61,824 nucleotides of DNA from Acidobacteriota bacterium (GTDB lineage: Bacteria > Acidobacteriota > JAQAZP01), in contig JAQAZP010000049.1 in NCBI GenBank assembly GCA_032127265.1, positions 1 to 61,824 of the forward strand, read 5' to 3'. The notes beneath the pieces were generated by a model. It was not told the DNA's origin. It saw only the letters and a list, made by a program, of their open reading frames with translations, and did no database searches. Below, piece by piece: positions 1 through 61,824 of this stretch (positions are counted from its first letter, which is position 1; every line of letters begins with the position of its first letter). The position numbers were made by a program, and so were the translations under genes.

Positions 1-340
1 TCACCAGTGGATCACCGGGGTAGATCCAGTGTGCATCAGTGATGTAGCGGTTGGCGTCCCAGATCTGGGGCCAGAGCAGAGGATCACTGTAGAACCTGGC
101 GGCCAGGTTCCAGAGGTTGTCACCGCGTAAAATAATGTAGACCTGTTGATCGGGATCGGCTGCAGCCGGCGCCGTATAGGGTGACCAATGTTGTTCCACG
201 ACTGAACCCAGAGCAGGTTCAGCGTCGCCCATCTCCTGGGCCGCTGCAGGGAGTCCCGCCACCAGCAGGAGGGCGGCTACAGTGAGCCCGGCCCTGAGAC
301 AGTGGGAAACAATACCGTGTACACGGATACACATGCCCAT
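1..340 (-). CDS. LysM peptidoglycan-binding domain protein (3' end runs off the window)
   Basis: Not in the ORF track. Manual translation gives MGMCIRVHG...AALLLVAGLPAAAQE (signal peptide) then QVYIILRGDNLWNLAARFYSDPLLWPQIWDANRYITDAHWIYPGDPLV, a classic LysM motif. GGAGG RBS upstream of ATG 340. Confidence 0.85.
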   Translation of the reverse strand, partial: MGMCIRVHGIVSHCLRAGLTVAALLLVAGLPAAAQEMGDAEPALGSVVEQHWSPYTAPAAADPDQQVYIILRGDNLWNLAARFYSDPLLWPQIWDANRYITDAHWIYPGDPLV

Positions 341-389
341 GAGATCCGCCTCCATTCTGGTTGTCATAGGAAACATCTGTTATGTTAAC

Positions 390-419
390 AATTTAGCAAA
401 TCTGCCGCAGCAGTGTCAA
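390..419 (-). promoter_or_regulatory. Putative sigma70 promoter for the LysM gene
   Basis: Minus strand TTGACA-18 nt-TAAATT with a TGn extension. Confidence 0.45.
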
Positions 420-1279
420 CCATTCTGAATTACGTCCATATCGTTAATATCGGCCAAACGGCTCTCGGCTTTAGCAACAAATCGGCATTCTGGATATTTT
501 TCCAGCAGCTGCTGAAAGTAGATCCGTGCCTCCTCGATCTTGTTGCCACGCCGGAGCGACTCGGCAAGATAGTAATACACGGCGGGCATGTCGTGAAAAT
601 CCTCGTACTGCCGGTCACGGAGAATCCGTTTGAACCGCTCGGCCGCGGCATTGAACCCCCTGCTGCGGTAGTAGAAATACCCTACCGAGTATTCGTGCCC
701 GGCGATATTGGCGTTGCAGACCTTGATCTGTTCCTGCGCCCTCTCCGCATATTCGGTGTCCCCACAGAGATTGATCACCCGCATGAACTCGGCCAGGGCC
801 TTGCGGGTGGCCTTCTGGTCCCGGTCAGGCTTATCCATCAGTTCGAAATAGCTGTTGGCGATCTGGTATCTGCCGTAACAGACCAGGTCGTTCTGCGGGT
901 AATAGCTGACAAACGACTCGTAGAGGGCGATGGCTTCGTAGTATTCGGAACGGCGGTCCACCAGGAAATAGCTGTCGGCTATTTTGAGCTTGGCCCGGTA
1001 GAAGAGCTCGCTCTCGGGGTAGATGGCCGTCAGTTCGGTGAAGTAGTCCCGCGCCTTCTCATAGCGTTTCTTGCCCATCGCCTCCTCGCCCAGTTCGTAG
1101 AGGCGCTGGTCGGTGAGAATTCTGCCCTGGGATTTTTTCCCGGCGCAGGAGAATCCGGTGAGGGCCGCCGCCAGGATGATCAACAGTGCCGCGGCCCGGG
1201 TTGCCTGGCGGAAGAGCTGCGCCGTCCCGCCGCCGGCATTCCATTGGTTTCGGTTCATAATTCGCTCCATTGTCGTCAT
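416..1279 (-). CDS. bamD: Outer membrane protein assembly factor BamD (lipoprotein, TPR)
   Basis: Lipobox-like GFSC, TPR helices, and the DRDQ..TRKA and YSVGYFYY..AAAERF motifs typical of BamD/YfiO. ATGA overlap with the rpe stop. Confidence 0.88.
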   Translation of the reverse strand: MTTMERIMNRNQWNAGGGTAQLFRQATRAAALLIILAAALTGFSCAGKKSQGRILTDQRLYELGEEAMGKKRYEKARDYFTELTAIYPESELFYRAKLKIADSYFLVDRRSEYYEAIALYESFVSYYPQNDLVCYGRYQIANSYFELMDKPDRDQKATRKALAEFMRVINLCGDTEYAERAQEQIKVCNANIAGHEYSVGYFYYRSRGFNAAAERFKRILRDRQYEDFHDMPAVYYYLAESLRRGNKIEEARIYFQQLLEKYPECRFVAKAESRLADINDMDVIQNG

Positions 1280-1965
1280 TCGTCTGTCTCAGGGACCGGG
1301 GAGGCCTCCAGGGCCAGGGCCAGGAGTTCACGGACATTGGCTGCGGGGTCCGGCCCGCCAAACACGGCACTGCCGGCCACCAGCCAGTTGGCGCCGCGCC
1401 GCACCAGCTCGGCGATATTATCCTTGCACACGCCGCCGTCCACCTCGATCTGCACCCGGTCCACAGCCCCCCGGGCATCCAGCAGGTCACGCAACCGGGA
1501 AATCTTGTCCAGCGCGGCGGGGATGAACGATTGACCGCCAAACCCGGGATTGACGCTCATCAGTACCACGAAATCGATATCGTCCAGAACCTCTTCCAGA
1601 ACGTTGAGCGGGGTGGCCGGGTTGAGTGCCACGCCGGCGCCGGCGCCCAGTGATCGAATGAGGGCCAACGTTCGCTGGAGATGCGGCAGGGTTTCCGCGT
1701 GCACCGCGATGTAGTCGGCTCCGGCCTTGACGAAATCAGGGATGAACCGGTCCGGGTTCTCGATCATCAGGTGGACATCGAAGGGGCGCTCGGTCCAGCT
1801 CTTGATCCACTTGACGATCACCGGCCCAAGGGTCAGGTTGGGAACGAAGTGCCCGTCCATCACGTCAACGTGGATCAGCTTGGCGCCGGCCTGGTCCACC
1901 AGGCGCACCTGCTCCCCCAGGCGCGAGAAATCCGCGGAAAGAATCGATGGTGCCAGTTTGATCAT
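1276..1965 (-). CDS. rpe: Ribulose-phosphate 3-epimerase
   Basis: LAPSILSADF, HVDVMDGHFVPN, DVHLM, MSVNPGFGGQ and VDGG motifs. Confidence 0.97.
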   Translation of the reverse strand: MIKLAPSILSADFSRLGEQVRLVDQAGAKLIHVDVMDGHFVPNLTLGPVIVKWIKSWTERPFDVHLMIENPDRFIPDFVKAGADYIAVHAETLPHLQRTLALIRSLGAGAGVALNPATPLNVLEEVLDDIDFVVLMSVNPGFGGQSFIPAALDKISRLRDLLDARGAVDRVQIEVDGGVCKDNIAELVRRGANWLVAGSAVFGGPDPAANVRELLALALEASPVPETDE

Positions 1966-2044
1966 GCTCTTCCATCTGTGATGTCTGGCGGGGTTCCCCG
2001 GGGAACCGCGCCAGCGGCCGGTGAACCGGCCGGTTGAACGTAAA

Positions 2045-2797
2045 CTACCTGGTGACGGTCAGTTCGATGATTCTCTTTCTGGTTACCGGGTGCCCCGCCG
2101 GCGGCGTCTGGTCAACGATCAGTCCCCGCTCAATGCCGTCATACCCGGCGTATTTGACAAAGCCCAGCCGGAATCCGGCGGCTTCCAGACGACGCTTCAC
2201 ATCATCCATGTCGAGGCCGATGAGATCCGGCATCACCCAGGTCAATTCCCGGGTGCCCCGGCTCACCAGCAGGTTCACCCGCCGGCCGTGGTATTCTTCC
2301 AGCCCCGCGGCCGGCTCCTGGGCCACGATCCTGTTTTCCGGCACGCCCTCCGACCAGGTGTAGGCCACGCCACCCATGTTGAACCCGCTCTGGTTGATCA
2401 TGATCCGGGTGTGCTGGACCGTGTTTTCCTGCAGGTCGGGCATGATGATCCGCTGCGGTCCCAGGCTGAGAATCACCTTTACCTTGCGGGTCATTTTCAG
2501 CCAGCTGCCGGCCTCGGGTATCTGCTTTAACACCCTGCCGGCAGGGATCTGTTCACTGTATTGTGACTTGACCTCCAGGATGTGGAGATTCAGCCCCTCC
2601 TGCTGCACCAGGGCCAACGCCTCCCGGGTCTCCAGCCCAACCAGGTCCGGTGTCAGCACCTCGCGGCCGCGGATCACCAGGATCACCGTGAGCCAGGCGC
2701 TGAGCATGGTGATGACCACCAGCCCTCCGGCAACAATCAGACCGCGGAAGAGCCGGGCAAGCCCGTTCCACCACCTTCCGAAAGACCTGGACGGCAT
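2045..2797 (-). CDS. Membrane-anchored PASTA-domain protein (three PASTA repeats, no kinase domain)
   Basis: N-terminal TM helix, then three repeats starting TPDLVG / MPDLQE / MPDLIG with Q-x-P-x-A-G motifs. Confidence 0.88.
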   Translation of the reverse strand: MPSRSFGRWWNGLARLFRGLIVAGGLVVITMLSAWLTVILVIRGREVLTPDLVGLETREALALVQQEGLNLHILEVKSQYSEQIPAGRVLKQIPEAGSWLKMTRKVKVILSLGPQRIIMPDLQENTVQHTRIMINQSGFNMGGVAYTWSEGVPENRIVAQEPAAGLEEYHGRRVNLLVSRGTRELTWVMPDLIGLDMDDVKRRLEAAGFRLGFVKYAGYDGIERGLIVDQTPPAGHPVTRKRIIELTVTR

Positions 2798-2895
2798 GGC
2801 CGTATTCCTCCGTCAAAATGGCTGACACCGGGTAAAAATCACCACCGTTTGAATGATAACATTTTTCTGACCGGTTTACCCAACGGGCAGCCCGC

Positions 2896-4278
2896 TCAGC
2901 CGCGGCGAACCATTCGGGCGGCAAAAAACCCGTCGCACCCGTCTCGATGGGGCAGGCTGCGCAGCGTACCGTCGGGCAGGGAAAGACCGCCGAGTTCCGG
3001 TGGCAGCCAGGGCGCCGCGTGGTCCAGCTGGAAGCCACTGCCGGCCAGGAACTGTTCCACCACAATGGGCCCCTCTTCAGCTTCCAGCGAGCAGACCGAG
3101 TAGACCAGGGTGCCGCCGTCGGCCACCAGCCGGGCACTGCCCCGGAGAATCTCCAACTGGGCCCGGGCCAGTTTTGCCGGGGCCCCGGGATCGAGACGCC
3201 AGCGGATTTCGGGGTGCCGCCGGAGCGTCCCGGTGCCCGAGCAGGGGGCATCCACCAGAACGGTGCGAAACCGCCGGACCCGGACCGGGGGCGCCGACAG
3301 GTCGCAGACCAGCGGCAGCACCCACGGGCAGCCCATGCGGCGCGCATTCTCCTCCACCAGGGCCAGGCGGCCGAGGTGGATATCCGCGGCCACCACCCGT
3401 CCCCCGGATCCGGTCAGCTCGGCCAGACGGATGGTCTTGGCTCCGGGCGCGGCACAGCCGTCCAGGGCCCACTCCCCGGGCTGCAGGCCGGTGAGCAGGG
3501 GGATCACCTGGGAGGCCGGGTCCTGGACCAGCACCCGGCCTTCAACGAACGCCCGGGTGCCGGGCAGCGTTCCCGCGGTCACCTGCCAGGCCCCGGGGAA
3601 CAGCGGGTGCGGGATGGTTTCCACACCATCCCGGGAGAGCTGCTGCAGGACCTGGTCTTCCCCGGCCCACGAGCGGCCCGCCATCCGGGGCATCCGAAAT
3701 GTAACCGGCGGTCGTGCCGCCGATGCCTCGGCCAGTTGCTCCGCATCCGCAGCGCCAAAGCGCTCCACCCATCGCTGGGCCAGCCAGAGGGGCAGAGAGA
3801 ATCGGTGGGAGATGAAGCGCCCGGGCTTTGACGGGTTGCGGCGGGGGTCCGGGTAGTGCTCGCGCTCCCGAGCCGCGGCCCGCAATACGCCGTTGGCGTA
3901 GGAAACGGCCGCCCGCCCGCAGCTGCGGCCCGCCGCTTCCACCGTTTCGTTGACCACCGCCCAGTCGGGGATCCGGTCGAGAATAACCAGCTGGTAGAGT
4001 CCGAGGCGCAGGTGCTGCAGCAGTTCTGGCTGCAGTGACGCCGGGGCGCGCCGGCTGTAGCGGTTGAGAAGGAAATCAAGGCGGCCCCGCCAGCGCAGGG
4101 TTCCGCCCACCAGTTCCCGGAGCAGGGCGCGGTCGGATTGCTCGGAGAACCGCTCTCCGGCACTGCGCACCAGGAGATTGGAGAAACCGCCCTGCTCCAC
4201 CCGCTGGAGGATATCGGCCGCGCAGGCCCGGACGCTGTCAGGCTGCCCGTCCTTGCGCCGCGGCCCTTTCGCGCTCAC
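2896..4278 (-). CDS. rsmB: 16S rRNA m5C967 methyltransferase RsmB/Sun
   Basis: NusB-like N-terminal domain; QDPASQ, DGCAAPGAKT, VDAPCSGTG and YSVCS motifs. Directly downstream of fmt with a GTGA overlap. Confidence 0.95.
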   Translation of the reverse strand: MSAKGPRRKDGQPDSVRACAADILQRVEQGGFSNLLVRSAGERFSEQSDRALLRELVGGTLRWRGRLDFLLNRYSRRAPASLQPELLQHLRLGLYQLVILDRIPDWAVVNETVEAAGRSCGRAAVSYANGVLRAAAREREHYPDPRRNPSKPGRFISHRFSLPLWLAQRWVERFGAADAEQLAEASAARPPVTFRMPRMAGRSWAGEDQVLQQLSRDGVETIPHPLFPGAWQVTAGTLPGTRAFVEGRVLVQDPASQVIPLLTGLQPGEWALDGCAAPGAKTIRLAELTGSGGRVVAADIHLGRLALVEENARRMGCPWVLPLVCDLSAPPVRVRRFRTVLVDAPCSGTGTLRRHPEIRWRLDPGAPAKLARAQLEILRGSARLVADGGTLVYSVCSLEAEEGPIVVEQFLAGSGFQLDHAAPWLPPELGGLSLPDGTLRSLPHRDGCDGFFAARMVRRG

Positions 4279-5261
4279 GGGCCGGCCGCCCGGGGGCCGC
4301 CGGAAAGCAGCTGGCCTTCGCCCACCGAGCGGCCGTTGAGACAGCTGCAGCCGTCCATGGCCGAGCGGTTGGCCGGCTGGGCAGTGAGCACCTGGAGCAC
4401 CGAACCGCCCCCGCAGGCGACCAGGAACGCCTGCCGGTGCCGGCCCAGCACCTGCCCCGGCGCAGTTCCGGCCTGGTTTGCCCGGGCCAGGGCTTCCGGC
4501 TGGTCCAGCGGCCGGGCGGACAGCACCCTCAGTCTCGCATCGCCGCAGAAGGTATAGGTTCCGGGCCAGGGGTTCAGCGCCCGCACCTGCCGGTCCACCT
4601 CCAGGGCGCTGCGCTCCCAGCGGATCAGCCCATCCTCCTTGCGCAGCAGGGGGGCCAGGGTGGCCAACTGGTCATCCTGCGGCTGCGGCTCGATGGCCCC
4701 GCCCTTTAGACCGGAGAGCGTCTCGAGGAGCAGATCGGCGCCAAGGGCGGCCAGGGTTTCGGAGAGTAGCGGGGCCGTCATCCGGGGACCGAGCGGTATC
4801 CGCCTCTGGAGCAGGATGGCCCCGGTGTCCAGGCCCCTGTCAATCAGCATGGTGGTCACGCCGCTTTCCGGTTCGCCGTGGAGCAGGGCGTGCTGGATGG
4901 GGGCGGCGCCGCGATAGCGTGGCAGCAGGGACGCATGGACATTGATGCAGCCCAGCCGGGGAATGGCCAGAACTTCAGGCGGCAGGATCAGGCCGTAGGC
5001 CACCACCACCACCGCATCGGGCTCGAGCGCGGCCAGACAGTCCCGGGCCTCTTCGTTGCGGCGCAGCCGGAGCGGCTGGTGAACCGTCAGGCCGGCCTCC
5101 ACCGCCAGGCGCTTCACCGGCCCGAAGGAGATCTTCCGCCGACGGCCCGCGGGCCGGTCCGGCTGACAGAATACCGCCTGGACCCGGTGATCCGATCCCA
5201 GCAGCGCCTGGAATGTGGAGACGGCGAAATCTGGGGTCCCCATGAAAACGATATTCACCAC
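4275..5261 (-). CDS. fmt: Methionyl-tRNA formyltransferase
   Basis: IVFMGTPDFA, INVHASLLPRYRGAAPIQ and LDTG motifs. Confidence 0.97.
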   Translation of the reverse strand: MVNIVFMGTPDFAVSTFQALLGSDHRVQAVFCQPDRPAGRRRKISFGPVKRLAVEAGLTVHQPLRLRRNEEARDCLAALEPDAVVVVAYGLILPPEVLAIPRLGCINVHASLLPRYRGAAPIQHALLHGEPESGVTTMLIDRGLDTGAILLQRRIPLGPRMTAPLLSETLAALGADLLLETLSGLKGGAIEPQPQDDQLATLAPLLRKEDGLIRWERSALEVDRQVRALNPWPGTYTFCGDARLRVLSARPLDQPEALARANQAGTAPGQVLGRHRQAFLVACGGGSVLQVLTAQPANRSAMDGCSCLNGRSVGEGQLLSGGPRAAGP

Positions 5262-5643
5262 GGATCTCCCTTCTGGCCCGCGCCATAACGGCGGCAGACA
5301 GGATGATGACGACTGTGACCCCTACCACAGCTGTTTCTACCCTGTCAAGAATTTGCGGGCCGGACCCGAACACTTCCGCACAACGATGGGCAGCCGGGCC
5401 GTGGATGCATCGAGGCGGCATTTGTCCCCCAAAGTGAACACTCTTTACGGTATACTGTGCGTGTGGGGTACGGTCCCCGACTTTTAAATTATTTTGTCTC
5501 CAGAAAAACCTGCAAGTGCAGCGTTTAGCAGACAGTGGATGGTGGCATCGGAATTGCAGAAGACGTATACTCGGAGTGTAACAGTTTCAAATATAACAGC
5601 GCACCAATGTAGTGGGCTGATCATCATCCGCGAGGAGGCCACA

Positions 5644-7578
5644 ATGAAATGCCACGATGCACAGGGCATTCCGGTGAACTCGGCCGGCCGCTCTCCCTGG
5701 CTGCGGACCGCCGTTATCGTAACGACCATCTTCATGCTGGCACTCAGTATGCCGGCCCTTGCCCAGGATCAGTGGGGAGCTCATTTTGTCCGCACGTCCC
5801 ACGTGGAGGGCCAGGTCACCATCCAGCGGGCCAGTGAAATCCGCAGTGAAGATGCCCTGATCAACATGCCGGTGATCCCCGGTGACCGCCTGTGGACCGG
5901 CCCCGACGGCCGGGCGGAACTCCAGCTGGCTGACGGTATGCTCCTGCGAATGGACTATTCCACCAAGCTGGACACCGAAGCGCTCGGTGTGCCGGGTGAT
6001 GCTGAGAACGACATCACCGTGCTTCGCCTCTGGTCGGGCTCGACCATTCTCAACGGGGGGTCCTTCGACTCCGCGGCCAAGTCGCTGCAGGTGGACACGC
6101 CGGCCGCCTCGGCCTTTATACTCGAGGACGGGCTCACCCGTATCGACATCGACACCGACGGATCCACCGTGGTGTCGGTCTACCGCGGCCTGACCGAAGT
6201 GGTGGCGCTGAACAGTTCGGTGCTGGTCCGGGCCGGCCAGCGCACCGTGGTGGGCACCGGATACCCGCCGGAAGAGCCATACACTTTCAACACCACCGAG
6301 CTTGACGATTTCGGCTACTGGAGCGACGAGCGCGACCAGGTCCACAGCGCCAACTACAGTGAATCCTATGTGGACGGTTCCATCGCCCCCTATACCTACG
6401 ATCTCACCAATTACGGCAACTGGTTCTACGTTTCCACCTACGACAGCTACTGCTGGCGCCCCTACGTGGGCTATGGCTGGTCCCCCTACTGCTACGGCTA
6501 CTGGAGCTGGTATCCCTGGGGCTACTACTGGAATTCCTGGGAGCCGTGGGGCTGGGCCTGCTACCACTACGGCCGCTGGAACTGGATTCCCGGCTACGGC
6601 TGGGGCTGGATCCCGGGCAATCAGTGGTCCGGAGGCTGGGTCAAATGGGGCGTGGGCAACGACTACGTGGGCTGGGCGCCCCTCGACTATGACAACCGCG
6701 CCGCCACGGTGACCTATGACCAGAGCGGAAACCAGGGCCTGGCCTTCCGGGAGAACCGTCCGCTAACCGTGAACACCCCGGAGGGGACCCTGCGCAACAT
6801 CGACGCCAACTCCTGGACCTTTGCCAAACCGGACGCTCTTTCCTCCGCCGGCCGCTCGGGCAACCAGATCGGTTACGACGACGTGGCCAGCCGCCGGCCG
6901 ATGAAGCTGCTCACCAGCCCGCTGGCCGTGTCCAAAAAGGACGCCGGGACCCCGGGGCAGGCCCTGAACAAGCTCTTCACATCCCCCGGATACAGCGGCG
7001 GAACTCCGGAAAAGACCAACGTACCGTCCAGCGCACTCACCACCACCGGACGCCGCTACGCGGTGACCGGCGGCGGAACTCCCTACACCAACTCGTATCA
7101 GTCGCCACACAACGGCGGAGCGGCCGGTGTGGTGACCCGCCCGTCCGCCACCAGTTCAGGCTACTCGGGGAGCGACCCCGCTCCGCGGACCAGGACCCGC
7201 TACGGCAGCACCTCGGTGCCGCCCCGGGCCACCAGGCAGAAGTCCTACTCGAAACAGATCTACAACGGGGTGAACCGTCCCAGTGGAAGTTCATCGAGCC
7301 CGGGCACCAGCAGGAGCACATCCTCGATTCCACCCCGGGCCACCGGGCCCCAGTCCCGACCGGCTTCGCCGCCATCGGGAACCCGGCCGCCGAGCACCAG
7401 GAGCGCGCCTCCGCCCCAGCGGTCCCCGGCCCGGCCTCCGCAAGGAAGCACCAGCCGGCCGCCGGCACCAAGGAAATCTTCCGGGTCCGTGAGCCGTCCG
7501 CCGGCACCGAGCGGCGGCGGCAAAGCACCCTCACGGCCCCCGGCTCCCTCCCGGCCCTCACGGGGCAAGAAGGGTTAG
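5644..7578 (+). CDS. Secreted FecR-like / W-Y-rich repeat (DUF6600-like) protein with a Pro/Ser/Arg-rich disordered tail
   Basis: GAGGAGG RBS before ATG 5644, signal peptide ending ALA-Q, FecR-like beta region (GDRLWTGPDGRAEL), aromatic repeats (WSPYCYGYW, WGWACYHYGRW, WVKW..VGWAPL), low-complexity C-terminus. Confidence 0.75.
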   Translation: MKCHDAQGIPVNSAGRSPWLRTAVIVTTIFMLALSMPALAQDQWGAHFVRTSHVEGQVTIQRASEIRSEDALINMPVIPGDRLWTGPDGRAELQLADGMLLRMDYSTKLDTEALGVPGDAENDITVLRLWSGSTILNGGSFDSAAKSLQVDTPAASAFILEDGLTRIDIDTDGSTVVSVYRGLTEVVALNSSVLVRAGQRTVVGTGYPPEEPYTFNTTELDDFGYWSDERDQVHSANYSESYVDGSIAPYTYDLTNYGNWFYVSTYDSYCWRPYVGYGWSPYCYGYWSWYPWGYYWNSWEPWGWACYHYGRWNWIPGYGWGWIPGNQWSGGWVKWGVGNDYVGWAPLDYDNRAATVTYDQSGNQGLAFRENRPLTVNTPEGTLRNIDANSWTFAKPDALSSAGRSGNQIGYDDVASRRPMKLLTSPLAVSKKDAGTPGQALNKLFTSPGYSGGTPEKTNVPSSALTTTGRRYAVTGGGTPYTNSYQSPHNGGAAGVVTRPSATSSGYSGSDPAPRTRTRYGSTSVPPRATRQKSYSKQIYNGVNRPSGSSSSPGTSRSTSSIPPRATGPQSRPASPPSGTRPPSTRSAPPPQRSPARPPQGSTSRPPAPRKSSGSVSRPPAPSGGGKAPSRPPAPSRPSRGKKG

Positions 7579-7608
7579 GCTGAGCCGGACAACGAATCGA
7601 CCACCACA

Positions 7609-7642
7609 CCCCGGGGCCAAGTCAACCGGCCCCGGGGTTTTT
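7609..7642 (+). terminator. Rho-independent terminator
   Basis: CCCCGGGGCC/GGCCCCGGGG 10-bp stem followed by TTTTT, about 30 nt after the stop at 7578. Confidence 0.85.
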
Positions 7643-7681
7643 CATGCCTGAACCCTGATCGCCTTATCTTCAGCTCATCAA

Positions 7682-7939
7682 GTGACATCATCGCGGGTGT
7701 GATCATCCAGCTTCGCTCCCGGTCTTCAAGTGCACGCCGTTGTAAGTTCGAAAACCTACGGGGCCCTCCGTGTTCCGGACCAGGCGGCCATGAACCGGCG
7801 TGATGATGGTTACCATCAAGACCATTTCCTGGACCAGACAGTCCTCACCCGGCCACGGATACCCGTCCGGTTTTCTTCACACAACGGCGGCACTCTCCGA
7901 CAGGTCGCTGATCCGGATAATCACACCCGCGACATTCAC
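7682..7939 (-). ncRNA. Candidate long rod-like structured RNA or fold-back element
   Basis: Nested complementary segments symmetric around an apical TGATGG-TTA-CCATCA hairpin centred at 7811. Several plus-strand A-C mismatches become G-U pairs on the minus strand. Confidence 0.4.
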
Positions 7940-8092
7940 GACTGGTTTCGGGACGGTTACCCGGCTCAGAAGGGTGACGGCCACCGGTCTTTGTAAGCAC
8001 CTGAAATTCAATTACGTGGAAGACAGGCAACTGTCACCGGTTTCTCTTTTATCTGTCAGTCACATCAAGGTTCCGGGATTTCCCTGGGCCAT

Positions 8093-8128
8093 AAAAAAGC
8101 CCCGCGAACAGGATGTCCGCGGGGCTTT
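8093..8128 (-). terminator. Rho-independent terminator of the 8183-10300 gene
   Basis: AAAGCCCCGCG/CGCGGGGCTTT stem with an A6 tract on plus (U-tract on minus). Confidence 0.85.
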
Positions 8129-8182
8129 CGGTAGGTCAAAAGGCCGCGGGCGGCCGGGCCGCCCGCGGGTTGGGGTCTGCAG

Positions 8183-10300
8183 TTACGGACAGACGGTGGT
8201 GATACCGCAAGTGGCGGTCTCAGTCCAACCGGCCGGCGCAGCGCCTGCCACATCGCACGGGGTGCAGTCGGTGGCTTCCACGTCGAAGACCAGGGTGCAG
8301 TCACAGGTTCTGGGGTTGGCCGGAATGTTCTGGCCCCAGGCGATATTCTGGCTTTCGCCGCCGTTGATAACCATGTTGCCGGCGCGGATGTTGCTGATGT
8401 GAGAGCCGTTGCAGAGGGTCACGCCCACGTTACCACAGAACTGGCGGATCGCAGCGGAGGTGTTGGTCACGCCGACGCGGATCTTGGTCATCGTGGGCAG
8501 GGTCAGCACCTGGTCGGTGCAGAGGATGCCAACGTCGAAGGTGTCAACCGGAACGGCGGGAGTGACGACCACGTCGAGGTCGAAGGCGCCTTCCGCAGAG
8601 GACCAGCCGTCAGCGATGATGTAGTAGGTGCCGGCACAGTCGAAAGTGGCGGTAATATACTCGGGGTCGCCGCCGAGGCCGACATCGGCACCGGCCACGC
8701 ACGTTCCGGCCGGGTCAGCGCAGTCACCCACCATGTAGAGGATCGGGTCCTGGCCATCGAGAGGAATCATCGCCACGTCAACAGTGTCACCATCGGCAAC
8801 GGTGATCGCATAGGCCACATCCGGGGCCGCAGAGCTCCAGCTGAAGCCGCAGCCGGCACCGTTGTAGTCGTTGACCGCACAAACGGTGGTGCCGCTGAAG
8901 AGACCGCCGCCGGTCACGTCCATCGCAACGTCACAGGTGTCGTTGGTAATCGGGCTGTTGACAACCACTTCGAGGTCGTAGGCTCCAGCGGAACCGGCGC
9001 CGTAAGTGTCCACGTGGATATACATGGTGGCGGCGTCAGAGGTGCTGGTAGTGTAACAGAAGGCTTCCACTTCCCCATCCAGGGTGTTGTCGGCGCCGGC
9101 AACGGCGCCGGTGACCGGGCCGTCAATGCAGTCGTTGGTCACGTAGATCGCACCGTCCTGGGTGCCAGACGGAGTGTAGGTCACACAGATCTCGGTTCCG
9201 GGACAGGGGATGTCGATGGCGTAGACATGGTCGCTGCCGAGCAGGCTCCAACCCCACAGGTTGCAGCTGGGGAAGGTGTCGTCGCAGTCGGTGGTGTCGC
9301 CGGAGGTGATACCCGCACCGATCAGCTCGACGCTGGCGCAATCATTGGGGCCGCTGCAGGGATCGGGCGCGGCGAAATTGAAGCAGATGTCGTTCCAGTT
9401 GGCATCGGGCAGGCCGTCGCCGCCGTCATCGTAGGTTTCGTAGAAATCAAAGGTCCAGACACCGACCGGGTCGAGGCCGGCGAAGGTAGCGTCGGAACCG
9501 GTGAAGTTGACGGGGCCGGTGTAGCTGTAGCCGCTGCCGAGGACGATTGTGGCAGAGCCCAGGGGGCCGGAGATGTCAACGGTCAGCTCGGAACCCCAGG
9601 TGCCGGCATACAGCTCGGTGACCATGCCGTCCCAGTCGATGCTGCCCAGCGCAAAACCACCGGTGATAGCGGCCGTGTAGCTGGCGATACCGTAAGTAGC
9701 CTGGCTGTCCGCGACAAAGCAGGCCTCGTTTACCGCCGGTGCACCGGAAGTCACAACGATGTAGGGCACGTTGGTCTCGGCCCAGCCGTCGATGTTGATG
9801 TAGTAAGAGCTGCTGCTGTCGCGAGTGGCGACGCCGACGGCAAACCAGTCGTTGACCAGGCTGGCCGCCAGGTCGTCATTGGCCGTGCCGCCGAGGGTCA
9901 GGGTCTTCCAGCCGGGAGCATAGCTGCTGGCCTCGTTCTGGTAGTTGTAGTACCCGGTGGACGCTTCAGCAACGATGTCAGCATTCATGGTAGCCGCATC
10001 GGTGACCAGCGGGTCATTGGTGATCGGCGTGGCACTCCAGTAGGGCCAGTTGGCGGTATTGACGTAAAAGTTGAAATCGATGCTGAGGATGTCCTCATCA
10101 GGAACGGCAGTGATGTCGAACTTGATGTAACCGTCCTCGGTGTTGTAGCCGTTGACCGCGCTGGTCTGGGTGAAGACGGCCCCGTCGGTGGATCCGGTGT
10201 TGTAATCAGCAGCCGCCGGGTAACAGGTAGTGACAGCGGCAGAGGCGCTAACAGAAACCAACAGCATCAGCGCGCAAAGACAAGCAAAAACCTTACTCAT
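8183..10300 (-). CDS. Secreted, acidic, Cys-rich multidomain surface protein (beta-sandwich/PPC-like repeats)
   Basis: AAGGAG RBS, signal peptide ending ASA-A, two internal repeats (NDCASVE../NDTCDVA.., D.VYAI, QD..[IL]Y), and a distinct Cys-rich ~120-aa C-terminal domain. Confidence 0.75.
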   Translation of the reverse strand: MSKVFACLCALMLLVSVSASAAVTTCYPAAADYNTGSTDGAVFTQTSAVNGYNTEDGYIKFDITAVPDEDILSIDFNFYVNTANWPYWSATPITNDPLVTDAATMNADIVAEASTGYYNYQNEASSYAPGWKTLTLGGTANDDLAASLVNDWFAVGVATRDSSSSYYINIDGWAETNVPYIVVTSGAPAVNEACFVADSQATYGIASYTAAITGGFALGSIDWDGMVTELYAGTWGSELTVDISGPLGSATIVLGSGYSYTGPVNFTGSDATFAGLDPVGVWTFDFYETYDDGGDGLPDANWNDICFNFAAPDPCSGPNDCASVELIGAGITSGDTTDCDDTFPSCNLWGWSLLGSDHVYAIDIPCPGTEICVTYTPSGTQDGAIYVTNDCIDGPVTGAVAGADNTLDGEVEAFCYTTSTSDAATMYIHVDTYGAGSAGAYDLEVVVNSPITNDTCDVAMDVTGGGLFSGTTVCAVNDYNGAGCGFSWSSAAPDVAYAITVADGDTVDVAMIPLDGQDPILYMVGDCADPAGTCVAGADVGLGGDPEYITATFDCAGTYYIIADGWSSAEGAFDLDVVVTPAVPVDTFDVGILCTDQVLTLPTMTKIRVGVTNTSAAIRQFCGNVGVTLCNGSHISNIRAGNMVINGGESQNIAWGQNIPANPRTCDCTLVFDVEATDCTPCDVAGAAPAGWTETATCGITTVCP

Positions 10301-11049
10301 TGTTTACTCCTTGAAAAGTGAAACGTAGTACGGAACAGGAACAACGTTGGAACGATAACCAAACGCCGCGAGCATGGTGAAAAACGGTGTTCCGATGCTG
10401 AACCAGCGCCGCTTCTCACTCTGCGTATTGCTCAACCTCCTTTTCCTGACCCGCGGTCGGAGTGTTGAAAGAAACAAAAACAACAAATAGAGAGAGACAA
10501 GAGAGATACCAAATCGCACTTTCAGCCGCGATCGTTGTATCCGAAGTATAGAAACTGTTTGCAGATCTCTCGAAGAAACCTGCATGCCCGGGGATAACTG
10601 CTTGCCAAGATATGGAACAGGGCTCAAGGCCGGTGAGCGTACCGCTTTGCTCCGCGTGCGGGGGTACTGCTGGACTGTTCACCTGGGCTGCAACTACTTT
10701 CCCAGAAAGCCCCGCCGACATGACTCGGCGGAAGTCACCCACAATAAAAGCAAATTCCATACCATGTTCATAAAAATCGATCGCCCCGCACCATGCCCTC
10801 TAAATACATGTGAAACATAAGCTTACAAAGAGCCGCCCAACGGCAGCCAAATGAGCGAGAATATTTTTAGAGAAATCGGAAAAATAGTGCAAAGAGTGTG
10901 AAATAAAGTGCTCACCCTCCAAATACCTTTTTTCCGCCTCAGTTCCTCAGTGGAAGCGGGTTCATCAAGGACCTTCTTGCGGCCATCCCGCCCTTGGGCT
11001 ATGATTTCCTGTTTCCGGGTCGTACCCCGATTCCTTCCGGAGCCATCTG

Positions 11050-11535
11050 ATGAATGACACTCACTACTGGCGGATGAAATCCATATCGGTGCTGGAGTCC
11101 GAGATCGACGACATGACCGGCGAACTGCTGGGCCACGTCCTGGAAGAGGGGCTGCGCCTCGGCGCCCTGGACGTTCACTACACCCCGGTGCAGATGAAGA
11201 AGAATCGCCCCGGTGTCCGTCTCACCCTGCTCTGCCGGGATTCCGACCAGGATCAATTCATCGACTTCATCTTCCGGCAGACCACCAGCCTCGGGGTTCG
11301 CGTCCGCTCGGTCCAGCGGGCCGAACTGGAACGTGATACGGTCACCGTCCAGCGAGACGGCCGCCGGTTTTCCGTCAAACGGGGCCTGGGCCCCGGTGGC
11401 GAGGTGCTCAACGAGGCCCCGGAATTCGAGGACCTGAGAACGCTGGCCCGGAACGATGGCGGACCGTTGAAAAGACTGTTTCAAAAGTGGTACGGCCGCA
11501 AGGCTGCCGGGGAGGAGGCGCGGAAAGATGAGTGA
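11050..11535 (+). CDS. larC2: LarC-family nickel insertion protein, C-terminal half only (LarC2-like)
   Basis: VLESEIDDMTGELLG, GALDVHYTPVQMKKNRPG, QTTSLGVR and PEFEDL motifs of the LarC C-terminal domain. The start may be 11074. Confidence 0.75.
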   Translation: MNDTHYWRMKSISVLESEIDDMTGELLGHVLEEGLRLGALDVHYTPVQMKKNRPGVRLTLLCRDSDQDQFIDFIFRQTTSLGVRVRSVQRAELERDTVTVQRDGRRFSVKRGLGPGGEVLNEAPEFEDLRTLARNDGGPLKRLFQKWYGRKAAGEEARKDE

Positions 11536-12994
11536 GGAGACGGCATACAGCACGGCCTATCGCAATCCGCTGGTGGAGCGCTACTGCTCGAAAGAGATGA
11601 GCCGGATCTTCTCCCCGCACTTCAAATTCAGCACCTGGCGCCGGCTTTGGCTCGCCCTGGCCGAGGCACAGCATGAGCTGGGCCTTTCCGTCACCGCCGA
11701 GCAGGTGGCCGAACTTCGGGCCGGCATCGAGAACCTCGACCCGGTCAGGGCCGCTGAACTGGAAAAGGAGCTGCGCCACGATGTAATGGCCCAGTTGAAG
11801 ACCTGGGCCGGCCAGTGCCCGGGCGCGGGAGGCATCCTGCACCTCGGGGCCACCAGCGCCTTTGTTGGCGACAACACCGAGGCCATCCAGCTGCATGAAG
11901 GTCTGCGCCTGGTGGAGAAGCGTCTGGTCCCGGTGATTGCCGCACTCCGCGATTTCGCGGCTCGTACGGCCCGCATCCCCACCCTCGGCTTCACCCATTT
12001 CCAACCGGCCCAGCCCACAACCGTGGGCAAACGGGCCTGCCTCTGGCTGCAGGACCTGTTGCTCGACCTGGAAGAGGTCCGTTTTTCCCTCACCACCCTC
12101 AAGCTCCGTGGCGTAAAGGGCACCACCGGCACCCAGGCCAGTTTCCTCGCCCTGTTCGACGGCGACCACCAGCAGGTGGAGCGCCTCGAGGAGTTGGTGG
12201 CGGAAAAGATGGGTTTTGACCGCAACGGCTGTTTTGCGGTCACCGGTCAGACATATCCTCGGAAGCAGGACAGCCGGGTGCTCGGCGCTCTCTCCGCCGT
12301 GGCCCAGTCGGCTTCGAAGTTTTCCCACGACATGCGCCTTCTGCAACATTTGGGGGAGGTTCTCGAACCGTTTGGTTCGAAACAGGTTGGCTCTTCGGCC
12401 ATGGCGTACAAGCGCAACCCGATGCGAGCCGAGCGGATCAGCTCGCTGGCCAGGCTGCTGATCACCGCCGCGGTCAACCCCCAGCTCACCGCCGCCACCC
12501 AGTGGCTGGAGCGTACACTTGACGACTCGGCCAACCGCCGGATCTGCATCCCCGAGGCCTTCCTGGCCGCCGATGCCCTGTTGCTGCTCTACGGCAGCAT
12601 GGTTCCGGGGTTGCAAGTCAACGAGAAGGTGATCCGCCGCCGCCTGGAGCAGGAACTGCCCTTCCTGGCCACCGAACAGATCCTGATGCAGCTTGTGGCC
12701 GCCGGCGGTGACCGCCAGGCGGGCCACGAGCAGATCCGCGTCCACTCCATGGAGGTTCACCGCCGCCTGCAGGCCGGTGAAAGTAACCGCAACGACCTCC
12801 TGGAACGCCTGGCCTCGGACACGGTTTTCAGTCCCCTGCGTCACAAGTTCCCCACCCTCTCCGACCCGCTGAAGTTCGTGGGCCGGGCCCCCGAGCAGGT
12901 GGAGCGATTCCTCTCCCGGGAGGTGGCCCCGGTGCTGGAGGGGCTGTCCGGCGACCAGCTCACCGGCCCCGGAGACGACGAAATCCGCGTCTGA
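11528..12994 (+). CDS. purB: Adenylosuccinate lyase
   Basis: YRNPLVERY, RHDVMA, HLGATS, THFQPAQ, and the GSSAMAYKRNP fumarate-lyase signature. Confidence 0.96.
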   Translation: MSEETAYSTAYRNPLVERYCSKEMSRIFSPHFKFSTWRRLWLALAEAQHELGLSVTAEQVAELRAGIENLDPVRAAELEKELRHDVMAQLKTWAGQCPGAGGILHLGATSAFVGDNTEAIQLHEGLRLVEKRLVPVIAALRDFAARTARIPTLGFTHFQPAQPTTVGKRACLWLQDLLLDLEEVRFSLTTLKLRGVKGTTGTQASFLALFDGDHQQVERLEELVAEKMGFDRNGCFAVTGQTYPRKQDSRVLGALSAVAQSASKFSHDMRLLQHLGEVLEPFGSKQVGSSAMAYKRNPMRAERISSLARLLITAAVNPQLTAATQWLERTLDDSANRRICIPEAFLAADALLLLYGSMVPGLQVNEKVIRRRLEQELPFLATEQILMQLVAAGGDRQAGHEQIRVHSMEVHRRLQAGESNRNDLLERLASDTVFSPLRHKFPTLSDPLKFVGRAPEQVERFLSREVAPVLEGLSGDQLTGPGDDEIRV

Positions 12995-13169
12995 ACCGCT
13001 CTCCACTGGTTCGATCACAGCCGCTCTCTCCGGGTTCAGTTTGCAAAAATCTGGTTTTCCCCTGTTTTTCCGATCAAGAGAAGTTGGCTGAAGGCCGATA
13101 GTGAAGGTGTGTGAAAGCGTCCGGCCAGCCGGGAGGAAACGGTTGTGCCGGCCTGTGGGGGAAAGCGTG

Positions 13170-14708
13170 ATGGAAAACAGTCAGTCGACTGCAAACGAAG
13201 AAATGCTGGAAAATCCGGACGAGGAACTCCAGCCGGATTTCAATCCGCCCTGGATAGCCGAACAGGATACTGGTGACCGCAAGCGCGATCTCAAGGAGCG
13301 CTACTTCCTGACCCGCAAGGAGCTTCGCGATTGCCAGCGCCTGCTGGCCCTGCGTGATGAAGAACTGCGCAAACTCCGTCTGACCGAACGTCGCAAGGTC
13401 GAGCAGGGCCACGAGGAAGAGAACCTGCGGGCGGCTGCCAACCGGCTGCAGTCACGGGTCGACGAACTTCAACGACAATTGACCGACTCACGGAATCAGA
13501 TCCGGCAGGCGCGAACCGAAGCCGCCGAGAAATCCGCCCTGCTCCCCATCCTGGAAAAGGAGGCCTCCGAGTTGCGGGAGCAACTGGAACTGGGAGAAGG
13601 CCGCCTTGGCGAACTTTCCGGTCTTCTGGATCAGCGGGAACGGGAACTTCGGGAGAAAAACGGGAGCCTCCACGAGGCAAACGAGATTTCGGAACGTCTG
13701 GATCAGCGTGAACGGGACCTCCTGGAACGGGAGGAACAGCTTCACGAAGCTCGCGAACAGCTTGGCTCCATCCGGGCCGAACTGGAGAGCGCCCGGCAGG
13801 CAACGGAAACACTGACCCACGAACGGGACCAGGCCCTGGGCCGGCTGGGTTCCCTGCACGATGAAGTGGAATCCAACCGACGGATCGTTGAGGCACTGAC
13901 CGGGGAACGGGACGAACTGGTCAGGCGCCTGGGAACAGCCGAAGCTTCCCAACGCCATTCCGACGACACCATCAAGATGCTCCAGGAAAAGCTGATGGAG
14001 TCCAGCGAGGAATTGATCAAACTGGAAGAATCGGTCAGGGACTACCGCTACCTGATGGAAACGCTGAAACGGGAAAAGGCGGATCATGAGGCAGCATCGG
14101 CGCAGGCTGTGGGCGACCTGGAAAACAAGATCGAGGCCTCGAGGAGCGAGTGCGAAGGCCTGCGGGAAATCATCAAGCTTCGCCAGCAGGAACATGAGAG
14201 TTTCATTTCCGAAAAGAACGGGCTGGCCGCCAGCTTCGAACAGGAGAGAGAAGCCCAGCGAGAGTTCCAGGCCTCGCGGGAAGAAGCGCACGCCAGGAAA
14301 ATCGAGGAACTCAAGGCCGAATCAAATCGCGAACTCACCGGAATCCTCCGGGTCCACTCCCAGGAAACAGACAAATTGAAAATGGCTCACGCCGGTGAAT
14401 TGGGCGAGGTGCGGGATGCGTTCAACCGCCTGCAATCGGAAATGGACGAGTCCAGGAAAGAGACCGAACGCCTGCGCTCGGAACTGGAAGAAGCCAGGCA
14501 GGGAATTCCGCGCCTGGTTGCCCGCCTGGAAGAAAGAGAGCAGGCAATCGGCGAAACCAGGGCTCTGCTGCAGGACACCCTGTCCCGCCTGGACGGCCTG
14601 GACCAGCCGCCGGAACTCACCATCGGCCAGGACCGCCCACCCGGGCCGATCCACGAGCAGAGTACGACGCCGGAGCAGGCCTCCGACGAGCTGTGGCCCA
14701 TGGGCTGA
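13170..14708 (+). CDS. Long coiled-coil protein of unknown function
   Basis: E/R/L/Q-rich heptad pattern over about 450 aa; no signal peptide, TM segment or ATPase motif. Start chosen at MENSQ. Confidence 0.7.
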   Translation: MENSQSTANEEMLENPDEELQPDFNPPWIAEQDTGDRKRDLKERYFLTRKELRDCQRLLALRDEELRKLRLTERRKVEQGHEEENLRAAANRLQSRVDELQRQLTDSRNQIRQARTEAAEKSALLPILEKEASELREQLELGEGRLGELSGLLDQRERELREKNGSLHEANEISERLDQRERDLLEREEQLHEAREQLGSIRAELESARQATETLTHERDQALGRLGSLHDEVESNRRIVEALTGERDELVRRLGTAEASQRHSDDTIKMLQEKLMESSEELIKLEESVRDYRYLMETLKREKADHEAASAQAVGDLENKIEASRSECEGLREIIKLRQQEHESFISEKNGLAASFEQEREAQREFQASREEAHARKIEELKAESNRELTGILRVHSQETDKLKMAHAGELGEVRDAFNRLQSEMDESRKETERLRSELEEARQGIPRLVARLEEREQAIGETRALLQDTLSRLDGLDQPPELTIGQDRPPGPIHEQSTTPEQASDELWPMG

Positions 14709-14784
14709 TCCACTCCCGGCTTCCGCCAGCCTCCATCCCGCTCTTCCGTCCCGTCCGTGCCACGGCAGGACAGGTCTGCAGAAT

Positions 14785-16587
14785 TCAGGCCCGGCGGGCC
14801 AGCAGGCCGGCCTGGTGATACTGCAGCTGGTGCAACCTGAAGTAGATTCCTCTTTGTTCCAGCAGGGAGACGTGATCCCCCACCTCCTTCACCCGGCCAT
14901 GATGCATGACGATGATCCGGTCCGCATTCTGGATGGTGGAGATCCGGTGGGCAATGATGATCGAAGTGCGGCCCCGCAGCAGAACCTCCAGGGCTCTCTG
15001 GATCCTGAGTTCCGTTTCCGTGTCAACGCTGGAAGTGGCTTCGTCCAGCACCAGGATCTGGGGATCGTAGGCCAGGGCCCTGGCAAATGAGAGCAGCTGC
15101 CGTTGACCGGTGGAAAACGAGGCGCCGCGTTCGGCCACTTCTGCCCCGTATGCGCCGGGCAGCCCGGAGATGAACTCGTGGATCCCCACGCTCTCCGCCG
15201 CCTGGACCAGGGCTTCCTGCCCGATACTCTCGTCCCACAGGCTGATGTTCGACCCCACGTCCCCGGCAAAGAGAAACACATCCTGCTGGACCACGCCCAC
15301 CAGGCGGCGTAGCTGGCTCAGCTTCATCCGGCGCACATCCACGCCATCGATGGTGATCCGTCCGGACTGCACGTCGTAGAACCTGGCCAGCAGGCTGATC
15401 AGGGTGGTCTTCCCGGCCCCGGTGGCCCCCACCACCGCCACGCGCTGGCCCCTTCGCACCTCCAGTGAAACATCGGTGAGCACCGGCTGGCCGGACTTGT
15501 ACTGGAAGTCGACCGATTCGAAACGAATGGCGTCGCGGAATTCGAACAGCGTTTCGGGGGACGATGGCTCCACGATCTGCTCCCGGGTGTCGAGGAGGTT
15601 GAAGATCCGCTCCGAGGAGGCCATGGCCGTCTGCATGATGTTGTATTTTTCGCTGAGATCCCGGATTGGCCGGAAGAATTTGTTCGCCGCCAGCAAGAAG
15701 GCGAACAACTCACCAAAGGTGAAGTGGCCGGCAATGGTCTCCAGGCCTCCGAACCAGACGATCAGGGCGATGGCCAGTGAGTTCACCACTTCGATGGATG
15801 GAAAAAAGACCGAGTAGTAGAGCACCGATTTCAGGTTGGAATCGGTGTGTTTCTGGTTGATCCGTTCAAAGTGCTCCCGGTTGCGCCGCTCCCGGCGGAA
15901 GAGCTGGACCACCCGGATGCCGGAAAGATTTTCCTGCACGTAGGCATTGATCCGGGCCAGACGAATCCGGATCATGCGGTAGGCGTCGCGTACCTTCCGC
16001 TTGAAGAGGAAGGAGATGTAGAAAAGAATGGGCAGGATGGAGAAGGTGATCAGGGCCAACTGCCAGTTGCGGTAGAGCAGGTAGCCCATGATGCCGATGA
16101 TCAGCGTGATGTCGCTCACCGCCACGACCAGCCCCGAGGTGAACATCTCATTGAGCACCTGCACGTCGTTGGTCACCCGGGTCATCAGCCGGCCCACCGG
16201 GTTGTGGTCAAAAAATGCCGGCGAGAACTTCTGCAGCCGGGAGAAGACTTCCAGCCGCATGGTGAGGATTACCCGCTGCCCGGTGAGACTGGTGAGATAG
16301 ATGAAGGCATAGCGGGCAAAGAAGGAGAGGACCAGCAGCAGGGCGTACAATAGCGCGATGCGGTTGAGGGCCCGGAGGTTGCCCAGGGCCACGCAGTCGT
16401 CGATGGCCTGCCTCCCGAGATCGATGGTGAGCAGCTCGAACCAGGTCAGCAGAAACTGCAGGGCCACCGTGATCAGCACCAGGCGGAGGCTGGGCCGCAG
16501 GTAGACCAGCAAACGCTTCATCAGCCGGCCGTCAAAGGCCTTGCCCAGGGTTTCCTCTTCGTGATAGCGCTGCGCCGCGTCCGACAT
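14785..16587 (-). CDS. ABC exporter fused permease/ATPase, heterodimer subunit (YheH/BmrD-like)
   Basis: TM domain, Walker A GATGAGKT, degenerate signature FSTGQ, Walker B LVLDEA, IAHR switch. Confidence 0.92.
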   Translation of the reverse strand: MSDAAQRYHEEETLGKAFDGRLMKRLLVYLRPSLRLVLITVALQFLLTWFELLTIDLGRQAIDDCVALGNLRALNRIALLYALLLVLSFFARYAFIYLTSLTGQRVILTMRLEVFSRLQKFSPAFFDHNPVGRLMTRVTNDVQVLNEMFTSGLVVAVSDITLIIGIMGYLLYRNWQLALITFSILPILFYISFLFKRKVRDAYRMIRIRLARINAYVQENLSGIRVVQLFRRERRNREHFERINQKHTDSNLKSVLYYSVFFPSIEVVNSLAIALIVWFGGLETIAGHFTFGELFAFLLAANKFFRPIRDLSEKYNIMQTAMASSERIFNLLDTREQIVEPSSPETLFEFRDAIRFESVDFQYKSGQPVLTDVSLEVRRGQRVAVVGATGAGKTTLISLLARFYDVQSGRITIDGVDVRRMKLSQLRRLVGVVQQDVFLFAGDVGSNISLWDESIGQEALVQAAESVGIHEFISGLPGAYGAEVAERGASFSTGQRQLLSFARALAYDPQILVLDEATSSVDTETELRIQRALEVLLRGRTSIIIAHRISTIQNADRIIVMHHGRVKEVGDHVSLLEQRGIYFRLHQLQYHQAGLLARRA

Positions 16588-16595
16588 GCCGTCCC

Positions 16596-18401
16596 TCAAT
16601 CGCTGTGGTCTAGTTCAGCCTGCAGCAGCTGCAGGCGATACATCTCCGCGTAGATCCCGCCCCGTTCCATCAGCTGATCGTGTGACCCGCTCTCCTCGAT
16701 CCCGCCGTCCACCAGGACCACGATCCGGTCCGCGTCCTTGATGGTCGAAAGCCGCTGGGCGATGATCAGCGTGGTACGCCCCTTCATGAAGCCCCGCAGT
16801 TGCTGCAGGATCTGCTCCTCGGTATAGGTATCCACCGCGGAAAGGGCATCGTCGAGAATCAGGACCGAGGGGTCTAGCAGCACCGCCCGGGCCACCGCCA
16901 CCCGCTGTTTCTGGCCGCCCGAAAGCATCACTCCCCGCTCGCCCACCAATGTGTCATAGCCTTCGGGGAACCCTTCAACGTCCGCCGATATTTGCGAGAT
17001 CTCCGCCGCCCGCTTCACCGCCTCGAAGCTGCTCTCCGGTGCACCATAAGCGATGTTGGCCCGAATGGTGTCGGAGAAGAGGAAGGAATCCTGGGGCACG
17101 TGCCCCACGGCTCCGCGCAGGGCGGCCAGCGGGTACTCGGCCAGCGGGCGGCCGTCCAGCAGCAGCGTGCCCTCCGGCGCTTCAAACATCCGGGGGATCA
17201 GGTTGGCCAGGGTGCTCTTGCCGCTGCCCACCGGCCCCACCACCCCCACCGTGCTCCCCGCCGGTATGCGGAGATCAATGCCCTGCAGCACCGCTTTCCC
17301 GTTGTATGCGAAGTTGAGCCCACGGAACTCGATCTCCCCCCGCAGCGGGGCATCCGGGGGCCGGACCGCCCCCTCTCCCCCGCTGGCCTGGGGTTCGCTC
17401 TCCAGGATGGCGTTGATCCGTTCCATGGAGGCCTTGCCCTGCTGGTGCAGGCTGACCACCCAGCCCAGCGATACCATGGGCCAGACCAGGATACCGAGGA
17501 TTACGTTGAAAGCGATGAAGTCGCCATAGCCCAGCGACCCGGCCAGAATCCGTCGGCCCCCGTCCCAGAGCACCACCAGGTGCGACCCCACCACCAGCGA
17601 GAATAGCAGCGGCATGAACAGACTCTGGATCCTGGCCAGGGACATGTTCACATCCATATTGCGGCGGATCAGATCGCGAAACCGTTCGATCTCCGAATCC
17701 TCCCGGCAGTATGATTTCACCACGCGTATCCCGGAGAGATTTTCCTGAACCCGCTCGCTGACCATGGAGAAATGCCGCTGCACACGTTCCGAGCGGCGGT
17801 GAATTTCCCGGCTCAGAATCCGGGTAGTCACCGCGATGAGGATCAGCGGGACAAAGGTGTAGAGGGTGAGTTGCGGGCTCACCGTGATCATGAACGAGAC
17901 GGCGATGACAAAGGTCACCAGGGTGCTGGTGAGATACATGTACCCCGGCCCCATCAGCATCCGCACGGCATTGATATCGTTGGTCATCCGGGCCATCAGG
18001 TCGCCGGTCTTCGCCGTCTGGTACCAGGCGGCGGGGAGCCGCTGCAGGTGGGCGAAAATCTCGTTGCGCAGGTCGCGTTCGAACCGCCGGGAAGCCCCGG
18101 TGATGGTGTAGCGCATCAGGAAGCGGAACACCCCCTGGACCAGGGTGACGGCCACGATGGCCGCAGCATAGATGGCCAGGACACGGGACAGGGAACCGGC
18201 GGCGCCGATGAAATCGATCAGCAGGTCGAAGGGGAACGGGTGCATCCCCCCCTCGCCCAGTGCATCCACGGCGTATTTGATGATCAGCGGAACCGTGGGG
18301 TAGAGCGCGCTGGTCAGGACCACGAAGACAAGACCACTGAGAATACTCTTGCGGTAGGCCGGATAGTATTTTTTCAGCCTGGCGAACGGCGACCGGTTCA
18401 T
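16596..18401 (-). CDS. ABC exporter fused permease/ATPase, heterodimer subunit (YheI/BmrC-like)
   Basis: TM domain, GPVGSGKS, LSGGQ, degenerate Walker B ILDDA and switch IAQR. Start set at MNRSPF after a GGAG RBS. Confidence 0.92.
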   Translation of the reverse strand: MNRSPFARLKKYYPAYRKSILSGLVFVVLTSALYPTVPLIIKYAVDALGEGGMHPFPFDLLIDFIGAAGSLSRVLAIYAAAIVAVTLVQGVFRFLMRYTITGASRRFERDLRNEIFAHLQRLPAAWYQTAKTGDLMARMTNDINAVRMLMGPGYMYLTSTLVTFVIAVSFMITVSPQLTLYTFVPLILIAVTTRILSREIHRRSERVQRHFSMVSERVQENLSGIRVVKSYCREDSEIERFRDLIRRNMDVNMSLARIQSLFMPLLFSLVVGSHLVVLWDGGRRILAGSLGYGDFIAFNVILGILVWPMVSLGWVVSLHQQGKASMERINAILESEPQASGGEGAVRPPDAPLRGEIEFRGLNFAYNGKAVLQGIDLRIPAGSTVGVVGPVGSGKSTLANLIPRMFEAPEGTLLLDGRPLAEYPLAALRGAVGHVPQDSFLFSDTIRANIAYGAPESSFEAVKRAAEISQISADVEGFPEGYDTLVGERGVMLSGGQKQRVAVARAVLLDPSVLILDDALSAVDTYTEEQILQQLRGFMKGRTTLIIAQRLSTIKDADRIVVLVDGGIEESGSHDQLMERGGIYAEMYRLQLLQAELDHSD

Positions 18402-18685
18402 CTGCTCTCCCACCCCTGCCCTGCTCCGCGGCGGAGCCCTGGAAACGATCAGAGAGTATACCTCAACACCGTCTCCCTCTGTCATTTCCGGCAGATGATG
18501 CTCCCTCGACTTCGCTGAAAATGGGAGGACCCATTTTCTCTTATGCTCCGCTGAGGGAACATCATCTGCCGGCTTTGGCAGTTGCAGACCAGCTGATTCC
18601 CGTCCAGTTTGAATCACGGACTTCGTGAGGACCGGATGGCCGATCCTGGTTCACTCGCGCGTCAAATAGTCTATAATTGGCCGCC

Positions 18686-19871
18686 ATGACCGACCACCAT
18701 GCCAATCTGAATCGCAAGGAAACCGGCAAACAGCAGACTGTCCGGGCGGTGGTGGTGGGCGCCGGCCCGGCAGGAGCCCGGGCGGCTTTCCGGCTGGCCG
18801 AGGCCGGCTGGCCGGTGGTGCTGCTCGATCACCGCTACCCCTGGGAGAAACCGTGCGGCGGCGGCCTCAACCAGCGGGCACTGGCGCTGATGCGTCAGAC
18901 GCTGCCCGCAGTCCCCCACGCACCGGCCGGCCGGAGTCTGTACCTGGCCTCCGCGAGGGGCACCCGGTTGCGGATGGACCTGGATACCTCCTTTGCGGTC
19001 ATGCCCCGGATACATATGCAGCGGCTGATGGTGGAGCGGGCCATGGAGGCCGGCGTGACACTGGTCACCAGCAAGTTCAGCGGCGCCCGCCGTGCGGAGG
19101 TCCGCGGTTCCTGGGTGGTGGAGACCCGCGATGGAAGCCGGTTCGAAGCGCAGCAGTTGATTGGCGCCGACGGCGCTCTGAGCGCGGTCCGTCAGGCGGT
19201 GGCCGGGCCCGATGCCTGGCGCGACGTGCGGCCGGCCCTGGGCATGGTCCATGTCTTCTCCGGCCCGCCCCCCCGGGCAGACGGCCTGCACCTGGTCTTC
19301 ACCGACGATCCGCCCGGGTATATCTGGGAGTTTCCCGGCGATGGGTTCTCCACCGTAGGGATCTCGCTGCCCTTTGACCCGCACGGCGCGGCACAGGCCA
19401 GGGAACTCCTCCGCACGCACCTGGAACGGAGAGGCTGGGCCGGCCGGCCGCCGTTGCGCGGAGCCATGGCGCCCTCGGCCAGTGCGGCCCACTGGCAGCG
19501 GGGGATGGTCCAGGGCGACGGATGGGCCCTGCTGGGTGATGCCGCCGGACTGGTGGACCCGCTGACCGGGGAAGGTATCTACTATGCCCTCCGCTCGGCC
19601 GACCTGCTGGCCGAGGCCCTGCTGGCCGGTGAACCTGAGCGATACACGGAGGCGGTGCGTGGAGAACTGGGTCCGGAACTGGCCCTGGCCGCCAGATACG
19701 TCAAGAGCTTTTTCCGGGGCGGCTTTCCGGAGCAGATGCTGGCCCTGGCCGGCAGACACCAGGGAATTCGCACCGTTCTGGGCAACCTGGTGTCCGGACG
19801 GCAATCCTACCTGGGCCTGAAGAGGGTCTTGTTCCGCAGCTGCATTCCCGCGGCCCTGCGCTACCTGCTGC

Positions 19872-19894
<23 letters not shown>
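18686..19894 (+). CDS. Geranylgeranyl reductase-family FAD-dependent oxidoreductase
   Basis: VVGAGPAG, EKPCGGG, IGADG and LLGDAAGLVDPLTGEGIYYA motifs. Confidence 0.88.
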
Positions 19895-21236
<1,342 letters not shown>

Positions 21237-21282
21237 ATACAAACTCTCCTCAACGGTCTGGCTTGGCCCGGGGACTCCGGGG

Positions 21283-21978
21283 TCATTTGCTACCGGTCCC
21301 TTTGGTGGCCAGGACCTGGCGGTCGCCGTTTTTCATCGTCACCACCCTGACCATGCGAAAATCAGCAAGCAGGTTCTCTATCTCGCGATTTTCATACAAT
21401 TTGACCAGGCGGTCGGCGGTGATTTTCTTTTTGATGTATCGCTCGGTGGTCAGGATAGCGGTCCGACTATCGGTTTCCGGTATATTCCGCAGGTGGGCAA
21501 AGGTGGTAGCCAGGACCCCTCCCGCCTTGAGCACCCGCCCGATCCAGGCCACCAGCAGCTGGCCGTCATACGGAGTGAAATGGTTGAACAGATAACGGCC
21601 GTATACCCCGTCGAACTGCTCCTCGCCGTAGGGCAGCTTTGCCAGGTCATCCCACCCGCGCCCGGCAGCTTGCCGCTCCCGGGCGGTGAGGAAAACCCGT
21701 TTCTCCTGGTAGGGGGTCACCAGGTCTTCCGCCGAAACCTTGAAACCCTGCTCGGCGAAATAGAGCATCCGCTGTTTCCCGGTGTGGATAAAATCAAGGA
21801 CCACGGGATGGAGCCTCTTCTTCATCTGCATCTCGAAGTCACGGATGAGAGCCGGGTCGAAGACAGGCACGGTACCGCCCCGGGAAGCGGCCCCGTTATC
21901 GGACGCCCCCGATTCGCTCGCAGCCTTGCGCCGCCGGCCACCGCCCAGACGCCAGAATCCCATGCTATTAGTCTCCAT
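21283..21978 (-). CDS. Class I SAM-dependent methyltransferase-like protein
   Basis: LPYGEEQFDGV, LFNHF and RVLKAGG motifs; the glycine-rich motif I is degenerate (VLDFIHTG). Confidence 0.6.
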   Translation of the reverse strand: METNSMGFWRLGGGRRRKAASESGASDNGAASRGGTVPVFDPALIRDFEMQMKKRLHPVVLDFIHTGKQRMLYFAEQGFKVSAEDLVTPYQEKRVFLTARERQAAGRGWDDLAKLPYGEEQFDGVYGRYLFNHFTPYDGQLLVAWIGRVLKAGGVLATTFAHLRNIPETDSRTAILTTERYIKKKITADRLVKLYENREIENLLADFRMVRVVTMKNGDRQVLATKGTGSK

Positions 21979-22109
21979 CTCCGCGGGCGGCCGGATCGCC
22001 GCTCCCGCACAGTTCCAGAAAACCGGTGTCGGTTCAATCCCGGGAAGCGAGGATAGTATCAGAATCGTCCAGGTAGTTCAAAAGTGGTCTGTTACCTGAA
22101 AAAAGATCA

Positions 22110-22138
22110 TTGCTTTTGACGGTCCTGCATGCTATATT
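22110..22138 (+). promoter_or_regulatory. Putative sigma70 promoter upstream of the hfq-like gene
   Basis: TTGCTT-17 nt-TATATT with a TGn extended -10, followed by an AT-rich start region. Confidence 0.55.
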
Positions 22139-22577
22139 TAAACACAAATACAAGATCCTGATACAACCATTTTAATACGATGTGAGCGGATCCAATCGTC
22201 CCCGAACGAGCTGCGATGCGTTTACTGTGGTTGAAAGCAACTGACGCTCACTCACAACTGACTGAAAAGTAAACGTTTCGAACTTTCCTCGCGTAACCGG
22301 TGTACCTGCGGCGAGAATAGTCCAAAGTAATGATCATCTGCCGCCGTTTATTCGTCGAAAAGACAAGTATACGCGGCAGAAACGAACCCAGACCGGATTC
22401 ATAAACAGCACCGCCGGGGTTGAACGTATCGTGCGTCCGGTGGAGGCGGCAGACGGGTGGCACAGCCGTATTGCCGCTGATCGCCGGAAACGGCGTCGAA
22501 AATCTTAACCTCGCGCCCGGGTTCAAAGCTGTCAACCGACAGCACGGCATGGCGCACCGAGGGAAGGGGTAATAAGA

Positions 22578-22925
22578 ATGAAACAGAATGACGTGGTTGC
22601 GAACAGGAAACTGATCCGACCGAATCTGGCCGAGTTAAAAGACTCGATCACCACGATCAACAGGATCAAGCGGCGCAAGCAGGTACCGCCAGAGCAGACA
22701 AACGCCGAAAATTACTACTACATCAAGCAGATGACCGGCAAAACCTCGATGGTGGTTGTGCTCGAGGATGGTGAAACGCTTCGCGGCAGCATCGAGTGGT
22801 ACGACAAGAATTGCATCAAGCTCAACCGTGACCCTGATCCGAACCTGATGATCATGAAGCGCCACATCAAGTATATGTTCAAGAACGAAGAGGCCGAACA
22901 GGGAGTGGAGCCGATTCACGGATGA
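22578..22925 (+). CDS. hfq: Hfq/Sm-like RNA chaperone (acidobacterial type)
   Basis: RKLIRP..PPEQTNAENYYY.KQM..VVVLEDGE.LRGSIEWYD..NLMIMKRHIKY, an Sm1/Sm2 pattern. Confidence 0.75.
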   Translation: MKQNDVVANRKLIRPNLAELKDSITTINRIKRRKQVPPEQTNAENYYYIKQMTGKTSMVVVLEDGETLRGSIEWYDKNCIKLNRDPDPNLMIMKRHIKYMFKNEEAEQGVEPIHG

Positions 22926-23016
22926 TCAAGGGCTCTCCGGTGAATACCGGATAGATGGACACTCCGCCACGCATACCTCCGATTGATGACTCCGTCCGTA
23001 GCCCCGGTCGCCCGCC

Positions 23017-24093
23017 TCACGCCGACTGCAGGTCCGTGCCGAAAATCCCCGTCAGGTTGATCAGCATCATTTCGCAGACCAGCCGGCGGTTGAGATTGCG
23101 CTCCAACCCTTTTTTCACTTCCGCGGCCAGTTGGTAGGCTCGTCCAGGATCCACCGGGACCAGTTGCCCGGCCAGTTCCCGCAGCTCGTCTCCAAGATCA
23201 GGATTGGAAAGCAGCTCCTGCGGGGAGCCTGACTGCACGAGAATCAGGTCCCGGAGCAGCGAGCCGAGCAGCTCCGGTATCCCCCGGCCCACCAGTTCCC
23301 ACTGTTTCACCGAGCCGGAGATGGCCGCGGCCATCTCCATCAGCGACTGCCTGGCGCCCCAGCCAGGCCGGGCCGCTGTCTGCGCCATTTCAAGGGCCAG
23401 TGCACGCTGCTCGCGCCAGGTCTCGAGATCCAGGTCGAGGGCCCGTCCCAGGCTGCCCCTGGATATCCCGGAGAGCAGCCGGGCCTCCACGGGCGACACG
23501 TCGAAACGGTCCCGCAGAACCTCCTCCAGTTCCTCCCGGCTGAAACGGCGGAAGCGGACCGACTGGCAGCGTGAGCGGATGGTGGACATCAGTTCATTGG
23601 GCTGGCTGGTCACCAGAATGATCAGACAAGCGGGCGGCGGCTCCTCAAGGGTCTTGAGCAGGCTGTGCCGGGCTTCGCGCTGGATGAGCTCCGGACGGTC
23701 GATGATAAAGGTATTGCCCACGGCCTCCTGGGGGCAAAGGTGGGCCTGGTGGTTCAGCCAGCGGATGGTTCCCCAATCGGGGTTATGCCGTTCCCCGATC
23801 TTGATCACCCCGGGGTCCTTACCTTCGGGCTCGAGGTAGTAGAGGTCGGGGTGGTGCTGCCGGTCCCGGGCTTCGTACTGGCGGGCCATGCGCGAGCAGG
23901 AGGGGCAGCCGCCGCCGCAGTCCCCGGCTCCGTCCAGTCTTTGGGGGCAGGTGCGATACATGGCCAGACGCAGGGCCATCCGCCGCTTCCCCACCCCTTC
24001 GGGACCGTGAAACAGCAGGGCGTGGTGCAGCCGGTCCGCATCAGCGGCACGGAGCAGGATCTCCTGGATCTCCCTGTTGCCCAGCACGTCCAT
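23017..24093 (-). CDS. holB: DNA polymerase III subunit delta'
   Basis: HALLFHGPEGVGK, Zn-module Cys residues, HPD, LLKTLEEPP and TIRSRC. Confidence 0.92.
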   Translation of the reverse strand: MDVLGNREIQEILLRAADADRLHHALLFHGPEGVGKRRMALRLAMYRTCPQRLDGAGDCGGGCPSCSRMARQYEARDRQHHPDLYYLEPEGKDPGVIKIGERHNPDWGTIRWLNHQAHLCPQEAVGNTFIIDRPELIQREARHSLLKTLEEPPPACLIILVTSQPNELMSTIRSRCQSVRFRRFSREELEEVLRDRFDVSPVEARLLSGISRGSLGRALDLDLETWREQRALALEMAQTAARPGWGARQSLMEMAAAISGSVKQWELVGRGIPELLGSLLRDLILVQSGSPQELLSNPDLGDELRELAGQLVPVDPGRAYQLAAEVKKGLERNLNRRLVCEMMLINLTGIFGTDLQSA

Positions 24094-24105
24094 GGTGCGC
24101 TCCGT

Positions 24106-24807
24106 CTAGCGGCCGAAATTGAAGCCGATCCCGCCGCTCAGCGCGTATTGATCAAAAAGGTGGGCCTCGGCCATGAGATAGATACGTTCGCTGATCCCGT
24201 AATCCACCCCGGCCACGAAGCCGAAGGGATCGTCGGAGTCCATGCCGGGCACCTTGCGGTCACCGGAGAGGTCGACGCCGGAGAAGCGTAGGCCCCCATA
24301 CAGCAAGAAATCTTCCACGCCCTTGGTGGCGATCACCGAACCGCCGTAGCCGTTGGCGCTGAGGTCGGTTGACCCCTCGCTGCTCTGCAGCCGGTCATAA
24401 GCCGCCGAAAGGACAATGTTCACCGAGGGGTCGCTCTGCGCGCGGAAGAGGGCGACCATCAGCCCGGCGCCGAAGGAGGGTTCCAGAGCCCCACTGAACC
24501 CCAGGTTGTCCAGCCGCAGGTCGGACATGCCCAGTCGCCCGAAGACCGCAAACCGGGACGTGATGCCGTAGGTTCCCTTGAGAGCCATGGAGTATGAGCT
24601 GAGATCATCCTTCTCACCCTTGTACTCCATGTCCCGGTTGAGGTAGCCCATCTCGAGGGAGAGAGTAAACTCCCGCCCCATGGGGTTGAGTACCGGATTG
24701 CCGCAGCTGCCGGCAGAGACGCTCACCGTCCCACCAGCCAGCAGGGCCGCGATACACAGGATCCGGAACGCCCACCCGGCGATTCCCTGCCGCCAGAATC
24801 GATTCAT
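24106..24807 (-). CDS. Outer membrane beta-barrel protein
   Basis: Signal peptide, alternating amphipathic strands, and C-terminal GIGFNF. GAGG RBS before MNRFW. Confidence 0.7.
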   Translation of the reverse strand: MNRFWRQGIAGWAFRILCIAALLAGGTVSVSAGSCGNPVLNPMGREFTLSLEMGYLNRDMEYKGEKDDLSSYSMALKGTYGITSRFAVFGRLGMSDLRLDNLGFSGALEPSFGAGLMVALFRAQSDPSVNIVLSAAYDRLQSSEGSTDLSANGYGGSVIATKGVEDFLLYGGLRFSGVDLSGDRKVPGMDSDDPFGFVAGVDYGISERIYLMAEAHLFDQYALSGGIGFNFGR

Positions 24808-24845
24808 CGTCGCCTCCTCTTCTGTCATACCCCTCGGTCGGTGTC

Positions 24846-25835
24846 TCACCGGGGAACCGGAAAACGCGGCGGCTCCCCGGCCAGAACGGCAGTCATATCG
24901 TCCATGGCCATCATCCCCATTTTCACCCGGGTGGCCGTGCTGGCGCTGCCGATGTGCGGCAGCAGCACCACGTTGTCACGGTCCAGGAGACCGGGATGGA
25001 TGGCCGGCTCCTCTTCGTAGACATCCAGACCCGCGCCGGCCAGCCGTCCCTGTTCCAGCGCCTCCACCAGCGCCCCCTCGTCCACCACCGGCCCCCGGGA
25101 GGTGTTCACCAGGTAAGCGCCGTCCTTCATCGAGGCAAAAGCCTCCCGGGAGAAGAGGTGCCTCGTCTCCCCGGTCAACGGGAGGTGCACGGAAACCAGG
25201 TCGGAATTCACCAGCAGCTGGTGCAGCGGCACCCGGGTAGTGCCGGTTCGTTCTTCCTCACCCGCCGGCAGCGGTTCGCGGTCGGCATAAACCAGCCGCA
25301 CGCCAAACCCGGCCAGCCGCTCGGCCACCGCCCGGCCGATCCTCCCCATACCCACCAGCCCCACCTGCATTCCCCGCAGGTCCGCTCCGAGAAACAGGGT
25401 CGGCCCCCAGCAGCGGTACAGGCCCCGGCGGGTGTAGCGGTCAGCCTCCACCAGGCGCCGGGTGACGGCCAGGATCAGGCCCACGGTCAGCTCGGCTGTG
25501 GTATCGGTGAGCACACCGGGTGTGTGGGTCACCTCAATCCCCCGGGAACGGGCATACGCCACGTCCACGTTGTCGTAGCCCACCGCCACGTTGGCGATGC
25601 ACCTGAGCCGGGGAGCGGCATCGATCAGCTGCCGGTCGATACTCTCGGTGAGCAGGGAAACGATCCCCTCGGCGTCAGCCATACGATCCAGAAGCGTTCC
25701 GCGGTCGGGGAGACCTTCGGGGGGATCGGCTTCGAGCAGGTGAAACCGCCGGGCGGCGGTTTCCATCACCGGTGCCGGCAATCGACGGGTGATCAGCACC
25801 CGGGGAGAATGGCCGGTCCCCGACCCGCTGTTCAC
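24846..25835 (-). CDS. D-2-hydroxyacid dehydrogenase (glyoxylate reductase / D-glycerate dehydrogenase)
   Basis: VGYDNVD, TPGVLT, GMGRIG, NTSRG, LDVYEEEP and LPHIGSA. Confidence 0.93.
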   Translation of the reverse strand: MNSGSGTGHSPRVLITRRLPAPVMETAARRFHLLEADPPEGLPDRGTLLDRMADAEGIVSLLTESIDRQLIDAAPRLRCIANVAVGYDNVDVAYARSRGIEVTHTPGVLTDTTAELTVGLILAVTRRLVEADRYTRRGLYRCWGPTLFLGADLRGMQVGLVGMGRIGRAVAERLAGFGVRLVYADREPLPAGEEERTGTTRVPLHQLLVNSDLVSVHLPLTGETRHLFSREAFASMKDGAYLVNTSRGPVVDEGALVEALEQGRLAGAGLDVYEEEPAIHPGLLDRDNVVLLPHIGSASTATRVKMGMMAMDDMTAVLAGEPPRFPVPR

Positions 25836-26128
25836 GACCGGCCCTCCGCGGAACCGTCTGCCCGGGTTTCGCGCCGGCTGAATTCGTCACGGCATCCGGG
25901 GGAGCAGAAATAGTGCTCCACACCCCCCTGGACCAGCACATCCGACCCCTCGCGGGGCACGAAGGTGCCGCACACCGGGTCGCGAACCATCTCACCCTTG
26001 TGGATCACCTCCCGGTCTGCGCCCCGCACGGCGTCTCTCCCCCGGCCCGGCAGCAGCAGCCGGCGCACGGTCCGGTAGACCATCAGCACCGCGAGAAAGA
26101 TCAGCAGAAACCGGAACAGCATCCCCAC
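25832..26128 (-). CDS. Small membrane-anchored YHS/TRASH-domain protein
   Basis: N-terminal TM segment, then MVRDPVCGTFV...HYFCSPGC. Confidence 0.85.
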   Translation of the reverse strand: MGMLFRFLLIFLAVLMVYRTVRRLLLPGRGRDAVRGADREVIHKGEMVRDPVCGTFVPREGSDVLVQGGVEHYFCSPGCRDEFSRRETRADGSAEGRS

Positions 26129-26141
26129 TTTGATTCACCCG

Positions 26142-27623
26142 TCAATACGCTTTGTCGAATATCACCCTGCAGGGTGAGGGCTTGCCGCAAACGATACAGG
26201 CCCCCTCGCCCCGGGAGAGCGGCTCCAAGGGGATGCAGCGGATACTGGCCTTGGTCTCGTTCTGGACCTTCTCCTCGCACTCAGCCGATCCACACCAGTG
26301 GGCGTGGACGAACCCGCACATCTCTTCCATGATCCGGCGAAGCTCTTCGTACTCGTCCACCAGATGGGTGTTCTCCTCACGGAAGGCCAGGGCCTTGTTG
26401 AAGATCCCGGTCTGGATCTCCTCCAGCAACAGGGGAACACGGGTCACGAGATCGCCGTCGGCAACGGGCTGTTTCTCCCCGCTGTCCCGCCGGGCGGCAA
26501 AGACCTGTCCCGCCTCGAGGTCCCGGGGCCCCAGTTCCAGCCGCAGTGGAATACCCTTCAACTCCCAGTGACTGAACTTGTAGCCCGGCTTGTATTGCTC
26601 GCGCAGGTCCACTTCAACGCGGACACCGGCCTCCCCCAGCGCCCGGCCCAGGGTATCGGCCTTTTCCGCCACCAGGGCACGCTCGTCGTCACCCCGCCAG
26701 ATGGGGACGATGACCACCTGCACCGGCGCCAGGCGCGGCGGCAGGACCAGCCCGCTGTCGTCGCCGTGGGCCATCACCATCGCCCCGATCAGCCGGGTGC
26801 TGACCCCCCAGCTGGTCTGCCAGACGTGGGCCATTTTCCCTTCCCTGTCCTGGAATTTTACGTCAAAAGCCTTGGCAAAGTTCTGTCCCAGGTCGTGGGA
26901 GGTGCCGGCCTGCAGGGCCCGCCGGTCCTGCATCATCGCTTCCACACAGCAGGTGGACAGCGCCCCGGCGAACTTCTCCTTGTCGGTCTTGGTTCCCTTG
27001 ATCACCGGCAGCGCCATGTAGTCCTCGGCAAACCGGGCGTAGACCTCGAGCATATCCAGCACATGCGTCCCGGACTCCTCGTGGGTCTCGTGGGCCGTGT
27101 GTCCCTCCTGCCAGAGGAACTCCGTGGTGCGCAGGAAAAGCCTGGTCCGCATCTCCCAGCGCACGATGTTGGCCCACTGGTTGAGCTTCAGCGGCAGGTC
27201 GCGGTAGGACATGATCCACTTGGAGAACATGGCGTAGATGATGGTCTCGGAGGTGGGCCGGACCACCAGCGGCTCTTCCAGCTTTTTACCTCCGCCGTGG
27301 GTCACCACCGCGCACTCGGGAGCGAACCCTTCCACGTGCTCGGCTTCCTTCTTCAGAAAGCTCTCCGGGATGAAAAGGGGGAAGTAGGCGTTGCGGTGGC
27401 CGGTCTCGCGGAACTTGACGTCCAGCACATTGCGCATCTGCTCCCACAGGCCGTAGCCGTCGGGCCTGATCACCATGCAGCCCTTGATCGGTGAGTAGTC
27501 GGCCAACTCGGACTGCAGCACCACGTCGGTATACCAGCGGGAGTAATCCTCGTCCCGCGGTGTGATCAGTTTGCTCTTTTTTTTGGCGGATTCACCGCCA
27601 CCCTGTCCCTTTGCTGCCGTCAT
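26142..27623 (-). CDS. proS: Proline--tRNA ligase (archaeal/eukaryote-like family)
   Basis: EAEHVEGFAPE, RPTSET, RWEMRTRLFLRTTEFLWQEGHT, QAGTSH, and a C-terminal Zn site ending KAY. AGGAGG RBS before MTAAKG. Confidence 0.96.
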   Translation of the reverse strand: MTAAKGQGGGESAKKKSKLITPRDEDYSRWYTDVVLQSELADYSPIKGCMVIRPDGYGLWEQMRNVLDVKFRETGHRNAYFPLFIPESFLKKEAEHVEGFAPECAVVTHGGGKKLEEPLVVRPTSETIIYAMFSKWIMSYRDLPLKLNQWANIVRWEMRTRLFLRTTEFLWQEGHTAHETHEESGTHVLDMLEVYARFAEDYMALPVIKGTKTDKEKFAGALSTCCVEAMMQDRRALQAGTSHDLGQNFAKAFDVKFQDREGKMAHVWQTSWGVSTRLIGAMVMAHGDDSGLVLPPRLAPVQVVIVPIWRGDDERALVAEKADTLGRALGEAGVRVEVDLREQYKPGYKFSHWELKGIPLRLELGPRDLEAGQVFAARRDSGEKQPVADGDLVTRVPLLLEEIQTGIFNKALAFREENTHLVDEYEELRRIMEEMCGFVHAHWCGSAECEEKVQNETKASIRCIPLEPLSRGEGACIVCGKPSPCRVIFDKAY

Positions 27624-27705
27624 CTGTCCACCCACCTCCTGACCCGAAATACGGTCGTCCAGCCCCTCTTCGGAGCCTCCATCCTGGTCAACGGGAAAGC
27701 GGCAC

Positions 27706-27734
27706 ACCGTACTACGTGCCGAGGTTCGCGTCAA
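27706..27734 (-). promoter_or_regulatory. Putative sigma70 promoter of proS
   Basis: Minus strand TTGACG-17 nt-TACGGT. Confidence 0.45.
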
Positions 27735-27942
27735 GGAAACACAGGCGCCGCAGCGGCCCGCGGAACCGATGAAGATGGCCACTAGACGTCCGCTCGCGGC
27801 TCTGCGTAGAAGGGATCGAGATGACGGGCAGGGCCAAGGGGCCGGGCCCGTTGAGGTCATCGAAACCGGCGCCCGGGACAGGCGCCGCGAAGAAGTCTAG
27901 CCAGGATACCCTTGCTTATCGTGGGAAACGGGAACAACCTTG

Positions 27943-27980
27943 GGCCCGGGATGCCAGGCGGCAACCCGGGCCGATTTTTT
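27943..27980 (+). terminator. Terminator-like hairpin with its U-tract on the plus strand
   Basis: GGCCCGGG-ATGCC/GGCAA-CCCGGGCC stem followed by GATTTTTT. Confidence 0.55.
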
Positions 27981-27998
27981 CCGCCATGGCCGGACGGA

Positions 27999-28616
27999 TC
28001 AGAGACCGGTCACCGTGGCGCTGCCGCCGAACCACTGCACACCGCCCACGGCGTTGAGGTCGGGGTCGAGCAGGGTGCTGTTCTCGAATCCCATGCTGCT
28101 GCCGCCGTTGCTCACACCGTTGAAGGTCAGGGTCAGGGCCACCCCGGTGCCGCTGACCCCGCTCACATCGCCGAGACGGGCCACACCCACGATCAGCCGG
28201 CCCGCCGGGTTCTCGTCCACCAGTATGCTGACCGCCTCTCCGTCCTGGTTGAAGAACGTGCCCTCGGAGAACAGTACGTAGCTGAGCGAATTGGGGTTGA
28301 AAGTCAGGTCAAAAGCCATGGAGGAGACGTTGTCCACCGAGGTGAGCCGGATATCGAGATCCAGCCGGTTCCCCGAGGTGGCGTTGAGCTGCAGGCTCAC
28401 CGTGTTGGCACCCGGATTGCCGTTGGCCGGAGTGAAGGAGATCTCGGGGTCCGTCGCCGGAGGTGGCGGCGGGTCGGTGGGACTGTTGCTACCGCTGCAA
28501 CCGGAATGCCCGAACATCACCAGGGGCAGCAGAAGGACGATGATCAGCCGCATCAGCGCGACACGGCCGGAACAGCTTTTGCCAGCCCCGCCGCTGGCTG
28601 GTATCCTGACATGCAT
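27999..28616 (-). CDS. Cohesin-like domain lipoprotein
   Basis: Hydrophobic stretch plus SGC lipobox, Pro-rich linker, and a cohesin-like AFDLTFNP..L..EGTFF..LIVG..GVSGTG..LTF pattern. The start may be 28553. Confidence 0.7.
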   Translation of the reverse strand: MHVRIPASGGAGKSCSGRVALMRLIIVLLLPLVMFGHSGCSGSNSPTDPPPPPATDPEISFTPANGNPGANTVSLQLNATSGNRLDLDIRLTSVDNVSSMAFDLTFNPNSLSYVLFSEGTFFNQDGEAVSILVDENPAGRLIVGVARLGDVSGVSGTGVALTLTFNGVSNGGSSMGFENSTLLDPDLNAVGGVQWFGGSATVTGL

Positions 28617-28882
28617 CTGAGGAACACCTCCGTGAATCCGGTCCGCTGGTCTCCGGAGTATTGCCCTTCGACCCCCGTGGTCGCAGGACAGGCCCAGACC
28701 GGAAACAGATATATTTTCGTCGAACGAACGTACGCTACCATATCGCATACGTGCCGTAAACCCTGCCGGCCCCGCCAGGCTGACCGTCGGTCAGCCCGGC
28801 CCCCGGCACCGATAGTAAGTATACCCGATTCGTTGCCGTATCGCCCGCCTCCCGGCGGCGCGATCCGGCCCGAGGAGTCAGC

Positions 28883-31294
28883 ATGCCGCAGCACCATGAA
28901 GCCCTGATATTCACCCGGCGACCCCGCAGGAATGCCTTCCTGGCCGCCCTGGCGGCCGCGGCACTGACCCTGCCGCTTTGCGGCCCGCCGGCCATGGCCG
29001 ACACACCCAACCACAAGACGGTGCGCCGCCGGTCCGCCGATTGCCAGCTGTTGCTCACCGAGAAAGGCCTGCTGGGCTACGACGTATCGAAGCCGGAGGC
29101 GGACATTCAAGGGGCGAGAAAGCTCGGGATGGCCGGGGATCTGGCCGGAGCCTTGCGGATTCTGGACAAAACTGGAGAAGAGCTCCGCCGGGCGTCATAT
29201 CCCTGGAGCGGCCCGCCAACGGTGACCATGGTCACCGGCATGCCGCTGGCCCCTGCCGGCAAGACCTCAGAGACGTCACTCACCAGCGGGGGTCTCAGCC
29301 TACAGTTCGACAATTCGGGCCGCATGACCGGGGTGACGCTGGACGGCCGGGACGTTGGTTCCAGGGTGGCCGGCGGCTTCTACGCGGTGGACGCGGCCAC
29401 CGGCAAGGAGGGCATGTTCTCCGGCCGCTTCACCGAAAGCGGGGACGGCAACCTGTTCGCCGGGACCATTGACGGCCTTCAGACCGCACTCGAAGCCCGG
29501 TTCGTCAACCGCCGTGACTGTCTAGAGGTCGAGGGGACACTGCGTGATACCTCCGGCACCGACCGGGCTATGGTGCTCTGCTTCAAGATTCCGCTCCAGG
29601 GTTCCGGATTCACCTGGTGGGACGATGCGGAACTGGCGATCAACATCCCCGCCACGGCCTGCATTCTGCAGAATTCCGCACCGGCTTTCCTGGAAAACAA
29701 TGGCAGCCGGCTGATCTCCACCTATCCCCTGGCCTGCGTCGGCGACCAGCGGGCAGGCCTGGTGCTGGGGACCGCCATCCACCACCCGGCCGTCTTCCGC
29801 CTGTCCTACGACGGCCGGGACCAGACCCTCAATCTCTATTACGAGTTCGGTCTGACAACGGCAACAACGGCATTCCCCGGTGAAGCACGGTTCCGCTTCG
29901 TGGTCTACCCGCTGGCAGAACCGGCCTGGGGTTTCCGGTCGGCCCTCGACTCGTATTACCGCATCTATCCCCAGGCCTTTGCCGGCCGCGCCGAGAATGC
30001 CGGGCTCTGGGGCACGGTGGAGGCGGCCGCGGCGCTGGGGGAAGAATACAAGCAAATGGGATTCGCCTTTCTTCAGGGCGAGAACCAGAACCCGCGGTGG
30101 GGCAAACAGCTCGGCCTCTGGTCGCTCCGCTACTGCCAGCCCTGGTCCTTCCTCGTCCCCGGCGCCACCGAACCGGCAAAGGGCCAACTGAAGAAGCTGG
30201 CATCCGATCCGGCGATGCTGAATCTCCAGTCATCGCACCGCCTGGTCTTCGGGCCGGTGACCGCCGGAGAACTGGTTCGCGCAGCGGAAGTGTCGGTGAT
30301 CCACGACCAGGACGGTGAACCGGTGGGTGAGCCGGACCCGGTGCACCACGGGGTGAAATACATTCTGAACCCCGACCCGGATATCGTAGGCGAACGGGGA
30401 GAGCGCAATACCGCCAAGCTGGCCATGGCTGAAGCCATCATGCCCACGGTTCGTAATCATTACAAAGCCAACGGTCAATCCCGCTGGGGCCTCTTCATCG
30501 ACGTGGCCGGATCACTGGTCAAACACGAGAATTATCGCCGGAGCCACATGGCCTTTGCCAACTTCCCCCTGACCTTCGACGGGAACACAAAGCGCCCGGT
30601 GATTTTCGGCCTCTCCTCGGCCTGTGAGTATCTGGCCTACGTCAGGGCCTTTACCGAACGCGAGGGAGGGATGGTAGGGGTCAACACCTCACCCCATCCC
30701 TACAACATGATTTTTCTCGCGCCATTTTGCGACATGGCGGGCACCGAGCACCTGCCCGGGCGGCGGGAGATGAACAACCGGCGGGCCCTGGCCGGCAAAC
30801 GGCCTATCGGTTTCCGCACGGTGGAGAGCTGGGAGGAACTGCTGAAGCAGGGACTCTTCTACGGTGTCTTCCCTTCGCGGGTGCCGCCGGGAAAGGTGCG
30901 AACCGTTCTTGAGCACCTGGAACTGGCAAAACCGCTGCTCACCCGGGTAGTGCCGCTGATCAAGACGGTGGCGTCGGCCGGTTGGGAACCGGTGACCCGT
31001 GCCCGCACCGGTGACCCCGGCCTGCTGGTGGAACGATTCGGCGGTTTCGATTCAGGGCCGGTCTACCTCACGGTCTGGAACCGGACGGAAAAGGAACGAG
31101 AGGTGGTGCTGGGCCTGGACGATACGGCCGGCCCCTGGTGCGGTGACCGGCCAGTGGCCGCGGAACTGGCCGGCCAGCGAAAGCTGACCACCACGGCAGG
31201 CACCATCCGCCTGCGGCTCCCGGCTGACGAAGTGGCTGTAATCCGTCTGGATAAAGCCGGTGCGCAGCCACCCGCTGCCCTGGCGAGCCACTGA
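28883..31294 (+). CDS. Large exported hypothetical protein (possible glycoside-hydrolase-like fold)
   Basis: 803-aa ORF with GAGGAG RBS and an Arg-rich signal peptide ending AMA-D. No family recognised with confidence. Confidence 0.6.
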   Translation: MPQHHEALIFTRRPRRNAFLAALAAAALTLPLCGPPAMADTPNHKTVRRRSADCQLLLTEKGLLGYDVSKPEADIQGARKLGMAGDLAGALRILDKTGEELRRASYPWSGPPTVTMVTGMPLAPAGKTSETSLTSGGLSLQFDNSGRMTGVTLDGRDVGSRVAGGFYAVDAATGKEGMFSGRFTESGDGNLFAGTIDGLQTALEARFVNRRDCLEVEGTLRDTSGTDRAMVLCFKIPLQGSGFTWWDDAELAINIPATACILQNSAPAFLENNGSRLISTYPLACVGDQRAGLVLGTAIHHPAVFRLSYDGRDQTLNLYYEFGLTTATTAFPGEARFRFVVYPLAEPAWGFRSALDSYYRIYPQAFAGRAENAGLWGTVEAAAALGEEYKQMGFAFLQGENQNPRWGKQLGLWSLRYCQPWSFLVPGATEPAKGQLKKLASDPAMLNLQSSHRLVFGPVTAGELVRAAEVSVIHDQDGEPVGEPDPVHHGVKYILNPDPDIVGERGERNTAKLAMAEAIMPTVRNHYKANGQSRWGLFIDVAGSLVKHENYRRSHMAFANFPLTFDGNTKRPVIFGLSSACEYLAYVRAFTEREGGMVGVNTSPHPYNMIFLAPFCDMAGTEHLPGRREMNNRRALAGKRPIGFRTVESWEELLKQGLFYGVFPSRVPPGKVRTVLEHLELAKPLLTRVVPLIKTVASAGWEPVTRARTGDPGLLVERFGGFDSGPVYLTVWNRTEKEREVVLGLDDTAGPWCGDRPVAAELAGQRKLTTTAGTIRLRLPADEVAVIRLDKAGAQPPAALASH

Positions 31295-31460
31295 CCCGTG
31301 GCTGCCGCGGGAGATCAGGGAAAGGCACGGCGGTGCCCAAACTGTCACTGCGAGAAGCCCGCGGAGCGGGCTTAGCTTCAGACTACACTAGACCGGTTCG
31401 GTATCCGCAGAGAACGCCAAGTCGCAGGCTGCGCCTGCTCCTCGCGATGACAAGAGAAGG

Positions 31461-33167
31461 TCAGTCCGCTGGCGCCAGCTGGGGCCGGCGCAGTTGGGCC
31501 CCGCCGCCGAGGTAGACCACGTCGTCCCACCCGGCGTGGCGCAGGAATCGCGCCGCCTCGTGGGAGCGCAGACCCTTGGCGCAGACCACGAGCAGCGGTT
31601 TGTTCGCCGGCAGTTCGGCAATCCGGGCCCGCAGTTCGGTAAAGGGCAGGTGGATCGAATCGGCGAAACCGGGGTCGGCCGATTCCCGCTCCTCATCCTC
31701 CCGCACATCCACCACCAGCCGCCCTTCCAGTTGCGGGTCCCCTGGCACCACTTGTGGCGGCAGGAAACGAATACCGTCCTCCTCGTTGTTCAGGGCCAGC
31801 GCCGCCAGTTGGTGCAGCGGGTCAAGGGCGTTGGCGTAGGGCGGCGAGTAGGCAAACTCCAGATCGAGAAGATCCTTCACCACGCCGCCGCGCTGGAGCA
31901 GACCGGCCAGCACGTCCACCTCGCGGACCACCTCACCGAGACCCACCGCCTGCAGGCCGAGGATCCGCAGGGTCTGCGCTTCGTAGATCAGTTTGAGATG
32001 CATGCCGCTGGAATCAGGGTAGTAGGCCGGACGGTCCTCGAAGGAACCCCACGCGGCCCGGGCATCGATCCCCGCGGCCCGGGCCGCTGCCTGGGAGAGT
32101 CCGGTGGATGCGGCGGTGATGTCAAACACCTTCACCACGGCACTGCCCAGCACCGGAGCGGACAGTTCCTCGCGGCCGGCCAGACGGTTGCCGATCAGCC
32201 GGCCCTGCCGGTTGGCCAGCGATCCCAGCGGCAGGTAGACCGGCCGGCCGGTGAGGTGGTGGATCAACTCGACGCAGTCACCGGCGGCATAGATTCCCGG
32301 ACGGCTGGTGGCCATTCCGCGGTCCACCACCAGTCCGCCGCAAGGCCCGGTTTCCAGACCGGCCGCCGCGGCAAATCCCGCGGCCGGCCGCACACCCAGC
32401 GCACAGACCACGGCATCGGCACTGAGGGTTCCCCCGCCGTTCTCCAACTCGACCTGCATCACTTCGTCCGACTCCGCGAGCCGCAGTACCGAGTGGCCCA
32501 GATGAAGGGTCACACCGTTCTCCCGCAGGTGGGCCTGCACCGGGGCGGCCATCTCAGGGTCGAGCATCCTCGGCAGAACCTGCGGTGCCGCTTCCACCAG
32601 GGTGACCTCCGCACCCCACATGGAACCGTAGGCCTCGGCCGCCTCGCAGCCGATGAAGCCGCCGCCCGCCACCACCACCGACCCCACCCGGCCCTGTTCC
32701 AGATCGGCGCGCATCCGCCGGACCTCGTCGATGCTCCGCAGGTAGTGCATCCGCGTGGACCGGTTGTCGAATCCTGCCGGCGCGATGGGATCACTGCCGG
32801 TGGCCAGCACCAGTGCATCCCAGGAGAGTTCAAACGGCTCGCCGCTGGAGGTATCCCGCCCCCGCACCGTCTTCGCCTCCGGGTCGATGGCTTCCACCTC
32901 CATCCCGGTTTTCACGTCCAGGCCCTTCACCGCGGCAAAGAACGCGGCGTCCCGCAGGACGCCGTAGGGAGTGGACCGCAGTTCCGCCGGGCTGCCCACG
33001 TCCCCGGAGAGAAAGTATGGCAATCCGCAGGCGCTGACCGAGATGCGGTCGGTGCGGTCGAGGACGGTGATCTTCGCCCCGGGCATGAGGCGTCCGGCCC
33101 GGGCGGCGGCCCGCAGGCCCGCGGCCGAAGCACCGATGACCACGATTCGCAAATGCTCTGAACTCAT
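31461..33167 (-). CDS. CoA-disulfide/persulfide reductase-family flavoprotein with a C-terminal rhodanese domain
   Basis: IGASAAG, SVSACGLPY (redox Cys), GGGFIG, IYAAGD, AYSPPY, and rhodanese DVRE..VVCAKGLRS. Confidence 0.88.
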   Translation of the reverse strand: MSSEHLRIVVIGASAAGLRAAARAGRLMPGAKITVLDRTDRISVSACGLPYFLSGDVGSPAELRSTPYGVLRDAAFFAAVKGLDVKTGMEVEAIDPEAKTVRGRDTSSGEPFELSWDALVLATGSDPIAPAGFDNRSTRMHYLRSIDEVRRMRADLEQGRVGSVVVAGGGFIGCEAAEAYGSMWGAEVTLVEAAPQVLPRMLDPEMAAPVQAHLRENGVTLHLGHSVLRLAESDEVMQVELENGGGTLSADAVVCALGVRPAAGFAAAAGLETGPCGGLVVDRGMATSRPGIYAAGDCVELIHHLTGRPVYLPLGSLANRQGRLIGNRLAGREELSAPVLGSAVVKVFDITAASTGLSQAAARAAGIDARAAWGSFEDRPAYYPDSSGMHLKLIYEAQTLRILGLQAVGLGEVVREVDVLAGLLQRGGVVKDLLDLEFAYSPPYANALDPLHQLAALALNNEEDGIRFLPPQVVPGDPQLEGRLVVDVREDEERESADPGFADSIHLPFTELRARIAELPANKPLLVVCAKGLRSHEAARFLRHAGWDDVVYLGGGAQLRRPQLAPAD

Positions 33168-33177
33168 GTCTCGCCTT

Positions 33178-34029
33178 TCAGATCCTGGGCTCCTCCGCCG
33201 CGGCCGGGGCCGGCTGGCAGACGGGGCAGAAATAGGTGCTGCGTCCCTGCTGCACGATCCGATTCACCGGTGACCGGCAGCGCCGGCAAGGGTCGCCCTC
33301 GTGTCCGTAAACCGTCAGGAACTGCTGGAAGGAACCGGATTCCCCCGCGGAGTCCTGGAAATCGGAGAATGTGGTGCCGCAATGACGGATGGCACGACGG
33401 AGGATGTTCACCGTGGCCGCGTGCAACCGGCGTATCTCGGGCCTTTCCAGCGACCCGGCCGGCCGGGAGGGGTGCAGACGGGCCTGGGCGAGGATTTCCG
33501 AGGCGTAGATATTGCCCAGCCCGGTGATGCGGTCCTGGCGCAGGAGCCACGGCTTGATCTCCTGGCGGCTTCCCGCCAGCAGCTGCCGCAGCAGCCCGGG
33601 GGTGAATCCGCCGGCAGCGGGATCGATTCCGGTGGGCTGCAGCGTGTCCAGTTCCCCGGTCAGCCGGAGCACCCCGAAGCGCCGCGGGTCGACAAAATCC
33701 ACCTGGCCGCCCTCGAGGATCAACCGGGCCCGGAGGTGCGGATAGCCGGCCGGGTCGGGAGGTCCGGCCCCGGGTTGCCAGAGCAGCCTGCCGGTCATCC
33801 GCAGGTGGATCGAGAGCCAGAGACGGGGGCAGGACCGGGTCCGGCGATCCAGTTCCAGCACTACCTGCTTGCCCAGTCTGAAGACCCGTGACACGCGGCT
33901 GCCGCGGACCCGCCCTGTTGAAATGGCGCCCAGCAGAAAGTCATGAATCCGCAGAGAGCGCACCGCCCGCCCGCTGATCAGCGGGTCCAGTTGACAGGCC
34001 ACGGTTTCCACTTCGGGCAGTTCCGGCAT
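33178..34029 (-). CDS. mutM: Formamidopyrimidine-DNA glycosylase
   Basis: N-terminal MPELPEVET, HLRMTG, GLGNIYASE, and a C-terminal CxxC..CxxC zinc finger. Confidence 0.96.
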   Translation of the reverse strand: MPELPEVETVACQLDPLISGRAVRSLRIHDFLLGAISTGRVRGSRVSRVFRLGKQVVLELDRRTRSCPRLWLSIHLRMTGRLLWQPGAGPPDPAGYPHLRARLILEGGQVDFVDPRRFGVLRLTGELDTLQPTGIDPAAGGFTPGLLRQLLAGSRQEIKPWLLRQDRITGLGNIYASEILAQARLHPSRPAGSLERPEIRRLHAATVNILRRAIRHCGTTFSDFQDSAGESGSFQQFLTVYGHEGDPCRRCRSPVNRIVQQGRSTYFCPVCQPAPAAAEEPRI

Positions 34030-34158
34030 CAGCCTCTCCCTCCGGGCGGCTCTGCCTCTGGCAAGCCCGGGCCCGGGACGAAAAGCTGATGATATTCCTC
34101 GTCCGGACGGATGTCCAGGATCGGCCTTCCAGCATGGGTTTTGACCCGTGAATTCCCC

Positions 34159-34187
34159 TTGCATTGTGGGTGATTCTGGCCTATTCT
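34159..34187 (+). promoter_or_regulatory. Putative sigma70 promoter of PFOR
   Basis: TTGCAT-17 nt-TATTCT. Confidence 0.5.
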
Positions 34188-34363
34188 GTGCGCTTGCTTA
34201 ACAACCGCTATCCGCGGCATCGGGTTCTCCGGAGCCATGGATACGGACAACTTGCGTAGTGGCAGTCACTTACAACCCGGCACAGAGTCGCGCCGGGCGG
34301 CGGGATCGGCCCGCCCGAGGCGTCCCCTCAGGACGCCGGAAAGAACGCCTAGGGAGAGTTGAA

Positions 34364-37300
34364 ATGGCACGACGGAAGATTACCATCGACGGCAACGAAG
34401 CCACAGCATCCGTGGCCCACCGGATCAATGAGGTCATCGCCATCTATCCCATCACCCCCTCGTCCAACATGGGCGAGTGGGCCGATGAGTGGGCGGCCAA
34501 AGGGATGAAAAATATCTGGGGCAACGTGCCCCAGGTGGTTGAGATGCAGTCCGAGGGCGGTGCTTCGGCCGCGGTGCACGGATCGCTGCAGGCCGGCGCC
34601 CTGACCACCACCTTCACCGCCTCCCAGGGGCTGCTGCTGATGATCCCCACCATGTTCAAGATCGCTGGTGAGCTGACTTCCACGGTCTTCCACATCTCGG
34701 CCCGGACCATCGCCACCCACGCCCTCTCCATCTTCGGCGACCACTCCGACGTCTATTCAGTCCGCCAGACCGGCTGGGGCATGCTCTCCTCCGGCAGCGT
34801 TCAGGAAGCGCACGACATGGCGGCCATCGCCACCATGTGCACCCTGGAATCACGCATCCCCTTCCTCCACTTCTTTGACGGCTTCCGCACATCCCACGAA
34901 GTGAGCAAGATCGAGGAACTGACCGACGACGATCTGCGCACCCTGATGGATGCGGGCATGATCCGGATGCACAAGGAGCGGGCTCTCTCTCCTGAACGGC
35001 CGAAGATCAGGGGCACCTCGCAAAACCCCGACGTCTTCTTCCAGGCCCGCGAGACCATCACCCCCTACTACGAAGCCTGCCCCGGCATTATGCAGGAGAT
35101 GATGGACCGCTTTGCCGAGCTCACCGGCCGCCAGTATCAGCTGTTCGACTATGTCGGTCACCCCGACGCCGAGCGGGTGATCGTGGTCATGGGTTCTGCC
35201 GCCGACACGGTTCACGAAACCGTCGAATATCTCAACAATCAGGGCGAGAAACTGGGCGTGCTCAAGGTCCGGCTTTTCCGGCCCTTCGCCCCGCACCAGA
35301 TGCTGGCCGCCCTGCCGGAATCGGTGAAAGCCATCGCCGTCCTCGACCGGGCCAAAGAGCCGGGCTCATCGGGCGAGGCGCTCTACACCGACATGCTCAC
35401 CGCGCTGGCCGAAGGCCGGACCGAGGGCTACTCCCAGTTCGACACCGATCCGAAGGTCATCGGCGGCCGCTACGGGCTCTCTTCCAAGGAATTCACTCCG
35501 GTGATGGTCAAGGCGGTCTTCGACGAGCTGACCAATGACCCGCCGAAGAATCATTTCACCGTGGGGATCAACGACGACGTCTCCAACAGTTCGCTGACCA
35601 TGGACCCCAGCTTCGACACCGAATCGGACAACGTGACCCGCGGCGTGTTCTTCGGCCTCGGTTCCGACGGCACGGTGGGCGCGAACAAGAACTCGATCAA
35701 GATCATCGGCGAAGAGACGGACAACTACGCCCAGGGCTACTTCGTCTACGACTCGAAAAAGGCGGGTGCGGTGACCGTGTCGCACCTCCGCTTCGGCCCG
35801 GATCCGATCCGTTCGATCTACCTGATCAAGAAGGCCAACTTCGTCGCCTGCCACCAGGTGGTGTTCCTCGAACGGTACGACATGCTGGCCTACGCCCAGC
35901 CGGGCGCGGTCTTCCTGCTCAATTCCCAGGCAAAGCTGGAAGATGTCTGGGACACCCTGCCCCGCGAGGACCAGCAGTCGATCATCGACAAAAAGATCCG
36001 GTTTTACGCCATCGACGCCTACCAGGTGGCACGGGAAACCGGCATGGGGGTGCGGATCAACACCATCATGCAAACCTGCTTCTTTGCCATCTCCGGCGTG
36101 CTGCCCCGCGACGAGGCCATCGCCCAGATCAAGAAGGCGATCAAGAAGACTTACGGCAACAAGGGCGAGGAAATCGTCAAACTGAACTACAACGCCGTGG
36201 ACCAGACCCTGGCCCACCTCCACGAAGTACAGGTGCCCGGCGTGGTGACCTCCACCATGACCCGGCCGCCCACCGTTTCTCCGGAAGCTCCGGAGTTCGT
36301 GCAGAACGTCACCGCCGAGATCATCGCCGGCCGCGGCGACGACCTGCCGGTGAGCGCCTTCCCCGCCGACGGTACCTGGCCCGTCTCCACCACCCAGTGG
36401 GAGAAGCGGAACATTGCCCTCGAGATCCCGGTCTGGGAGCAGGACATCTGCATCCAGTGCAACAAGTGCGCCATGGTCTGCCCCCACGCCGCCATCCGGC
36501 CCAAGGTCTACGACCTGCAGCACCTCGAAGGCGCGCCCACCACGTTCAAGTCGGTGGACTACAAGGGCCGCGAGTTCCCGGGAACCAAATATACGCTGCA
36601 GGTGGCGCCCGAGGACTGCACCGGCTGCGAGCTCTGTGTCAGGGCCTGTCCGGCCAAGGACAAGGAGAACCCCGAGCGCCTGGCGATCAACATGACCCCG
36701 CAGCCCCCGCTGCGCGAGACCGAGCGCGAGAACTACGAGTTCTTCCTCAACATTCCCGACCCGGACCGCACCAAGGTCAAGACCGACACCAAGGGGACCC
36801 AGTTCTTCCGTCCCCTCTTCGAGTATTCCGGCGCCTGTGCCGGCTGCGGTGAGACCCCCTACGTCAAACTGCTGACCCAGCTCTTCGGTGACCGGGCGAT
36901 CATCGGCAACGCCACCGGCTGTTCCTCGATCTACGGCGGCAACCTGCCCACCACCCCCTACACGGTCAACGCCGACGGCCGCGGTCCCTCGTGGTCCAAC
37001 TCGCTCTTCGAAGACACGGCGGAATTCACCTACGGGTTCCGGCTGGCCGTGGACCAGAACCGAGTGGTGGCCGAGAACCTGCTCAAGGAACTCAGCCCGA
37101 AGATCGGCCAGATCCTGGTGGACGAGATCCTCACCGCCGACCAGGCGGGTGAGAAGGCCATCGCTGACCAGCGGTCGAGGGTCTCGGCTTTGAGGGAGCA
37201 GCTGAAGGGCTTCGACGACCCGGCGGCCGAACAGCTGGCCCAGCTGGCCGAGTACCTGGAACGCAAGTCAATCTGGGGCGTGGGCGGTGACGGCTGGGCT

Positions 37301-37951
37301 TACGACATCGGCTACGGCGGTCTGGACCACGTCCTGGCCTGCAACCGCGACGTCAACCTCCTGGTGCTGGATACCGAGGTGTACTCCAATACCGGCGGTC
37401 AGGCATCCAAGGCCACACCCATCGGGGCGATGGCCAAGTTCGCCATGGGCGGCAAGGCCATTGCCAAGAAAGACCTTGGCATGATGGCCATGAGCTACGG
37501 TTACGTCTACGTGGCCCAGGTGGCCATGGGAGCCAGGGATGCCCAGACAGTGAAGGCCTTCCTCGAGGCCGAATCCTATGACGGGCCCTCGCTGATCATT
37601 GCCTACTCCCACTGCATCGCCCACGGCTTCAACCTGTCCGACGGTCTCGAGCAGCAGAGGCTGGCGGTGGAAACCGGGTACTGGCCGCTCTACCGCTTCG
37701 ACCCCCGCCGGGCAGCCCTGGGTGAAAACCCGCTGCAGCTGGATTCCAAGGCGCCGAAGGGAAAATTCGAGTCCTATGCGCTCAACGAAACCCGCTACCG
37801 CATGCTGCAGAAAATCAACCCCGAGCGGGCAAGAATGCTGCTGGACCACGCCCAGGTAACCGTGGATGCCCGATTCAGAAAATATGAACAGATGGCCGGG
37901 ATGGATTTCTCGAAGTCCACCGAGGGTACATCCGGGGACGGAGACGCGTAA
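34364..37951 (+). CDS. nifJ: Pyruvate:ferredoxin (flavodoxin) oxidoreductase
   Basis: AIYPITPSS, QSEGGA, two CxxCxxCxxxCP ferredoxin motifs, GACAGCGE, and the TPP motif GGDGWAYDIG..YSNTGGQ. Confidence 0.97.
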   Translation: MARRKITIDGNEATASVAHRINEVIAIYPITPSSNMGEWADEWAAKGMKNIWGNVPQVVEMQSEGGASAAVHGSLQAGALTTTFTASQGLLLMIPTMFKIAGELTSTVFHISARTIATHALSIFGDHSDVYSVRQTGWGMLSSGSVQEAHDMAAIATMCTLESRIPFLHFFDGFRTSHEVSKIEELTDDDLRTLMDAGMIRMHKERALSPERPKIRGTSQNPDVFFQARETITPYYEACPGIMQEMMDRFAELTGRQYQLFDYVGHPDAERVIVVMGSAADTVHETVEYLNNQGEKLGVLKVRLFRPFAPHQMLAALPESVKAIAVLDRAKEPGSSGEALYTDMLTALAEGRTEGYSQFDTDPKVIGGRYGLSSKEFTPVMVKAVFDELTNDPPKNHFTVGINDDVSNSSLTMDPSFDTESDNVTRGVFFGLGSDGTVGANKNSIKIIGEETDNYAQGYFVYDSKKAGAVTVSHLRFGPDPIRSIYLIKKANFVACHQVVFLERYDMLAYAQPGAVFLLNSQAKLEDVWDTLPREDQQSIIDKKIRFYAIDAYQVARETGMGVRINTIMQTCFFAISGVLPRDEAIAQIKKAIKKTYGNKGEEIVKLNYNAVDQTLAHLHEVQVPGVVTSTMTRPPTVSPEAPEFVQNVTAEIIAGRGDDLPVSAFPADGTWPVSTTQWEKRNIALEIPVWEQDICIQCNKCAMVCPHAAIRPKVYDLQHLEGAPTTFKSVDYKGREFPGTKYTLQVAPEDCTGCELCVRACPAKDKENPERLAINMTPQPPLRETERENYEFFLNIPDPDRTKVKTDTKGTQFFRPLFEYSGACAGCGETPYVKLLTQLFGDRAIIGNATGCSSIYGGNLPTTPYTVNADGRGPSWSNSLFEDTAEFTYGFRLAVDQNRVVAENLLKELSPKIGQILVDEILTADQAGEKAIADQRSRVSALREQLKGFDDPAAEQLAQLAEYLERKSIWGVGGDGWAYDIGYGGLDHVLACNRDVNLLVLDTEVYSNTGGQASKATPIGAMAKFAMGGKAIAKKDLGMMAMSYGYVYVAQVAMGARDAQTVKAFLEAESYDGPSLIIAYSHCIAHGFNLSDGLEQQRLAVETGYWPLYRFDPRRAALGENPLQLDSKAPKGKFESYALNETRYRMLQKINPERARMLLDHAQVTVDARFRKYEQMAGMDFSKSTEGTSGDGDA

Positions 37952-37971
37952 CATCCGGAAGTGATTATGTG

Positions 37972-38015
37972 AAAAGGCCGCGGTCCGGTTCGCCGGCAAC
38001 CGCGGCCTTTTTTTT
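37972..38015. terminator. Bidirectional rho-independent terminator between nifJ and the convergent peptide-modification operon
   Basis: AAAAGGCCGCGGT/ACCGCGGCCTTTT stem, with T8 on plus and A4 on the other side. Confidence 0.85.
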
Positions 38016-38070
38016 GAAGCGGCAACAAGCAACAAGATGCTGCCTGACTCCAACACTATGCGCACTTGTT

Positions 38071-38637
38071 TCAGTGGTGCCGAAGTATCAGTCGGATCAG
38101 GGGGGCCATCAGGCTCCGTTTCAGCCGATGGGCCATGTGGCCCGGTTTGCGCGGGTTGGCGTCCCGGAAGCCGTTACCGTCCCTGCGGCCCCCGCCCGCC
38201 AGCAGCACCCGCCACTTCCCCAGCCGTCCGGCAAGCGGGTTGACCCAGGTCCAGGGCCGGCGGGAGAGGTGGAGGCTGCGCTCCGGACCGTCGATGGCGG
38301 CCACCCGACCGAGCACCGTGTCGGGAAGGACCCAGGACCAGGCAGGGGAGTTATCCCCCATCTGGCAATACCAGCGGCGGCCGTCACCAGCCGTCCGTGC
38401 CATCAGGAACCGGTGAACCACCACCGTCTCACCCTGCTGCAGGGCAAGGATGTCACCGCAGCAGAGATCCCCGGGGGAGAGCGGATTGATGGTGACCCGG
38501 TGGCCCGGCAGCGCCACCGGATCCATACTGCGCCCCTCCAGCCGGAGGGTGAACTCCCGCTGGCCGTCCCGCCAGAGTTTCAGCACGGCGCTCTTCAGCG
38601 GCGGCCGCAACTCGCGGTTCGCATCATTCTCCCCCAC
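38071..38637 (-). CDS. S24/S26-family (signal-peptidase-like) peptidase without a membrane anchor
   Basis: GRSMDP (catalytic Ser), GDIL, VVHR and MGDN motifs of the Ser-His-type S26 fold. Confidence 0.8.
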   Translation of the reverse strand: MGENDANRELRPPLKSAVLKLWRDGQREFTLRLEGRSMDPVALPGHRVTINPLSPGDLCCGDILALQQGETVVVHRFLMARTAGDGRRWYCQMGDNSPAWSWVLPDTVLGRVAAIDGPERSLHLSRRPWTWVNPLAGRLGKWRVLLAGGGRRDGNGFRDANPRKPGHMAHRLKRSLMAPLIRLILRHH

Positions 38638-38641
38638 CCGT

Positions 38642-41410
38642 TCACTCCCACGATTTCAGCCGAGAGGCCGGGTCCCCCAAAAGGGTGAACATGGAGACCA
38701 TCCCGTTGGTGGCGCCCAGGGCATGGGCCGCCAGCTTGGCCTCGGTGCTGATGACACCCAGGCGGTCCTCCCCCTGAACAAAGATCTGCGAGAAGATTTG
38801 CGGAGACAGCATGTCCTGCTCCCAGGTGTAGCTCAGCCCGCTGGGCGAGAAGCACCCCAGAGCACCGCCAAATTCCGCCGATGCCAGTTCCTCGGCCAGG
38901 CAGTAGTAGAACGGCTGTGAGAAGTAGCCGTTGAGGCAGGTCATGGTGAGCACGAAGGTCAGGGCATCGTCGTTGGTCAGCGAGGCCACGTCGGCGGTCT
39001 GGAAGAGGCCCTCGCCGGCCCAGGAGGTCACTGACCCGTGCCCGTTGTAATGGACAATCATCTCACCGCGGTTGATCGCCCGAACGATGTCCGCGGTGGC
39101 CTCCGCGGTCACCGGGTAAGCGGAAAGGTAGACCCGGTCCGGCTGGATGCCCGGGGGCAGCATGGCGGCCACCGTCTCGTTCAGGTTTTCGAAGACCTGT
39201 TCATTGTCGGCGACAAAAAGTGACCGGCCCGGCGCCGCAGCCGGAGACTGCTCGTGGGCCAGCAGCCGGGTCACCACCCGGTCCGCCATCACCGCGTCAC
39301 TGGCCGGCAGGCGGCCGATATACATCTCGGGCAGCACATCGTCGCCTTCCACGGTGACATACCAGTTGTCGTCCGGTGTAAGGCCAATTTCGCTCAGCGT
39401 CAGGTGTACGGGCACCAGGCTCTGTTTGCCGGTGCCGAAGTAGTCGAGGTAATCGGTGTTGGCATCGCCGAGCAGCAGGATGAAGGCGGGCGCCGGCGGC
39501 GCCCAGTCATGATAGGCACAACGAAGAAACGCCTTCAGCGCCACCGGGTCCGGCAGGCCATGGTTGAACTCATTGTAGATGTCCTCCACCGCCACCGCCA
39601 TGGACCGAAGCCCCTGGTCCCGTCGATACTGGACAAGGGGTTCGGCTGCCGGGAGAAACTCCCGAGGCGTGATCAGGATGTAGTCGGCGCCCTGCCCGCC
39701 CCCCCTCAACCCCGGCGAGGCCCAGCCCTCCACCGCGGACGGATCCCTGAACCGGTCGGGGGTCAGCGCGAAGTATGTGGCGGCACCCGCCACCTTGTCA
39801 CCAAAGGTCGCGGTGTATTGCCCTCCCACCTCGGTGACCCTGACATGGAGCACCCGTTTGACGTCAAAGGGATCGCTGACATCAAGGACGGCCACCAGCG
39901 GTTCGGTGAAGCCATGTACCGCCATGTGCAGCGGCCCTTTTCCCTGGACGGTGAAGCAGAGCTGGTCATCCAGCGCACGAAGCTGTCGGCGGTATTCCAG
40001 TTCGATCCAGTTGAGGTAGATGCTGTCCACCGCCGCGCCGGTGTCGCCAGGGCAATCCACGGTAACCGTGTTCCCCCCAATGGTCAACAGCCCGGTCGGG
40101 ACCTGGAGCTCCTGGGAAACGACCTTGTCGCCGTCCCAGTACTGGTCGCCCACGTCCACACCGTTCAAAAATATCCGGGTGTGGTGATTGGGGTGCGGTG
40201 ACGCGGTTGAGCGGCCCTGGTAGCAGACCCGGAGGGTGCTGTCCCACGCGCCGGGATCAGGATTGTGGATGTCCACCTGGCAATTCTTCACCACCGGTGC
40301 GGTGAGCAGGTCCCAGAACCAGAAGTCCGCTTCCGGAGTCCCCGGTGTGGCCTCCCACAACCGGTGGTTCTCCTCGTAGCGCACGGTTTCCGTTGTTGAG
40401 GTGACCAGAGCGCCCCCACCGGAGGAGCGGCCGTCCCGGGTCCCCATCCTGGCCCCGGCCTCCCCGCCCCAGTACAGCCAGTAGACATTGGCCCCGGTAA
40501 ACCGGCTCTCCACGCCCTGGCCGTAGAAGAAGAGATCCCCCCCGGGCCACGGCGCTTCATGATGGTCATCAGCGACAAAGATCGGCACTTCGCGCCCCTT
40601 GTTGAACAGCTTCAGCGTGGCCGGGTCCAGGGCCTCGATCAGGCCGTGGGCCAGACCGGCGCCCAGCAGGGCCTGACCGTAGTCCATGGCGTAGAGGCCG
40701 TCCTCCTCCACCTCGATGCGCAACGCCCCCTGGAGACAGGAGCCCGGGGTGGGGAGCAGCAGGCCGTGATACGCATCCCGGGAATCGGGATCGGGGGAGG
40801 ATGCCGGGTCTGTTGGCAGAACGAAGCTGGATGGTTGATGATACGAGAGCCGGACCACCAGCCGTGAAGCACAGCGCAGCTGCCCGGACGACGGGTCCCA
40901 CTGGAACGGATGAAAGAGCACCCGGGCCAGGTGGCGGCCGCGCTGAACAGCCGCCGGTTGCACCTCAACCAGTGCCGCGGGATAGATCTGGTCAAGCTGT
41001 CCTGCCTGCTGTTCCTCGAACTCCGGGACGGCGGCCCGATCGGCGTCCTCCACCGTCAGACGCGGAACCGGATAGACGTGCTGGACAGCGTGATGCCGGA
41101 ATTCAGCGTCGAGGATCCGGACGTCCATACCGCCGCCCGGCGGGAGCCCGATGGCGCATCCCAGCACCGGAAGTTCGGGCAGCCCGGCAATGGCCGTCCG
41201 GGCCCAACCGTCCAGCAGCACCCGCTGGCATGGGCCCTGGAGCCCCTGGATTTCTTCGAGCCGGTATGACGGCAGCAGCAGTTCCAGGGTGACGCCCCAC
41301 TGATCCTGCTCCAGAACGGTGAGACCGGGAGGGACGAGGATCGCCGGGTTTACGGTCTGAGCCGAAACCGGAACCGTGATCAGCAGCAGCAACAGCCAGG
41401 TGATTTTCAA
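38642..41410 (-). CDS. Secreted C25 (gingipain/PorU-like) cysteine peptidase with propeptide
   Basis: Signal peptide (VSA-Q), propeptide-like GLPELP, DYILIT, IYNEF, LLLGDA, DNWY, IGRLP, catalytic HYNGHG and TMTC, terminal LLGDP. Confidence 0.88.
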   Translation of the reverse strand: MKITWLLLLLITVPVSAQTVNPAILVPPGLTVLEQDQWGVTLELLLPSYRLEEIQGLQGPCQRVLLDGWARTAIAGLPELPVLGCAIGLPPGGGMDVRILDAEFRHHAVQHVYPVPRLTVEDADRAAVPEFEEQQAGQLDQIYPAALVEVQPAAVQRGRHLARVLFHPFQWDPSSGQLRCASRLVVRLSYHQPSSFVLPTDPASSPDPDSRDAYHGLLLPTPGSCLQGALRIEVEEDGLYAMDYGQALLGAGLAHGLIEALDPATLKLFNKGREVPIFVADDHHEAPWPGGDLFFYGQGVESRFTGANVYWLYWGGEAGARMGTRDGRSSGGGALVTSTTETVRYEENHRLWEATPGTPEADFWFWDLLTAPVVKNCQVDIHNPDPGAWDSTLRVCYQGRSTASPHPNHHTRIFLNGVDVGDQYWDGDKVVSQELQVPTGLLTIGGNTVTVDCPGDTGAAVDSIYLNWIELEYRRQLRALDDQLCFTVQGKGPLHMAVHGFTEPLVAVLDVSDPFDVKRVLHVRVTEVGGQYTATFGDKVAGAATYFALTPDRFRDPSAVEGWASPGLRGGGQGADYILITPREFLPAAEPLVQYRRDQGLRSMAVAVEDIYNEFNHGLPDPVALKAFLRCAYHDWAPPAPAFILLLGDANTDYLDYFGTGKQSLVPVHLTLSEIGLTPDDNWYVTVEGDDVLPEMYIGRLPASDAVMADRVVTRLLAHEQSPAAAPGRSLFVADNEQVFENLNETVAAMLPPGIQPDRVYLSAYPVTAEATADIVRAINRGEMIVHYNGHGSVTSWAGEGLFQTADVASLTNDDALTFVLTMTCLNGYFSQPFYYCLAEELASAEFGGALGCFSPSGLSYTWEQDMLSPQIFSQIFVQGEDRLGVISTEAKLAAHALGATNGMVSMFTLLGDPASRLKSWE

Positions 41411-42552
41411 TTCCCTGTCTCCGCTTCCCCGGTGGCCTCAAGGGCCAGTTTCCTGACCATCGGCACCTCCTCATCAAGACGGCCAACCGTGAGCCTGAAG
41501 CAGGCCGCCTTTGAAAAATGTTCGATCAATTCCTTCAGCAGGCCGGCCGATCCGGCATCCACGCCCTGGCCCGGCGAATCGACCCGCTGTTTCAGCCCGG
41601 GCAGCAGGCCGAATGCCGCCCGGTGGGCCGGCACCGGCTCCAGCACCGGCGCACGCTGGAAATCGGGCCGGGCGGTCTCGGTCACAAAGTTATTGAGCAA
41701 GCAGTCCCGGTGCGTCTCCAGCAGGCCGGCGAGGGCCGCGGCCAGTCCATTCCCTCGTGGATAATCAAGGTGGAACTCGGCCACCCCCGCCTTGGGCCGG
41801 GTCACCACGATTCCGGGGTGCAGCCGGGTCACGTCATCGAGCAGCGGTTCCCAGCCCCGCTCCCGGGTCCCCACAACCAGCCGGCCCACGACTCCGGCCG
41901 TCGGCCCCGGATCGAGAATGACCAGCAAACCGGGCTCCGACGTCTCCTCCCACTTTTTCGTATCGGCAAGTGACGAGGGGTTCATTGGTCTTTTCCCGCC
42001 CTTCATCACGCCCTGGCCGCCCCCGGCCCCCGCCCCTCCCTCCTCGTCAATCACCCAGAGGCTGCGGGGAAAGGGATGAACCCGGCCGCTCCGGCGGTGG
42101 ATGGGGCAGATCTCGTCGGAGAAGAGCGTGAATCCGCTCCCGGCAAGGGCCAGGGCCAGGGTGGTTTTCCCGGTCCCCGGCGGTCCGGCCAGAATCACCG
42201 CCCGCCGGTTGCGCACCACAACCGCCGCGTGCAGCAGCAGGTAGCCCTGGAGGCTGTCGAACAGCGTCTGGGTCACCCACTGCCAGGCATGATGGACCGG
42301 AGTGGGATGCCCGTCGAGGGACTGTTCCCCCACCTGGTCACCGGCGCCGACGGTCCGGCGGAAGTTGAGGCTCGGCCCCCCCGGCCCGTTGAAGCGGGCC
42401 TTGATGCTGAGGTCAGCCTCACCACCAGCGTCCGCTGTGCGGAACAAGGCGTAGTCACGGTCGAACAGCTCCAGCAGCTGCTCCGAATCACTGGCCAGGC
42501 AGAGCGCCGTGTCGAGAATGCGGTAATGGGCCTGGTGCAGCGCCGGGCTCAT
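41407..42552 (-). CDS. HPr kinase-related P-loop protein
   Basis: LLHAAVV..AVILAGPPGTGKTT..LFSDE..PFPR signature of HprK-related kinases. Confidence 0.8.
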   Translation of the reverse strand: MSPALHQAHYRILDTALCLASDSEQLLELFDRDYALFRTADAGGEADLSIKARFNGPGGPSLNFRRTVGAGDQVGEQSLDGHPTPVHHAWQWVTQTLFDSLQGYLLLHAAVVVRNRRAVILAGPPGTGKTTLALALAGSGFTLFSDEICPIHRRSGRVHPFPRSLWVIDEEGGAGAGGGQGVMKGGKRPMNPSSLADTKKWEETSEPGLLVILDPGPTAGVVGRLVVGTRERGWEPLLDDVTRLHPGIVVTRPKAGVAEFHLDYPRGNGLAAALAGLLETHRDCLLNNFVTETARPDFQRAPVLEPVPAHRAAFGLLPGLKQRVDSPGQGVDAGSAGLLKELIEHFSKAACFRLTVGRLDEEVPMVRKLALEATGEAETGN

Positions 42553-43946
42553 GGCGCCCCCCTTCCCGTAGAATGGCTGCAGATTGTTTCACGTCTCAGG
42601 ATGCCGTCGAACGCCTCCTGGTAGGCTTCGCGGCGATAGGAGCAGAAATCGTCCCGGCCCCAGATGGTTCCGCGATGATCCAGGGCCTGGCCCATGCAGC
42701 CGGCCTGGCAGAGGTTTCGCCAGTGGCAGGCGGCGCACTCGGGGATCTGTTGGCGCCGATCGCTCAGCGCCGCGCAGGCCCGGGCCAGGCCGCGGTGATC
42801 CAGACAAGCCTGCAGTCCGTCGTGAAACAGGTTGCCCAACCGGAACTCCTCGTGCATCAGCAGGACACAGGGGTATGCCGAACCGTCCACATCGGCCACC
42901 ATGGTCCGGCCCACGGAACACCAGATCCCATCGGGGGCGATGTCCGGGGGGACTTCCATCAAGAAGCCGCTGAGGCCGCAACTCACGCTCACCGAGCAGC
43001 TTCCGCCGCGCTGCTCGCCGGTCACCAGCCGGTAGAACTCCTCGTGGTCCCGGACCGACACACCGGCGCCGATGCGGTCCCAGTTTCCGGCGGCCCGCCC
43101 CCGGCGGGCCAGGGGCAGAAAGCGCACCAGGGGCACCCCCCGCTGCTCGGCCAGCCTGATGATCCCCGACAACTGATGCAGGTTCTGCTCCATGATGGTC
43201 GCCGAAAAGTTTACCCGCTCCCCCATACCGGCCTGCTGGAGCAGTTCAACGGCCCCCATGGCCGCGGCAAAGCTTCCCGCCTTCCGTATCCCGTCGTGGG
43301 TCGCTTCGTCGGCCCCGTCCACACTGACCTGGACCAGCGCGCCGGTCCCGGAGAGGAACCCGGCCCACCGCTCATCGACCAGCGAGCCGTTGGTCAGCAG
43401 GCGGACACGCACCTTCAGGGCCGCGTGGCTGATCAGATCCCGGGCCCGGGGATGGAGCAGGGGCTCTCCCCCGCTGATGGTCACACCCCGGGCACCGGCC
43501 GCCGCCGCCTCGTCGATCAGCCGGCAGGCCGCCTCCAGGGGCATGTCCGACGCTTCACGCTCTTCGGCCTGGTAGCAGTGGACACAGCGGTAGTTGCAGC
43601 GGTCGGTGATGTGCAGAAAGAGCGACTCCGCCACCGGCGTCCTCCGCGCCGGCCCCTCGGCCCGGGGCGCCAGATACCCACGGCTCTCCAACTCGTCGGC
43701 CACCCGGTCCACATCGCCCCTTGCTTCGATCCGGCCGAGGCCATACCGCTCGGCCAGAGCGTCGGCCGCTTCCCCGCGTCCCGATCCATCGAGCAGCAGA
43801 GTGGCGATTTCGCGGGTGGTGCTGTTGACCACAAGCCAGCGGGGATCATGGCCATGGAGCATGACCACTGGCCCGGAGCCGTCAGGCGGAGGTGTGTCGG
43901 GATAGAAGAACCAGGAGGGACACGATGCTGGGGATTGTCTGCCCAA
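42549..43946 (-). CDS. Radical SAM/SPASM enzyme with an N-terminal PqqD-like RRE
   Basis: RRE-like VNSTTREIA.LL..LAERY..DV..L.SRGYL, CNYRCVHC, SGGEP, and SPASM WC..GSAYPC plus CAAC..CQAGC..C. Confidence 0.92.
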   Translation of the reverse strand: MGRQSPASCPSWFFYPDTPPPDGSGPVVMLHGHDPRWLVVNSTTREIATLLLDGSGRGEAADALAERYGLGRIEARGDVDRVADELESRGYLAPRAEGPARRTPVAESLFLHITDRCNYRCVHCYQAEEREASDMPLEAACRLIDEAAAAGARGVTISGGEPLLHPRARDLISHAALKVRVRLLTNGSLVDERWAGFLSGTGALVQVSVDGADEATHDGIRKAGSFAAAMGAVELLQQAGMGERVNFSATIMEQNLHQLSGIIRLAEQRGVPLVRFLPLARRGRAAGNWDRIGAGVSVRDHEEFYRLVTGEQRGGSCSVSVSCGLSGFLMEVPPDIAPDGIWCSVGRTMVADVDGSAYPCVLLMHEEFRLGNLFHDGLQACLDHRGLARACAALSDRRQQIPECAACHWRNLCQAGCMGQALDHRGTIWGRDDFCSYRREAYQEAFDGILRRETICSHSTGRGAP

Positions 43947-43998
43947 GAGAGATACTACCGTGCTCGGGATTTCGATGGACCGCCCCGGACACCGCGTA

Positions 43999-44172
43999 TC
44001 AAACGATACCGCAGGGAGCGGGACTGCAAGCCTGCGCGGGCCCGACCTGTTCCAGGATTTCCTCGCTGCTGTAGGTTGTGATCAAGGGTGGTTCGTACTG
44101 AACCCGGATTGCGGCGCTGCCCTTGTGGCCCTTGTCCTCCGTTTTCCGGAGTTCCGTTCTCTCCTCGATCAT
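43999..44172 (-). CDS. Putative RiPP precursor peptide (57 aa)
   Basis: GGAG-containing RBS before ATG 44172. Sequence MIEERTELRKTEDKGHKGSAAIRVQYEPPLITTYSSEEILEQVGPAQACSPAPCGIV. First gene after the promoter, ending 52 nt upstream of the rSAM gene. Confidence 0.8.
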   Translation of the reverse strand: MIEERTELRKTEDKGHKGSAAIRVQYEPPLITTYSSEEILEQVGPAQACSPAPCGIV

Positions 44173-44315
44173 CCCTTTCTCCCCTGACGGTCCCCAAGCC
44201 TTGAAGGACCGGGTTGCGGTTGTCCGGGGCAACGCCCCGTCACCATGCCGGAAATCGGCATAGGGCGACCGTATTTCATACACTATCTTATCGGCAGAAT
44301 CATGTGCTGACTGAA

Positions 44316-44344
44316 AATGTACCAACAACCGGCAGGACTGTCAA
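44316..44344 (-). promoter_or_regulatory. Sigma70 promoter of the peptide-modification operon
   Basis: Minus strand TTGACA-17 nt-TACATT with a TGn extension, just downstream of the mdh terminator. Confidence 0.7.
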
Positions 44345-44359
44345 CAACATCGCCCCAAT

Positions 44360-44388
44360 AAAAAGCCCCCGCCGTGAGGCGGGGGCTT
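44360..44388 (-). terminator. Rho-independent terminator of mdh
   Basis: AAGCCCCCGCC-GTGA-GGCGGGGGCTT stem with A5 on plus (U-tract on minus). Confidence 0.88.
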
Positions 44389-44419
44389 GAACAATCAACC
44401 GGTTGCAGCGAGCAGGCTG

Positions 44420-45376
44420 CTACTTGCCCATGGCATCCACTTCGCCGCAGGTCTTTTTCACCGCGTCCACCGAGTGGGCCAGTGCGGCCTTCTCATCGGC
44501 GGTCAGCTTGATCTCGATGATCTTTTCCACGCCGTTCTTGCCGAGAATGGCGGGGACGCCGACGAAGAGCCCATCGACGCCATACTCGCCCTCGAGCAGC
44601 GCGCAGACCGGGACGATCTTCTTCTTGTCGAACATGATCGCCTCGACCATCTCCAGCGCCGACCAGGCCGGGCTGACAAAGGCGGAACCGGAACCGAGCA
44701 GACCCACCACCTCGCCGCCGGCCTTGCGGGTCCGGGTTTCGATCGCTTCCAGCGCCTCGGGCGCGACGAACTCTTCAACCGGAAGGCCGTAGACCCGGCA
44801 GGCGCTGCGGATCGGCACCATGGTGTCGCCGTGGCCGCCCAGCACCACCGCCTCGACGTTTTCCACCGAGACGCCGGCGGCCTCGGCTACGAAATACTTG
44901 TAACGGCCCGAGTCGAGCACACCGGCCATACCGATGATCTTGTTCTTCGGGGTGCCCAGCTGCTTGTACAGACGGTAGACGATGGCGTCCAGGGGGTTGG
45001 CCACGGAGATGATGATGGCCTTGGGGCAGTACTTTTTGATCCCCTCGGCCACCTTGTCGGTGATGCCGAGGTTGATCGCCAGCAGCTCTTCGCGGCTGGG
45101 GAAGGTGCCGTCGGGCCGCACGGTGCGCGGCACGCCCGCGGTGTTGATCACGAAGTCGGACCCTTCGAGAACCTCGAAGGTCTGGCTGGCCTGGAAGTTG
45201 ACGTCACGACTGATGGTCGGCATCCCCTCGGCGATGTCGAGGCACTTGCCCTTTGCCAGGTTCGGGGGCTTGGGATCCACCAGGCCAACGTTGCGCGCGA
45301 GGCCGCGCGAGACGATTTCCGATACCAGGACGCCGCCGATCTGGCCGCCGCCCACGAGTCCGATCTTGTTGACCAT
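44420..45376 (-). CDS. mdh: LDH-like malate dehydrogenase (mobile-loop insertion; substrate unverified)
   Basis: GGGQIG, TAGVPR, ANPLDA, GMAGVLDSGR, GGHGDTMVP and GGEVV..GSA. AAGGAG RBS. Confidence 0.82.
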   Translation of the reverse strand: MVNKIGLVGGGQIGGVLVSEIVSRGLARNVGLVDPKPPNLAKGKCLDIAEGMPTISRDVNFQASQTFEVLEGSDFVINTAGVPRTVRPDGTFPSREELLAINLGITDKVAEGIKKYCPKAIIISVANPLDAIVYRLYKQLGTPKNKIIGMAGVLDSGRYKYFVAEAAGVSVENVEAVVLGGHGDTMVPIRSACRVYGLPVEEFVAPEALEAIETRTRKAGGEVVGLLGSGSAFVSPAWSALEMVEAIMFDKKKIVPVCALLEGEYGVDGLFVGVPAILGKNGVEKIIEIKLTADEKAALAHSVDAVKKTCGEVDAMGK

Positions 45377-45629
45377 CGACATTCTCCTTGCTGTGATAAT
45401 ACCTTCCGCTCGGGACCACAACAGGCGGACAAAGGGTTTTGCCCACCAGTCTCTCCAAAAATATTCGCCGATATTACCACCATGGGACAGGTTAGGCCAG
45501 TGTATTTACCGTTGCTGGTCCGATTAGGCCTTTTTTTTCTCCAGGGGCCCTTTGCCGCCCCGGTTGACCGGTGGTCCGGACCGTGTTTCAATGGGTAAAA
45601 GGCTCTTTTCACAACCGGGGGAGGGACTG

Positions 45630-46328
45630 ATGGATACCATCGACATACACTACCGTTTCAACCTCGGTGGCGGGGCCCTGGAGGTCTTCGACCTCAAGTT
45701 CCGCCCGCAGGACATGGAATTGCTGGAACCCGTACCGAAAACCGTTCCGTCCTGGGCCGGCCTCGAGTTCCACCAGTGCCCGCACTGCCCGCTGACCCGG
45801 TCGGAGCAGCCGCACTGCCCGCTGGCCGTCCGGCTGGTGGACGTGATTCAGCGGTTCGACCACATCATTTCCTTTGACACCATTCGCCTGGACGTCACCA
45901 CCAGGGAACGGTTCATCTCCCAGGACACCACGGCCCAGCGGGGTGTCAGTTCACTGCTCGGCCTGCTCATCGCCACGTCTGGCTGCCCGCATACCCGTTT
46001 TCTCCGCCCCATGGCCCGTCACCACCTGCCCTTTGCCAGCTACGAGGAGACTCTCTACCGGGCGGCCTCCACCTATGCCCTGGCCCAGTATTTCAGGACC
46101 AGGGCGGGCCTCGACCCGGACACCGGGATGGAGGGCCTGCTCGGTCTCTATGAATCGGTCTGCCGGATCAATCTCTCGGTGGTGCAGCGGGTGCGCGAGG
46201 CCACCCAGGCCGACTCGGCGGTCAACGCCCTGGTGATCCTGGACCTCTTTGCCCAGATGCTGCCGGAGAGCATGGAAGAGGAATTGGAAAAGCTGCAGGG
46301 CCTGTTTGCGGCCTACGTTGAAGCCTGA
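45630..46328 (+). CDS. Conserved hypothetical protein (DUF6901-like, Cys motifs)
   Basis: GGAGG RBS; LEFHQCPHCPL..CP, SGCP..L.PMAR.HLPFA..ET.YR and NALVILD pattern. Confidence 0.65.
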   Translation: MDTIDIHYRFNLGGGALEVFDLKFRPQDMELLEPVPKTVPSWAGLEFHQCPHCPLTRSEQPHCPLAVRLVDVIQRFDHIISFDTIRLDVTTRERFISQDTTAQRGVSSLLGLLIATSGCPHTRFLRPMARHHLPFASYEETLYRAASTYALAQYFRTRAGLDPDTGMEGLLGLYESVCRINLSVVQRVREATQADSAVNALVILDLFAQMLPESMEEELEKLQGLFAAYVEA

Positions 46329-46337
46329 CCCGTACGA

Positions 46338-46787
46338 TCAGTCCCCCAGGTCCACCACGATCCGGTCATTGTCGAGCGAGGCGGGCCAGGTGCGCAGAGG
46401 ATGGGTGGCCGGGCCGTTGAGCACGTTCCCGTCCACGTCGAAAAACGATCCATGGCAGGGGCATTCGAACCGTTTCACGGCCCTGCGGTAGGCCACGGTG
46501 CATTTCTCGTGACTGCAGATGGGGCTGACCGCGCTGACACCCTGTTCCGAGTGACGGGCCAGGAGCACTTCCCTGCCCTTCAACCGAATGGTGATCGACC
46601 CGCCCACCCGCTGGAGCTTCTTGACCCGGTCCAGCGGGATGGCCACCTTGCCGGCCAGGGCTGTCCGCCCCGGCCAGAGGAAGAGCATCCCCGTCAGCAT
46701 CGGCAGCAGCCTCTTGAAGAATCCCCGTCGGGAGAATGAAGACCGGCAGTCACTCATCGGTTCAGGTCGCCGCCTCCGCTCATTCAC
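46338..46787 (-). CDS. Tat-exported Rieske [2Fe-2S] protein
   Basis: SRRGFF twin-arginine signal; CSHEKC and CPCHGS Rieske boxes; GPA..PL. Confidence 0.92.
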   Translation of the reverse strand: MNERRRRPEPMSDCRSSFSRRGFFKRLLPMLTGMLFLWPGRTALAGKVAIPLDRVKKLQRVGGSITIRLKGREVLLARHSEQGVSAVSPICSHEKCTVAYRRAVKRFECPCHGSFFDVDGNVLNGPATHPLRTWPASLDNDRIVVDLGD

Positions 46788-47721
46788 CCGGCCGCCAGAA
46801 ACGGAATTCCCTGGTGATGGTGAACCCGAGGATCAGGTCACCATAGTCGCGGAAAGTATTGGTGGCGATTCCGGCGGCCCCGAAATATTGTGTGTTGGAG
46901 ACCACCAGGGCAAAGGTGTGCTTGTTGGTGGTGGCCCGAAGGGAAGTCGAGAGCACCGGGTAGCGCTCCTTGAACCCGCCGACGTTGGCCACGATTTCGC
47001 CGTGCCAGGAGAAACCGGGGGTGAAACGGATGTCCAGGGTCCCCGGAACGGCCATCGAGTAGTCCTGGTCGCCGCGGTCCCTGTTCTCGTTGTAGGAATC
47101 GGAGTGGTAGAGCAGGCCGGTGCCCACCCTGACCCGCCGGCCGAAGGTGCGGTTGATCGCCAGTTGACCGAAGTAGCCCTCCCTGTCATCGGCGTCCTTG
47201 ACCGAGAACCAGGTCACCCCGCCGCGCACCGAGACGTCGAGGAGGTGTTTGTCCTGTTTCAACGCATGGTATTTGAGATCGAGATCCCAGGTGTCGGTCT
47301 TGAACCTGTCCGCCGTACCGTTGATCCGTTGCAGACCCACGTCGAGGCCATCGAAAATGCCGTAACGGGCGGCAAGGCCGATCTTCAGCTGGCCGTTGTC
47401 AAAGCCGAGGAAGTTGTGGAACGGTTCCTCGGTGAACGTCTTCCAGGTCCGGTGGTCGAGGACGAAAATAAGCGCCCCCCGCCGGGTGGTGCGGGCCTCA
47501 AGCACGTTGATCGTCCGCTCGCTGCGCGCCCTGCCCTCGTCGTCCCAGGTGTCGAGGCCGTCAACCTCCTCGATAATATCGATTTCCTCTATCTCATCCA
47601 CTGCCTCTTCGGCAGACACCTGGCCATCCTCCCCGGCAGCGGCATAGATCTGGCCAGTTGACAAAACTGCGGCAAACCCGAACAGCAGGCCAAACAAGAA
47701 GACCTTCCGGAGTTGTCTCAT
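46780..47721 (-). CDS. Outer membrane beta-barrel protein (DUF5777-like)
   Basis: Signal peptide; F.LDHR, FLGFD, HTFALVVSNT and terminal LGFTITREF pattern. AAGGAGG RBS. Confidence 0.7.
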   Translation of the reverse strand: MRQLRKVFLFGLLFGFAAVLSTGQIYAAAGEDGQVSAEEAVDEIEEIDIIEEVDGLDTWDDEGRARSERTINVLEARTTRRGALIFVLDHRTWKTFTEEPFHNFLGFDNGQLKIGLAARYGIFDGLDVGLQRINGTADRFKTDTWDLDLKYHALKQDKHLLDVSVRGGVTWFSVKDADDREGYFGQLAINRTFGRRVRVGTGLLYHSDSYNENRDRGDQDYSMAVPGTLDIRFTPGFSWHGEIVANVGGFKERYPVLSTSLRATTNKHTFALVVSNTQYFGAAGIATNTFRDYGDLILGFTITREFRFWRPGE

Positions 47722-47863
47722 CTTAAGATCCTCCTTGGGAACAGTCGGGACCGGAGATCAGTCCTGAAATGCGGTTTCGACACCAGAATTTTTCATTCTA
47801 TGACAAAACCGTAAAAAAACGGCAGTCATCTGTCAAGCGGACGACCGCGAAGAGAAAGCAGGA

Positions 47864-48463
47864 TCAGGGAGACGCGTCCCCATCGGTGCGCAGGGGCACC
47901 GTGACCACCGACGAGAATTCAACCGGCTGGCCGGCGCTCCTGGCTGGCTGAAACGTGTATTCAGCCAGGGCGTCGAGCACCAGCCGGTCCACATCAACGC
48001 TGCCCGAGGTGGAGACCAGTTTGAGATCGGTGACCATGCCGTCCTTGCCCACCCGCACATAGACCCGCGGGTTGTCCAGCGAACCGCTGCTCAGCAGGGA
48101 CGCCGGAATGTCCGGCCGTTGGCCGCTGATCCGCCGGGGAGGCTTAATCCGCTTCCCGGAACCGTCAAGGGAAAGAATGCCCCCGGGTTCCTCACCCTCC
48201 ACATCGGGAACGGAGAGGGGTCCAGCGCCGGCCGGCGGCTCCCCCGGCAGGGACGGGAGATCCTCCGCTGCCCGCTCCGGGGCAACCACGACGACGGATT
48301 CGGGCGAATCGCCCCCGGCGGCGGGATCTGTTTCACCCGCACGCTGGAACCACTTGATCGAAAAAAAGGCGAGCAGAATGATCGCCACCCCGACATAGAG
48401 CACTGGTCTGGGCAAGCGCACTCTGCGGCGGTTCTTCAGGTGGTCAAACTGGAACTCGTTCAT
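47864..48463 (-). CDS. TonB-family energy transducer
   Basis: Single N-terminal TM segment, Pro-rich linker, and C-terminal V.KDG.V..SGS..VD..L.A..FQPA..GQPV. Confidence 0.8.
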   Translation of the reverse strand: MNEFQFDHLKNRRRVRLPRPVLYVGVAIILLAFFSIKWFQRAGETDPAAGGDSPESVVVVAPERAAEDLPSLPGEPPAGAGPLSVPDVEGEEPGGILSLDGSGKRIKPPRRISGQRPDIPASLLSSGSLDNPRVYVRVGKDGMVTDLKLVSTSGSVDVDRLVLDALAEYTFQPARSAGQPVEFSSVVTVPLRTDGDASP

Positions 48464-49037
48464 TGGGGTTCCCGGCCAGTTCGTTCTTCAGATACTGGGT
48501 CAGGATATGGATCAGGATCAGGTGGGCCTCTTCCGAGAGACCGTAGTTCTTCGGGCTGACCACCAGGGCCTGGTCGGCCAGACCGGCCAGCTTGCCGCCG
48601 CCGAAGCCCACCAGGCCGAGGGTGGACGCACCGTGGGCCTTGGCAAACTCGATGGCCCGCAGCACATTCGGCGAATTGCCCGAAGCACTGATGCCGATGG
48701 CCACGTCCCCCGGTTCAACCAGCCCGCGAAGCTGCTCCTCGAAGATCTCTTCGTAACTGTAGTCGTTTCCCACCGCGGTGAGTACGGCAATGTTCTCACT
48801 GAGGCTGATCGCCCTGAATCTCGGCTCTCCCGGGCTGGCGGTACCCTTGGCCAGATCCACGGCGAAGTGGGAGGCAGTGACCGCACTGCCGCCGTTGCCG
48901 AAAATGTAGATCCTGTTGCCGCGGCCCCGGGCGCCCTGAAGCATTTCGGCCGCCCGCGCCAACTGCTCTGGTGAGATCTCCACCAGCATCTGCCGCAGAC
49001 GCTCCACGTATTCCTCGCAATAGGCTTCGATTCCCAT
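48444..49037 (-). CDS. gmhA: SIS-domain sedoheptulose-7-phosphate isomerase
   Basis: FGNGGSA, TAVGNDY, ISASGNSPNV and EEAH motifs. Confidence 0.85.
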   Translation of the reverse strand: MGIEAYCEEYVERLRQMLVEISPEQLARAAEMLQGARGRGNRIYIFGNGGSAVTASHFAVDLAKGTASPGEPRFRAISLSENIAVLTAVGNDYSYEEIFEEQLRGLVEPGDVAIGISASGNSPNVLRAIEFAKAHGASTLGLVGFGGGKLAGLADQALVVSPKNYGLSEEAHLILIHILTQYLKNELAGNPNERVPV

Positions 49038-49110
49038 GGTTCCCCTCGACTCCTGATCACCGGGAGCTCAGAGCCGTCCCGTTCCGTTTTCGTTATTGAC
49101 GTATGAGATA

Positions 49111-49139
49111 ACTATAACCGACCGCTCCATGGCTGTCCA
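49111..49139 (-). promoter_or_regulatory. Putative sigma70 promoter of gmhA-tonB
   Basis: Minus strand TGGACA-17 nt-TATAGT. Confidence 0.5.
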
Positions 49140-49184
49140 CGGTGCTCCTTGTCCCACGAGGCAAATACAGATATATTTCCAGAG

Positions 49185-50123
49185 ATGAAATCACCTGCAC
49201 CAGAATCGGAACGGTCACTGCGTCTGCTGATCAGCGGCGCCGGCGGATTGGTGGGCCGGACTCTCGGCCAGGGCCTGTCCGCCGCCGGTCACCAGGTCAC
49301 ACCGCTGGTCCGGCGCCGCCAGGGTGAAGACCCGCCGGCGGAGTCGGTCTGGTGGGATCCCGCCGGAGGGGAGTTGGACCGGCAGGGCCTGGAGGGACAC
49401 CAGGCGGTAATCCACCTGGCCGGTGAAAACCTCGCCGCGGGCCGCTGGACCACGGCCCGCAAGAAACGGATCAGGGAGAGCCGGGTCATGGGGACCGCCC
49501 TGCTGGCCGGCGCCCTGGCCCGGCTGGATGACCCGCCAGAAACGCTGATCACAGCGTCGGCCGTGGGCTACTACGGCAACCGTCCCCCGGACCAGCGGAT
49601 CACCGAGGAGTCGCCCCCGGGCTCGGGCTTTCTCGCCGAGGTCTGCGGCCAGTGGGAAGCGGCAGCCCGGCCGGCCGCCGATGCCGGGATCAGGGTGATC
49701 AATTTGCGGTTTGGCGTGGTGCTCCACCCTGGCGACGGCGCCCTGGCCAGAATGCTGCCGGTGTTCCGTATCGGCCTAGGCGGCCCGGTGGGCCATGGCC
49801 GGCAGATGATGAGCTGGATCACCGCGGACGAACTGCCACCCCTGGTTTCCCACCTGCTCGAACATGATTCGATCAGGGGGCCGGTAAATGCCGTGTCGCC
49901 GAGCCCGGTCTCCAACAGGGAGTTCGGCCTGGCGCTGGGCCGTGCACTCTCCCGCCCGGCGCGGCTACCGCTGCCGGCAGTGGCCGCCAGGCTGATGTTC
50001 GGCGAGATGGCGCAGGAACTGCTGCTCGAAGGCGCCGCGGTCTACCCCCGGGTCCTGCAGGACTCAGGGTATTGCTTCACCCGTCCCGACCTGGAACCGG
50101 CCCTGCGGGCCATGCTCGGCTGA
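49185..50123 (+). CDS. TIGR01777/YfcH-family NAD-dependent epimerase-like oxidoreductase
   Basis: ISGAGGLVG, IHLAGE, SAVGYYG, FLAEVC..WE, GLGGPVG.G.QMMSWI and GPVNAVSP. Confidence 0.9.
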   Translation: MKSPAPESERSLRLLISGAGGLVGRTLGQGLSAAGHQVTPLVRRRQGEDPPAESVWWDPAGGELDRQGLEGHQAVIHLAGENLAAGRWTTARKKRIRESRVMGTALLAGALARLDDPPETLITASAVGYYGNRPPDQRITEESPPGSGFLAEVCGQWEAAARPAADAGIRVINLRFGVVLHPGDGALARMLPVFRIGLGGPVGHGRQMMSWITADELPPLVSHLLEHDSIRGPVNAVSPSPVSNREFGLALGRALSRPARLPLPAVAARLMFGEMAQELLLEGAAVYPRVLQDSGYCFTRPDLEPALRAMLG

Positions 50124-50145
50124 ATGCCCGGGCCCTCCGCGGCGG

Positions 50146-51675
50146 TTACCAGGAAGCCCCCAGCTCACCCACCTCGGATTCCACGGCCTCCAGCACCCGG
50201 CACTGGCGAACCGCGTCGGACATGTTGTTGTGGTCCGGGTAGAGCGGCCGGTCTTCGCCCAGGTGCTCCACCACCTCGCGTACCGCGGCGTGGGCCGCCC
50301 GGGTGCCGCGGCCGGGCTTGTACTCCCTGAAATCCAGCGCCTGGGCCCCGGCGATCAACTCGATGCCCAGCACTCCGCAGGCGTTCTCCAGGATCTGCTT
50401 CGTCTTCAGCGCGGTGTTCATCCCCATGCTGACGAAGTCCTCCTGGTCGGCGGCGGCTGGGATCGACTGGACACAGGCCGGCATGGAGAGGGTCCGCTGC
50501 TCGACGATCAGCATGCCGGCGGTGTACTGGCTGAGCATGTGACCTGAAAACATCCCGGCCCCCTCGGTGAGGAAAGCCGGCAGGCCGGCGCTGAGCGCCG
50601 GATTGAGCAGCCGGTTGAGGCGGCGTTCGGAAAGCACGCTGACCATGGTCACCGAAGCGCCCACCATGTCCAGGGGCAAACTGATCGGCGTGCCCTGGAA
50701 ATTGGCCCCGGTGAGCACCGTGTCCGTCTCGGGCAGGAAGATGGGGTTGTCGCCCACCCCGTTGAGCTCGATCTCGAACTGGGTCCGGGCGTAGGCCAGG
50801 TGGTCGCGGGCCGCCCCGATCACCTGGGGTGTGGAGCGCATGCTGTAGGCGTCCTGGACCTTTGTCTTCACCCCTCCCAGCAGATCGCTCTCCTCGATAC
50901 AGCGGCGGATGTTTCCCGCCGAGGTCACGGCGCCCCGGAACCCGCGCAGCTCGTGCAAGCGGGAGGTATAGGGCTTCATGTTGGCCCGCAGCGCTTCGAG
51001 ACTCATGGCGGCGGCGATTTCGGCCTGCTTGAACCAGCGCTCGGTGTCGTAGATTTCGAGACAGCCCATGCCCGAGATGAGGTTGCTGCCGTTGATCACC
51101 GCCAGCCCGTCACGGGCTTCCAGCTCCACCGGTTTGATCCCCGCCCGGTCCAGCGCTTCCTGCCCGCTGAGCCGCTGTCCCTCGTAGAACGCTTCGCCCT
51201 TGCCCATCATGGCCAGGGCCACCTGGCTCATCGGCGCCAGGTCGCCGCAGGCGCCGACGCTGCCCTTCTCGCAGACCATCGGGGTGACACCCTTGTTCAG
51301 CATCTCGCAGAGGGTCTGGGTCACCACCGGCCGGCATCCGGAATGCCCGTGGGCATGGACGTTGATCCGGGCGAACATGGCCGCCCTGACATGCTCCAGC
51401 GGCGCCGGGTCGCCAATACCGGCGGAATGGTTGTAGATCAGATAGCGTTGGAAATCCTTCAGCTGATCGTCGGAGAGCGCCACTTCGGAGAATTCTCCGA
51501 TTCCCGTGTTGACCCCGTACATGATCTCGCCGGCTTTGATCTTCCCCTCGAGCATGGACCGGCAGATCTTGATTCTCTCCAGCGCCGCCCCATCCAGTTC
51601 GACTTTTTCGTTGTGGCGGGCCACCGCCACCACATCCTCGATGGTCAGGCCGCCGCCGCTTATCGTAATGGCCAT
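50146..51675 (-). CDS. MIO-dependent aromatic amino acid ammonia-lyase (HAL/HutH family)
   Basis: YGVNTGIG, GSVGACGDLAP, NG, VQDAYSMR, DNP, NFQG and QEDFVSMG. The MIO tripeptide reads A-C-G. Confidence 0.88.
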   Translation of the reverse strand: MAITISGGGLTIEDVVAVARHNEKVELDGAALERIKICRSMLEGKIKAGEIMYGVNTGIGEFSEVALSDDQLKDFQRYLIYNHSAGIGDPAPLEHVRAAMFARINVHAHGHSGCRPVVTQTLCEMLNKGVTPMVCEKGSVGACGDLAPMSQVALAMMGKGEAFYEGQRLSGQEALDRAGIKPVELEARDGLAVINGSNLISGMGCLEIYDTERWFKQAEIAAAMSLEALRANMKPYTSRLHELRGFRGAVTSAGNIRRCIEESDLLGGVKTKVQDAYSMRSTPQVIGAARDHLAYARTQFEIELNGVGDNPIFLPETDTVLTGANFQGTPISLPLDMVGASVTMVSVLSERRLNRLLNPALSAGLPAFLTEGAGMFSGHMLSQYTAGMLIVEQRTLSMPACVQSIPAAADQEDFVSMGMNTALKTKQILENACGVLGIELIAGAQALDFREYKPGRGTRAAHAAVREVVEHLGEDRPLYPDHNNMSDAVRQCRVLEAVESEVGELGASW

Positions 51676-51923
51676 GGCGTTCAGATCTCCTAATGATGGT
51701 CGTCTTCCAATTCACATTCAGGCAGGCCGGCATCGCCGCCCGGCAGGGCCGCCACCCGCAAAACAGCCCAATAATAGCGTCGGCGGCCCCGTTCGTCGAG
51801 TGCGAACCGCCCGAAAGCGCCATCGCCCATGATATACTTTTCAGGTCATTCACGAGCCATTGCCCGCTCTGGGAACCTGCGGGGAGACACCCGCAGGCTC
51901 CTGCCACTGGGAGGAAATCATCC

Positions 51924-53414
51924 ATGTCCGGTCTGAGAAAAATCGTTGTCATCGGCTGTCTGTCGCTCCTGTTTACCGTCCCCCTCGCGGCGCAGGACGC
52001 CGCCAGCGAATTTGACCGCTGGTTCGTCGACCGCACCTTCCGCGTGGACTACTACCACATCGGCAATGCCACCGATGAGACGGTGACCGTGGACCGGTTG
52101 TACGACCAGGGACCATGGGCCGGAAGCAGTAAAAACCTGCTCGACACCCGGAACCTCGGCGCCTTTTACGTCAAGGTCTTTGACGCGGCCACCAACCAGC
52201 TGATCTTCAGCCGGGGGTTCGACACCATATTCCGCGAATATCAGACCACCGCCCCGGCAGCCGCGGGGATCAGCCGCACCTTCCACGAGAGTTTCCTGAT
52301 GCCCCGGCCTAAAGGGAAGTTCCAGTGGATGCTCGAGCGCCGCGACGGCTCGAATCACCTGACGCCGGTATTCAGCACGGTGATCGACCCCAACGCAGTG
52401 ACGGTGATCAGGGACGCGCTGATCCCGGGGGTGACCACGGCCATCCACCACGAGTCGGATCATCCTCACCGCTGCGTCGATCTGCTGCTGGTGGCTGACG
52501 GCTACACCGCCGAAGAAGAGGAGAAATTCGCCGCGGACTGCCGACGGATGACCGAGATGCTCTTCCGCTACGAGCCCTACCGCAGCGAGAAATCGGCGAT
52601 CAACGTGCGCAGCGTGTTCCGGGCCAGCGCGGAGAGCGACGTCAGCAAACCGCATTTCGGTGAATTCCGCAGCGGGTCGGTGGGTTGCAGCTTCTATTCC
52701 CTCGGTTCGCCCCGCTACCTGCTCACCGAGGACAACCGGGCGTTACGTGACGTAGCGGCCCACGCCCCCTATGACGCCCTCTGCATCCTGGTCAACACCC
52801 CGACCTACGGCGGCGGCGGGATCTACAATCTCTACGCCACCAATGCCGTGGACAACCAGTGGGCCGAATATCTCTTCATCCACGAGATGGGACACAGCTT
52901 TTCCGGGTTGGCCGACGAGTATTACAGCTCGTCCACCGCCTATGACGAAGAGGCGTTCTATCCGCCCGGCCTGGAGCCGCTGGAGCCCAACATCACCCGC
53001 CTGATCGGCGACCCGCTGCCCAAGTGGCATGACGTGGCTGACGCCGGTGAGTATCCCACGCCCTGGGGCAAGGCCGGCTACGATGCCGCCGACACGGCAT
53101 ACCAGCATGAGCGCGGGGAAATGAACCGACGGATTGCCGAGGCCAAACGGTCAGGCGCCCCGCCCGATGTCATCGCCGGTCTGGAAGAGCAGTCGGCGCG
53201 GCTGAGCCGTGAGGCCGCCGATCAGGCTGACGCCATCCTGCGCGAAGACCCGAACTTCGGCAAGGTCGGCGCCTTCGAGGGCGCCGGCTACTGCAGCAGC
53301 GGCGTATACCGGCCCGAACTGGACTGCATCATGTTCACCAAGGGCAGCAAACCCTTCTGCCGGGTCTGCCGTGCGGCCATCGAGCGTACCATCCGCTATC
53401 AAACCGGGCGGTGA
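51924..53414 (+). CDS. Secreted M64-family metallopeptidase
   Basis: GGAGG RBS, signal peptide, R.DYYH.G N-terminal domain, DGYT, YGGGG, HEMGHSFSGLADEY, EGAGY..YRP..CIM..FC.VC. Confidence 0.88.
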   Translation: MSGLRKIVVIGCLSLLFTVPLAAQDAASEFDRWFVDRTFRVDYYHIGNATDETVTVDRLYDQGPWAGSSKNLLDTRNLGAFYVKVFDAATNQLIFSRGFDTIFREYQTTAPAAAGISRTFHESFLMPRPKGKFQWMLERRDGSNHLTPVFSTVIDPNAVTVIRDALIPGVTTAIHHESDHPHRCVDLLLVADGYTAEEEEKFAADCRRMTEMLFRYEPYRSEKSAINVRSVFRASAESDVSKPHFGEFRSGSVGCSFYSLGSPRYLLTEDNRALRDVAAHAPYDALCILVNTPTYGGGGIYNLYATNAVDNQWAEYLFIHEMGHSFSGLADEYYSSSTAYDEEAFYPPGLEPLEPNITRLIGDPLPKWHDVADAGEYPTPWGKAGYDAADTAYQHERGEMNRRIAEAKRSGAPPDVIAGLEEQSARLSREAADQADAILREDPNFGKVGAFEGAGYCSSGVYRPELDCIMFTKGSKPFCRVCRAAIERTIRYQTGR

Positions 53415-53433
53415 ACCGCATCCGCCATCCGTA

Positions 53434-53478
53434 CATGAAAATGGGGCGACTCGCAGCAGCGGGCCGCCCCTTTTCATG
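53434..53478. terminator. Probable bidirectional terminator between the M64 peptidase and adk
   Basis: CATGAAAA-TGGGGCG...CGCCCC-TTTTCATG inverted repeat. Confidence 0.6.
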
Positions 53479-53611
53479 TGCACTCTCTTCAAAACCTCCG
53501 CTGTGGCCCGAAAGCAAGGCGCAACCAACGAGAAAAGCGGGGCATAATCTTGTGGTATGTGACGCATTTCGAAGGGGCCGGCAACAGAGCAAAGATCCGC
53601 AAGCTGCGGTT

Positions 53612-54181
53612 TTACTCGAAGATCGCGCTGATCCGCTCGAAGACCTCGTCAATAGTCCCAATGCCGTCCACATTACGCACCACGCCCTGGGGTTCGTAGT
53701 ATCCCAGGCACGGCTCGCTCTGGTTCTTGTAGGTGTCGATGCGATTTTGCACGATGGAGCTGTCGGCGTCGTCAGCCCGGCCTTCGATATCCGCCCGCTT
53801 GGAGAGCCGGCCGAAAATCTCTTCCTCGGGCACGGCGATGTTGACCACGTGGTCCAGGGGCAGTCCCAGTTCCTCGAGGATCCCCCCCAGGGCTTCGGCC
53901 TGGGGCACGCTGCGCGGAAAACCATCGAGCAGGAACCCGACCTTGACATCATCGCGCCCCAGGCGCTCGCGCACCATGGCGATGGTCACGTCGTCGGGCA
54001 CCAGCTGGCCCTTGTTGGAGTAGGACTGGGCGGTCCTGCCCAGCTCGGTATCGTTCTTGATGTGGTAGCGGAACATGTCACCGGTGGAGATGTGCGGGAC
54101 ATTCAGCAGTTCGATCAGTTTGGCGGCCTGGGTGCCCTTGCCGGCTCCCGGAGGTCCGAAGAGTACGATGTTCTTGGCCAT
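53612..54181 (-). CDS. adk: Adenylate kinase (short, LID-less type)
   Basis: GPPGAGKGTQA, HISTGDMFR, LLDGFPR and GRADD. Confidence 0.96.
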   Translation of the reverse strand: MAKNIVLFGPPGAGKGTQAAKLIELLNVPHISTGDMFRYHIKNDTELGRTAQSYSNKGQLVPDDVTIAMVRERLGRDDVKVGFLLDGFPRSVPQAEALGGILEELGLPLDHVVNIAVPEEEIFGRLSKRADIEGRADDADSSIVQNRIDTYKNQSEPCLGYYEPQGVVRNVDGIGTIDEVFERISAIFE

Positions 54182-54278
54182 GACATCCTCACTTGTTGAA
54201 AAATAATGCACTTCGTATCAAGCACCTCCCCCGGGGAGGTGAATCGCCGGTTTCACTCCCGGGCCATCGGGGCCCGGC

Positions 54279-56213
54279 TTAGGAGATATCTGCTCCGCTG
54301 GGCAGGTCGCCGTCAACGGTCAGCAGGCGGAGTACCTTGCCCTTTTTCGCCGCCAGCACCATCCCCTGGGAGGGGATGCCGCGGATGGTGGCCGGCTGGA
54401 GGTTGGCCACCACGATCACCAGTTTTCCCACCAGCGTCTCCGGCGGGTAGTGCTCGGCGATCCCCGCCACCAGCTGCCGCTTTTCCCCGCCGATCTCCAC
54501 CTGCAGTTTGAGCAGGCGGTCGGCGTCCGCAACCGTCTCGGCCTCCAGCACCCGGGCCACCTTCAGCGTCACCCTGGCGAAGTCGTCGATGGGGATCAGG
54601 GCCACGCCCTCGGCAACGTCCTTTTCCTTCCCGCCGGATGGTTTCTTCGCCGCGCCCTGGTCCGTCCCGTTTTTCTTCTCGCGCTGGATCCGCGGGAACA
54701 GGGCCTCCATCCCTCCGGCTTGGCGGCCCGGCTCCAGCACGCCCCAGGTTTTCAACGTCTCCAGCCGGGGCTCGATCTCCCCGGCACGGAGGCCGATGGC
54801 CCGGCGCAACTCGCTCATCTTCTGCGGGATCACCGGAAAGAGCAGGCCCGATACGATTCGCAGGCACTCCATGGTGGTGTAGATGGTCCGGCCGAACCCG
54901 GCCATGTCACCGGTCTTCAGCAGGTTCCATGGCGCCTGGTGGTCGAAGTACTTGTTGGCGGCACGGACGGCGCCGATCACTTCGGCCAGCCCGCGGTCGA
55001 GGCTCATGCCCTCCAGGTGGCGCTGCATCGCCTCCACCGCCGCCAGGCAGTGCTGCTGCAGTTCCTCCTCCGCCGCGCCGCCGCCCTCCCGTCCCCGGTC
55101 CGGCACCTTGCCGTCGAGATTGCGTTCCACCATCCTCAGCGCCCGGCTGGCCAGGTTGCCCAGGTCGTTGGCCAGGTCGGCGTTGTAGCGCAGGACAAAG
55201 GCCTCTTCGGTGAAACTGGCGTCCCGCCCCAGGGTCATCTCGGCCATCAGGAAGTAGCGCAGGGCATCCACGCCGTATTTCTCCGCCATCTCCATCGGGT
55301 CGGCGACATTGCCCAGGGACTTTGACATCTTGGTCTTGCCGGTGAGCCACCAGCCGTGCGCAAAAATGGTACGCGGCTGGGGAAGCCCCACAGCCTGGAG
55401 CATGGTGGGCCAGTAAACAGTGTGGGTGGTGAGAATGTCCTTGCCGATGAGGTGTATGCTGGCCGGCCACCACTTGGCAAAGGTCTCCTCGTCGCGGCCG
55501 TAGCCCACGGCACTGATGTAGTTCACCAGGGCATCGAACCAGACATAGCAGACGAAGGCCTCGTCAAAGGGCAGCGGCACGCCCCAGGGCAGCCGGGCCT
55601 TGGGCCGGGAGATGCAGAGGTCGCCCAACGGTTGACGCAGGAATCCGAGGGTCTCGTTGCGGCGATAGTCGGGCTGGATGAATTCCGGGTGGTCGTTGAT
55701 GTAGCCAATGAGCCAGTCCCGGTAATTGCTCATGCGGAAGAAGTAGTTCGACTCGGTGATTTTCTCCACCGGCCGCCCGGTGGGGCTGAGCCCGTCCACC
55801 AGTTCGTCCTCGGTGTAAAACGCCTCATCGCTGACGCAATACCACCCCTCGTATTCACCCCTGTATATCTCGCCCCGGTCGAAGAGGTCCTGCAGGATCT
55901 GCTGCACCACCGCGGTGTGCCGCGGTTCGGTGGTCCGGATGAAATCGTCGTGGGTGATCCCCAGGCGTTTCCAGAGATCCTGGAAGCGAACAACGGTCTG
56001 GTCGCAGTGCTCCAGGGGATCGACGCCCCGCTCCCGCGCCGTTTCATAGACCTTCTGGCCATGTTCGTCGGTGCCGGTGAGGAAGTGGGTCGGCATGCCC
56101 GCCAAACGCTGGTAGCGGGCCAGCACGTCGGCCAGCAGGGTGGTATAGGCATGGCCGATGTGCGGCGCATCATTGACATAATAGATCGGGGTGGTGATGT
56201 AGAAGTGGCTCAT
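54279..56213 (-). CDS. metG: Methionine--tRNA ligase with a C-terminal tRNA-binding domain
   Basis: YYVNDAPHIGH, GTDEHG, YVWFDAL, KMSKS, and C-terminal OB domain VANLQPA.IRG..SQGM. Confidence 0.97.
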   Translation of the reverse strand: MSHFYITTPIYYVNDAPHIGHAYTTLLADVLARYQRLAGMPTHFLTGTDEHGQKVYETARERGVDPLEHCDQTVVRFQDLWKRLGITHDDFIRTTEPRHTAVVQQILQDLFDRGEIYRGEYEGWYCVSDEAFYTEDELVDGLSPTGRPVEKITESNYFFRMSNYRDWLIGYINDHPEFIQPDYRRNETLGFLRQPLGDLCISRPKARLPWGVPLPFDEAFVCYVWFDALVNYISAVGYGRDEETFAKWWPASIHLIGKDILTTHTVYWPTMLQAVGLPQPRTIFAHGWWLTGKTKMSKSLGNVADPMEMAEKYGVDALRYFLMAEMTLGRDASFTEEAFVLRYNADLANDLGNLASRALRMVERNLDGKVPDRGREGGGAAEEELQQHCLAAVEAMQRHLEGMSLDRGLAEVIGAVRAANKYFDHQAPWNLLKTGDMAGFGRTIYTTMECLRIVSGLLFPVIPQKMSELRRAIGLRAGEIEPRLETLKTWGVLEPGRQAGGMEALFPRIQREKKNGTDQGAAKKPSGGKEKDVAEGVALIPIDDFARVTLKVARVLEAETVADADRLLKLQVEIGGEKRQLVAGIAEHYPPETLVGKLVIVVANLQPATIRGIPSQGMVLAAKKGKVLRLLTVDGDLPSGADIS

Positions 56214-58615
56214 GAAGTCTTCTTCTTTTTAGCCCGGGCCTTTTTCACCTTTTTCTTGCCCGCAGCCTTGCTCACCTTCTTCTTTTTACTTGCCCCGGCG
56301 GCGCGTCCGGCGGTCTTTCTATTCTTTTTCTCGGGAGTCGCCTCGGCCAGCTCGACACACCGCTGATAGGTCAGGCTATCGGGTTCCTCACCTTTGGGGA
56401 TGCGGACGTTCTTTTTCTCGAAAGAGATGTAAGGCCCCCATCTCCCGTTGAGCACCCGGACGTCCGGATTCTCCTCGAACTGCTTGATCAGTTTTTTGGC
56501 ATCGGCTTCCCGTTTGGCCTCAATGAGCATGATCGCCGCCGCTTCGTCCACCGTGTAAGGATCGTGCTCCTTGCCCAGGGAGACAAATTTGCCGTCATGT
56601 CTGATATAGGGGCCAAACCGGCCGATGGCGGTCACCATCGGCTTGTCCTCGAAGACGCCCACGTCCCGGGGCAAGCGGAAGAGTTCCAGGGCCTGTTCGA
56701 GGGTAACGTTTTCCAACAGCTGGCCCTGGCCGAGCTTGGCGAACTTCGGCTTGACCTCTTCGTCTGCGCTGACCAGTTCCACCACCGGACCGTAACGGGC
56801 CATACGGGCCACAATCTTCCGGCCGGTTTCGGGGTCGCTTCCCAGTTCGCGGACCGGGCTGGCCTCGGCCCTGTCGACGTGTTCCTCGGTGGCCAGCACC
56901 CGGGGGTGGAACTCGCGGTAAAAGTTGGCGATCATCTCGTTCCAGCTGGTATCCCCGGCGGCGATGGCATCGAATTCCTTTTCCACCGTGGCGGTGAAGG
57001 AGAGGTCGATGACCTTCGGGAAATTGGCCACCAGGAAATCGTTGACAATCATCGCCATGTCGGTGGGAAAGAGCTTCATCTTTTCCGACCCGGTGAGCTC
57101 GGAAAGCTGTCTCTCCGAGATCAGGTCCCGGCACAGTTCCAGTTCCCGATACTGGCGCTCCCGGCCCTCCCGTGATTCCTTGAGCACATAGCCGCGCTGC
57201 TGGATGGTGGTCAGGGTGGGGGCGTAGGTCGAGGGGCGGCCTATACCCTTTTCTTCCAGGGCCTTGACCAGCGAGGCCTCGGCATACCGGGGCTGGGCAC
57301 GGGTGAACCGCTCGGTGGCGGTCATGCGGTCCAACTGCAGATCCTGCCCCACGGTCAACGGCGGCAACATCCCTTTTTGCTCTTCGGCCCCGTTCTCGTC
57401 GGTGGAGACCTCGTAGACCTTGAGAAACCCGTCAAAGGCGATCATTTCGCCCCGGGCCACCAGCGACTGCTCAACCCCCGACACACCGATGGTGGCCACG
57501 GTTTTTTCCAACCTGGCGTCCGCCATCTGGGAGGCGATGGCACGTTTCCAGATCAACTGGTAGAGCCGCTTCTCGTCCCGGCCCTTTCCCGCTTCCTCGA
57601 CGGTGAAATCGGTGGGCCGGATCGCCTCGTGGGCTTCCTGGGCCGAGGCCGAGGTGGTCCGGTATTGCCGGGTCTGGACGTATTCCGTGCCGTAGCTCCC
57701 GGCGATCCGGTCGGCCGCGGCTTGCAGCGCATCCTGGGAAAGCACCAGCGAATCGGTCCGCATGTAGGTGATGTGTCCCGCTTCGTAGAGTTTCTGGGCC
57801 AGGACCATGGTCTTGGAAACGGAAAAGCCCAGTTTGCGGCTCGCCTCCTGCTGCAGTGTGGAAGTGGTGAACGGGGCGGCAGGCGATTTTTTCGCCGGTT
57901 TTCGCTCCAGGTTGTCCACCGTGAAACGGGCGCCCACGCACTGTTCCAGCCAGGCTCGCGCCCCGGCTTCCGATGTCAGCCGGCGGGGATGCTCGGCGGT
58001 GAAGCTCCGGCCGTCTTCCAGACCGAACACTGCCGCCACCTTGAAGAACGATTCGGAGGCAAAGCCGAGGATTTCCCGCTCCCGTTCCACCACCATGCGC
58101 ACGGCGGCCGACTGGACACGCCCGGCGGAAAGGCCCCGCTTGATCTTCTTCCACAGCACCGGGGACAGTTCGAACCCCACCAGGCGGTCCAGCACCCGGC
58201 GGGCCTGCTGGGCGTTCACCAGTTTCTGGTCGATCTCCCGCGGTGTGTCAAAGGCCTTGAGAATCGCCGTTTTGGTGATCTCCCGAAAAACCACCCGGCG
58301 CACCTTCTCCGGGGCAAGCTCCAGCGCCTGCTGCAGGTGCCAGGAGATCGACTCCCCCTCGCGGTCCTCATCAGTTGCCAGCCAGACCAGATCCACCGAC
58401 TGTACGGCCCTTTTCAGTTCCTTGACCAGGCCTGCTTTGTCCGCCATGACCTCGTAGGCCGGCACAAAACCGTTCTCCACATCCACGGATAGACCCTTTT
58501 TCTTCAGGTCACGCACGTGTCCGTAACTGGATTTCACCGAAAAGTCCTTGCCCAGGTACCCTTCCATGGTCTTGGCCTTGGCCGGTGATTCCACGATAAC
58601 CAGATTTTTGCTCAT
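56210..58615 (-). CDS. topA: DNA topoisomerase I with C-terminal repeats and a Lys-rich tail
   Basis: LVIVESPAKAKT, ATDEDREGE, SAGRVQS, ITYMRTDS, AHEAIRPT, and GRFGPY-type C-terminal repeats. Confidence 0.97.
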   Translation of the reverse strand: MSKNLVIVESPAKAKTMEGYLGKDFSVKSSYGHVRDLKKKGLSVDVENGFVPAYEVMADKAGLVKELKRAVQSVDLVWLATDEDREGESISWHLQQALELAPEKVRRVVFREITKTAILKAFDTPREIDQKLVNAQQARRVLDRLVGFELSPVLWKKIKRGLSAGRVQSAAVRMVVEREREILGFASESFFKVAAVFGLEDGRSFTAEHPRRLTSEAGARAWLEQCVGARFTVDNLERKPAKKSPAAPFTTSTLQQEASRKLGFSVSKTMVLAQKLYEAGHITYMRTDSLVLSQDALQAAADRIAGSYGTEYVQTRQYRTTSASAQEAHEAIRPTDFTVEEAGKGRDEKRLYQLIWKRAIASQMADARLEKTVATIGVSGVEQSLVARGEMIAFDGFLKVYEVSTDENGAEEQKGMLPPLTVGQDLQLDRMTATERFTRAQPRYAEASLVKALEEKGIGRPSTYAPTLTTIQQRGYVLKESREGRERQYRELELCRDLISERQLSELTGSEKMKLFPTDMAMIVNDFLVANFPKVIDLSFTATVEKEFDAIAAGDTSWNEMIANFYREFHPRVLATEEHVDRAEASPVRELGSDPETGRKIVARMARYGPVVELVSADEEVKPKFAKLGQGQLLENVTLEQALELFRLPRDVGVFEDKPMVTAIGRFGPYIRHDGKFVSLGKEHDPYTVDEAAAIMLIEAKREADAKKLIKQFEENPDVRVLNGRWGPYISFEKKNVRIPKGEEPDSLTYQRCVELAEATPEKKNRKTAGRAAGASKKKKVSKAAGKKKVKKARAKKKKTS

Positions 58616-58780
58616 TCTTCAGACACCGTACACCCGTATGGATGGTCGTTTTACAACGTTATGCAGTGAACCCCCTCGGACCCGCCGGCGCTCCGCAGAA
58701 CCGGCGGCGAGCAGGCACTGCACTCCCTGCCCGCCTTTTCGGGGACGAAATCGATACTGACCCTGACAACCCGGCACCGC

Positions 58781-59041
58781 TCAGCTGATCTGGCTGCCGG
58801 GGATTCCCTTCTCCTCGAGCATGATGGGAATCCCGGAATCCACCACGTAGATCATCACGCCGTCCCGGGTGATCAGGCCCTCCTCGAGCTGCTGCTCAAC
58901 CGCGCTCCGGTCCACGTGACTGACCCGGCCGGCCTCAATCGCCTGGTTGAGCCGGGCCAGTTCCCCGCCGTCCAGCAGGCGCACCGGTGTCTTGGTCACC
59001 GGGCAGCAGAGAATCGCCAGAAGTTCTTCATTCAAGGGCAT
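58781..59041 (-). CDS. Trm112/YcaR-family protein
   Basis: MPLNEELLAILCCPVTK..L..Y.V.SGIPIML. GGAG RBS before ATG 59041. Confidence 0.85.
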   Translation of the reverse strand: MPLNEELLAILCCPVTKTPVRLLDGGELARLNQAIEAGRVSHVDRSAVEQQLEEGLITRDGVMIYVVDSGIPIMLEEKGIPGSQIS

Positions 59042-59188
59042 AACCAATTCTCCCTGGTTGCAGAAGGCCAATGAAAGTATGTCATTTACACCATATCGAT
59101 AAAAAAAGAAAGGGGAGGCTCGCACGAGGGTCCTGATGCAGAACGAAAATCCGCCCTGTTCCGTGTAACGAATTCCGCTCTTCGGTAA

Positions 59189-59217
59189 TTGAACGTACCG
59201 AGGCGTTTTGTTATACT
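59189..59217 (+). promoter_or_regulatory. Putative sigma70 promoter of the 59420 gene
   Basis: TTGAAC-17 nt-TATACT with a TGn extension. Confidence 0.6.
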
Positions 59218-59419
59218 TTGCCTTTGACAAACGAGCTATTTTACAGGAAAATAGGCCCAGTCGATCAAAGCAACAAATTTTTCAACTTGCGTTTCTTCTA
59301 TTCCGATGAGGTTTAACGTGTTCTGTTAGGCTTCGGCTTACCGGCCGATATGAAATTCGCGATAGATTTTTCACATCCAACCGTAGACAAGCAGTAAACA
59401 GAGAAAAGGAGATTTCGTC

Positions 59420-61018
59420 ATGAAAAAGCTCACGGTATTTTGTGGCATCGCCGTATTGTGCGTGGCCACCCTATTGGTTTTTTCCGAAACCGTCTGCCTC
59501 GCCGGAGAGCAGACAGGTCCGACCGAGATCTCCAGGCTCGGCGGGACCAATGCCTTCTTCAAGGACAAGGATGGTCTGACCGTCACTTCTTTCCAGGCAT
59601 TGTGCGCCGAGCGGCAGGAGGATATCACCACCCTGCTCTACGAAGCCGGATGGACGTGGGGCCCCGAGGTCTTCTTCGCCGCCGTGGCCGCGGGCCAAAT
59701 CGAGGAAGTGGCGTTCCCGGTGGGGGGCAAGCTGGAGTGGATGATGTTCCGCAAGCAGGGCAAGCCGACCCTGGGTTACAATTTCGTCTGGGCCGGCAAG
59801 GAGCCGTTCAAGGCCTTCAAGGTCACGGTCAATGTGGACGACGAAAAGAACAGCAAGGACTATGTCTATGAGTTCATCGTCCCCAAGAAATGCGCCAATA
59901 TTTCTCTCTACTCCATAGATGCCAGGCCATACAATGCCGATGTCAATGCCGTCCTCACCGTGGTCCCGGAGAGCGGCTGCGTCTGCACCGATTTCGTCAT
60001 TGACGCCACCGGATCAACGGCCACCCTGAGAGGAAAGAACATCCTCTCCAATGTGCTGGCCCAGGTCACCATGCCTGACGGCACCACCGAGGGCCTCGGC
60101 GCCCCCGATACCCCCTACAGCTGGAAACTCAACTACGAGAAGCCCGGAACCTACACCTTCAAGGCGGTGACTGTGACTTCCACCGGCAAGACCGGTGGCT
60201 CCGAAGCCACGGCCGTGTTCGAAGTACTGCCCTGTCCGCCGGAATGCGATCTCAGCCTCGATGTCGCGGGCGACTATGATGACGAAGAGAAAGCGGAAAT
60301 TCTGGGTGAGTTCTACACCGGCGAGGAGATCATCATCGACGCCTCCGGCTCCGCGGCCAAAACCGGCGAACTGGACAAGGTAAAGGTCAAGGTCTATCTC
60401 GACGGCGACAAGATCGACGAGCACGACCTGGACGGAGACTTCAAAAAGACCGTCTCCTACGACACGCAGGGCGAGTACAAGTTCGAGGCCGAAGCCTTCG
60501 ACAACTGCGACCAGGATTCGGACAACGACTGCGATGCCTCGTTGGGCGTCAATTCGCGCTGGATCCCCTTCGTTTCGCTCCTCGGCGGAAAGATGCGCCG
60601 CTCGGGCCTCGTCGCGGACGCTGACGACGAATTCGTGGACTTCGAGGGCCACTGCGAACCGCTGGTGGCGCTCAAGGCCGGCGTGGGCTACATGGTGGTT
60701 CCGCGGAAGTTCTCGATCTCCGGCGCCCTGGGCTACGCCTTTGCCATCGACCACTCTGATTTCTCGAGCCTCTTCGCCGATGTCTATTTCAACTATCACA
60801 ATCGTCCCTGGATGTTCGGCGCCGGCATCGGCTACTGGAACCTCGACAACAGCGACTACGGTGATTTCACCCTGAACCTCCAGGGCGGCATCGACCTGCC
60901 GTGGGAGATCCGCAACGAACCGATGCAGTTCGTCATCGAGGCCAAGAGCTTCCTTGACGAGATCAGCGACCTGGGCAACAACTACCTGCTGATGGGCGGG
61001 CTGCAGTTCAACTTCTAG
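59420..61018 (+). CDS. Exported protein with two PKD/Ig-like domains and a C-terminal outer-membrane beta-barrel
   Basis: AAGGAG RBS, signal peptide, two IDA[TS]GS..Y...G.Y.F repeats, and C-terminal amphipathic strands ending LQFNF. Confidence 0.72.
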   Translation: MKKLTVFCGIAVLCVATLLVFSETVCLAGEQTGPTEISRLGGTNAFFKDKDGLTVTSFQALCAERQEDITTLLYEAGWTWGPEVFFAAVAAGQIEEVAFPVGGKLEWMMFRKQGKPTLGYNFVWAGKEPFKAFKVTVNVDDEKNSKDYVYEFIVPKKCANISLYSIDARPYNADVNAVLTVVPESGCVCTDFVIDATGSTATLRGKNILSNVLAQVTMPDGTTEGLGAPDTPYSWKLNYEKPGTYTFKAVTVTSTGKTGGSEATAVFEVLPCPPECDLSLDVAGDYDDEEKAEILGEFYTGEEIIIDASGSAAKTGELDKVKVKVYLDGDKIDEHDLDGDFKKTVSYDTQGEYKFEAEAFDNCDQDSDNDCDASLGVNSRWIPFVSLLGGKMRRSGLVADADDEFVDFEGHCEPLVALKAGVGYMVVPRKFSISGALGYAFAIDHSDFSSLFADVYFNYHNRPWMFGAGIGYWNLDNSDYGDFTLNLQGGIDLPWEIRNEPMQFVIEAKSFLDEISDLGNNYLLMGGLQFNF

Positions 61019-61046
61019 TCTGATCGGCGGCAACGCCGTTTTTCAG

Positions 61047-61080
61047 AAAGCCTTCCGGGAAACCGGAAGGCTTTTCTTTT
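61047..61080 (+). terminator. Rho-independent terminator
   Basis: AAAGCCTTCCGG-GAAA-CCGGAAGGCTTT followed by TCTTTT. Confidence 0.88.
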
Positions 61081-61442
61081 GGCGGCAGGAATTGCTAAAG
61101 TTTTGATTAGGCAAGTTGCGTTGTTGCACCCAGGATAAGTGAATACGATTACGCATTACAGTCCACGAATTCATCATTAATAATAATGGCGGATCGAATA
61201 ACTGGATACGGACTGTATTCACGAGAGTCGATTAAAGTGAATATTTTCGATAATTTCTTGACACCAATTCGGATGCGGTCAATAATTCTTTATCATTGTT
61301 GTGCAAAGAGAATCTGGTATTTTGAATTCCGTTATTCAGACAGTGTACTGAATTCATCAGCAATGATATGTTCGAAAAGCGGTAAACCGGCACCTGGCAC
61401 GGATCAACATGTTCCGGCTGCTGCCTGAGGGAGGATGAAACC

Positions 61443-61733
61443 ATGCCGAAATTGAATCTGGAGCAGAAAATCAGCAAGCTCGCCGCGGAATTCACCGCGC
61501 AGCTGGTTGAGGCCGTGAAGAAGAGTTCACTGGAAGACCTGGCCTCACTGCAGAGCGAGAAAAAGAAACCAGGCCCTAAGCCCGGCAAAAAACGCGGGCG
61601 CAAACCCGGTCCCAAACCAGGGAAGAAGCGCGGGCGCAAGCCGGGTCCCAAACCCGGACGCAAAAAACCGGGACCCAAGCCGGGAAGCAAGAGAAAAGTG
61701 GTGAAAAAGGTCACGGCGAAAAAAGAGGACTAG
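61443..61733 (+). CDS. Small basic histone-like / AT-hook-like repeat protein
   Basis: GGAGG RBS, helical N-terminus, then four KPGPKPG repeats, two of them preceded by KKRGR. Synonymous variation between the DNA repeats. Confidence 0.8.
   Translation: MPKLNLEQKISKLAAEFTAQLVEAVKKSSLEDLASLQSEKKKPGPKPGKKRGRKPGPKPGKKRGRKPGPKPGRKKPGPKPGSKRKVVKKVTAKKED
61560..61685 (+). repeat. Coding tandem repeat (KKRGRKPGPKPG units)
   Basis: Two full 36-bp units flanked by two partial 27-bp units. Confidence 0.85.
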
Positions 61734-61749
61734 GCCGCGCATCGAACTT

Positions 61750-61824
61750 GACCGGAACGGGAAATACAAAATAAAAGGGCACCGTTTACCGGTGCCCTTT
61801 TATTTTGTATTTCCCGTTCCGGTC
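61750..61824. repeat. Perfect 35-bp inverted repeat (terminator core) running to the end of the window
   Basis: 61750-61784 is the exact reverse complement of 61790-61824, with loop TTTAC. The core AAAAGGGCACCG/CGGTGCCCTTTT looks like a bidirectional terminator. Confidence 0.85.

Follow-up and report, generated by a model that had tools for sequence, protein, structure and literature searches.

The window analysed here, a stretch of 61,824 nucleotides, carries on its minus strand, between positions 38071 and 44172, five co-oriented, overlapping genes, encoding a precursor peptide, a PqqD-radical SAM/SPASM enzyme (rSAM), an HprK-like kinase, an exported C25 peptidase and an S24/S26 peptidase. 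All five minus-strand reading frames of the original prediction are present in the ORF list, and its domain labels agree with Pfam and NCBIfam profile matches. The tight coupling claimed for them is borne out by the coordinates: the rSAM and kinase frames overlap by 4 nt (42549-42552), as do the kinase and C25 frames (41407-41410), while 4 nt (38638-38641) separate the C25 and S24/S26 genes. No transporter lies within the block, as had been stated. The flanking mdh and nifJ genes are labelled from their translations only; a PFOR gene adjoins the block at the same-genus locus L097.

A sigma-70-type promoter-like site was found on the minus strand at 44316-44344, where a near-consensus promoter had been proposed. 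It reads TTGACA-17-TACATT, with a TG-extended -10 element, and is defined by its match to the consensus (10/12 positions); the 6.8-kb region has three sites of this kind, this one included, against 0.6 +/- 0.8 in shuffled sequences. The upstream gene has its hairpin terminator at 44388-44363. At the opposite end, a GC-rich hairpin at about 37975-38015, placed between an A-run and a T-run (AAAAGGCCGCGG..CCGCGGCCTTTTTTTT), marks the end of both the block and a convergent plus-strand gene. The bidirectional terminator suggested here is strong on the plus strand, but only half convincing on the minus strand, which has only four T.

The precursor gene (43999-44172, minus strand) lies in an ORF spanning 43999-44328; translation likely starts at the ATG at 44172, just upstream of which a purine-rich GGGGAGAAAGGG is found, to give a peptide of 57 aa. 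It is composed of a leader of about 48 residues, containing Y-E-P-P-L-I-T-T-Y, a G-P-A-Q-A junction and the 9-residue core C-S-P-A-P-C-G-I-V. Pfam and NCBIfam give no match for it. A family sharing a Y-x-x-P-x-[ILV] leader, a G-P-A-x-[AT] junction and a C-S-P-x-P-C core was collected, with 82 metagenomic matches in 80 metagenome loci and 570 representative clusters at E<=1e-3. Among 85 distinct Cys-type precursors, drawn from 9 genome loci and the 80 metagenome loci, position +2 of the core is S, T or A in 83, +3 is P in 69, and a second Cys occurs in 76; the first metagenome pattern demanded Cys and A/T at fixed places, which are invariant there by design. Comparison of the predicted sequences places the peptide in a large family whose RRE-type leader is conserved and whose G-P-A-x-[AT] junction is invariant. 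The same genome has another precursor family, unrelated to this one but likewise beside a Sec11-like gene, with an S-A-L-A junction followed by C.

The rSAM gene (42549-43946, minus strand) encodes 465 aa, or the 437-aa database form if the alternative start at about 43862 is used. PqqD (residues 27-92, 29.7 bits), Radical_SAM (113-265, 84.8 bits) and SPASM (346-408, 23.2 bits) domains were recognized, and orthologues share an invariant CxxxCxxC motif, seven invariant and two near-invariant C-terminal cysteines; the N-terminal RRE and the full SPASM cysteine set are present, as predicted. Relatives fall into 96 other 90%-clusters at E<=5e-71, followed by a gap to 2e-26. The best NCBIfam match is MftC (126.8 bits, cut-off 265), with anSME at 91.3 bits (cut-off 349), and the best solved-structure match of the profile is anSME 4k37 (E 1.6e-33), SkfB, CteB (residues 24-424) and PqqE being also matched. 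The enzyme shares CxxxCxxC and the SPASM cysteines with these maturases, and the N-terminal RRE with CteB, but reaches none of their family cut-offs, and C-S-P-x-P-C matches no known substrate motif.

The kinase-like gene (41407-42552, minus strand; 381 aa) encodes a predicted P-loop protein of the HprK/PEPCK fold. The P-loop G-x4-G-K-[TS]-T, S-D-[DE] and H-P-F-P-R are all invariant in the alignment, and the profile matches HPrK/P 1ko7 (E 2.4e-5). A structure model (pLDDT 79.7) retrieved PEP carboxykinases as its top PDB folds, followed by HPrK/P.

The C25 gene (38642-41410, minus strand; 922 aa, TTG start) encodes a signal peptide, the hydrophobic N-terminus being read from the ORF listing, a Propeptide_C25 (45.2 bits) and a catalytic Peptidase_C25 domain (269.7 bits); His791 and Cys825 are invariant in 12/12 orthologues. 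The enzyme had been described as gingipain-like, but is nearer to the sortase PorU: its best PDB match is PorU 6za2 (E 1e-15), ahead of gingipains (1e-9).

The last gene (38071-38637, minus strand; 188 aa, GTG start) encodes a candidate leader peptidase. The S24/S26 label stands insofar as a serine peptidase gene is present; it is more narrowly Sec11/SipW-type (S26B-like), with profile matches to SEC11C (E 3e-10) and SEC11A (E 2e-9) and only 0.5 to LexA. It shares with Sec11/SipW the Ser-His-Asp box motifs G-x-S-M-x-P, V-H-R and G-D-N, invariant in the alignment, with Cys replacing the Ser nucleophile in L010. Its gene adjoins that of the presumed substrate, as sipW adjoins tasA, and the precursor junction fits the -3/-1 small-residue rule of signal peptidases. 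It differs from them in that its counterparts in G116 and G387 are fused to NTP_transf_5, and in its scores, Pfam giving no match and sigpep_I_arch (TIGR02228) only a weak one of 23.7 bits (cut-off 51.85). It also differs in having no N-terminal membrane anchor, so that it is probably cytoplasmic or peripheral.

In order to evaluate whether rSAM homologues keep their partners and an upstream peptide, other loci were compared, with a positive outcome. The rSAM-HprK-C25 core is found in unchanged order in 9/9 other genome loci, preceded by a precursor of the same family in 8 of them and accompanied by an S24-like gene in 6; in some metagenome loci the order is shuffled, but the set is retained. 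Comparison of sequences thus shows the five predicted genes to be a conserved set. Within the phylum, rSAM orthologues (E<=1e-60) are present in 8/401 genomes, the genome of the window included. Loci without any rSAM retain the peptide, a stand-alone PqqD, HprK-like and C25 genes, an S24-like::NTP_transf_5 fusion and genes for the C-terminal domain (CTD) proteins described below.

The cores of these rSAM-less relatives are Cys-free, of the Y-T-G-N-F-P-F-G-F type. A Cys-agnostic peptide pattern gave 15 matches in 10/401 genomes, and none in the reversed control; Cys occupied +1 in 3/3 matches from rSAM-positive genomes, and another residue in 11/12 from rSAM-negative ones. Predicted Cys-containing cores are thus shown by comparison to accompany the rSAM and, because the cores of rSAM-less relatives have no Cys, the enzyme probably acts on this residue.

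CTD proteins are secreted proteins with varied passengers, ending in an Fn3-like domain of about 100 residues. The domain matches no Pfam or NCBIfam domain, sorting domains included; its nearest lead, Por_Secre_tail (0.85), is a feature-space lead only. A CTD gene adjoins the precursor gene in 49/82 metagenomic cases, and where both flanks are informative (n=28) either an rSAM or a CTD gene adjoins in 25. All 8 rSAM-positive genomes have CTD matches at E<=2e-26; CTD genes adjoin the block in L009, L098, L101, L102 and L103, and lie within the operon in L116 and L159. Natural fusions (P0202, P0228 and P0246) join passenger, CTD (hhalign 99.8%), membrane helix, basic linker and precursor in one protein, and form three distinct clusters among the best 150 matches. 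Separate genes follow the same cargo-then-peptide order, and additional copies of the peptide gene accompany cargo rather than protease genes. In rSAM-less genomes, C25 homologues lie beside a CTD gene, or in one ORF with a CTD, in 4/5 tested. These adjacencies and fusions link, by comparison of predicted proteins, both peptide and C25 genes to CTD proteins.

Known systems share parts of this set. The HPr-rel-A, GeoRSP and SynChlorMet cassettes, defined only bioinformatically (TIGRFAMs/NCBIfam), combine an HprK-related P-loop protein, a PqqD-type chaperone, an rSAM/SPASM enzyme and a small precursor. HprK_rel_A (69.9 bits, cut-off 200), the best NCBIfam match of the kinase, HprK_rel_B (31.2/200) and ScmC (22.5/125) are among its nearest neighbours, and ScmE (96.6/400), ScmF (88.7/400) and GeoRSP_rSAM (88.6/400) are among the rSAM matches; all fall far short of their cut-offs, the earlier view having been that such cassettes have parts in common with the block. 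PqqD is fused to the rSAM here, and the PorU-like C25, Sec11-like peptidase and CTD proteins are additional.

The lasso-peptide tailoring module (the kinases PadeK/ThcoK/SyanK/PsmK, the nucleotidyltransferase-like PsmN and the B1 RRE) likewise uses an HPrK-family kinase acting on a precursor peptide, with a Y-x-x-P-x-L leader like that found here, and a partner of the NTP_transf_5 type is found in relatives L009, L010, L126, L234 and L235. In passages of PMC9266682, lasso HPr-kinase homologues are described as phosphorylating precursor peptides, a nucleotidyltransferase-like partner building on the phosphate, and as conserving His-Lys-Asp-Asp. These residues, as given in those passages, are matched here by H (8/9 sequences), K, D and D/E (alignment A3). 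In contrast to the lasso module, an rSAM is present, the precursor ends in a residue other than Ser, and neither a lasso cyclase nor a B2 protease was recognized by Pfam or NCBIfam among the domains of the five genes.

Type IX secretion likewise involves many secreted proteins with varied passengers and a shared C-terminal beta-sandwich of about 100 residues, with adjoining protease and cargo genes, and its sortase PorU is closest to the exported C25. No ribosomal peptide, rSAM or kinase is known from that system, however, the C25 reaches only 222 bits to the PorU model NF033707 (cut-off 420), and the CTD has no sorting-domain match. Searches of this genome, which is 91% complete, gave neither PorV nor SprA, a weak result for SprA, whose search matched no control genome.

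The reading we favour, with a probability of about 0.45, is that the matured peptide partners C25 processing of CTD proteins, rather than being a free antibiotic-like product; every functional step in it is drawn from sequence and context. Within the cytoplasm, the rSAM would bind the Y-x-x-P-x-[ILV] leader through its PqqD domain. The target of the SPASM enzyme would be the first, invariant Cys of C-S-P-x-P-C, which would either enter a cross-link, such as a thioether, or be oxidized to formylglycine in the manner of anSME. The kinase would phosphorylate the peptide, and the anchor-less peptidase would cut after A-x-[AT], so that about 9-10 residues are released as the core. CTD proteins would be processed outside the cytoplasm by the PorU-like C25, the matured peptide partnering this step, most plausibly as the group receiving transferred cargo. 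Several observations count against this reading. The block in the window has no adjoining CTD gene, and the three CTD genes of the genome are on other contigs, with no peptide there. G402 has 33 CTD matches and 3 strict-pattern precursors, peptide and cargo being not 1:1 everywhere; CTD-like domains, whose fold is a generic Fn3/Ig sandwich, are far commoner than the peptide (88/401 genomes at E<=1e-8). G050 has rSAM-HprK-C25 without a precursor of either pattern or a nearby S24-like gene, and G216 has a Cys-type peptide and no rSAM match. The peptide in fusion proteins is a predicted cytoplasmic tail, whereas the C25 is exported; the C-terminal residue of the core is not the Ser of lasso-kinase substrates; and no exporter or transporter conserved with the set was found.

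An alternative is a stand-alone RiPP, in which the core receives its modifications from rSAM and kinase, the leader is cut off by the S24/S26 peptidase, the C25 or both, and a free antimicrobial, signal or metal binder is released, CTD neighbours being merely co-regulated or co-inherited surface proteins. The RRE-rSAM-precursor logic is complete, the block recurs, L097, L099, L100 and L010 resemble the window in having no CTD gene beside it, CTD genes in G402 far outnumber peptides, and extracellular leader peptidases are found in other RiPPs, as NisP. This explanation is nevertheless rather unlikely, considering the three cargo-CTD-helix-precursor clusters, the CTD neighbours of 49 precursors, CTD::C25 fusion and adjacency in genomes without any rSAM, the persistence of kinase, C25 and S24-like genes where the rSAM is absent and the core Cys-free, and the missing conserved transporter. 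Of the complete pathway to a modified short peptide originally proposed, the conserved unit stands, but not its self-contained character with a free peptide as end product: rSAM-less loci keep the rest, precursors adjoin or are fused to CTD proteins, and CTDs to C25.

In the fusions the peptide follows a membrane helix and a basic stretch, and would thus be cytoplasmic, which also agrees with its serving the cargo as a tail or signal inside the cell, fused or split, through which synthesis, export or release of the cargo is reported or controlled. Inside processing by the S26B-like peptidase, kinase and rSAM would then be coupled to the outside C25, peptide and cargo being never covalently joined. 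Signal peptides are present on C25 and cargo but on none of the maturases, and the shared gene and fusion order fits. We consider this improbable: fused clusters are only three among the best 150 matches, no regulator is conserved in the set, and split cargo ends in a short tail with no membrane helix, leaving no evident physical connection between the cargo and a free peptide in the cytoplasm. Least probable of all is a regulatory or inhibitory action of the matured peptide on the C25, for example by an rSAM-made formylglycine aldehyde or a constrained C-S-P-x-P-C loop filling the active site, so that the enzyme stays inactive until export: the core C-x-P-x-P resembles the sulfatase formylglycine motif C-x-P-x-R, anSME is the best structural match of the rSAM, peptide aldehydes classically inhibit cysteine proteases, and within the set peptide and C25 are always found together, but the anSME score is below that of MftC and far under its cut-off, rSAM-less relatives keep the C25 though their cores are Cys-free, extra peptides pair with cargo, and the C25 already has its own Propeptide_C25.

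No curated family cut-off was reached by the operon proteins, and a literature search found no paper with this gene set. The window is best explained as one copy of a widespread, previously undescribed multi-gene system and, because the set travels with an exported gingipain-type protease and CTD proteins, its peptide is probably a partner in the handling of CTD proteins.

Five open reading frames (ORFs), all on the minus strand, were located by ORF listing where the original prediction of a stand-alone RiPP-like system had placed them. They encode the precursor peptide (43999-44172; ATG start preceded by a purine-rich stretch, the listed ORF extending to a TTG at 44328), the radical SAM enzyme (rSAM, 42549-43946), a kinase-like protein (41407-42552), a C25 peptidase (38642-41410) and an S24/S26-like peptidase (38071-38637). 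The tight coupling claimed for them was also found: two of the junctions overlap by 4 nt, and a third leaves a gap of 4 nt. A promoter-like consensus match, TTGACA-17-TACATT with a TG-extended -10, lies on the minus strand at 44344-44316; three such sites, this one included, occur in the block region, against 0.6 expected. The terminator, described as bidirectional, stood only in part: around 37975-38015 a hairpin makes a good terminator of the convergent plus-strand gene, but on the minus strand it is followed by only four T. An Rfam scan of 37800-44600 gave no match. The window is contig C49 of an assembly of 5.2 Mb in 384 contigs, 91% complete. Past the upstream dehydrogenase gene lies a gene for a DUF6901 protein (45552-46328, plus strand); a Rieske protein (46338-46787) and a DUF5777 beta-barrel protein (46780-47721) are encoded further on, both on the minus strand.

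The rSAM protein contains a PqqD-type RiPP recognition element (RRE; PF05402, residues 27-92, 29.7 bits against a cut-off of 23.4), a Radical_SAM domain (PF04055, 84.8 bits) and a SPASM domain (PF13186, 23.2 bits against 21.5), all scoring over the Pfam cut-offs. Across 30 aligned members of the family, the three Cys of CxxxCxxC (C89, C93, C96) are invariant, as are seven C-terminal Cys, with two more nearly so. Together with the cognate precursor gene alongside, these features make the protein a predicted RRE-dependent rSAM/SPASM RiPP maturase. When its profile was compared with solved structures, anSME ranked first (E 1.6e-33), followed by SkfB, CteB and PqqE; the match to CteB spans the full length, RRE included. 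The family is sharply bounded: besides its own cluster, 96 more (at 90% identity) score E<=5e-71, and the next falls to 2e-26. Names among its sources include Thermodesulfobacteriota, Desulfobacteraceae, Candidatus Magnetomorum, Magnetoglobus, Acidobacteriota, Terriglobales and Anaerolineae, and the phylum label is taken from the more distant matches only.

For every named cassette, the genes of the block score under the curated cut-offs. The top curated neighbour of the rSAM is MftC (TIGR03962), at 126.8 bits against a cut-off of 265. The mycofactocin precursor ends in G-V-Y, whereas the precursors of the present family end in varied residues. ScmE, ScmF, GeoRSP_rSAM, StsB, DynA and anSME score about 90-97 bits each, far under their cut-offs (anSME, TIGR03942: 91.3 bits, cut-off 349). 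Assignment to SynChlorMet (ScmC 22.5 bits against 125, ScmE 96.6 and ScmF 88.7 against 400) or GeoRSP (GeoRSP_rSAM 88.6 against 400, HprK_rel_B 31.2 against 200) fails in the same way.

The kinase-like protein is by its motifs and predicted fold a P-loop kinase of the HPrK/PEPCK type. The P-loop G-x4-G-K-[TS]-T and the motifs S-D-[DE] and H-P-F-P-R are invariant, it matches the HPrK/P structure 1ko7 (E 2.4e-5), and the leading folds for the model (pLDDT 79.7) are only PEP carboxykinases, followed by HPrK/P. HprK_rel_A, the family of the HPr-rel-A system, gives 69.9 bits, under its cut-off of 200, aligning over residues 82-164 only. According to PMC9266682, HPr-kinase homologues phosphorylate lasso precursors and a nucleotidyltransferase-like partner adds to the phosphate; the substrate of the PadeK-type tailoring kinase ends in Ser, and B2 and C genes are present in the cluster. 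The five genes of the block, in contrast, include neither a lasso cyclase nor a B2 domain, and the 52 distinct cores of the precursor family end mostly in Q, P, N or V and in few cases in S; cores of the latter kind do exist, such as C-S-P-S-P-C-P-T-Y-S in five precursors.

The C25 protein has a hydrophobic N-terminus followed by Propeptide_C25 and Peptidase_C25 domains (the latter 269.7 bits against a gathering score of 23), and its dyad, His791 and Cys825, is invariant in 12 of 12 orthologues. Among solved structures PorU (6za2) comes first with E 1e-15, and gingipains come after it at 1e-9; the PorU model NF033707 aligns over residues 275-919 with 222.1 bits, under the cut-off of 420. Full-length alignments with orthologues from other genomes show 33-42% identity. 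The own genome has about 14 Peptidase_C25 genes (products of 700-1350 aa); its paralogues give 21-32% in partial alignments, and only the window copy adjoins an rSAM and a kinase gene. Membership of a canonical T9SS was considered and rejected, on the sub-threshold PorU score and the lack of PorV or SprA_N matches in this 91% complete genome, the SprA negative being weak because that search matched in no control genome either.

The S24/S26 protein carries the three boxes of ER/archaeal-type signal peptidases (S26B, Sec11/SipW), and may be assigned to that type by sequence. The boxes G-x-S-M-x-P, V-H-R and G-D-N are invariant in eight sequences, save for one Ser to Cys replacement, the nucleophile box reading G-R-C-M-I-P at L010:16475-17044, in a locus from another collection. 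The profile finds SEC11C (E 3e-10) and SEC11A (2e-9), and LexA only at 0.5; TIGR02228 scores 23.7 bits, under its cut-off of 51.85. The protein has no N-terminal membrane anchor: about 36 polar residues, and no hydrophobic segment, precede the Ser box.

Orthologues of the rSAM were found in 8 of 401 sampled genomes of the phylum, the own genome counted. Nine loci were compared with the window, namely those of the phylum sample together with L009, from an Acidobacteriota MAG, and L010; the contig scan with the rSAM alignment was dominated by generic rSAMs, and these two were the only true orthologues among the matches listed. A conserved gene set emerges from the comparison. The order rSAM-HprK-C25 recurs in 9 of 9 other loci and a precursor gene directly 5' of the rSAM in 8 of 9, so that both the partner genes and the upstream peptide of the original prediction proved to be recurrent features. 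The exception is L100, where no precursor was found and tadA abuts the rSAM gene. An S24-like gene follows the C25 gene in six of the nine, being absent from L009 and L100; the sequence of L099 stops within the C25 gene. NTP_transf_5 genes, encoding a nucleotidyltransferase-type partner, adjoin the set in L009 and L010. The flanks are otherwise unrelated between loci and, being unconserved, point to no extra component except NTP_transf_5 and the CTD described below; no exporter is conserved with the set.

Single loci show further features. In the same-genus genome G026 the HprK-like gene is matched in two pieces (L097:8183-9323), suggesting either a frameshift or misassembly, and a second, orphan precursor copy with identical core lies on another contig (L229:1372-1599). 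L010 holds an additional small radical SAM gene between the rSAM/SPASM and kinase genes (11403-12308), Sec11-like and NTP_transf_5 genes that are separate with a 4-nt overlap, and an ABC-2-type transporter pair just past the set on the opposite strand (18307-20119). In L234:12600-14507 and L235:2628-4559 a protein of about 640 aa fuses the Sec11-like domain to NTP_transf_5. Polysaccharide or nucleotide-sugar genes adjoin the set in L009:11577-14625, L101:4210-6219 and L103:2038-4170, their types being UDP-glucose dehydrogenase-like, RmlA-/RmlC-like (read from translations) and Polysacc_synt_2.

All precursors share the same leader-junction-core anatomy: Y-x-x-P-x-[ILV]-x-x-[YF], an acidic [IV]-[LIV] stretch and the junction G-P-A-x-[AT], followed by Cys as the first core residue (+1). 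No Pfam or NCBIfam family matched the precursor. Applied to 104 loci, a DNA pattern derived from these features retrieved all known copies with no additional match, and in metagenome contigs it found at least 120 stretches at no fewer than 80 loci; all 82 matches listed are short ORFs of the family. The 85 distinct precursors from the genome loci and the metagenome matches listed contain 52 distinct cores, with a median length of 10. Cys +1 and A/T at -1 are invariant by design, because the pattern required both. In the same 85 precursors, residue +2 is mostly S (72, against 5 with T and 6 with A), P occupies +3 in 69, and a second Cys occurs in 76, in 64 of them four residues on; the core C-x-P-x-P is present in 64. 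Searched against 1.84 billion representatives, the precursor profile matched 570 clusters at E<=1e-3, 92 of them at E<=1e-10. In one match, the 7727-aa protein P0126, 59 stretches align with positions 13-35 of the profile, its leader part; this may reflect repeated leader-like units or an artefact of composition.

In metagenomes the rSAM gene follows the precursor in only 15 of the 41 cases with at least 1.5 kb downstream, among the matches listed. Many other precursors have a gene for a secreted protein 5' or 3', at a spacing of about 30 nt. These neighbours consist of a signal peptide, unrelated passengers (multiheme-cytochrome-like, beta-helix, FG-GAP, LamG, FGE-like) and, at the C-terminus, a conserved domain (CTD) some 100 residues long; cargo and peptide genes form tandem arrays in L153 and L168. 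Among the matches listed, a CTD gene adjoins 49 of 82 precursors, a CTD ends within 800 nt in 28 of the 56 with at least 800 nt upstream, and rSAM or CTD adjoins 25 of the 28 with both flanks informative. Passengers at L125:5263-6282, L160:8505-9221 and L168:6317-7597 include proteins with several CxxCH haem motifs and a Thr-rich linker; one has an FGE-sulfatase (formylglycine-generating enzyme family) domain and stands directly after a C-S-P-S-P-C precursor.

The CTD model (pLDDT 88) is a generic Fn3/Ig sandwich, with 3mpc as best fold match. Profile scans gave no match to a Pfam or NCBIfam sorting domain, or to any other family of these libraries; identity with Por_Secre_tail was discarded, the Atlas lead of 0.85 being too weak for use. 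At E<=1e-8 the CTD profile matches 88 of the 401 phylum-sample genomes (G151 counted in this tally only), and all eight rSAM-positive genomes have a match at E<=2e-26. CTD genes adjoin the block in L009, L098, L101, L102 and L103; in L116 and L159 they separate the kinase gene from the C25 gene. A closed genome of 4.5 Mb, G138, also combines the full set with a neighbouring CTD gene. The own genome encodes three CTD proteins, one of them at C27:46437-47840, all on other contigs, none with a peptide and none adjoining the block. A strict 1:1 ratio of peptide to cargo as a general rule was rejected, since genome G402 has 33 CTD matches against 3 strict-pattern precursors.

Ten genomes with strong CTD matches have neither the rSAM nor the Cys-type pattern. 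The window C25 was probed in five of them, and four contain homologues (E 1e-83 to 1e-112) tied to the CTD: C25 and CTD genes are adjacent in G116, G387 and G263, while in G058 the C25 homologue follows a CTD-like domain directly within the same giant ORF, in five cases. No such adjacency was seen in G216. The G058 ORFs (G058:C23:57000-73000, L237, and four more places; 1569-3795 aa, a CTD-like domain and then a full C25 module) are natural CTD::C25 fusions in a genome without peptide pattern or rSAM. The order in G116 and G387 is cargo-CTD, peptide, [cargo-CTD], PqqD, [peptide], HprK-like, C25 and an S24-like::NTP_transf_5 protein of about 640 residues; the stand-alone PqqD scores 49.7 and 39.6 bits, respectively. 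G303 has CTD, peptide, HprK and C25, and G263 two cargo-peptide pairs with C25 and no HprK or S24 within 14 kb.

The peptides of these rSAM-less genomes keep the leader and G-P-A-Q-A, and their cores start with Y, V, A or M, as in Y-T-G-N-F-P-F-G-F and its variants. A pattern indifferent to Cys matched 15 times, in 10 of the 401 genomes, and its reversed control had no match. Cys stands at +1 in 3 of 3 matches in rSAM-positive genomes and is absent from 11 of 12 in rSAM-negative ones; the rSAM therefore co-varies with the Cys core. Three long matches of the precursor profile (P0202, P0228 and P0246) are natural fusions, composed of signal peptide, passenger, CTD (hhalign 99.8%, E 3e-30), hydrophobic helix, basic stretch, leader, G-P-A-Q-A and a C-terminal Cys core, an order equal to the usual order of the genes, cargo and then peptide. 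By genomic position and fusion, peptide and CTD, CTD and C25, S24 and NTP_transf_5, and RRE and rSAM are linked.

A second RiPP-like locus occurs in the own genome on contig C351 (L104:1-4487). It comprises a stand-alone PqqD (358-639), an rSAM/SPASM (782-1897), a Sec11-like peptidase (1951-2505), three tandem Gly-rich precursors of about 88 aa (3407-3673, 3924-4190 and one ending at 3336) and a ScmC-like fragment, every NCBIfam score being under the cut-off. Its precursors, beside the Sec11-like gene, have a leader Y-x-K-P-x-I and a junction S-A-L-A followed by C.

The reading that we favour, with a probability of about 0.45, is that the peptide is matured by the rSAM, the kinase and a Sec11-like cut, and is the partner of a C25 peptidase acting on CTD proteins. 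The RRE would bind the leader, by analogy with PqqD-type RREs, and the rSAM would modify Cys +1 by a thioether or other cross-link, the common outcome with SPASM enzymes. The anSME substrate motif is C/S-x-P-x-R and that of sulfatases C-x-P-x-R; the C-x-P-x-P core is a resemblance only, and because of it formylglycine is a live alternative at this residue. The kinase would phosphorylate the peptide, as HPr-kinase homologues do lasso precursors, and the anchor-less Sec11-like peptidase would cut after A-x-[AT]. The residues seen at the junction (A, V, I or G at -3; A, T, G or C at -1) fit the -3/-1 rule of signal peptidases. The PorU-like C25 would then act on CTD proteins, with the peptide as partner. 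Against this stand the absence of adjacent cargo in the window, the surplus of CTD matches in G402, the CTD-like domains being far commoner than the peptide, genome G050 without a precursor and G216 with a Cys peptide and no rSAM match, the failure to find a conserved exporter, and a peptide that would be cytoplasmic in the fusions while the C25 is exported.

A bolder version, which we consider unlikely, is RiPP-dependent protein sorting outside Bacteroidota, with the matured peptide as acceptor or anchor for cargo transferred by an exported PorU-like C25 transpeptidase. Maturation in the cytoplasm would consist of rSAM action on the Cys-Ser-Pro core and HprK-like phosphorylation, with a phospho-linked group built by NTP_transf_5 added in relatives; the Sec11-like cut would free the peptide and expose a new N-terminus, and the C25 would remove the Fn3-like CTD and transfer the cargo onto the peptide. 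On this view cargo would often come with an anchor peptide of its own, which is what the cargo-CTD-helix-peptide fusions and the cargo/peptide gene arrays would reflect.

Each part belongs to a known kind; what appears undescribed is their combination and the link to secreted CTD proteins. The literature search, which covered papers and not supplements, where the set could be listed in a network table, found none combining rSAM, HPr-kinase-like and C25 proteins and none naming the HPr-rel-A, GeoRSP or SynChlorMet systems; the available portions of PMC10288494 and PMC4289311 do not mention the set.

Even on a conservative reading, this is an uncharacterised RiPP family that would be easy to assay, and its predicted leader peptidase, of the Sec11 type, is unusual. 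If the links of the favoured reading hold, it would be a large system (570 representative peptide clusters) rather than another rSAM RiPP cluster, found in Thermodesulfobacteriota-like, Acidobacteriota and other uncultured lineages. It would tie RiPP tailoring enzymes to a PorU-type peptidase that processes surface or secreted proteins, and give a first functional context to the HprK/PqqD/nucleotidyltransferase cassettes, orphans that only family libraries record. C-S-P-x-P-C would be a new and directly testable rSAM substrate motif, and many multiheme-cytochrome-like and other extracellular proteins of anaerobes would have a candidate sorting signal and enzyme.

Follow-up and report, generated by a model that had tools for sequence, protein, structure and literature searches.

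Closest described systems

RiPP-type precursors matured by a radical-SAM (rSAM)/SPASM enzyme are already known, among them those whose maturase carries a PqqD-type RRE (e.g., sactipeptides, the ranthipeptide pair CteA/CteB, and the streptide pair SuiA/SuiB). The locus described here resembles these in that a precursor gene lies directly upstream of a gene for a PqqD/RRE-rSAM protein with the full set of SPASM cysteines, the leader is conserved while the core is variable and Cys-rich, and the leader strand is placed on the RRE by structure modelling. Unlike the known rSAM RiPPs, the enzyme misses the curated families (96 bits against a cut-off of 625 for StsB, 79.6 against 340 for PapB, and 68.6 against 850 for AlbA), the conserved feature of the core is a single Cys at position 1, and no transporter accompanies it. 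To our knowledge, an HprK-like kinase, a Sec11-type S26 peptidase, and a PorU-like C25 peptidase are not partners in known sactipeptide or ranthipeptide clusters. The peptide family itself is unnamed, and no literature was found on a peptide-rSAM-kinase-C25-S26 system in a search that stopped short of the supplementary tables of rSAM-RiPP mining papers, where an unnamed cluster may be recorded.

Phosphorylated lasso peptide clusters (BsfA/BsfK/BsfB1/BsfN; paeninodin type), as described in PMC10368454, have in common with the present family a YxxPx[LI] leader, a PqqD-type RRE, an HPr-kinase-like enzyme, and, at some loci, an accessory nucleotidyltransferase; according to the same paper, the RRE-assisted kinase of a lasso cluster with a nucleotidyltransferase acts on a YxxPxL-type leader. 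The systems differ in the register of the motif (-23 here versus -17) and in their enzymes, the lasso cyclase and B2 protease being replaced here by rSAM and S26 proteins. In two further annotated systems, HPr-rel-A and the SynChlorMet cassette (ScmC/D/E/F), an HprK-like protein occurs together with PqqD, whether or not rSAM/SPASM enzymes are also encoded. The kinase encoded here matches TIGR04352 of HPr-rel-A at 69.9 bits, a stand-alone PqqD from a related locus (L035) matches TIGR04353 at 27.5 bits, and ScmC, ScmD, and ScmE match weakly, all of these scores being below the curated cut-offs (200, 35, 125, and 400); the system is thus a relative, not a member, of HPr-rel-A. Since no paper was found on SynChlorMet or on HPr-rel-A (TIGR04352/TIGR04353), both provide names rather than mechanisms.

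The two peptidases point to other systems. The type IX sortase PorU supplies the best solved and curated relatives of the C25 peptidase, which keeps the catalytic His/Cys motifs, and as in type IX secretion the likely cargo shares a beta-rich C-terminal domain of ~85 aa. Unlike type IX PorU, the peptidase scores 222.1 bits against NF033707 (cut-off 420), the cargo domain is not Por_Secre_tail, and the hosts of the family are Acidobacteriota, Desulfobacterota-like, Planctomycetota, and Myxococcota MAGs; we know of no type IX system that uses an rSAM-matured peptide. With the Sec11/SipW peptidases (ER/archaeal-type, S26B), the second peptidase shares the Ser of G-x-S-M-x-P, the His of V-H-R, the G-D-N motif, and the S24/S26 fold, and the G-P-A-x-A end of the peptide leader fits the -3/-1 small-residue rule, with a helix breaker at -4/-5. 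It departs from them in the missing N-terminal membrane anchor, the missing hydrophobic signal sequence on the proposed substrate, and a match to TIGR02228 (23.7 bits) below the cut-off of 51.85.

The locus lies on contig JAQAZP010000049.1 of an Acidobacteriota bacterium (assembly GCA_032127265.1), of which the whole stretch of 61,824 nt was analysed and is referred to as the window. The peptide gene heads a tightly packed five-gene operon in which it is followed by the rSAM, kinase, C25, and S26 genes, with 4-nt overlaps at the rSAM/kinase and kinase/C25 junctions and with mdh and PFOR genes on the flanks:

43999..44172, minus strand: coding sequence of the 57-aa precursor peptide, stop codon included
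42549..43946, minus strand: radical-SAM/SPASM enzyme with an N-terminal PqqD (RRE) domain, assigned from Pfam and Cys conservation
41407..42552, minus strand: P-loop kinase-like protein with a predicted HprK/PEPCK fold, its start overlapping the rSAM stop by 4 nt
38642..41410, minus strand: secreted peptidase C25 (gingipain/PorU-like), 922 aa, with a propeptide domain and a signal-peptide-like N-terminus
38071..38637, minus strand: S24/S26-fold serine peptidase, Sec11/SipW type, 188 aa, no N-terminal membrane anchor

The peptide gene

The 57-codon frame runs from an ATG at 44172 to a TGA at 44001-43999 on the minus strand and translates as MIEERTELRKTEDKGHKGSAAIRVQYEPPLITTYSSEEILEQVGPAQACSPAPCGIV. 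The automatic ORF call lengthened the same frame to a TTG at 44328 (109 aa), and the shorter ORF with its ribosome-binding site, which an earlier note on this DNA had picked out inside that call, is present as described: homologues begin at the Met equivalent to the 44172 ATG, and a public record (P0266) already holds the 57-aa form. Two signals precede the gene:

44173..44184, minus strand: purine-rich ribosome-binding stretch GGGGAGAAAGGG, directly 5' of the ATG, read directly from the sequence
44316..44344, minus strand: putative sigma-70-like promoter, TTGACA-17 nt-TACATT with a TG before the -10 hexamer, a consensus match

The promoter (44344-44316) agrees with the consensus at 10 of 12 positions, and one such site was found, compared with an expectation of 0.1 from shuffled sequences. 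At 44388-44363 is the hairpin that terminates the mdh gene upstream, and an Rfam search of 43900-44450 returned nothing at gathering score, with weak matches confined to that hairpin.

Spurious ORFs are common in GC-rich DNA and long antisense ORFs overlap the peptide region, which would allow the frame to be a chance ORF and no gene at all. Pairwise comparison of 53 distinct leader blocks of 75 nt gives mean differences of 0.196, 0.163, and 0.600 at the first, second, and third codon positions, respectively, and the invariant residues G44, P29, P45, and A46 make use of all four codons. Judged from this codon-position pattern, the 57-aa ORF is a real, translated gene. The frame-specific conservation, the hundreds of homologues, and the ribosome-binding site and promoter make a chance ORF scarcely conceivable, and that reading is refuted by the homologue family from the profile search together with the codon-position differences.

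A rigid leader and a variable core

The first protein search returned 16 homologues of 50-58 aa, and further searches gave 18 related loci in genomes and 57 in metagenomes. A profile search extended the family to 488 representative clusters (clustered at 50% identity) at E<=1e-3, 68 of them at E<=1e-10; neither Pfam nor NCBIfam holds a model for the peptide. The sequence divides as follows:

44098..44172, minus strand: residues 1-25, charged N-terminal region, variable, with Met1 alone conserved
44080..44097, minus strand: Y26-E-P-P29-L-I31, recognition motif Y-x-x-P-x-[IV], from conservation and a complex model
44029..44043, minus strand: G44-P45-A46-Q47-A48, end of the leader, with a proposed S26-type cleavage after A48
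44002..44028, minus strand: core C49-S-P-A-P-C54-G-I-V57, from the Cys-first pattern and the complex model

Y26 and P29 are invariant in 33 aligned family members and residue 31 is Ile or Val; among motif-matched representatives, Y is found in 134 of 140, P in all 140, and I/V in 135. The spacing from [IV] to GPA is 12 residues in 140/140, so that the family shares a rigid 23-residue leader (Y-x-x-P-x-[IV], 12 residues, G-P-A-x-[AT]). G, P, and A of the leader end are each found in all 140 representatives, position -1 is Ala in 105 and Thr in 31, and position -2 is Q, L, H, M, or K. At positions -5/-4/-3/-1, G-P-A-x-A matches what is classically found at sites cut by type I signal peptidase. 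The Y-x-x-P-x-I motif and the EE.L..GPAxA block are thus conserved as the earlier note had predicted, and its division of leader from core before C49 is retained because it fits the pattern of a conserved leader and a variable core.

The core varies in length from 4 to 45 residues and in sequence, contrary to the expectation that CSP.C would be conserved. Cys is the first residue in 132 of the 140 motif-matched representatives (8 cores are without it), and in 111 of these 132 Cys-initiated cores the second residue is Ser or Thr. From the sequence, S/T35 of the leader appears an equally good candidate phosphosite as S50. A further Cys is present in 86 of the 132 cores and a second Cys is absent in 46, as in 6 of the 33 aligned family members. 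Of the proposal that two cysteines are available for thioether crosslinks, the near-universal first Cys is borne out and the second is not; because it is missing in 6/33 and 46/132 sequences, two thioethers cannot define the chemistry of the family.

The earlier description of the leader as lasso-type is not supported. A lasso precursor is suggested by the Y-x-x-P-x-[IL] motif and by the occurrence of HprK-like kinases, PqqD, and PF14907 nucleotidyltransferases in the phosphorylated lasso clusters described in PMC10368454. The motif is at -23/-20/-18 in 140/140 representatives, however, as opposed to -17/-14/-12 in the lasso leaders given there, and the Thr/Ile(-2) pattern is missing. Neither a cyclase (Asn-synthetase-like) nor a B2 protease was found in the five-gene cassette or in the mdh and PFOR genes beside it, and the core in the window lacks the Asp or Glu with which an isopeptide ring could be closed. 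A lasso peptide is accordingly regarded as extremely improbable, and the register and the absence of cyclase and B2 protease led to its rejection.

The radical-SAM enzyme and its chemistry

The start of the rSAM gene is uncertain (TTG at 43946, or ATG at 43862 in the public gene call of 437 aa). The protein matches the Pfam families Radical_SAM (84.8 bits), PqqD (29.7; cut-off 23.4), and SPASM (23.2; cut-off 21.5), and in 91 rSAM sequences the CX3CX2C motif (C117, C121, C124) and the SPASM cysteines C343, C360, C404, C407, C413, C417, and C435 are invariant. Homologous peptides adjoin homologous rSAM genes in many genomes, which, with the conserved leader and variable core, agrees with the original view of the product as a precursor-type peptide.

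A model of the peptide-rSAM complex gave ipSAE values of 0.83, 0.71, and 0.71 (median 0.71), compared with 0.00 for the best of three controls, with at least 49% of contacts shared between runs and a partner pLDDT of at least 50; of solved complexes, 58 of 80 attain the same mark, compared with 2 of 110 mismatched pairs. In the model, peptide residues 23-34 lie on rSAM residues 38-47, 67-70, and 78-86, with Y26-I31 on the PqqD domain as anticipated when such a model was first suggested, and peptide residues 42-50 and 55-56 lie on rSAM residues 108, 153-156, 180-182, 275, 309-333, 342, and 445-453, which has A48-C49-S50 entering the catalytic barrel and facing the rSAM core and a SPASM loop. 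The model supports docking of the leader on the RRE of the rSAM enzyme, though its pass may reflect likeness to solved rSAM-leader complexes (CteB, SuiB), and the alignments used for it were made in this analysis.

The enzyme reaches the cut-off of no NCBIfam equivalog, the best match being the mycofactocin maturase MftC (TIGR03962; 126.8 bits against 265), and because no curated equivalog cut-off is reached, its reaction is not readable from homology. The mycofactocin precursor ends in a conserved Val-Tyr. The MftC match, the RRE, and a close subfamily of peptides whose C-G-I-[FV] ending resembles the C-terminus of that precursor would be consistent with a redox-cofactor precursor like that of mycofactocin or PQQ, from whose C-terminal residues a small cofactor is made. 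With an MftC score far below its cut-off, a variable C-terminus that has no conserved terminal Tyr, no mycofactocin-type partner genes in the cassette, and core hypervariability that speaks against a single cofactor, this origin is very unlikely; the mycofactocin reading was rejected on the MftC score and the variable C-terminus.

A different activity is suggested by the best full-length solved relative found by sequence, the anaerobic sulfatase-maturing enzyme (anSME) structure 4k37 (E 8.4e-13 over residues 114-449). The sulfatase motif is C-x-P-x-R, which C-S-P-x-P of the core resembles, and the substrate motif expected of an anSME is C/S-x-P/A-x-R. An anSME-like oxidase would convert C49 within C-S-P-x-P to formylglycine (an aldehyde) instead of forming a thioether. 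In the printed alignment region, C323-G-x-x-G resembles the anSME stretch that holds the first auxiliary-cluster Cys, the C323 equivalent is present in at least 90% of the 91 sequences and would leave no open iron site, and one Cys alone is near-universal in the core. Against this, TIGR03942 scores 91.3 bits (cut-off 349.45), below the MftC match; C-[ST]-P-x-P occurs in only 41 of the 132 Cys-initiated cores, none of those shown having Arg at +4; and the further Cys in 86/132 cores suits crosslinks. Oxidation of C49 is a serious alternative, albeit an unlikely one, to the Cys-directed radical chemistry preferred here, which would most likely form a thioether from C49. Since a second Cys is missing in 46/132 cores and a leading Cys in 8/140, no single chemistry may fit all members.

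Kinase, peptidases, and recurrence of the cassette

PDB sequence searches gave no match for the S26-like protein and P-loop matches alone for the kinase, and both folds were therefore modelled. The kinase model (pLDDT 80.6) is related by Foldseek to PEPCK (E 8e-6) and HprK/P (E 1.7e-4), which assigns the protein a predicted HprK/PEPCK fold, and its conserved motifs are H-A...G-x-G-K-[ST]-T...S-D-[DE]...P-F-P-R. The S26-like model (pLDDT 81.1) matches the LexA C-domain, human SEC11, SipA, and SpsB; G-x-S-M-x-P, H-R, and G-D-N are invariant (S37, H75, and D95), and the Peptidase_S24 cut-off is passed by 4 of 11 homologues, the window copy scoring 15.9. A hydrophobic segment was looked for at its N-terminus and none was found, and because the membrane anchor is missing, the catalytic domain is probably cytoplasmic. 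The C25 protein matches Peptidase_C25 (269.7 bits) and Propeptide_C25 (45.2 bits), and its best PDB match is PorU (6za2, E 1.1e-15). Its NGHGS and TMTCLNG motifs align to the His/Cys motifs of gingipain and PorU, whose His and Cys are taken here to be the catalytic dyad. No exporter is encoded among the five cassette genes, and the C25 protein has a signal peptide.

The cassette is found in different phyla, and its genes are rearranged at five loci (L009, L010, L011, L018, and L035). At least one cassette gene was found at 30 of the 75 related loci and all four at 10; the other 45 show none in the DNA fetched, several of the contigs being short. In 301 genomes of the phylum, a full-length kinase homologue is present in 18 of 19 peptide-positive genomes versus 2 of 282 peptide-negative ones. 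Some loci encode additional proteins, namely a PF14907 nucleotidyltransferase (L004, L008, L015, and L017) or a stand-alone PqqD (L004, L007, L010, L011, and L035).

A link to surface proteins

Many peptide genes lie close to genes for proteins with a domain of ~85 aa, termed WET, with the signature W-x-T-x-S-E...G-F...W-R...Y-Y-Y-x-L-E-D-I. Like the C25 and S26 peptidases, this association had gone unnoticed in the earlier note. Within 600 nt downstream of a same-strand WET-domain ORF lie 30 of 76 peptide copies, the same adjacency is seen in six genomes of the phylum (G211, G138, G116, G263, G080, and G089), and the domain is encoded in 18 of 19 peptide-positive versus 61 of 282 peptide-negative genomes (the unpublished G151 among the 61). 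Three proteins on several contigs (P0193, P0225, and P0237) are fusions in which a signal peptide and a passenger precede the WET domain, and a hydrophobic helix, a basic stretch, and the leader plus core follow it. One genome (G484) has three fusions and a free-standing copy with an identical core beside the rSAM, kinase, and C25 genes. In the window genome, two of three WET domains are at the extreme C-terminus of secreted-looking proteins. A stretch proposed as a divergent kinase (L004:1568-2608) was rejected on its poor alignment and is a WET-domain protein.

These associations suggest that the peptide could be the detached cytoplasmic C-terminal tail of secreted, membrane-anchored WET-domain proteins. 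The rSAM enzyme, kinase, and S26 peptidase would modify and clip the tail inside the cell and the PorU-like C25 peptidase, whose best matches are to the type IX sortase, would process the same proteins outside, in a pathway for sorting, attachment, or signalling as opposed to a natural product. Leader recognition would be the same as for a free-standing precursor; the purpose of the product would differ. However, no WET gene adjoins the peptide in the window or its closest relatives (L002, L020, and L022), the domain is far commoner than the peptide (79 versus 19 of 301 genomes), and roughly two thirds of the adjacent pairs, drawn from a few metagenome samples, are not independent observations. 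The fusions are confined to one lineage (3 of the 150 best representatives), with none in the sample of the window's phylum except for an odd locus in G007, and the WET domain has no Pfam or NCBIfam match, Por_Secre_tail being found at E<=1 in Pfam for 0 of 26 WET domains. (The Atlas has unnamed clusters for the domain and a language-model lead of 0.86 to Por_Secre_tail, which was not counted as evidence.) On balance, an origin of the peptide as a protein tail is possible but doubtful.

A bolder reading, which is improbable, is that the peptide is the handle of a new protein-sorting or surface-attachment system. The rSAM enzyme and kinase would mark a leader-guided, Cys-initiated segment, whether free-standing or the cytoplasmic tail of a cargo protein, the cytoplasmic Sec11-type peptidase would expose its N-terminal Cys, and the PorU-like C25 enzyme, acting as a transpeptidase outside the membrane, would possibly join WET cargo to the matured peptide. 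If true, RiPP-style chemistry would here underlie a type-IX-sortase-like pathway in bacteria other than Bacteroidota.

Proposed pathway and significance

The interpretation preferred here, and considered probable, is that the peptide is a ribosomal precursor matured by an RRE-guided rSAM enzyme, a kinase, and an S26 peptidase, with a product that acts at the envelope. Residues 1-25 would serve as a variable charged spacer, and the rSAM/SPASM enzyme is predicted to hold the Y-x-x-P-x-[IV] motif as a strand on its fused PqqD/RRE domain. After the motif, the leader would continue as an acidic helix (SEEILEQ) to the G-P-A-x-A junction, so that docking on the RRE would feed A48-C49-S50 into the rSAM barrel. 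The expected thioether would run from C49, and from C54 in cores that have it, to a carbon atom in a different residue. The HprK-like kinase may phosphorylate a conserved Ser/Thr, either S/T35 or S/T50, and the cytoplasmic Sec11-type peptidase would cut after A-x-A and free a core with an N-terminal Cys. The product is envisaged to work at the cell envelope, in concert with the secreted C25 peptidase and the proteins that are its likely cargo, and not as a free antibiotic; the fusion of the peptide to membrane proteins sits poorly with a free diffusible product.

The enzyme set is unusual in combining a soluble Sec11-type peptidase as the apparent leader peptidase with an HprK-fold kinase and a secreted PorU-like cysteine peptidase. 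With its rigid leader and hypervariable, Cys-first core, the family offers a convenient scaffold on which to look for new rSAM chemistry. Its association with surface proteins, through both neighbouring genes and fusions, suggests that RiPP machinery may modify protein tails or anchor proteins, beyond its action on free peptides.

The precursor peptide gene

The peptide gene and the signals upstream of it are arranged as follows:

43999-44172, minus strand: peptide coding sequence of 57 codons, with an ATG at 44172 after GGGGAGAAAGGG and a TGA at 44001-43999
44344-44316, minus strand: sigma-70-like promoter (predicted), upstream of the peptide
44388-44363: terminator of the upstream malate dehydrogenase (mdh) gene

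The earlier note had read a 57-aa ORF inside a longer 109-aa call, and that observation is confirmed: a mechanical ORF list extends the same frame to a TTG at 44328 (109 aa), the first Met of the homologues is the equivalent of the window ATG and not of the upstream TTG, and the 57-aa form is already present in a public protein record (P0266). Since it has its own predicted promoter with the mdh terminator upstream, the peptide gene opens a separate transcription unit. The first protein search gave 16 homologues (50-58 aa). Loci numbered 18 in a back-translated scan across species genomes and 57 in a metagenome scan, and when 1.84 billion representatives were searched with a profile, 488 proteins scored E<=1e-3 and 68 of them <=1e-10. 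Because pairwise differences at codon positions 1, 2 and 3 are 0.196, 0.163 and 0.600 (53 distinct 75-nt blocks, Y26-S50) and all synonymous codons are in use at invariant residues of the same blocks, these comparisons indicate that purifying selection acts on the reading frame and that the ORF is a gene. Antisense to the peptide and the adjoining radical-SAM (rSAM) gene lies a 502-aa ORF (42573-44081, plus strand), over which the codon-position test prefers the minus-strand frame; this and many other long wrong-frame ORFs are products of the ~66% G+C, and a family search of such ORFs in the window gave no matches.

Leader and core

Among 33 aligned members, Y26, P29, G44, P45, A46 and C49 are invariant, bearing out the expected conservation of a YxxP element and a GPA block. 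Of the best 150 of the 488 representatives, 140 match aromatic-x-x-P-x-[IVLM], 12 residues, G-P-A-x-x, with the 12-residue spacing kept in 140/140; at position -1 (counting back from C49) 105 of these have Ala and 31 have Thr, and Cys directly follows GPAxx in 132. The N-terminal ~22 residues are charged and without conservation. The second core residue is Ser or Thr in 111 of the 132 Cys-initiated cores, and the rest of the core varies in sequence and length (4-45 residues, median 11), contrary to the CSP.C conservation that had been anticipated. Because the leader is conserved and the core variable, the alignments identify the pattern of a RiPP precursor with a break before C49, and the proposed leader/core split, YxxPx[IV] motif and core start were right in outline. 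The core had also been credited with two Cys: C49 is invariant, whereas C54 is absent in 6 of the 33 members. A lasso system was rejected, as the motif register is -23/-20/-18 and not the lasso -17/-14/-12, and neither a cyclase nor a B2 protease is present in the operon.

At a set of metagenome loci (L059-L076), unrelated cores follow the same leader, Y-x-K/P-P-x-I-T-T-Y-S-E-E-E-I-L-E-L-I-G-P-A-x-T: a His-rich, HEPHGHAWGWHRHRH-like kind, and another kind that is Gly/Asn/Pro/His-rich and has no Cys (G-S-D-F-P-G-N-G-x-H-x-G-W...G-N-P-H). No cassette genes were seen at these loci, and B12-binding rSAM genes lie near some of them (L065, L075); one leader may serve several maturation systems.

The operon and a proposed maturation pathway

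The peptide gene is followed by four co-directional genes (the cassette), which overlap by 4 nt or lie 4 nt apart:

42549-43946, minus strand: gene 1, rSAM/SPASM enzyme with an N-terminal PqqD domain (Pfam)
minus strand: gene 2, HprK-related kinase-like protein, 381 aa ('HprK-related kinase A' match below cut-off)
minus strand: gene 3, peptidase C25, 922 aa, carrying a propeptide domain; its N-terminus resembles a signal peptide
minus strand: gene 4, S26B-type peptidase, 188 aa, with G-x-S-M-x-P, H-R and G-D-N invariant

A pyruvate:ferredoxin oxidoreductase gene in convergent orientation comes next, so the operon comprises five genes, the peptide included, with no transporter among them. A divergent DUF6901 protein (45552-46328, plus strand; Pfam 239 bits) is encoded beyond the mdh gene, and no link between it and the cassette was seen in other loci. 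In 91 sequences the rSAM enzyme keeps its CX3CX2C motif and seven SPASM Cys without exception; it falls short of every curated NCBIfam family (best mycofactocin maturase, 126.8 bits versus a cut-off of 265), and its best full-length relative among solved structures is the anaerobic sulfatase maturase (anSME). Its start is ambiguous, being either a TTG or a Met 28 codons downstream (the public call, 437 aa); conservation in several phyla of an [FL]-x-Y-P motif in the extra stretch argues for the longer form, or for a different start upstream. The kinase-like protein keeps an H-A...G-x-G-K-[ST]-T...S-D-[DE]...P-F-P-R core, and its model (pLDDT 80.6) matches PEP carboxykinase and HPr kinase/phosphorylase. 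The C25 protein retains the His and Cys motifs and is related most closely to PorU, the sortase of type IX secretion, with gingipains next. The model of the 188-aa protein (pLDDT 81.1) matches LexA, human SEC11, SipA and SpsB, identifying it as an S26B-type signal peptidase without an N-terminal anchor.

The whole rSAM enzyme (91-sequence alignment) was folded with the peptide (33 sequences) in three runs, which scored 0.83, 0.71 and 0.71 (median 0.71), against 0.00 for the best of three controls; the score mark is reached by 58/80 solved complexes and 2/110 mismatched pairs, counts that are only rough with our own alignments. The runs share at least 49% of contacts, with partner pLDDT of at least 50. 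Peptide residues 23-34 contact rSAM residues 38-47, 67-70 and 78-86, the PqqD domain, with the tightest pairs involving P29, L30, I31 and Y26, and residues 42-50 and 55-56 lie near the GGE motif, R275, the C323-C343 loop and the C-terminal helix. Because leader complexes with such recognition domains (RREs) are solved for related enzymes, the model shows likeness to these and is not proof of binding; it agrees in outline with the suggestion that YxxPxI is an RRE motif and the peptide an rSAM substrate.

In the most likely scheme the RRE would hold the leader, and the rSAM enzyme would modify the core, either at C49 or starting from it. The many cores with several Cys (extra Cys in 86 of the 132) would suit thioethers, and anSME-like oxidation of the one near-universal core Cys is a real alternative. 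The soluble S26B-type peptidase would cut after A-x-A; G-P at -5/-4 with small residues at -3/-1 makes a textbook signal-peptidase site. The HprK-like kinase would phosphorylate a conserved Ser/Thr, position 35 being Ser/Thr in 111/140 representatives (Asp the main alternative) and position 50 in 111/132. The earlier interpretation holds in its main lines; its details (the lasso-type register, two thioethers, S50 as phosphosite) are wrong or unproven. The kinase step has a precedent in a characterised lasso cluster (PMC10368454), whose kinase works on a leader of YxxPxL type, with the RRE speeding up the reaction.

Distribution and novelty

At least one cassette gene occurs in 30 of 75 related loci and all four in 10 (DNA fetched; many contigs short), and gene order differs between lineages (L009, L010, L011, L018, L035). 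In a sample of the window's phylum, the peptide occurs in 19/301 genomes, and a full-length kinase homologue in 18/19 peptide-positive versus 2/282 peptide-negative genomes, counts that are descriptive since related genomes are not independent. The exception, genome G007 of the window's genus, has only a remnant-like peptide copy, and no kinase homologue was seen. In a second phylum, 13/301 genomes carry the peptide, in up to 9 copies each. Some loci have accessory genes for stand-alone PqqD and PF14907 nucleotidyltransferases; the kinase/PqqD/nucleotidyltransferase theme is one that the system shares with phosphorylated lasso clusters.

A second Acidobacteriota context, without the cassette (L003, L012, L025, L039), places the peptide ahead of a subtilase of family S8 that bears FG-GAP repeats; its neighbours include a ClpB-like double-AAA protein (L003, L012, L039) and an M1 peptidase (L003). 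In G007 (L012:304-3408, also L039), a single open frame of 1034 aa leads from the end of a WET domain (our working name for an unnamed ~85-aa C-terminal domain, W-x-T-x-S-E..., of secreted proteins) into the peptide's second half, SSEEILEQVGPAQACSPAPCAIF, without the YxxPxI part, and then stop-free through a spacer into the S8 subtilase. The related L003 has an intact, separate peptide ahead of the same gene; the G007 copy looks decayed or recombined.

No protein of the system reaches a curated NCBIfam cut-off, and neither the peptide family nor the WET domain has a Pfam or NCBIfam model. Literature searches on the peptide/cassette system found nothing, although it may figure as a nameless cluster in supplementary tables of rSAM-RiPP mining papers. 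The system probably works like RRE-dependent rSAM/SPASM RiPP pathways.

Link to surface proteins

Thirty of 76 peptide copies lie <=600 nt downstream of a same-strand gene for a secreted WET-domain protein, about two thirds of these cases coming from a small number of metagenome samples; the adjacency also occurs in several genomes of the phylum sample. The domain is present in 18/19 peptide-positive versus 61/282 other genomes (the 61 include unpublished genome G151). The window's genome encodes the WET domain in three ORFs, all of which lie on other contigs and none of which adjoins the peptide; in two of them the domain is at the extreme C-terminus.

Proteins P0193, P0225 and P0237, found on several contigs, combine a signal peptide, passenger, WET domain, hydrophobic helix, basic stretch and full leader plus core. 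Genome G484 has three such fusions; it also has a free-standing peptide whose core is identical and whose gene immediately precedes those for rSAM, kinase and C25. The fusion tail is predicted to be cytoplasmic and so could be accessible to the rSAM enzyme, the kinase and the S26 peptidase, which has no anchor. At L085:4300-4480 (G484:C120), a WET ORF and a peptide frame overlap by ~80 nt around a six-G run, an arrangement that could represent either two overlapping genes or a fusion gene with a frameshift.

Among the WET proteins of loci L028-L057 (mostly one metagenome), L011, L014, L017, L036, L037, L050 and L058, many end in a single dockerin-like D-x-N-G-D-G-x-V-[DN]-x-x-D. Others end in a C-G motif, hydrophobic helix and basic tail, much as classical sorting signals at the C-terminus do; this second type also occurs at G484 loci L082-L084.

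WET adjacency and co-occurrence, the fusions and the PorU-like C25 enzyme together suggest that the peptide product works with envelope proteins. A stronger reading, which we regard as rather unlikely, is that cassette and peptide form a protein sorting or attachment system.
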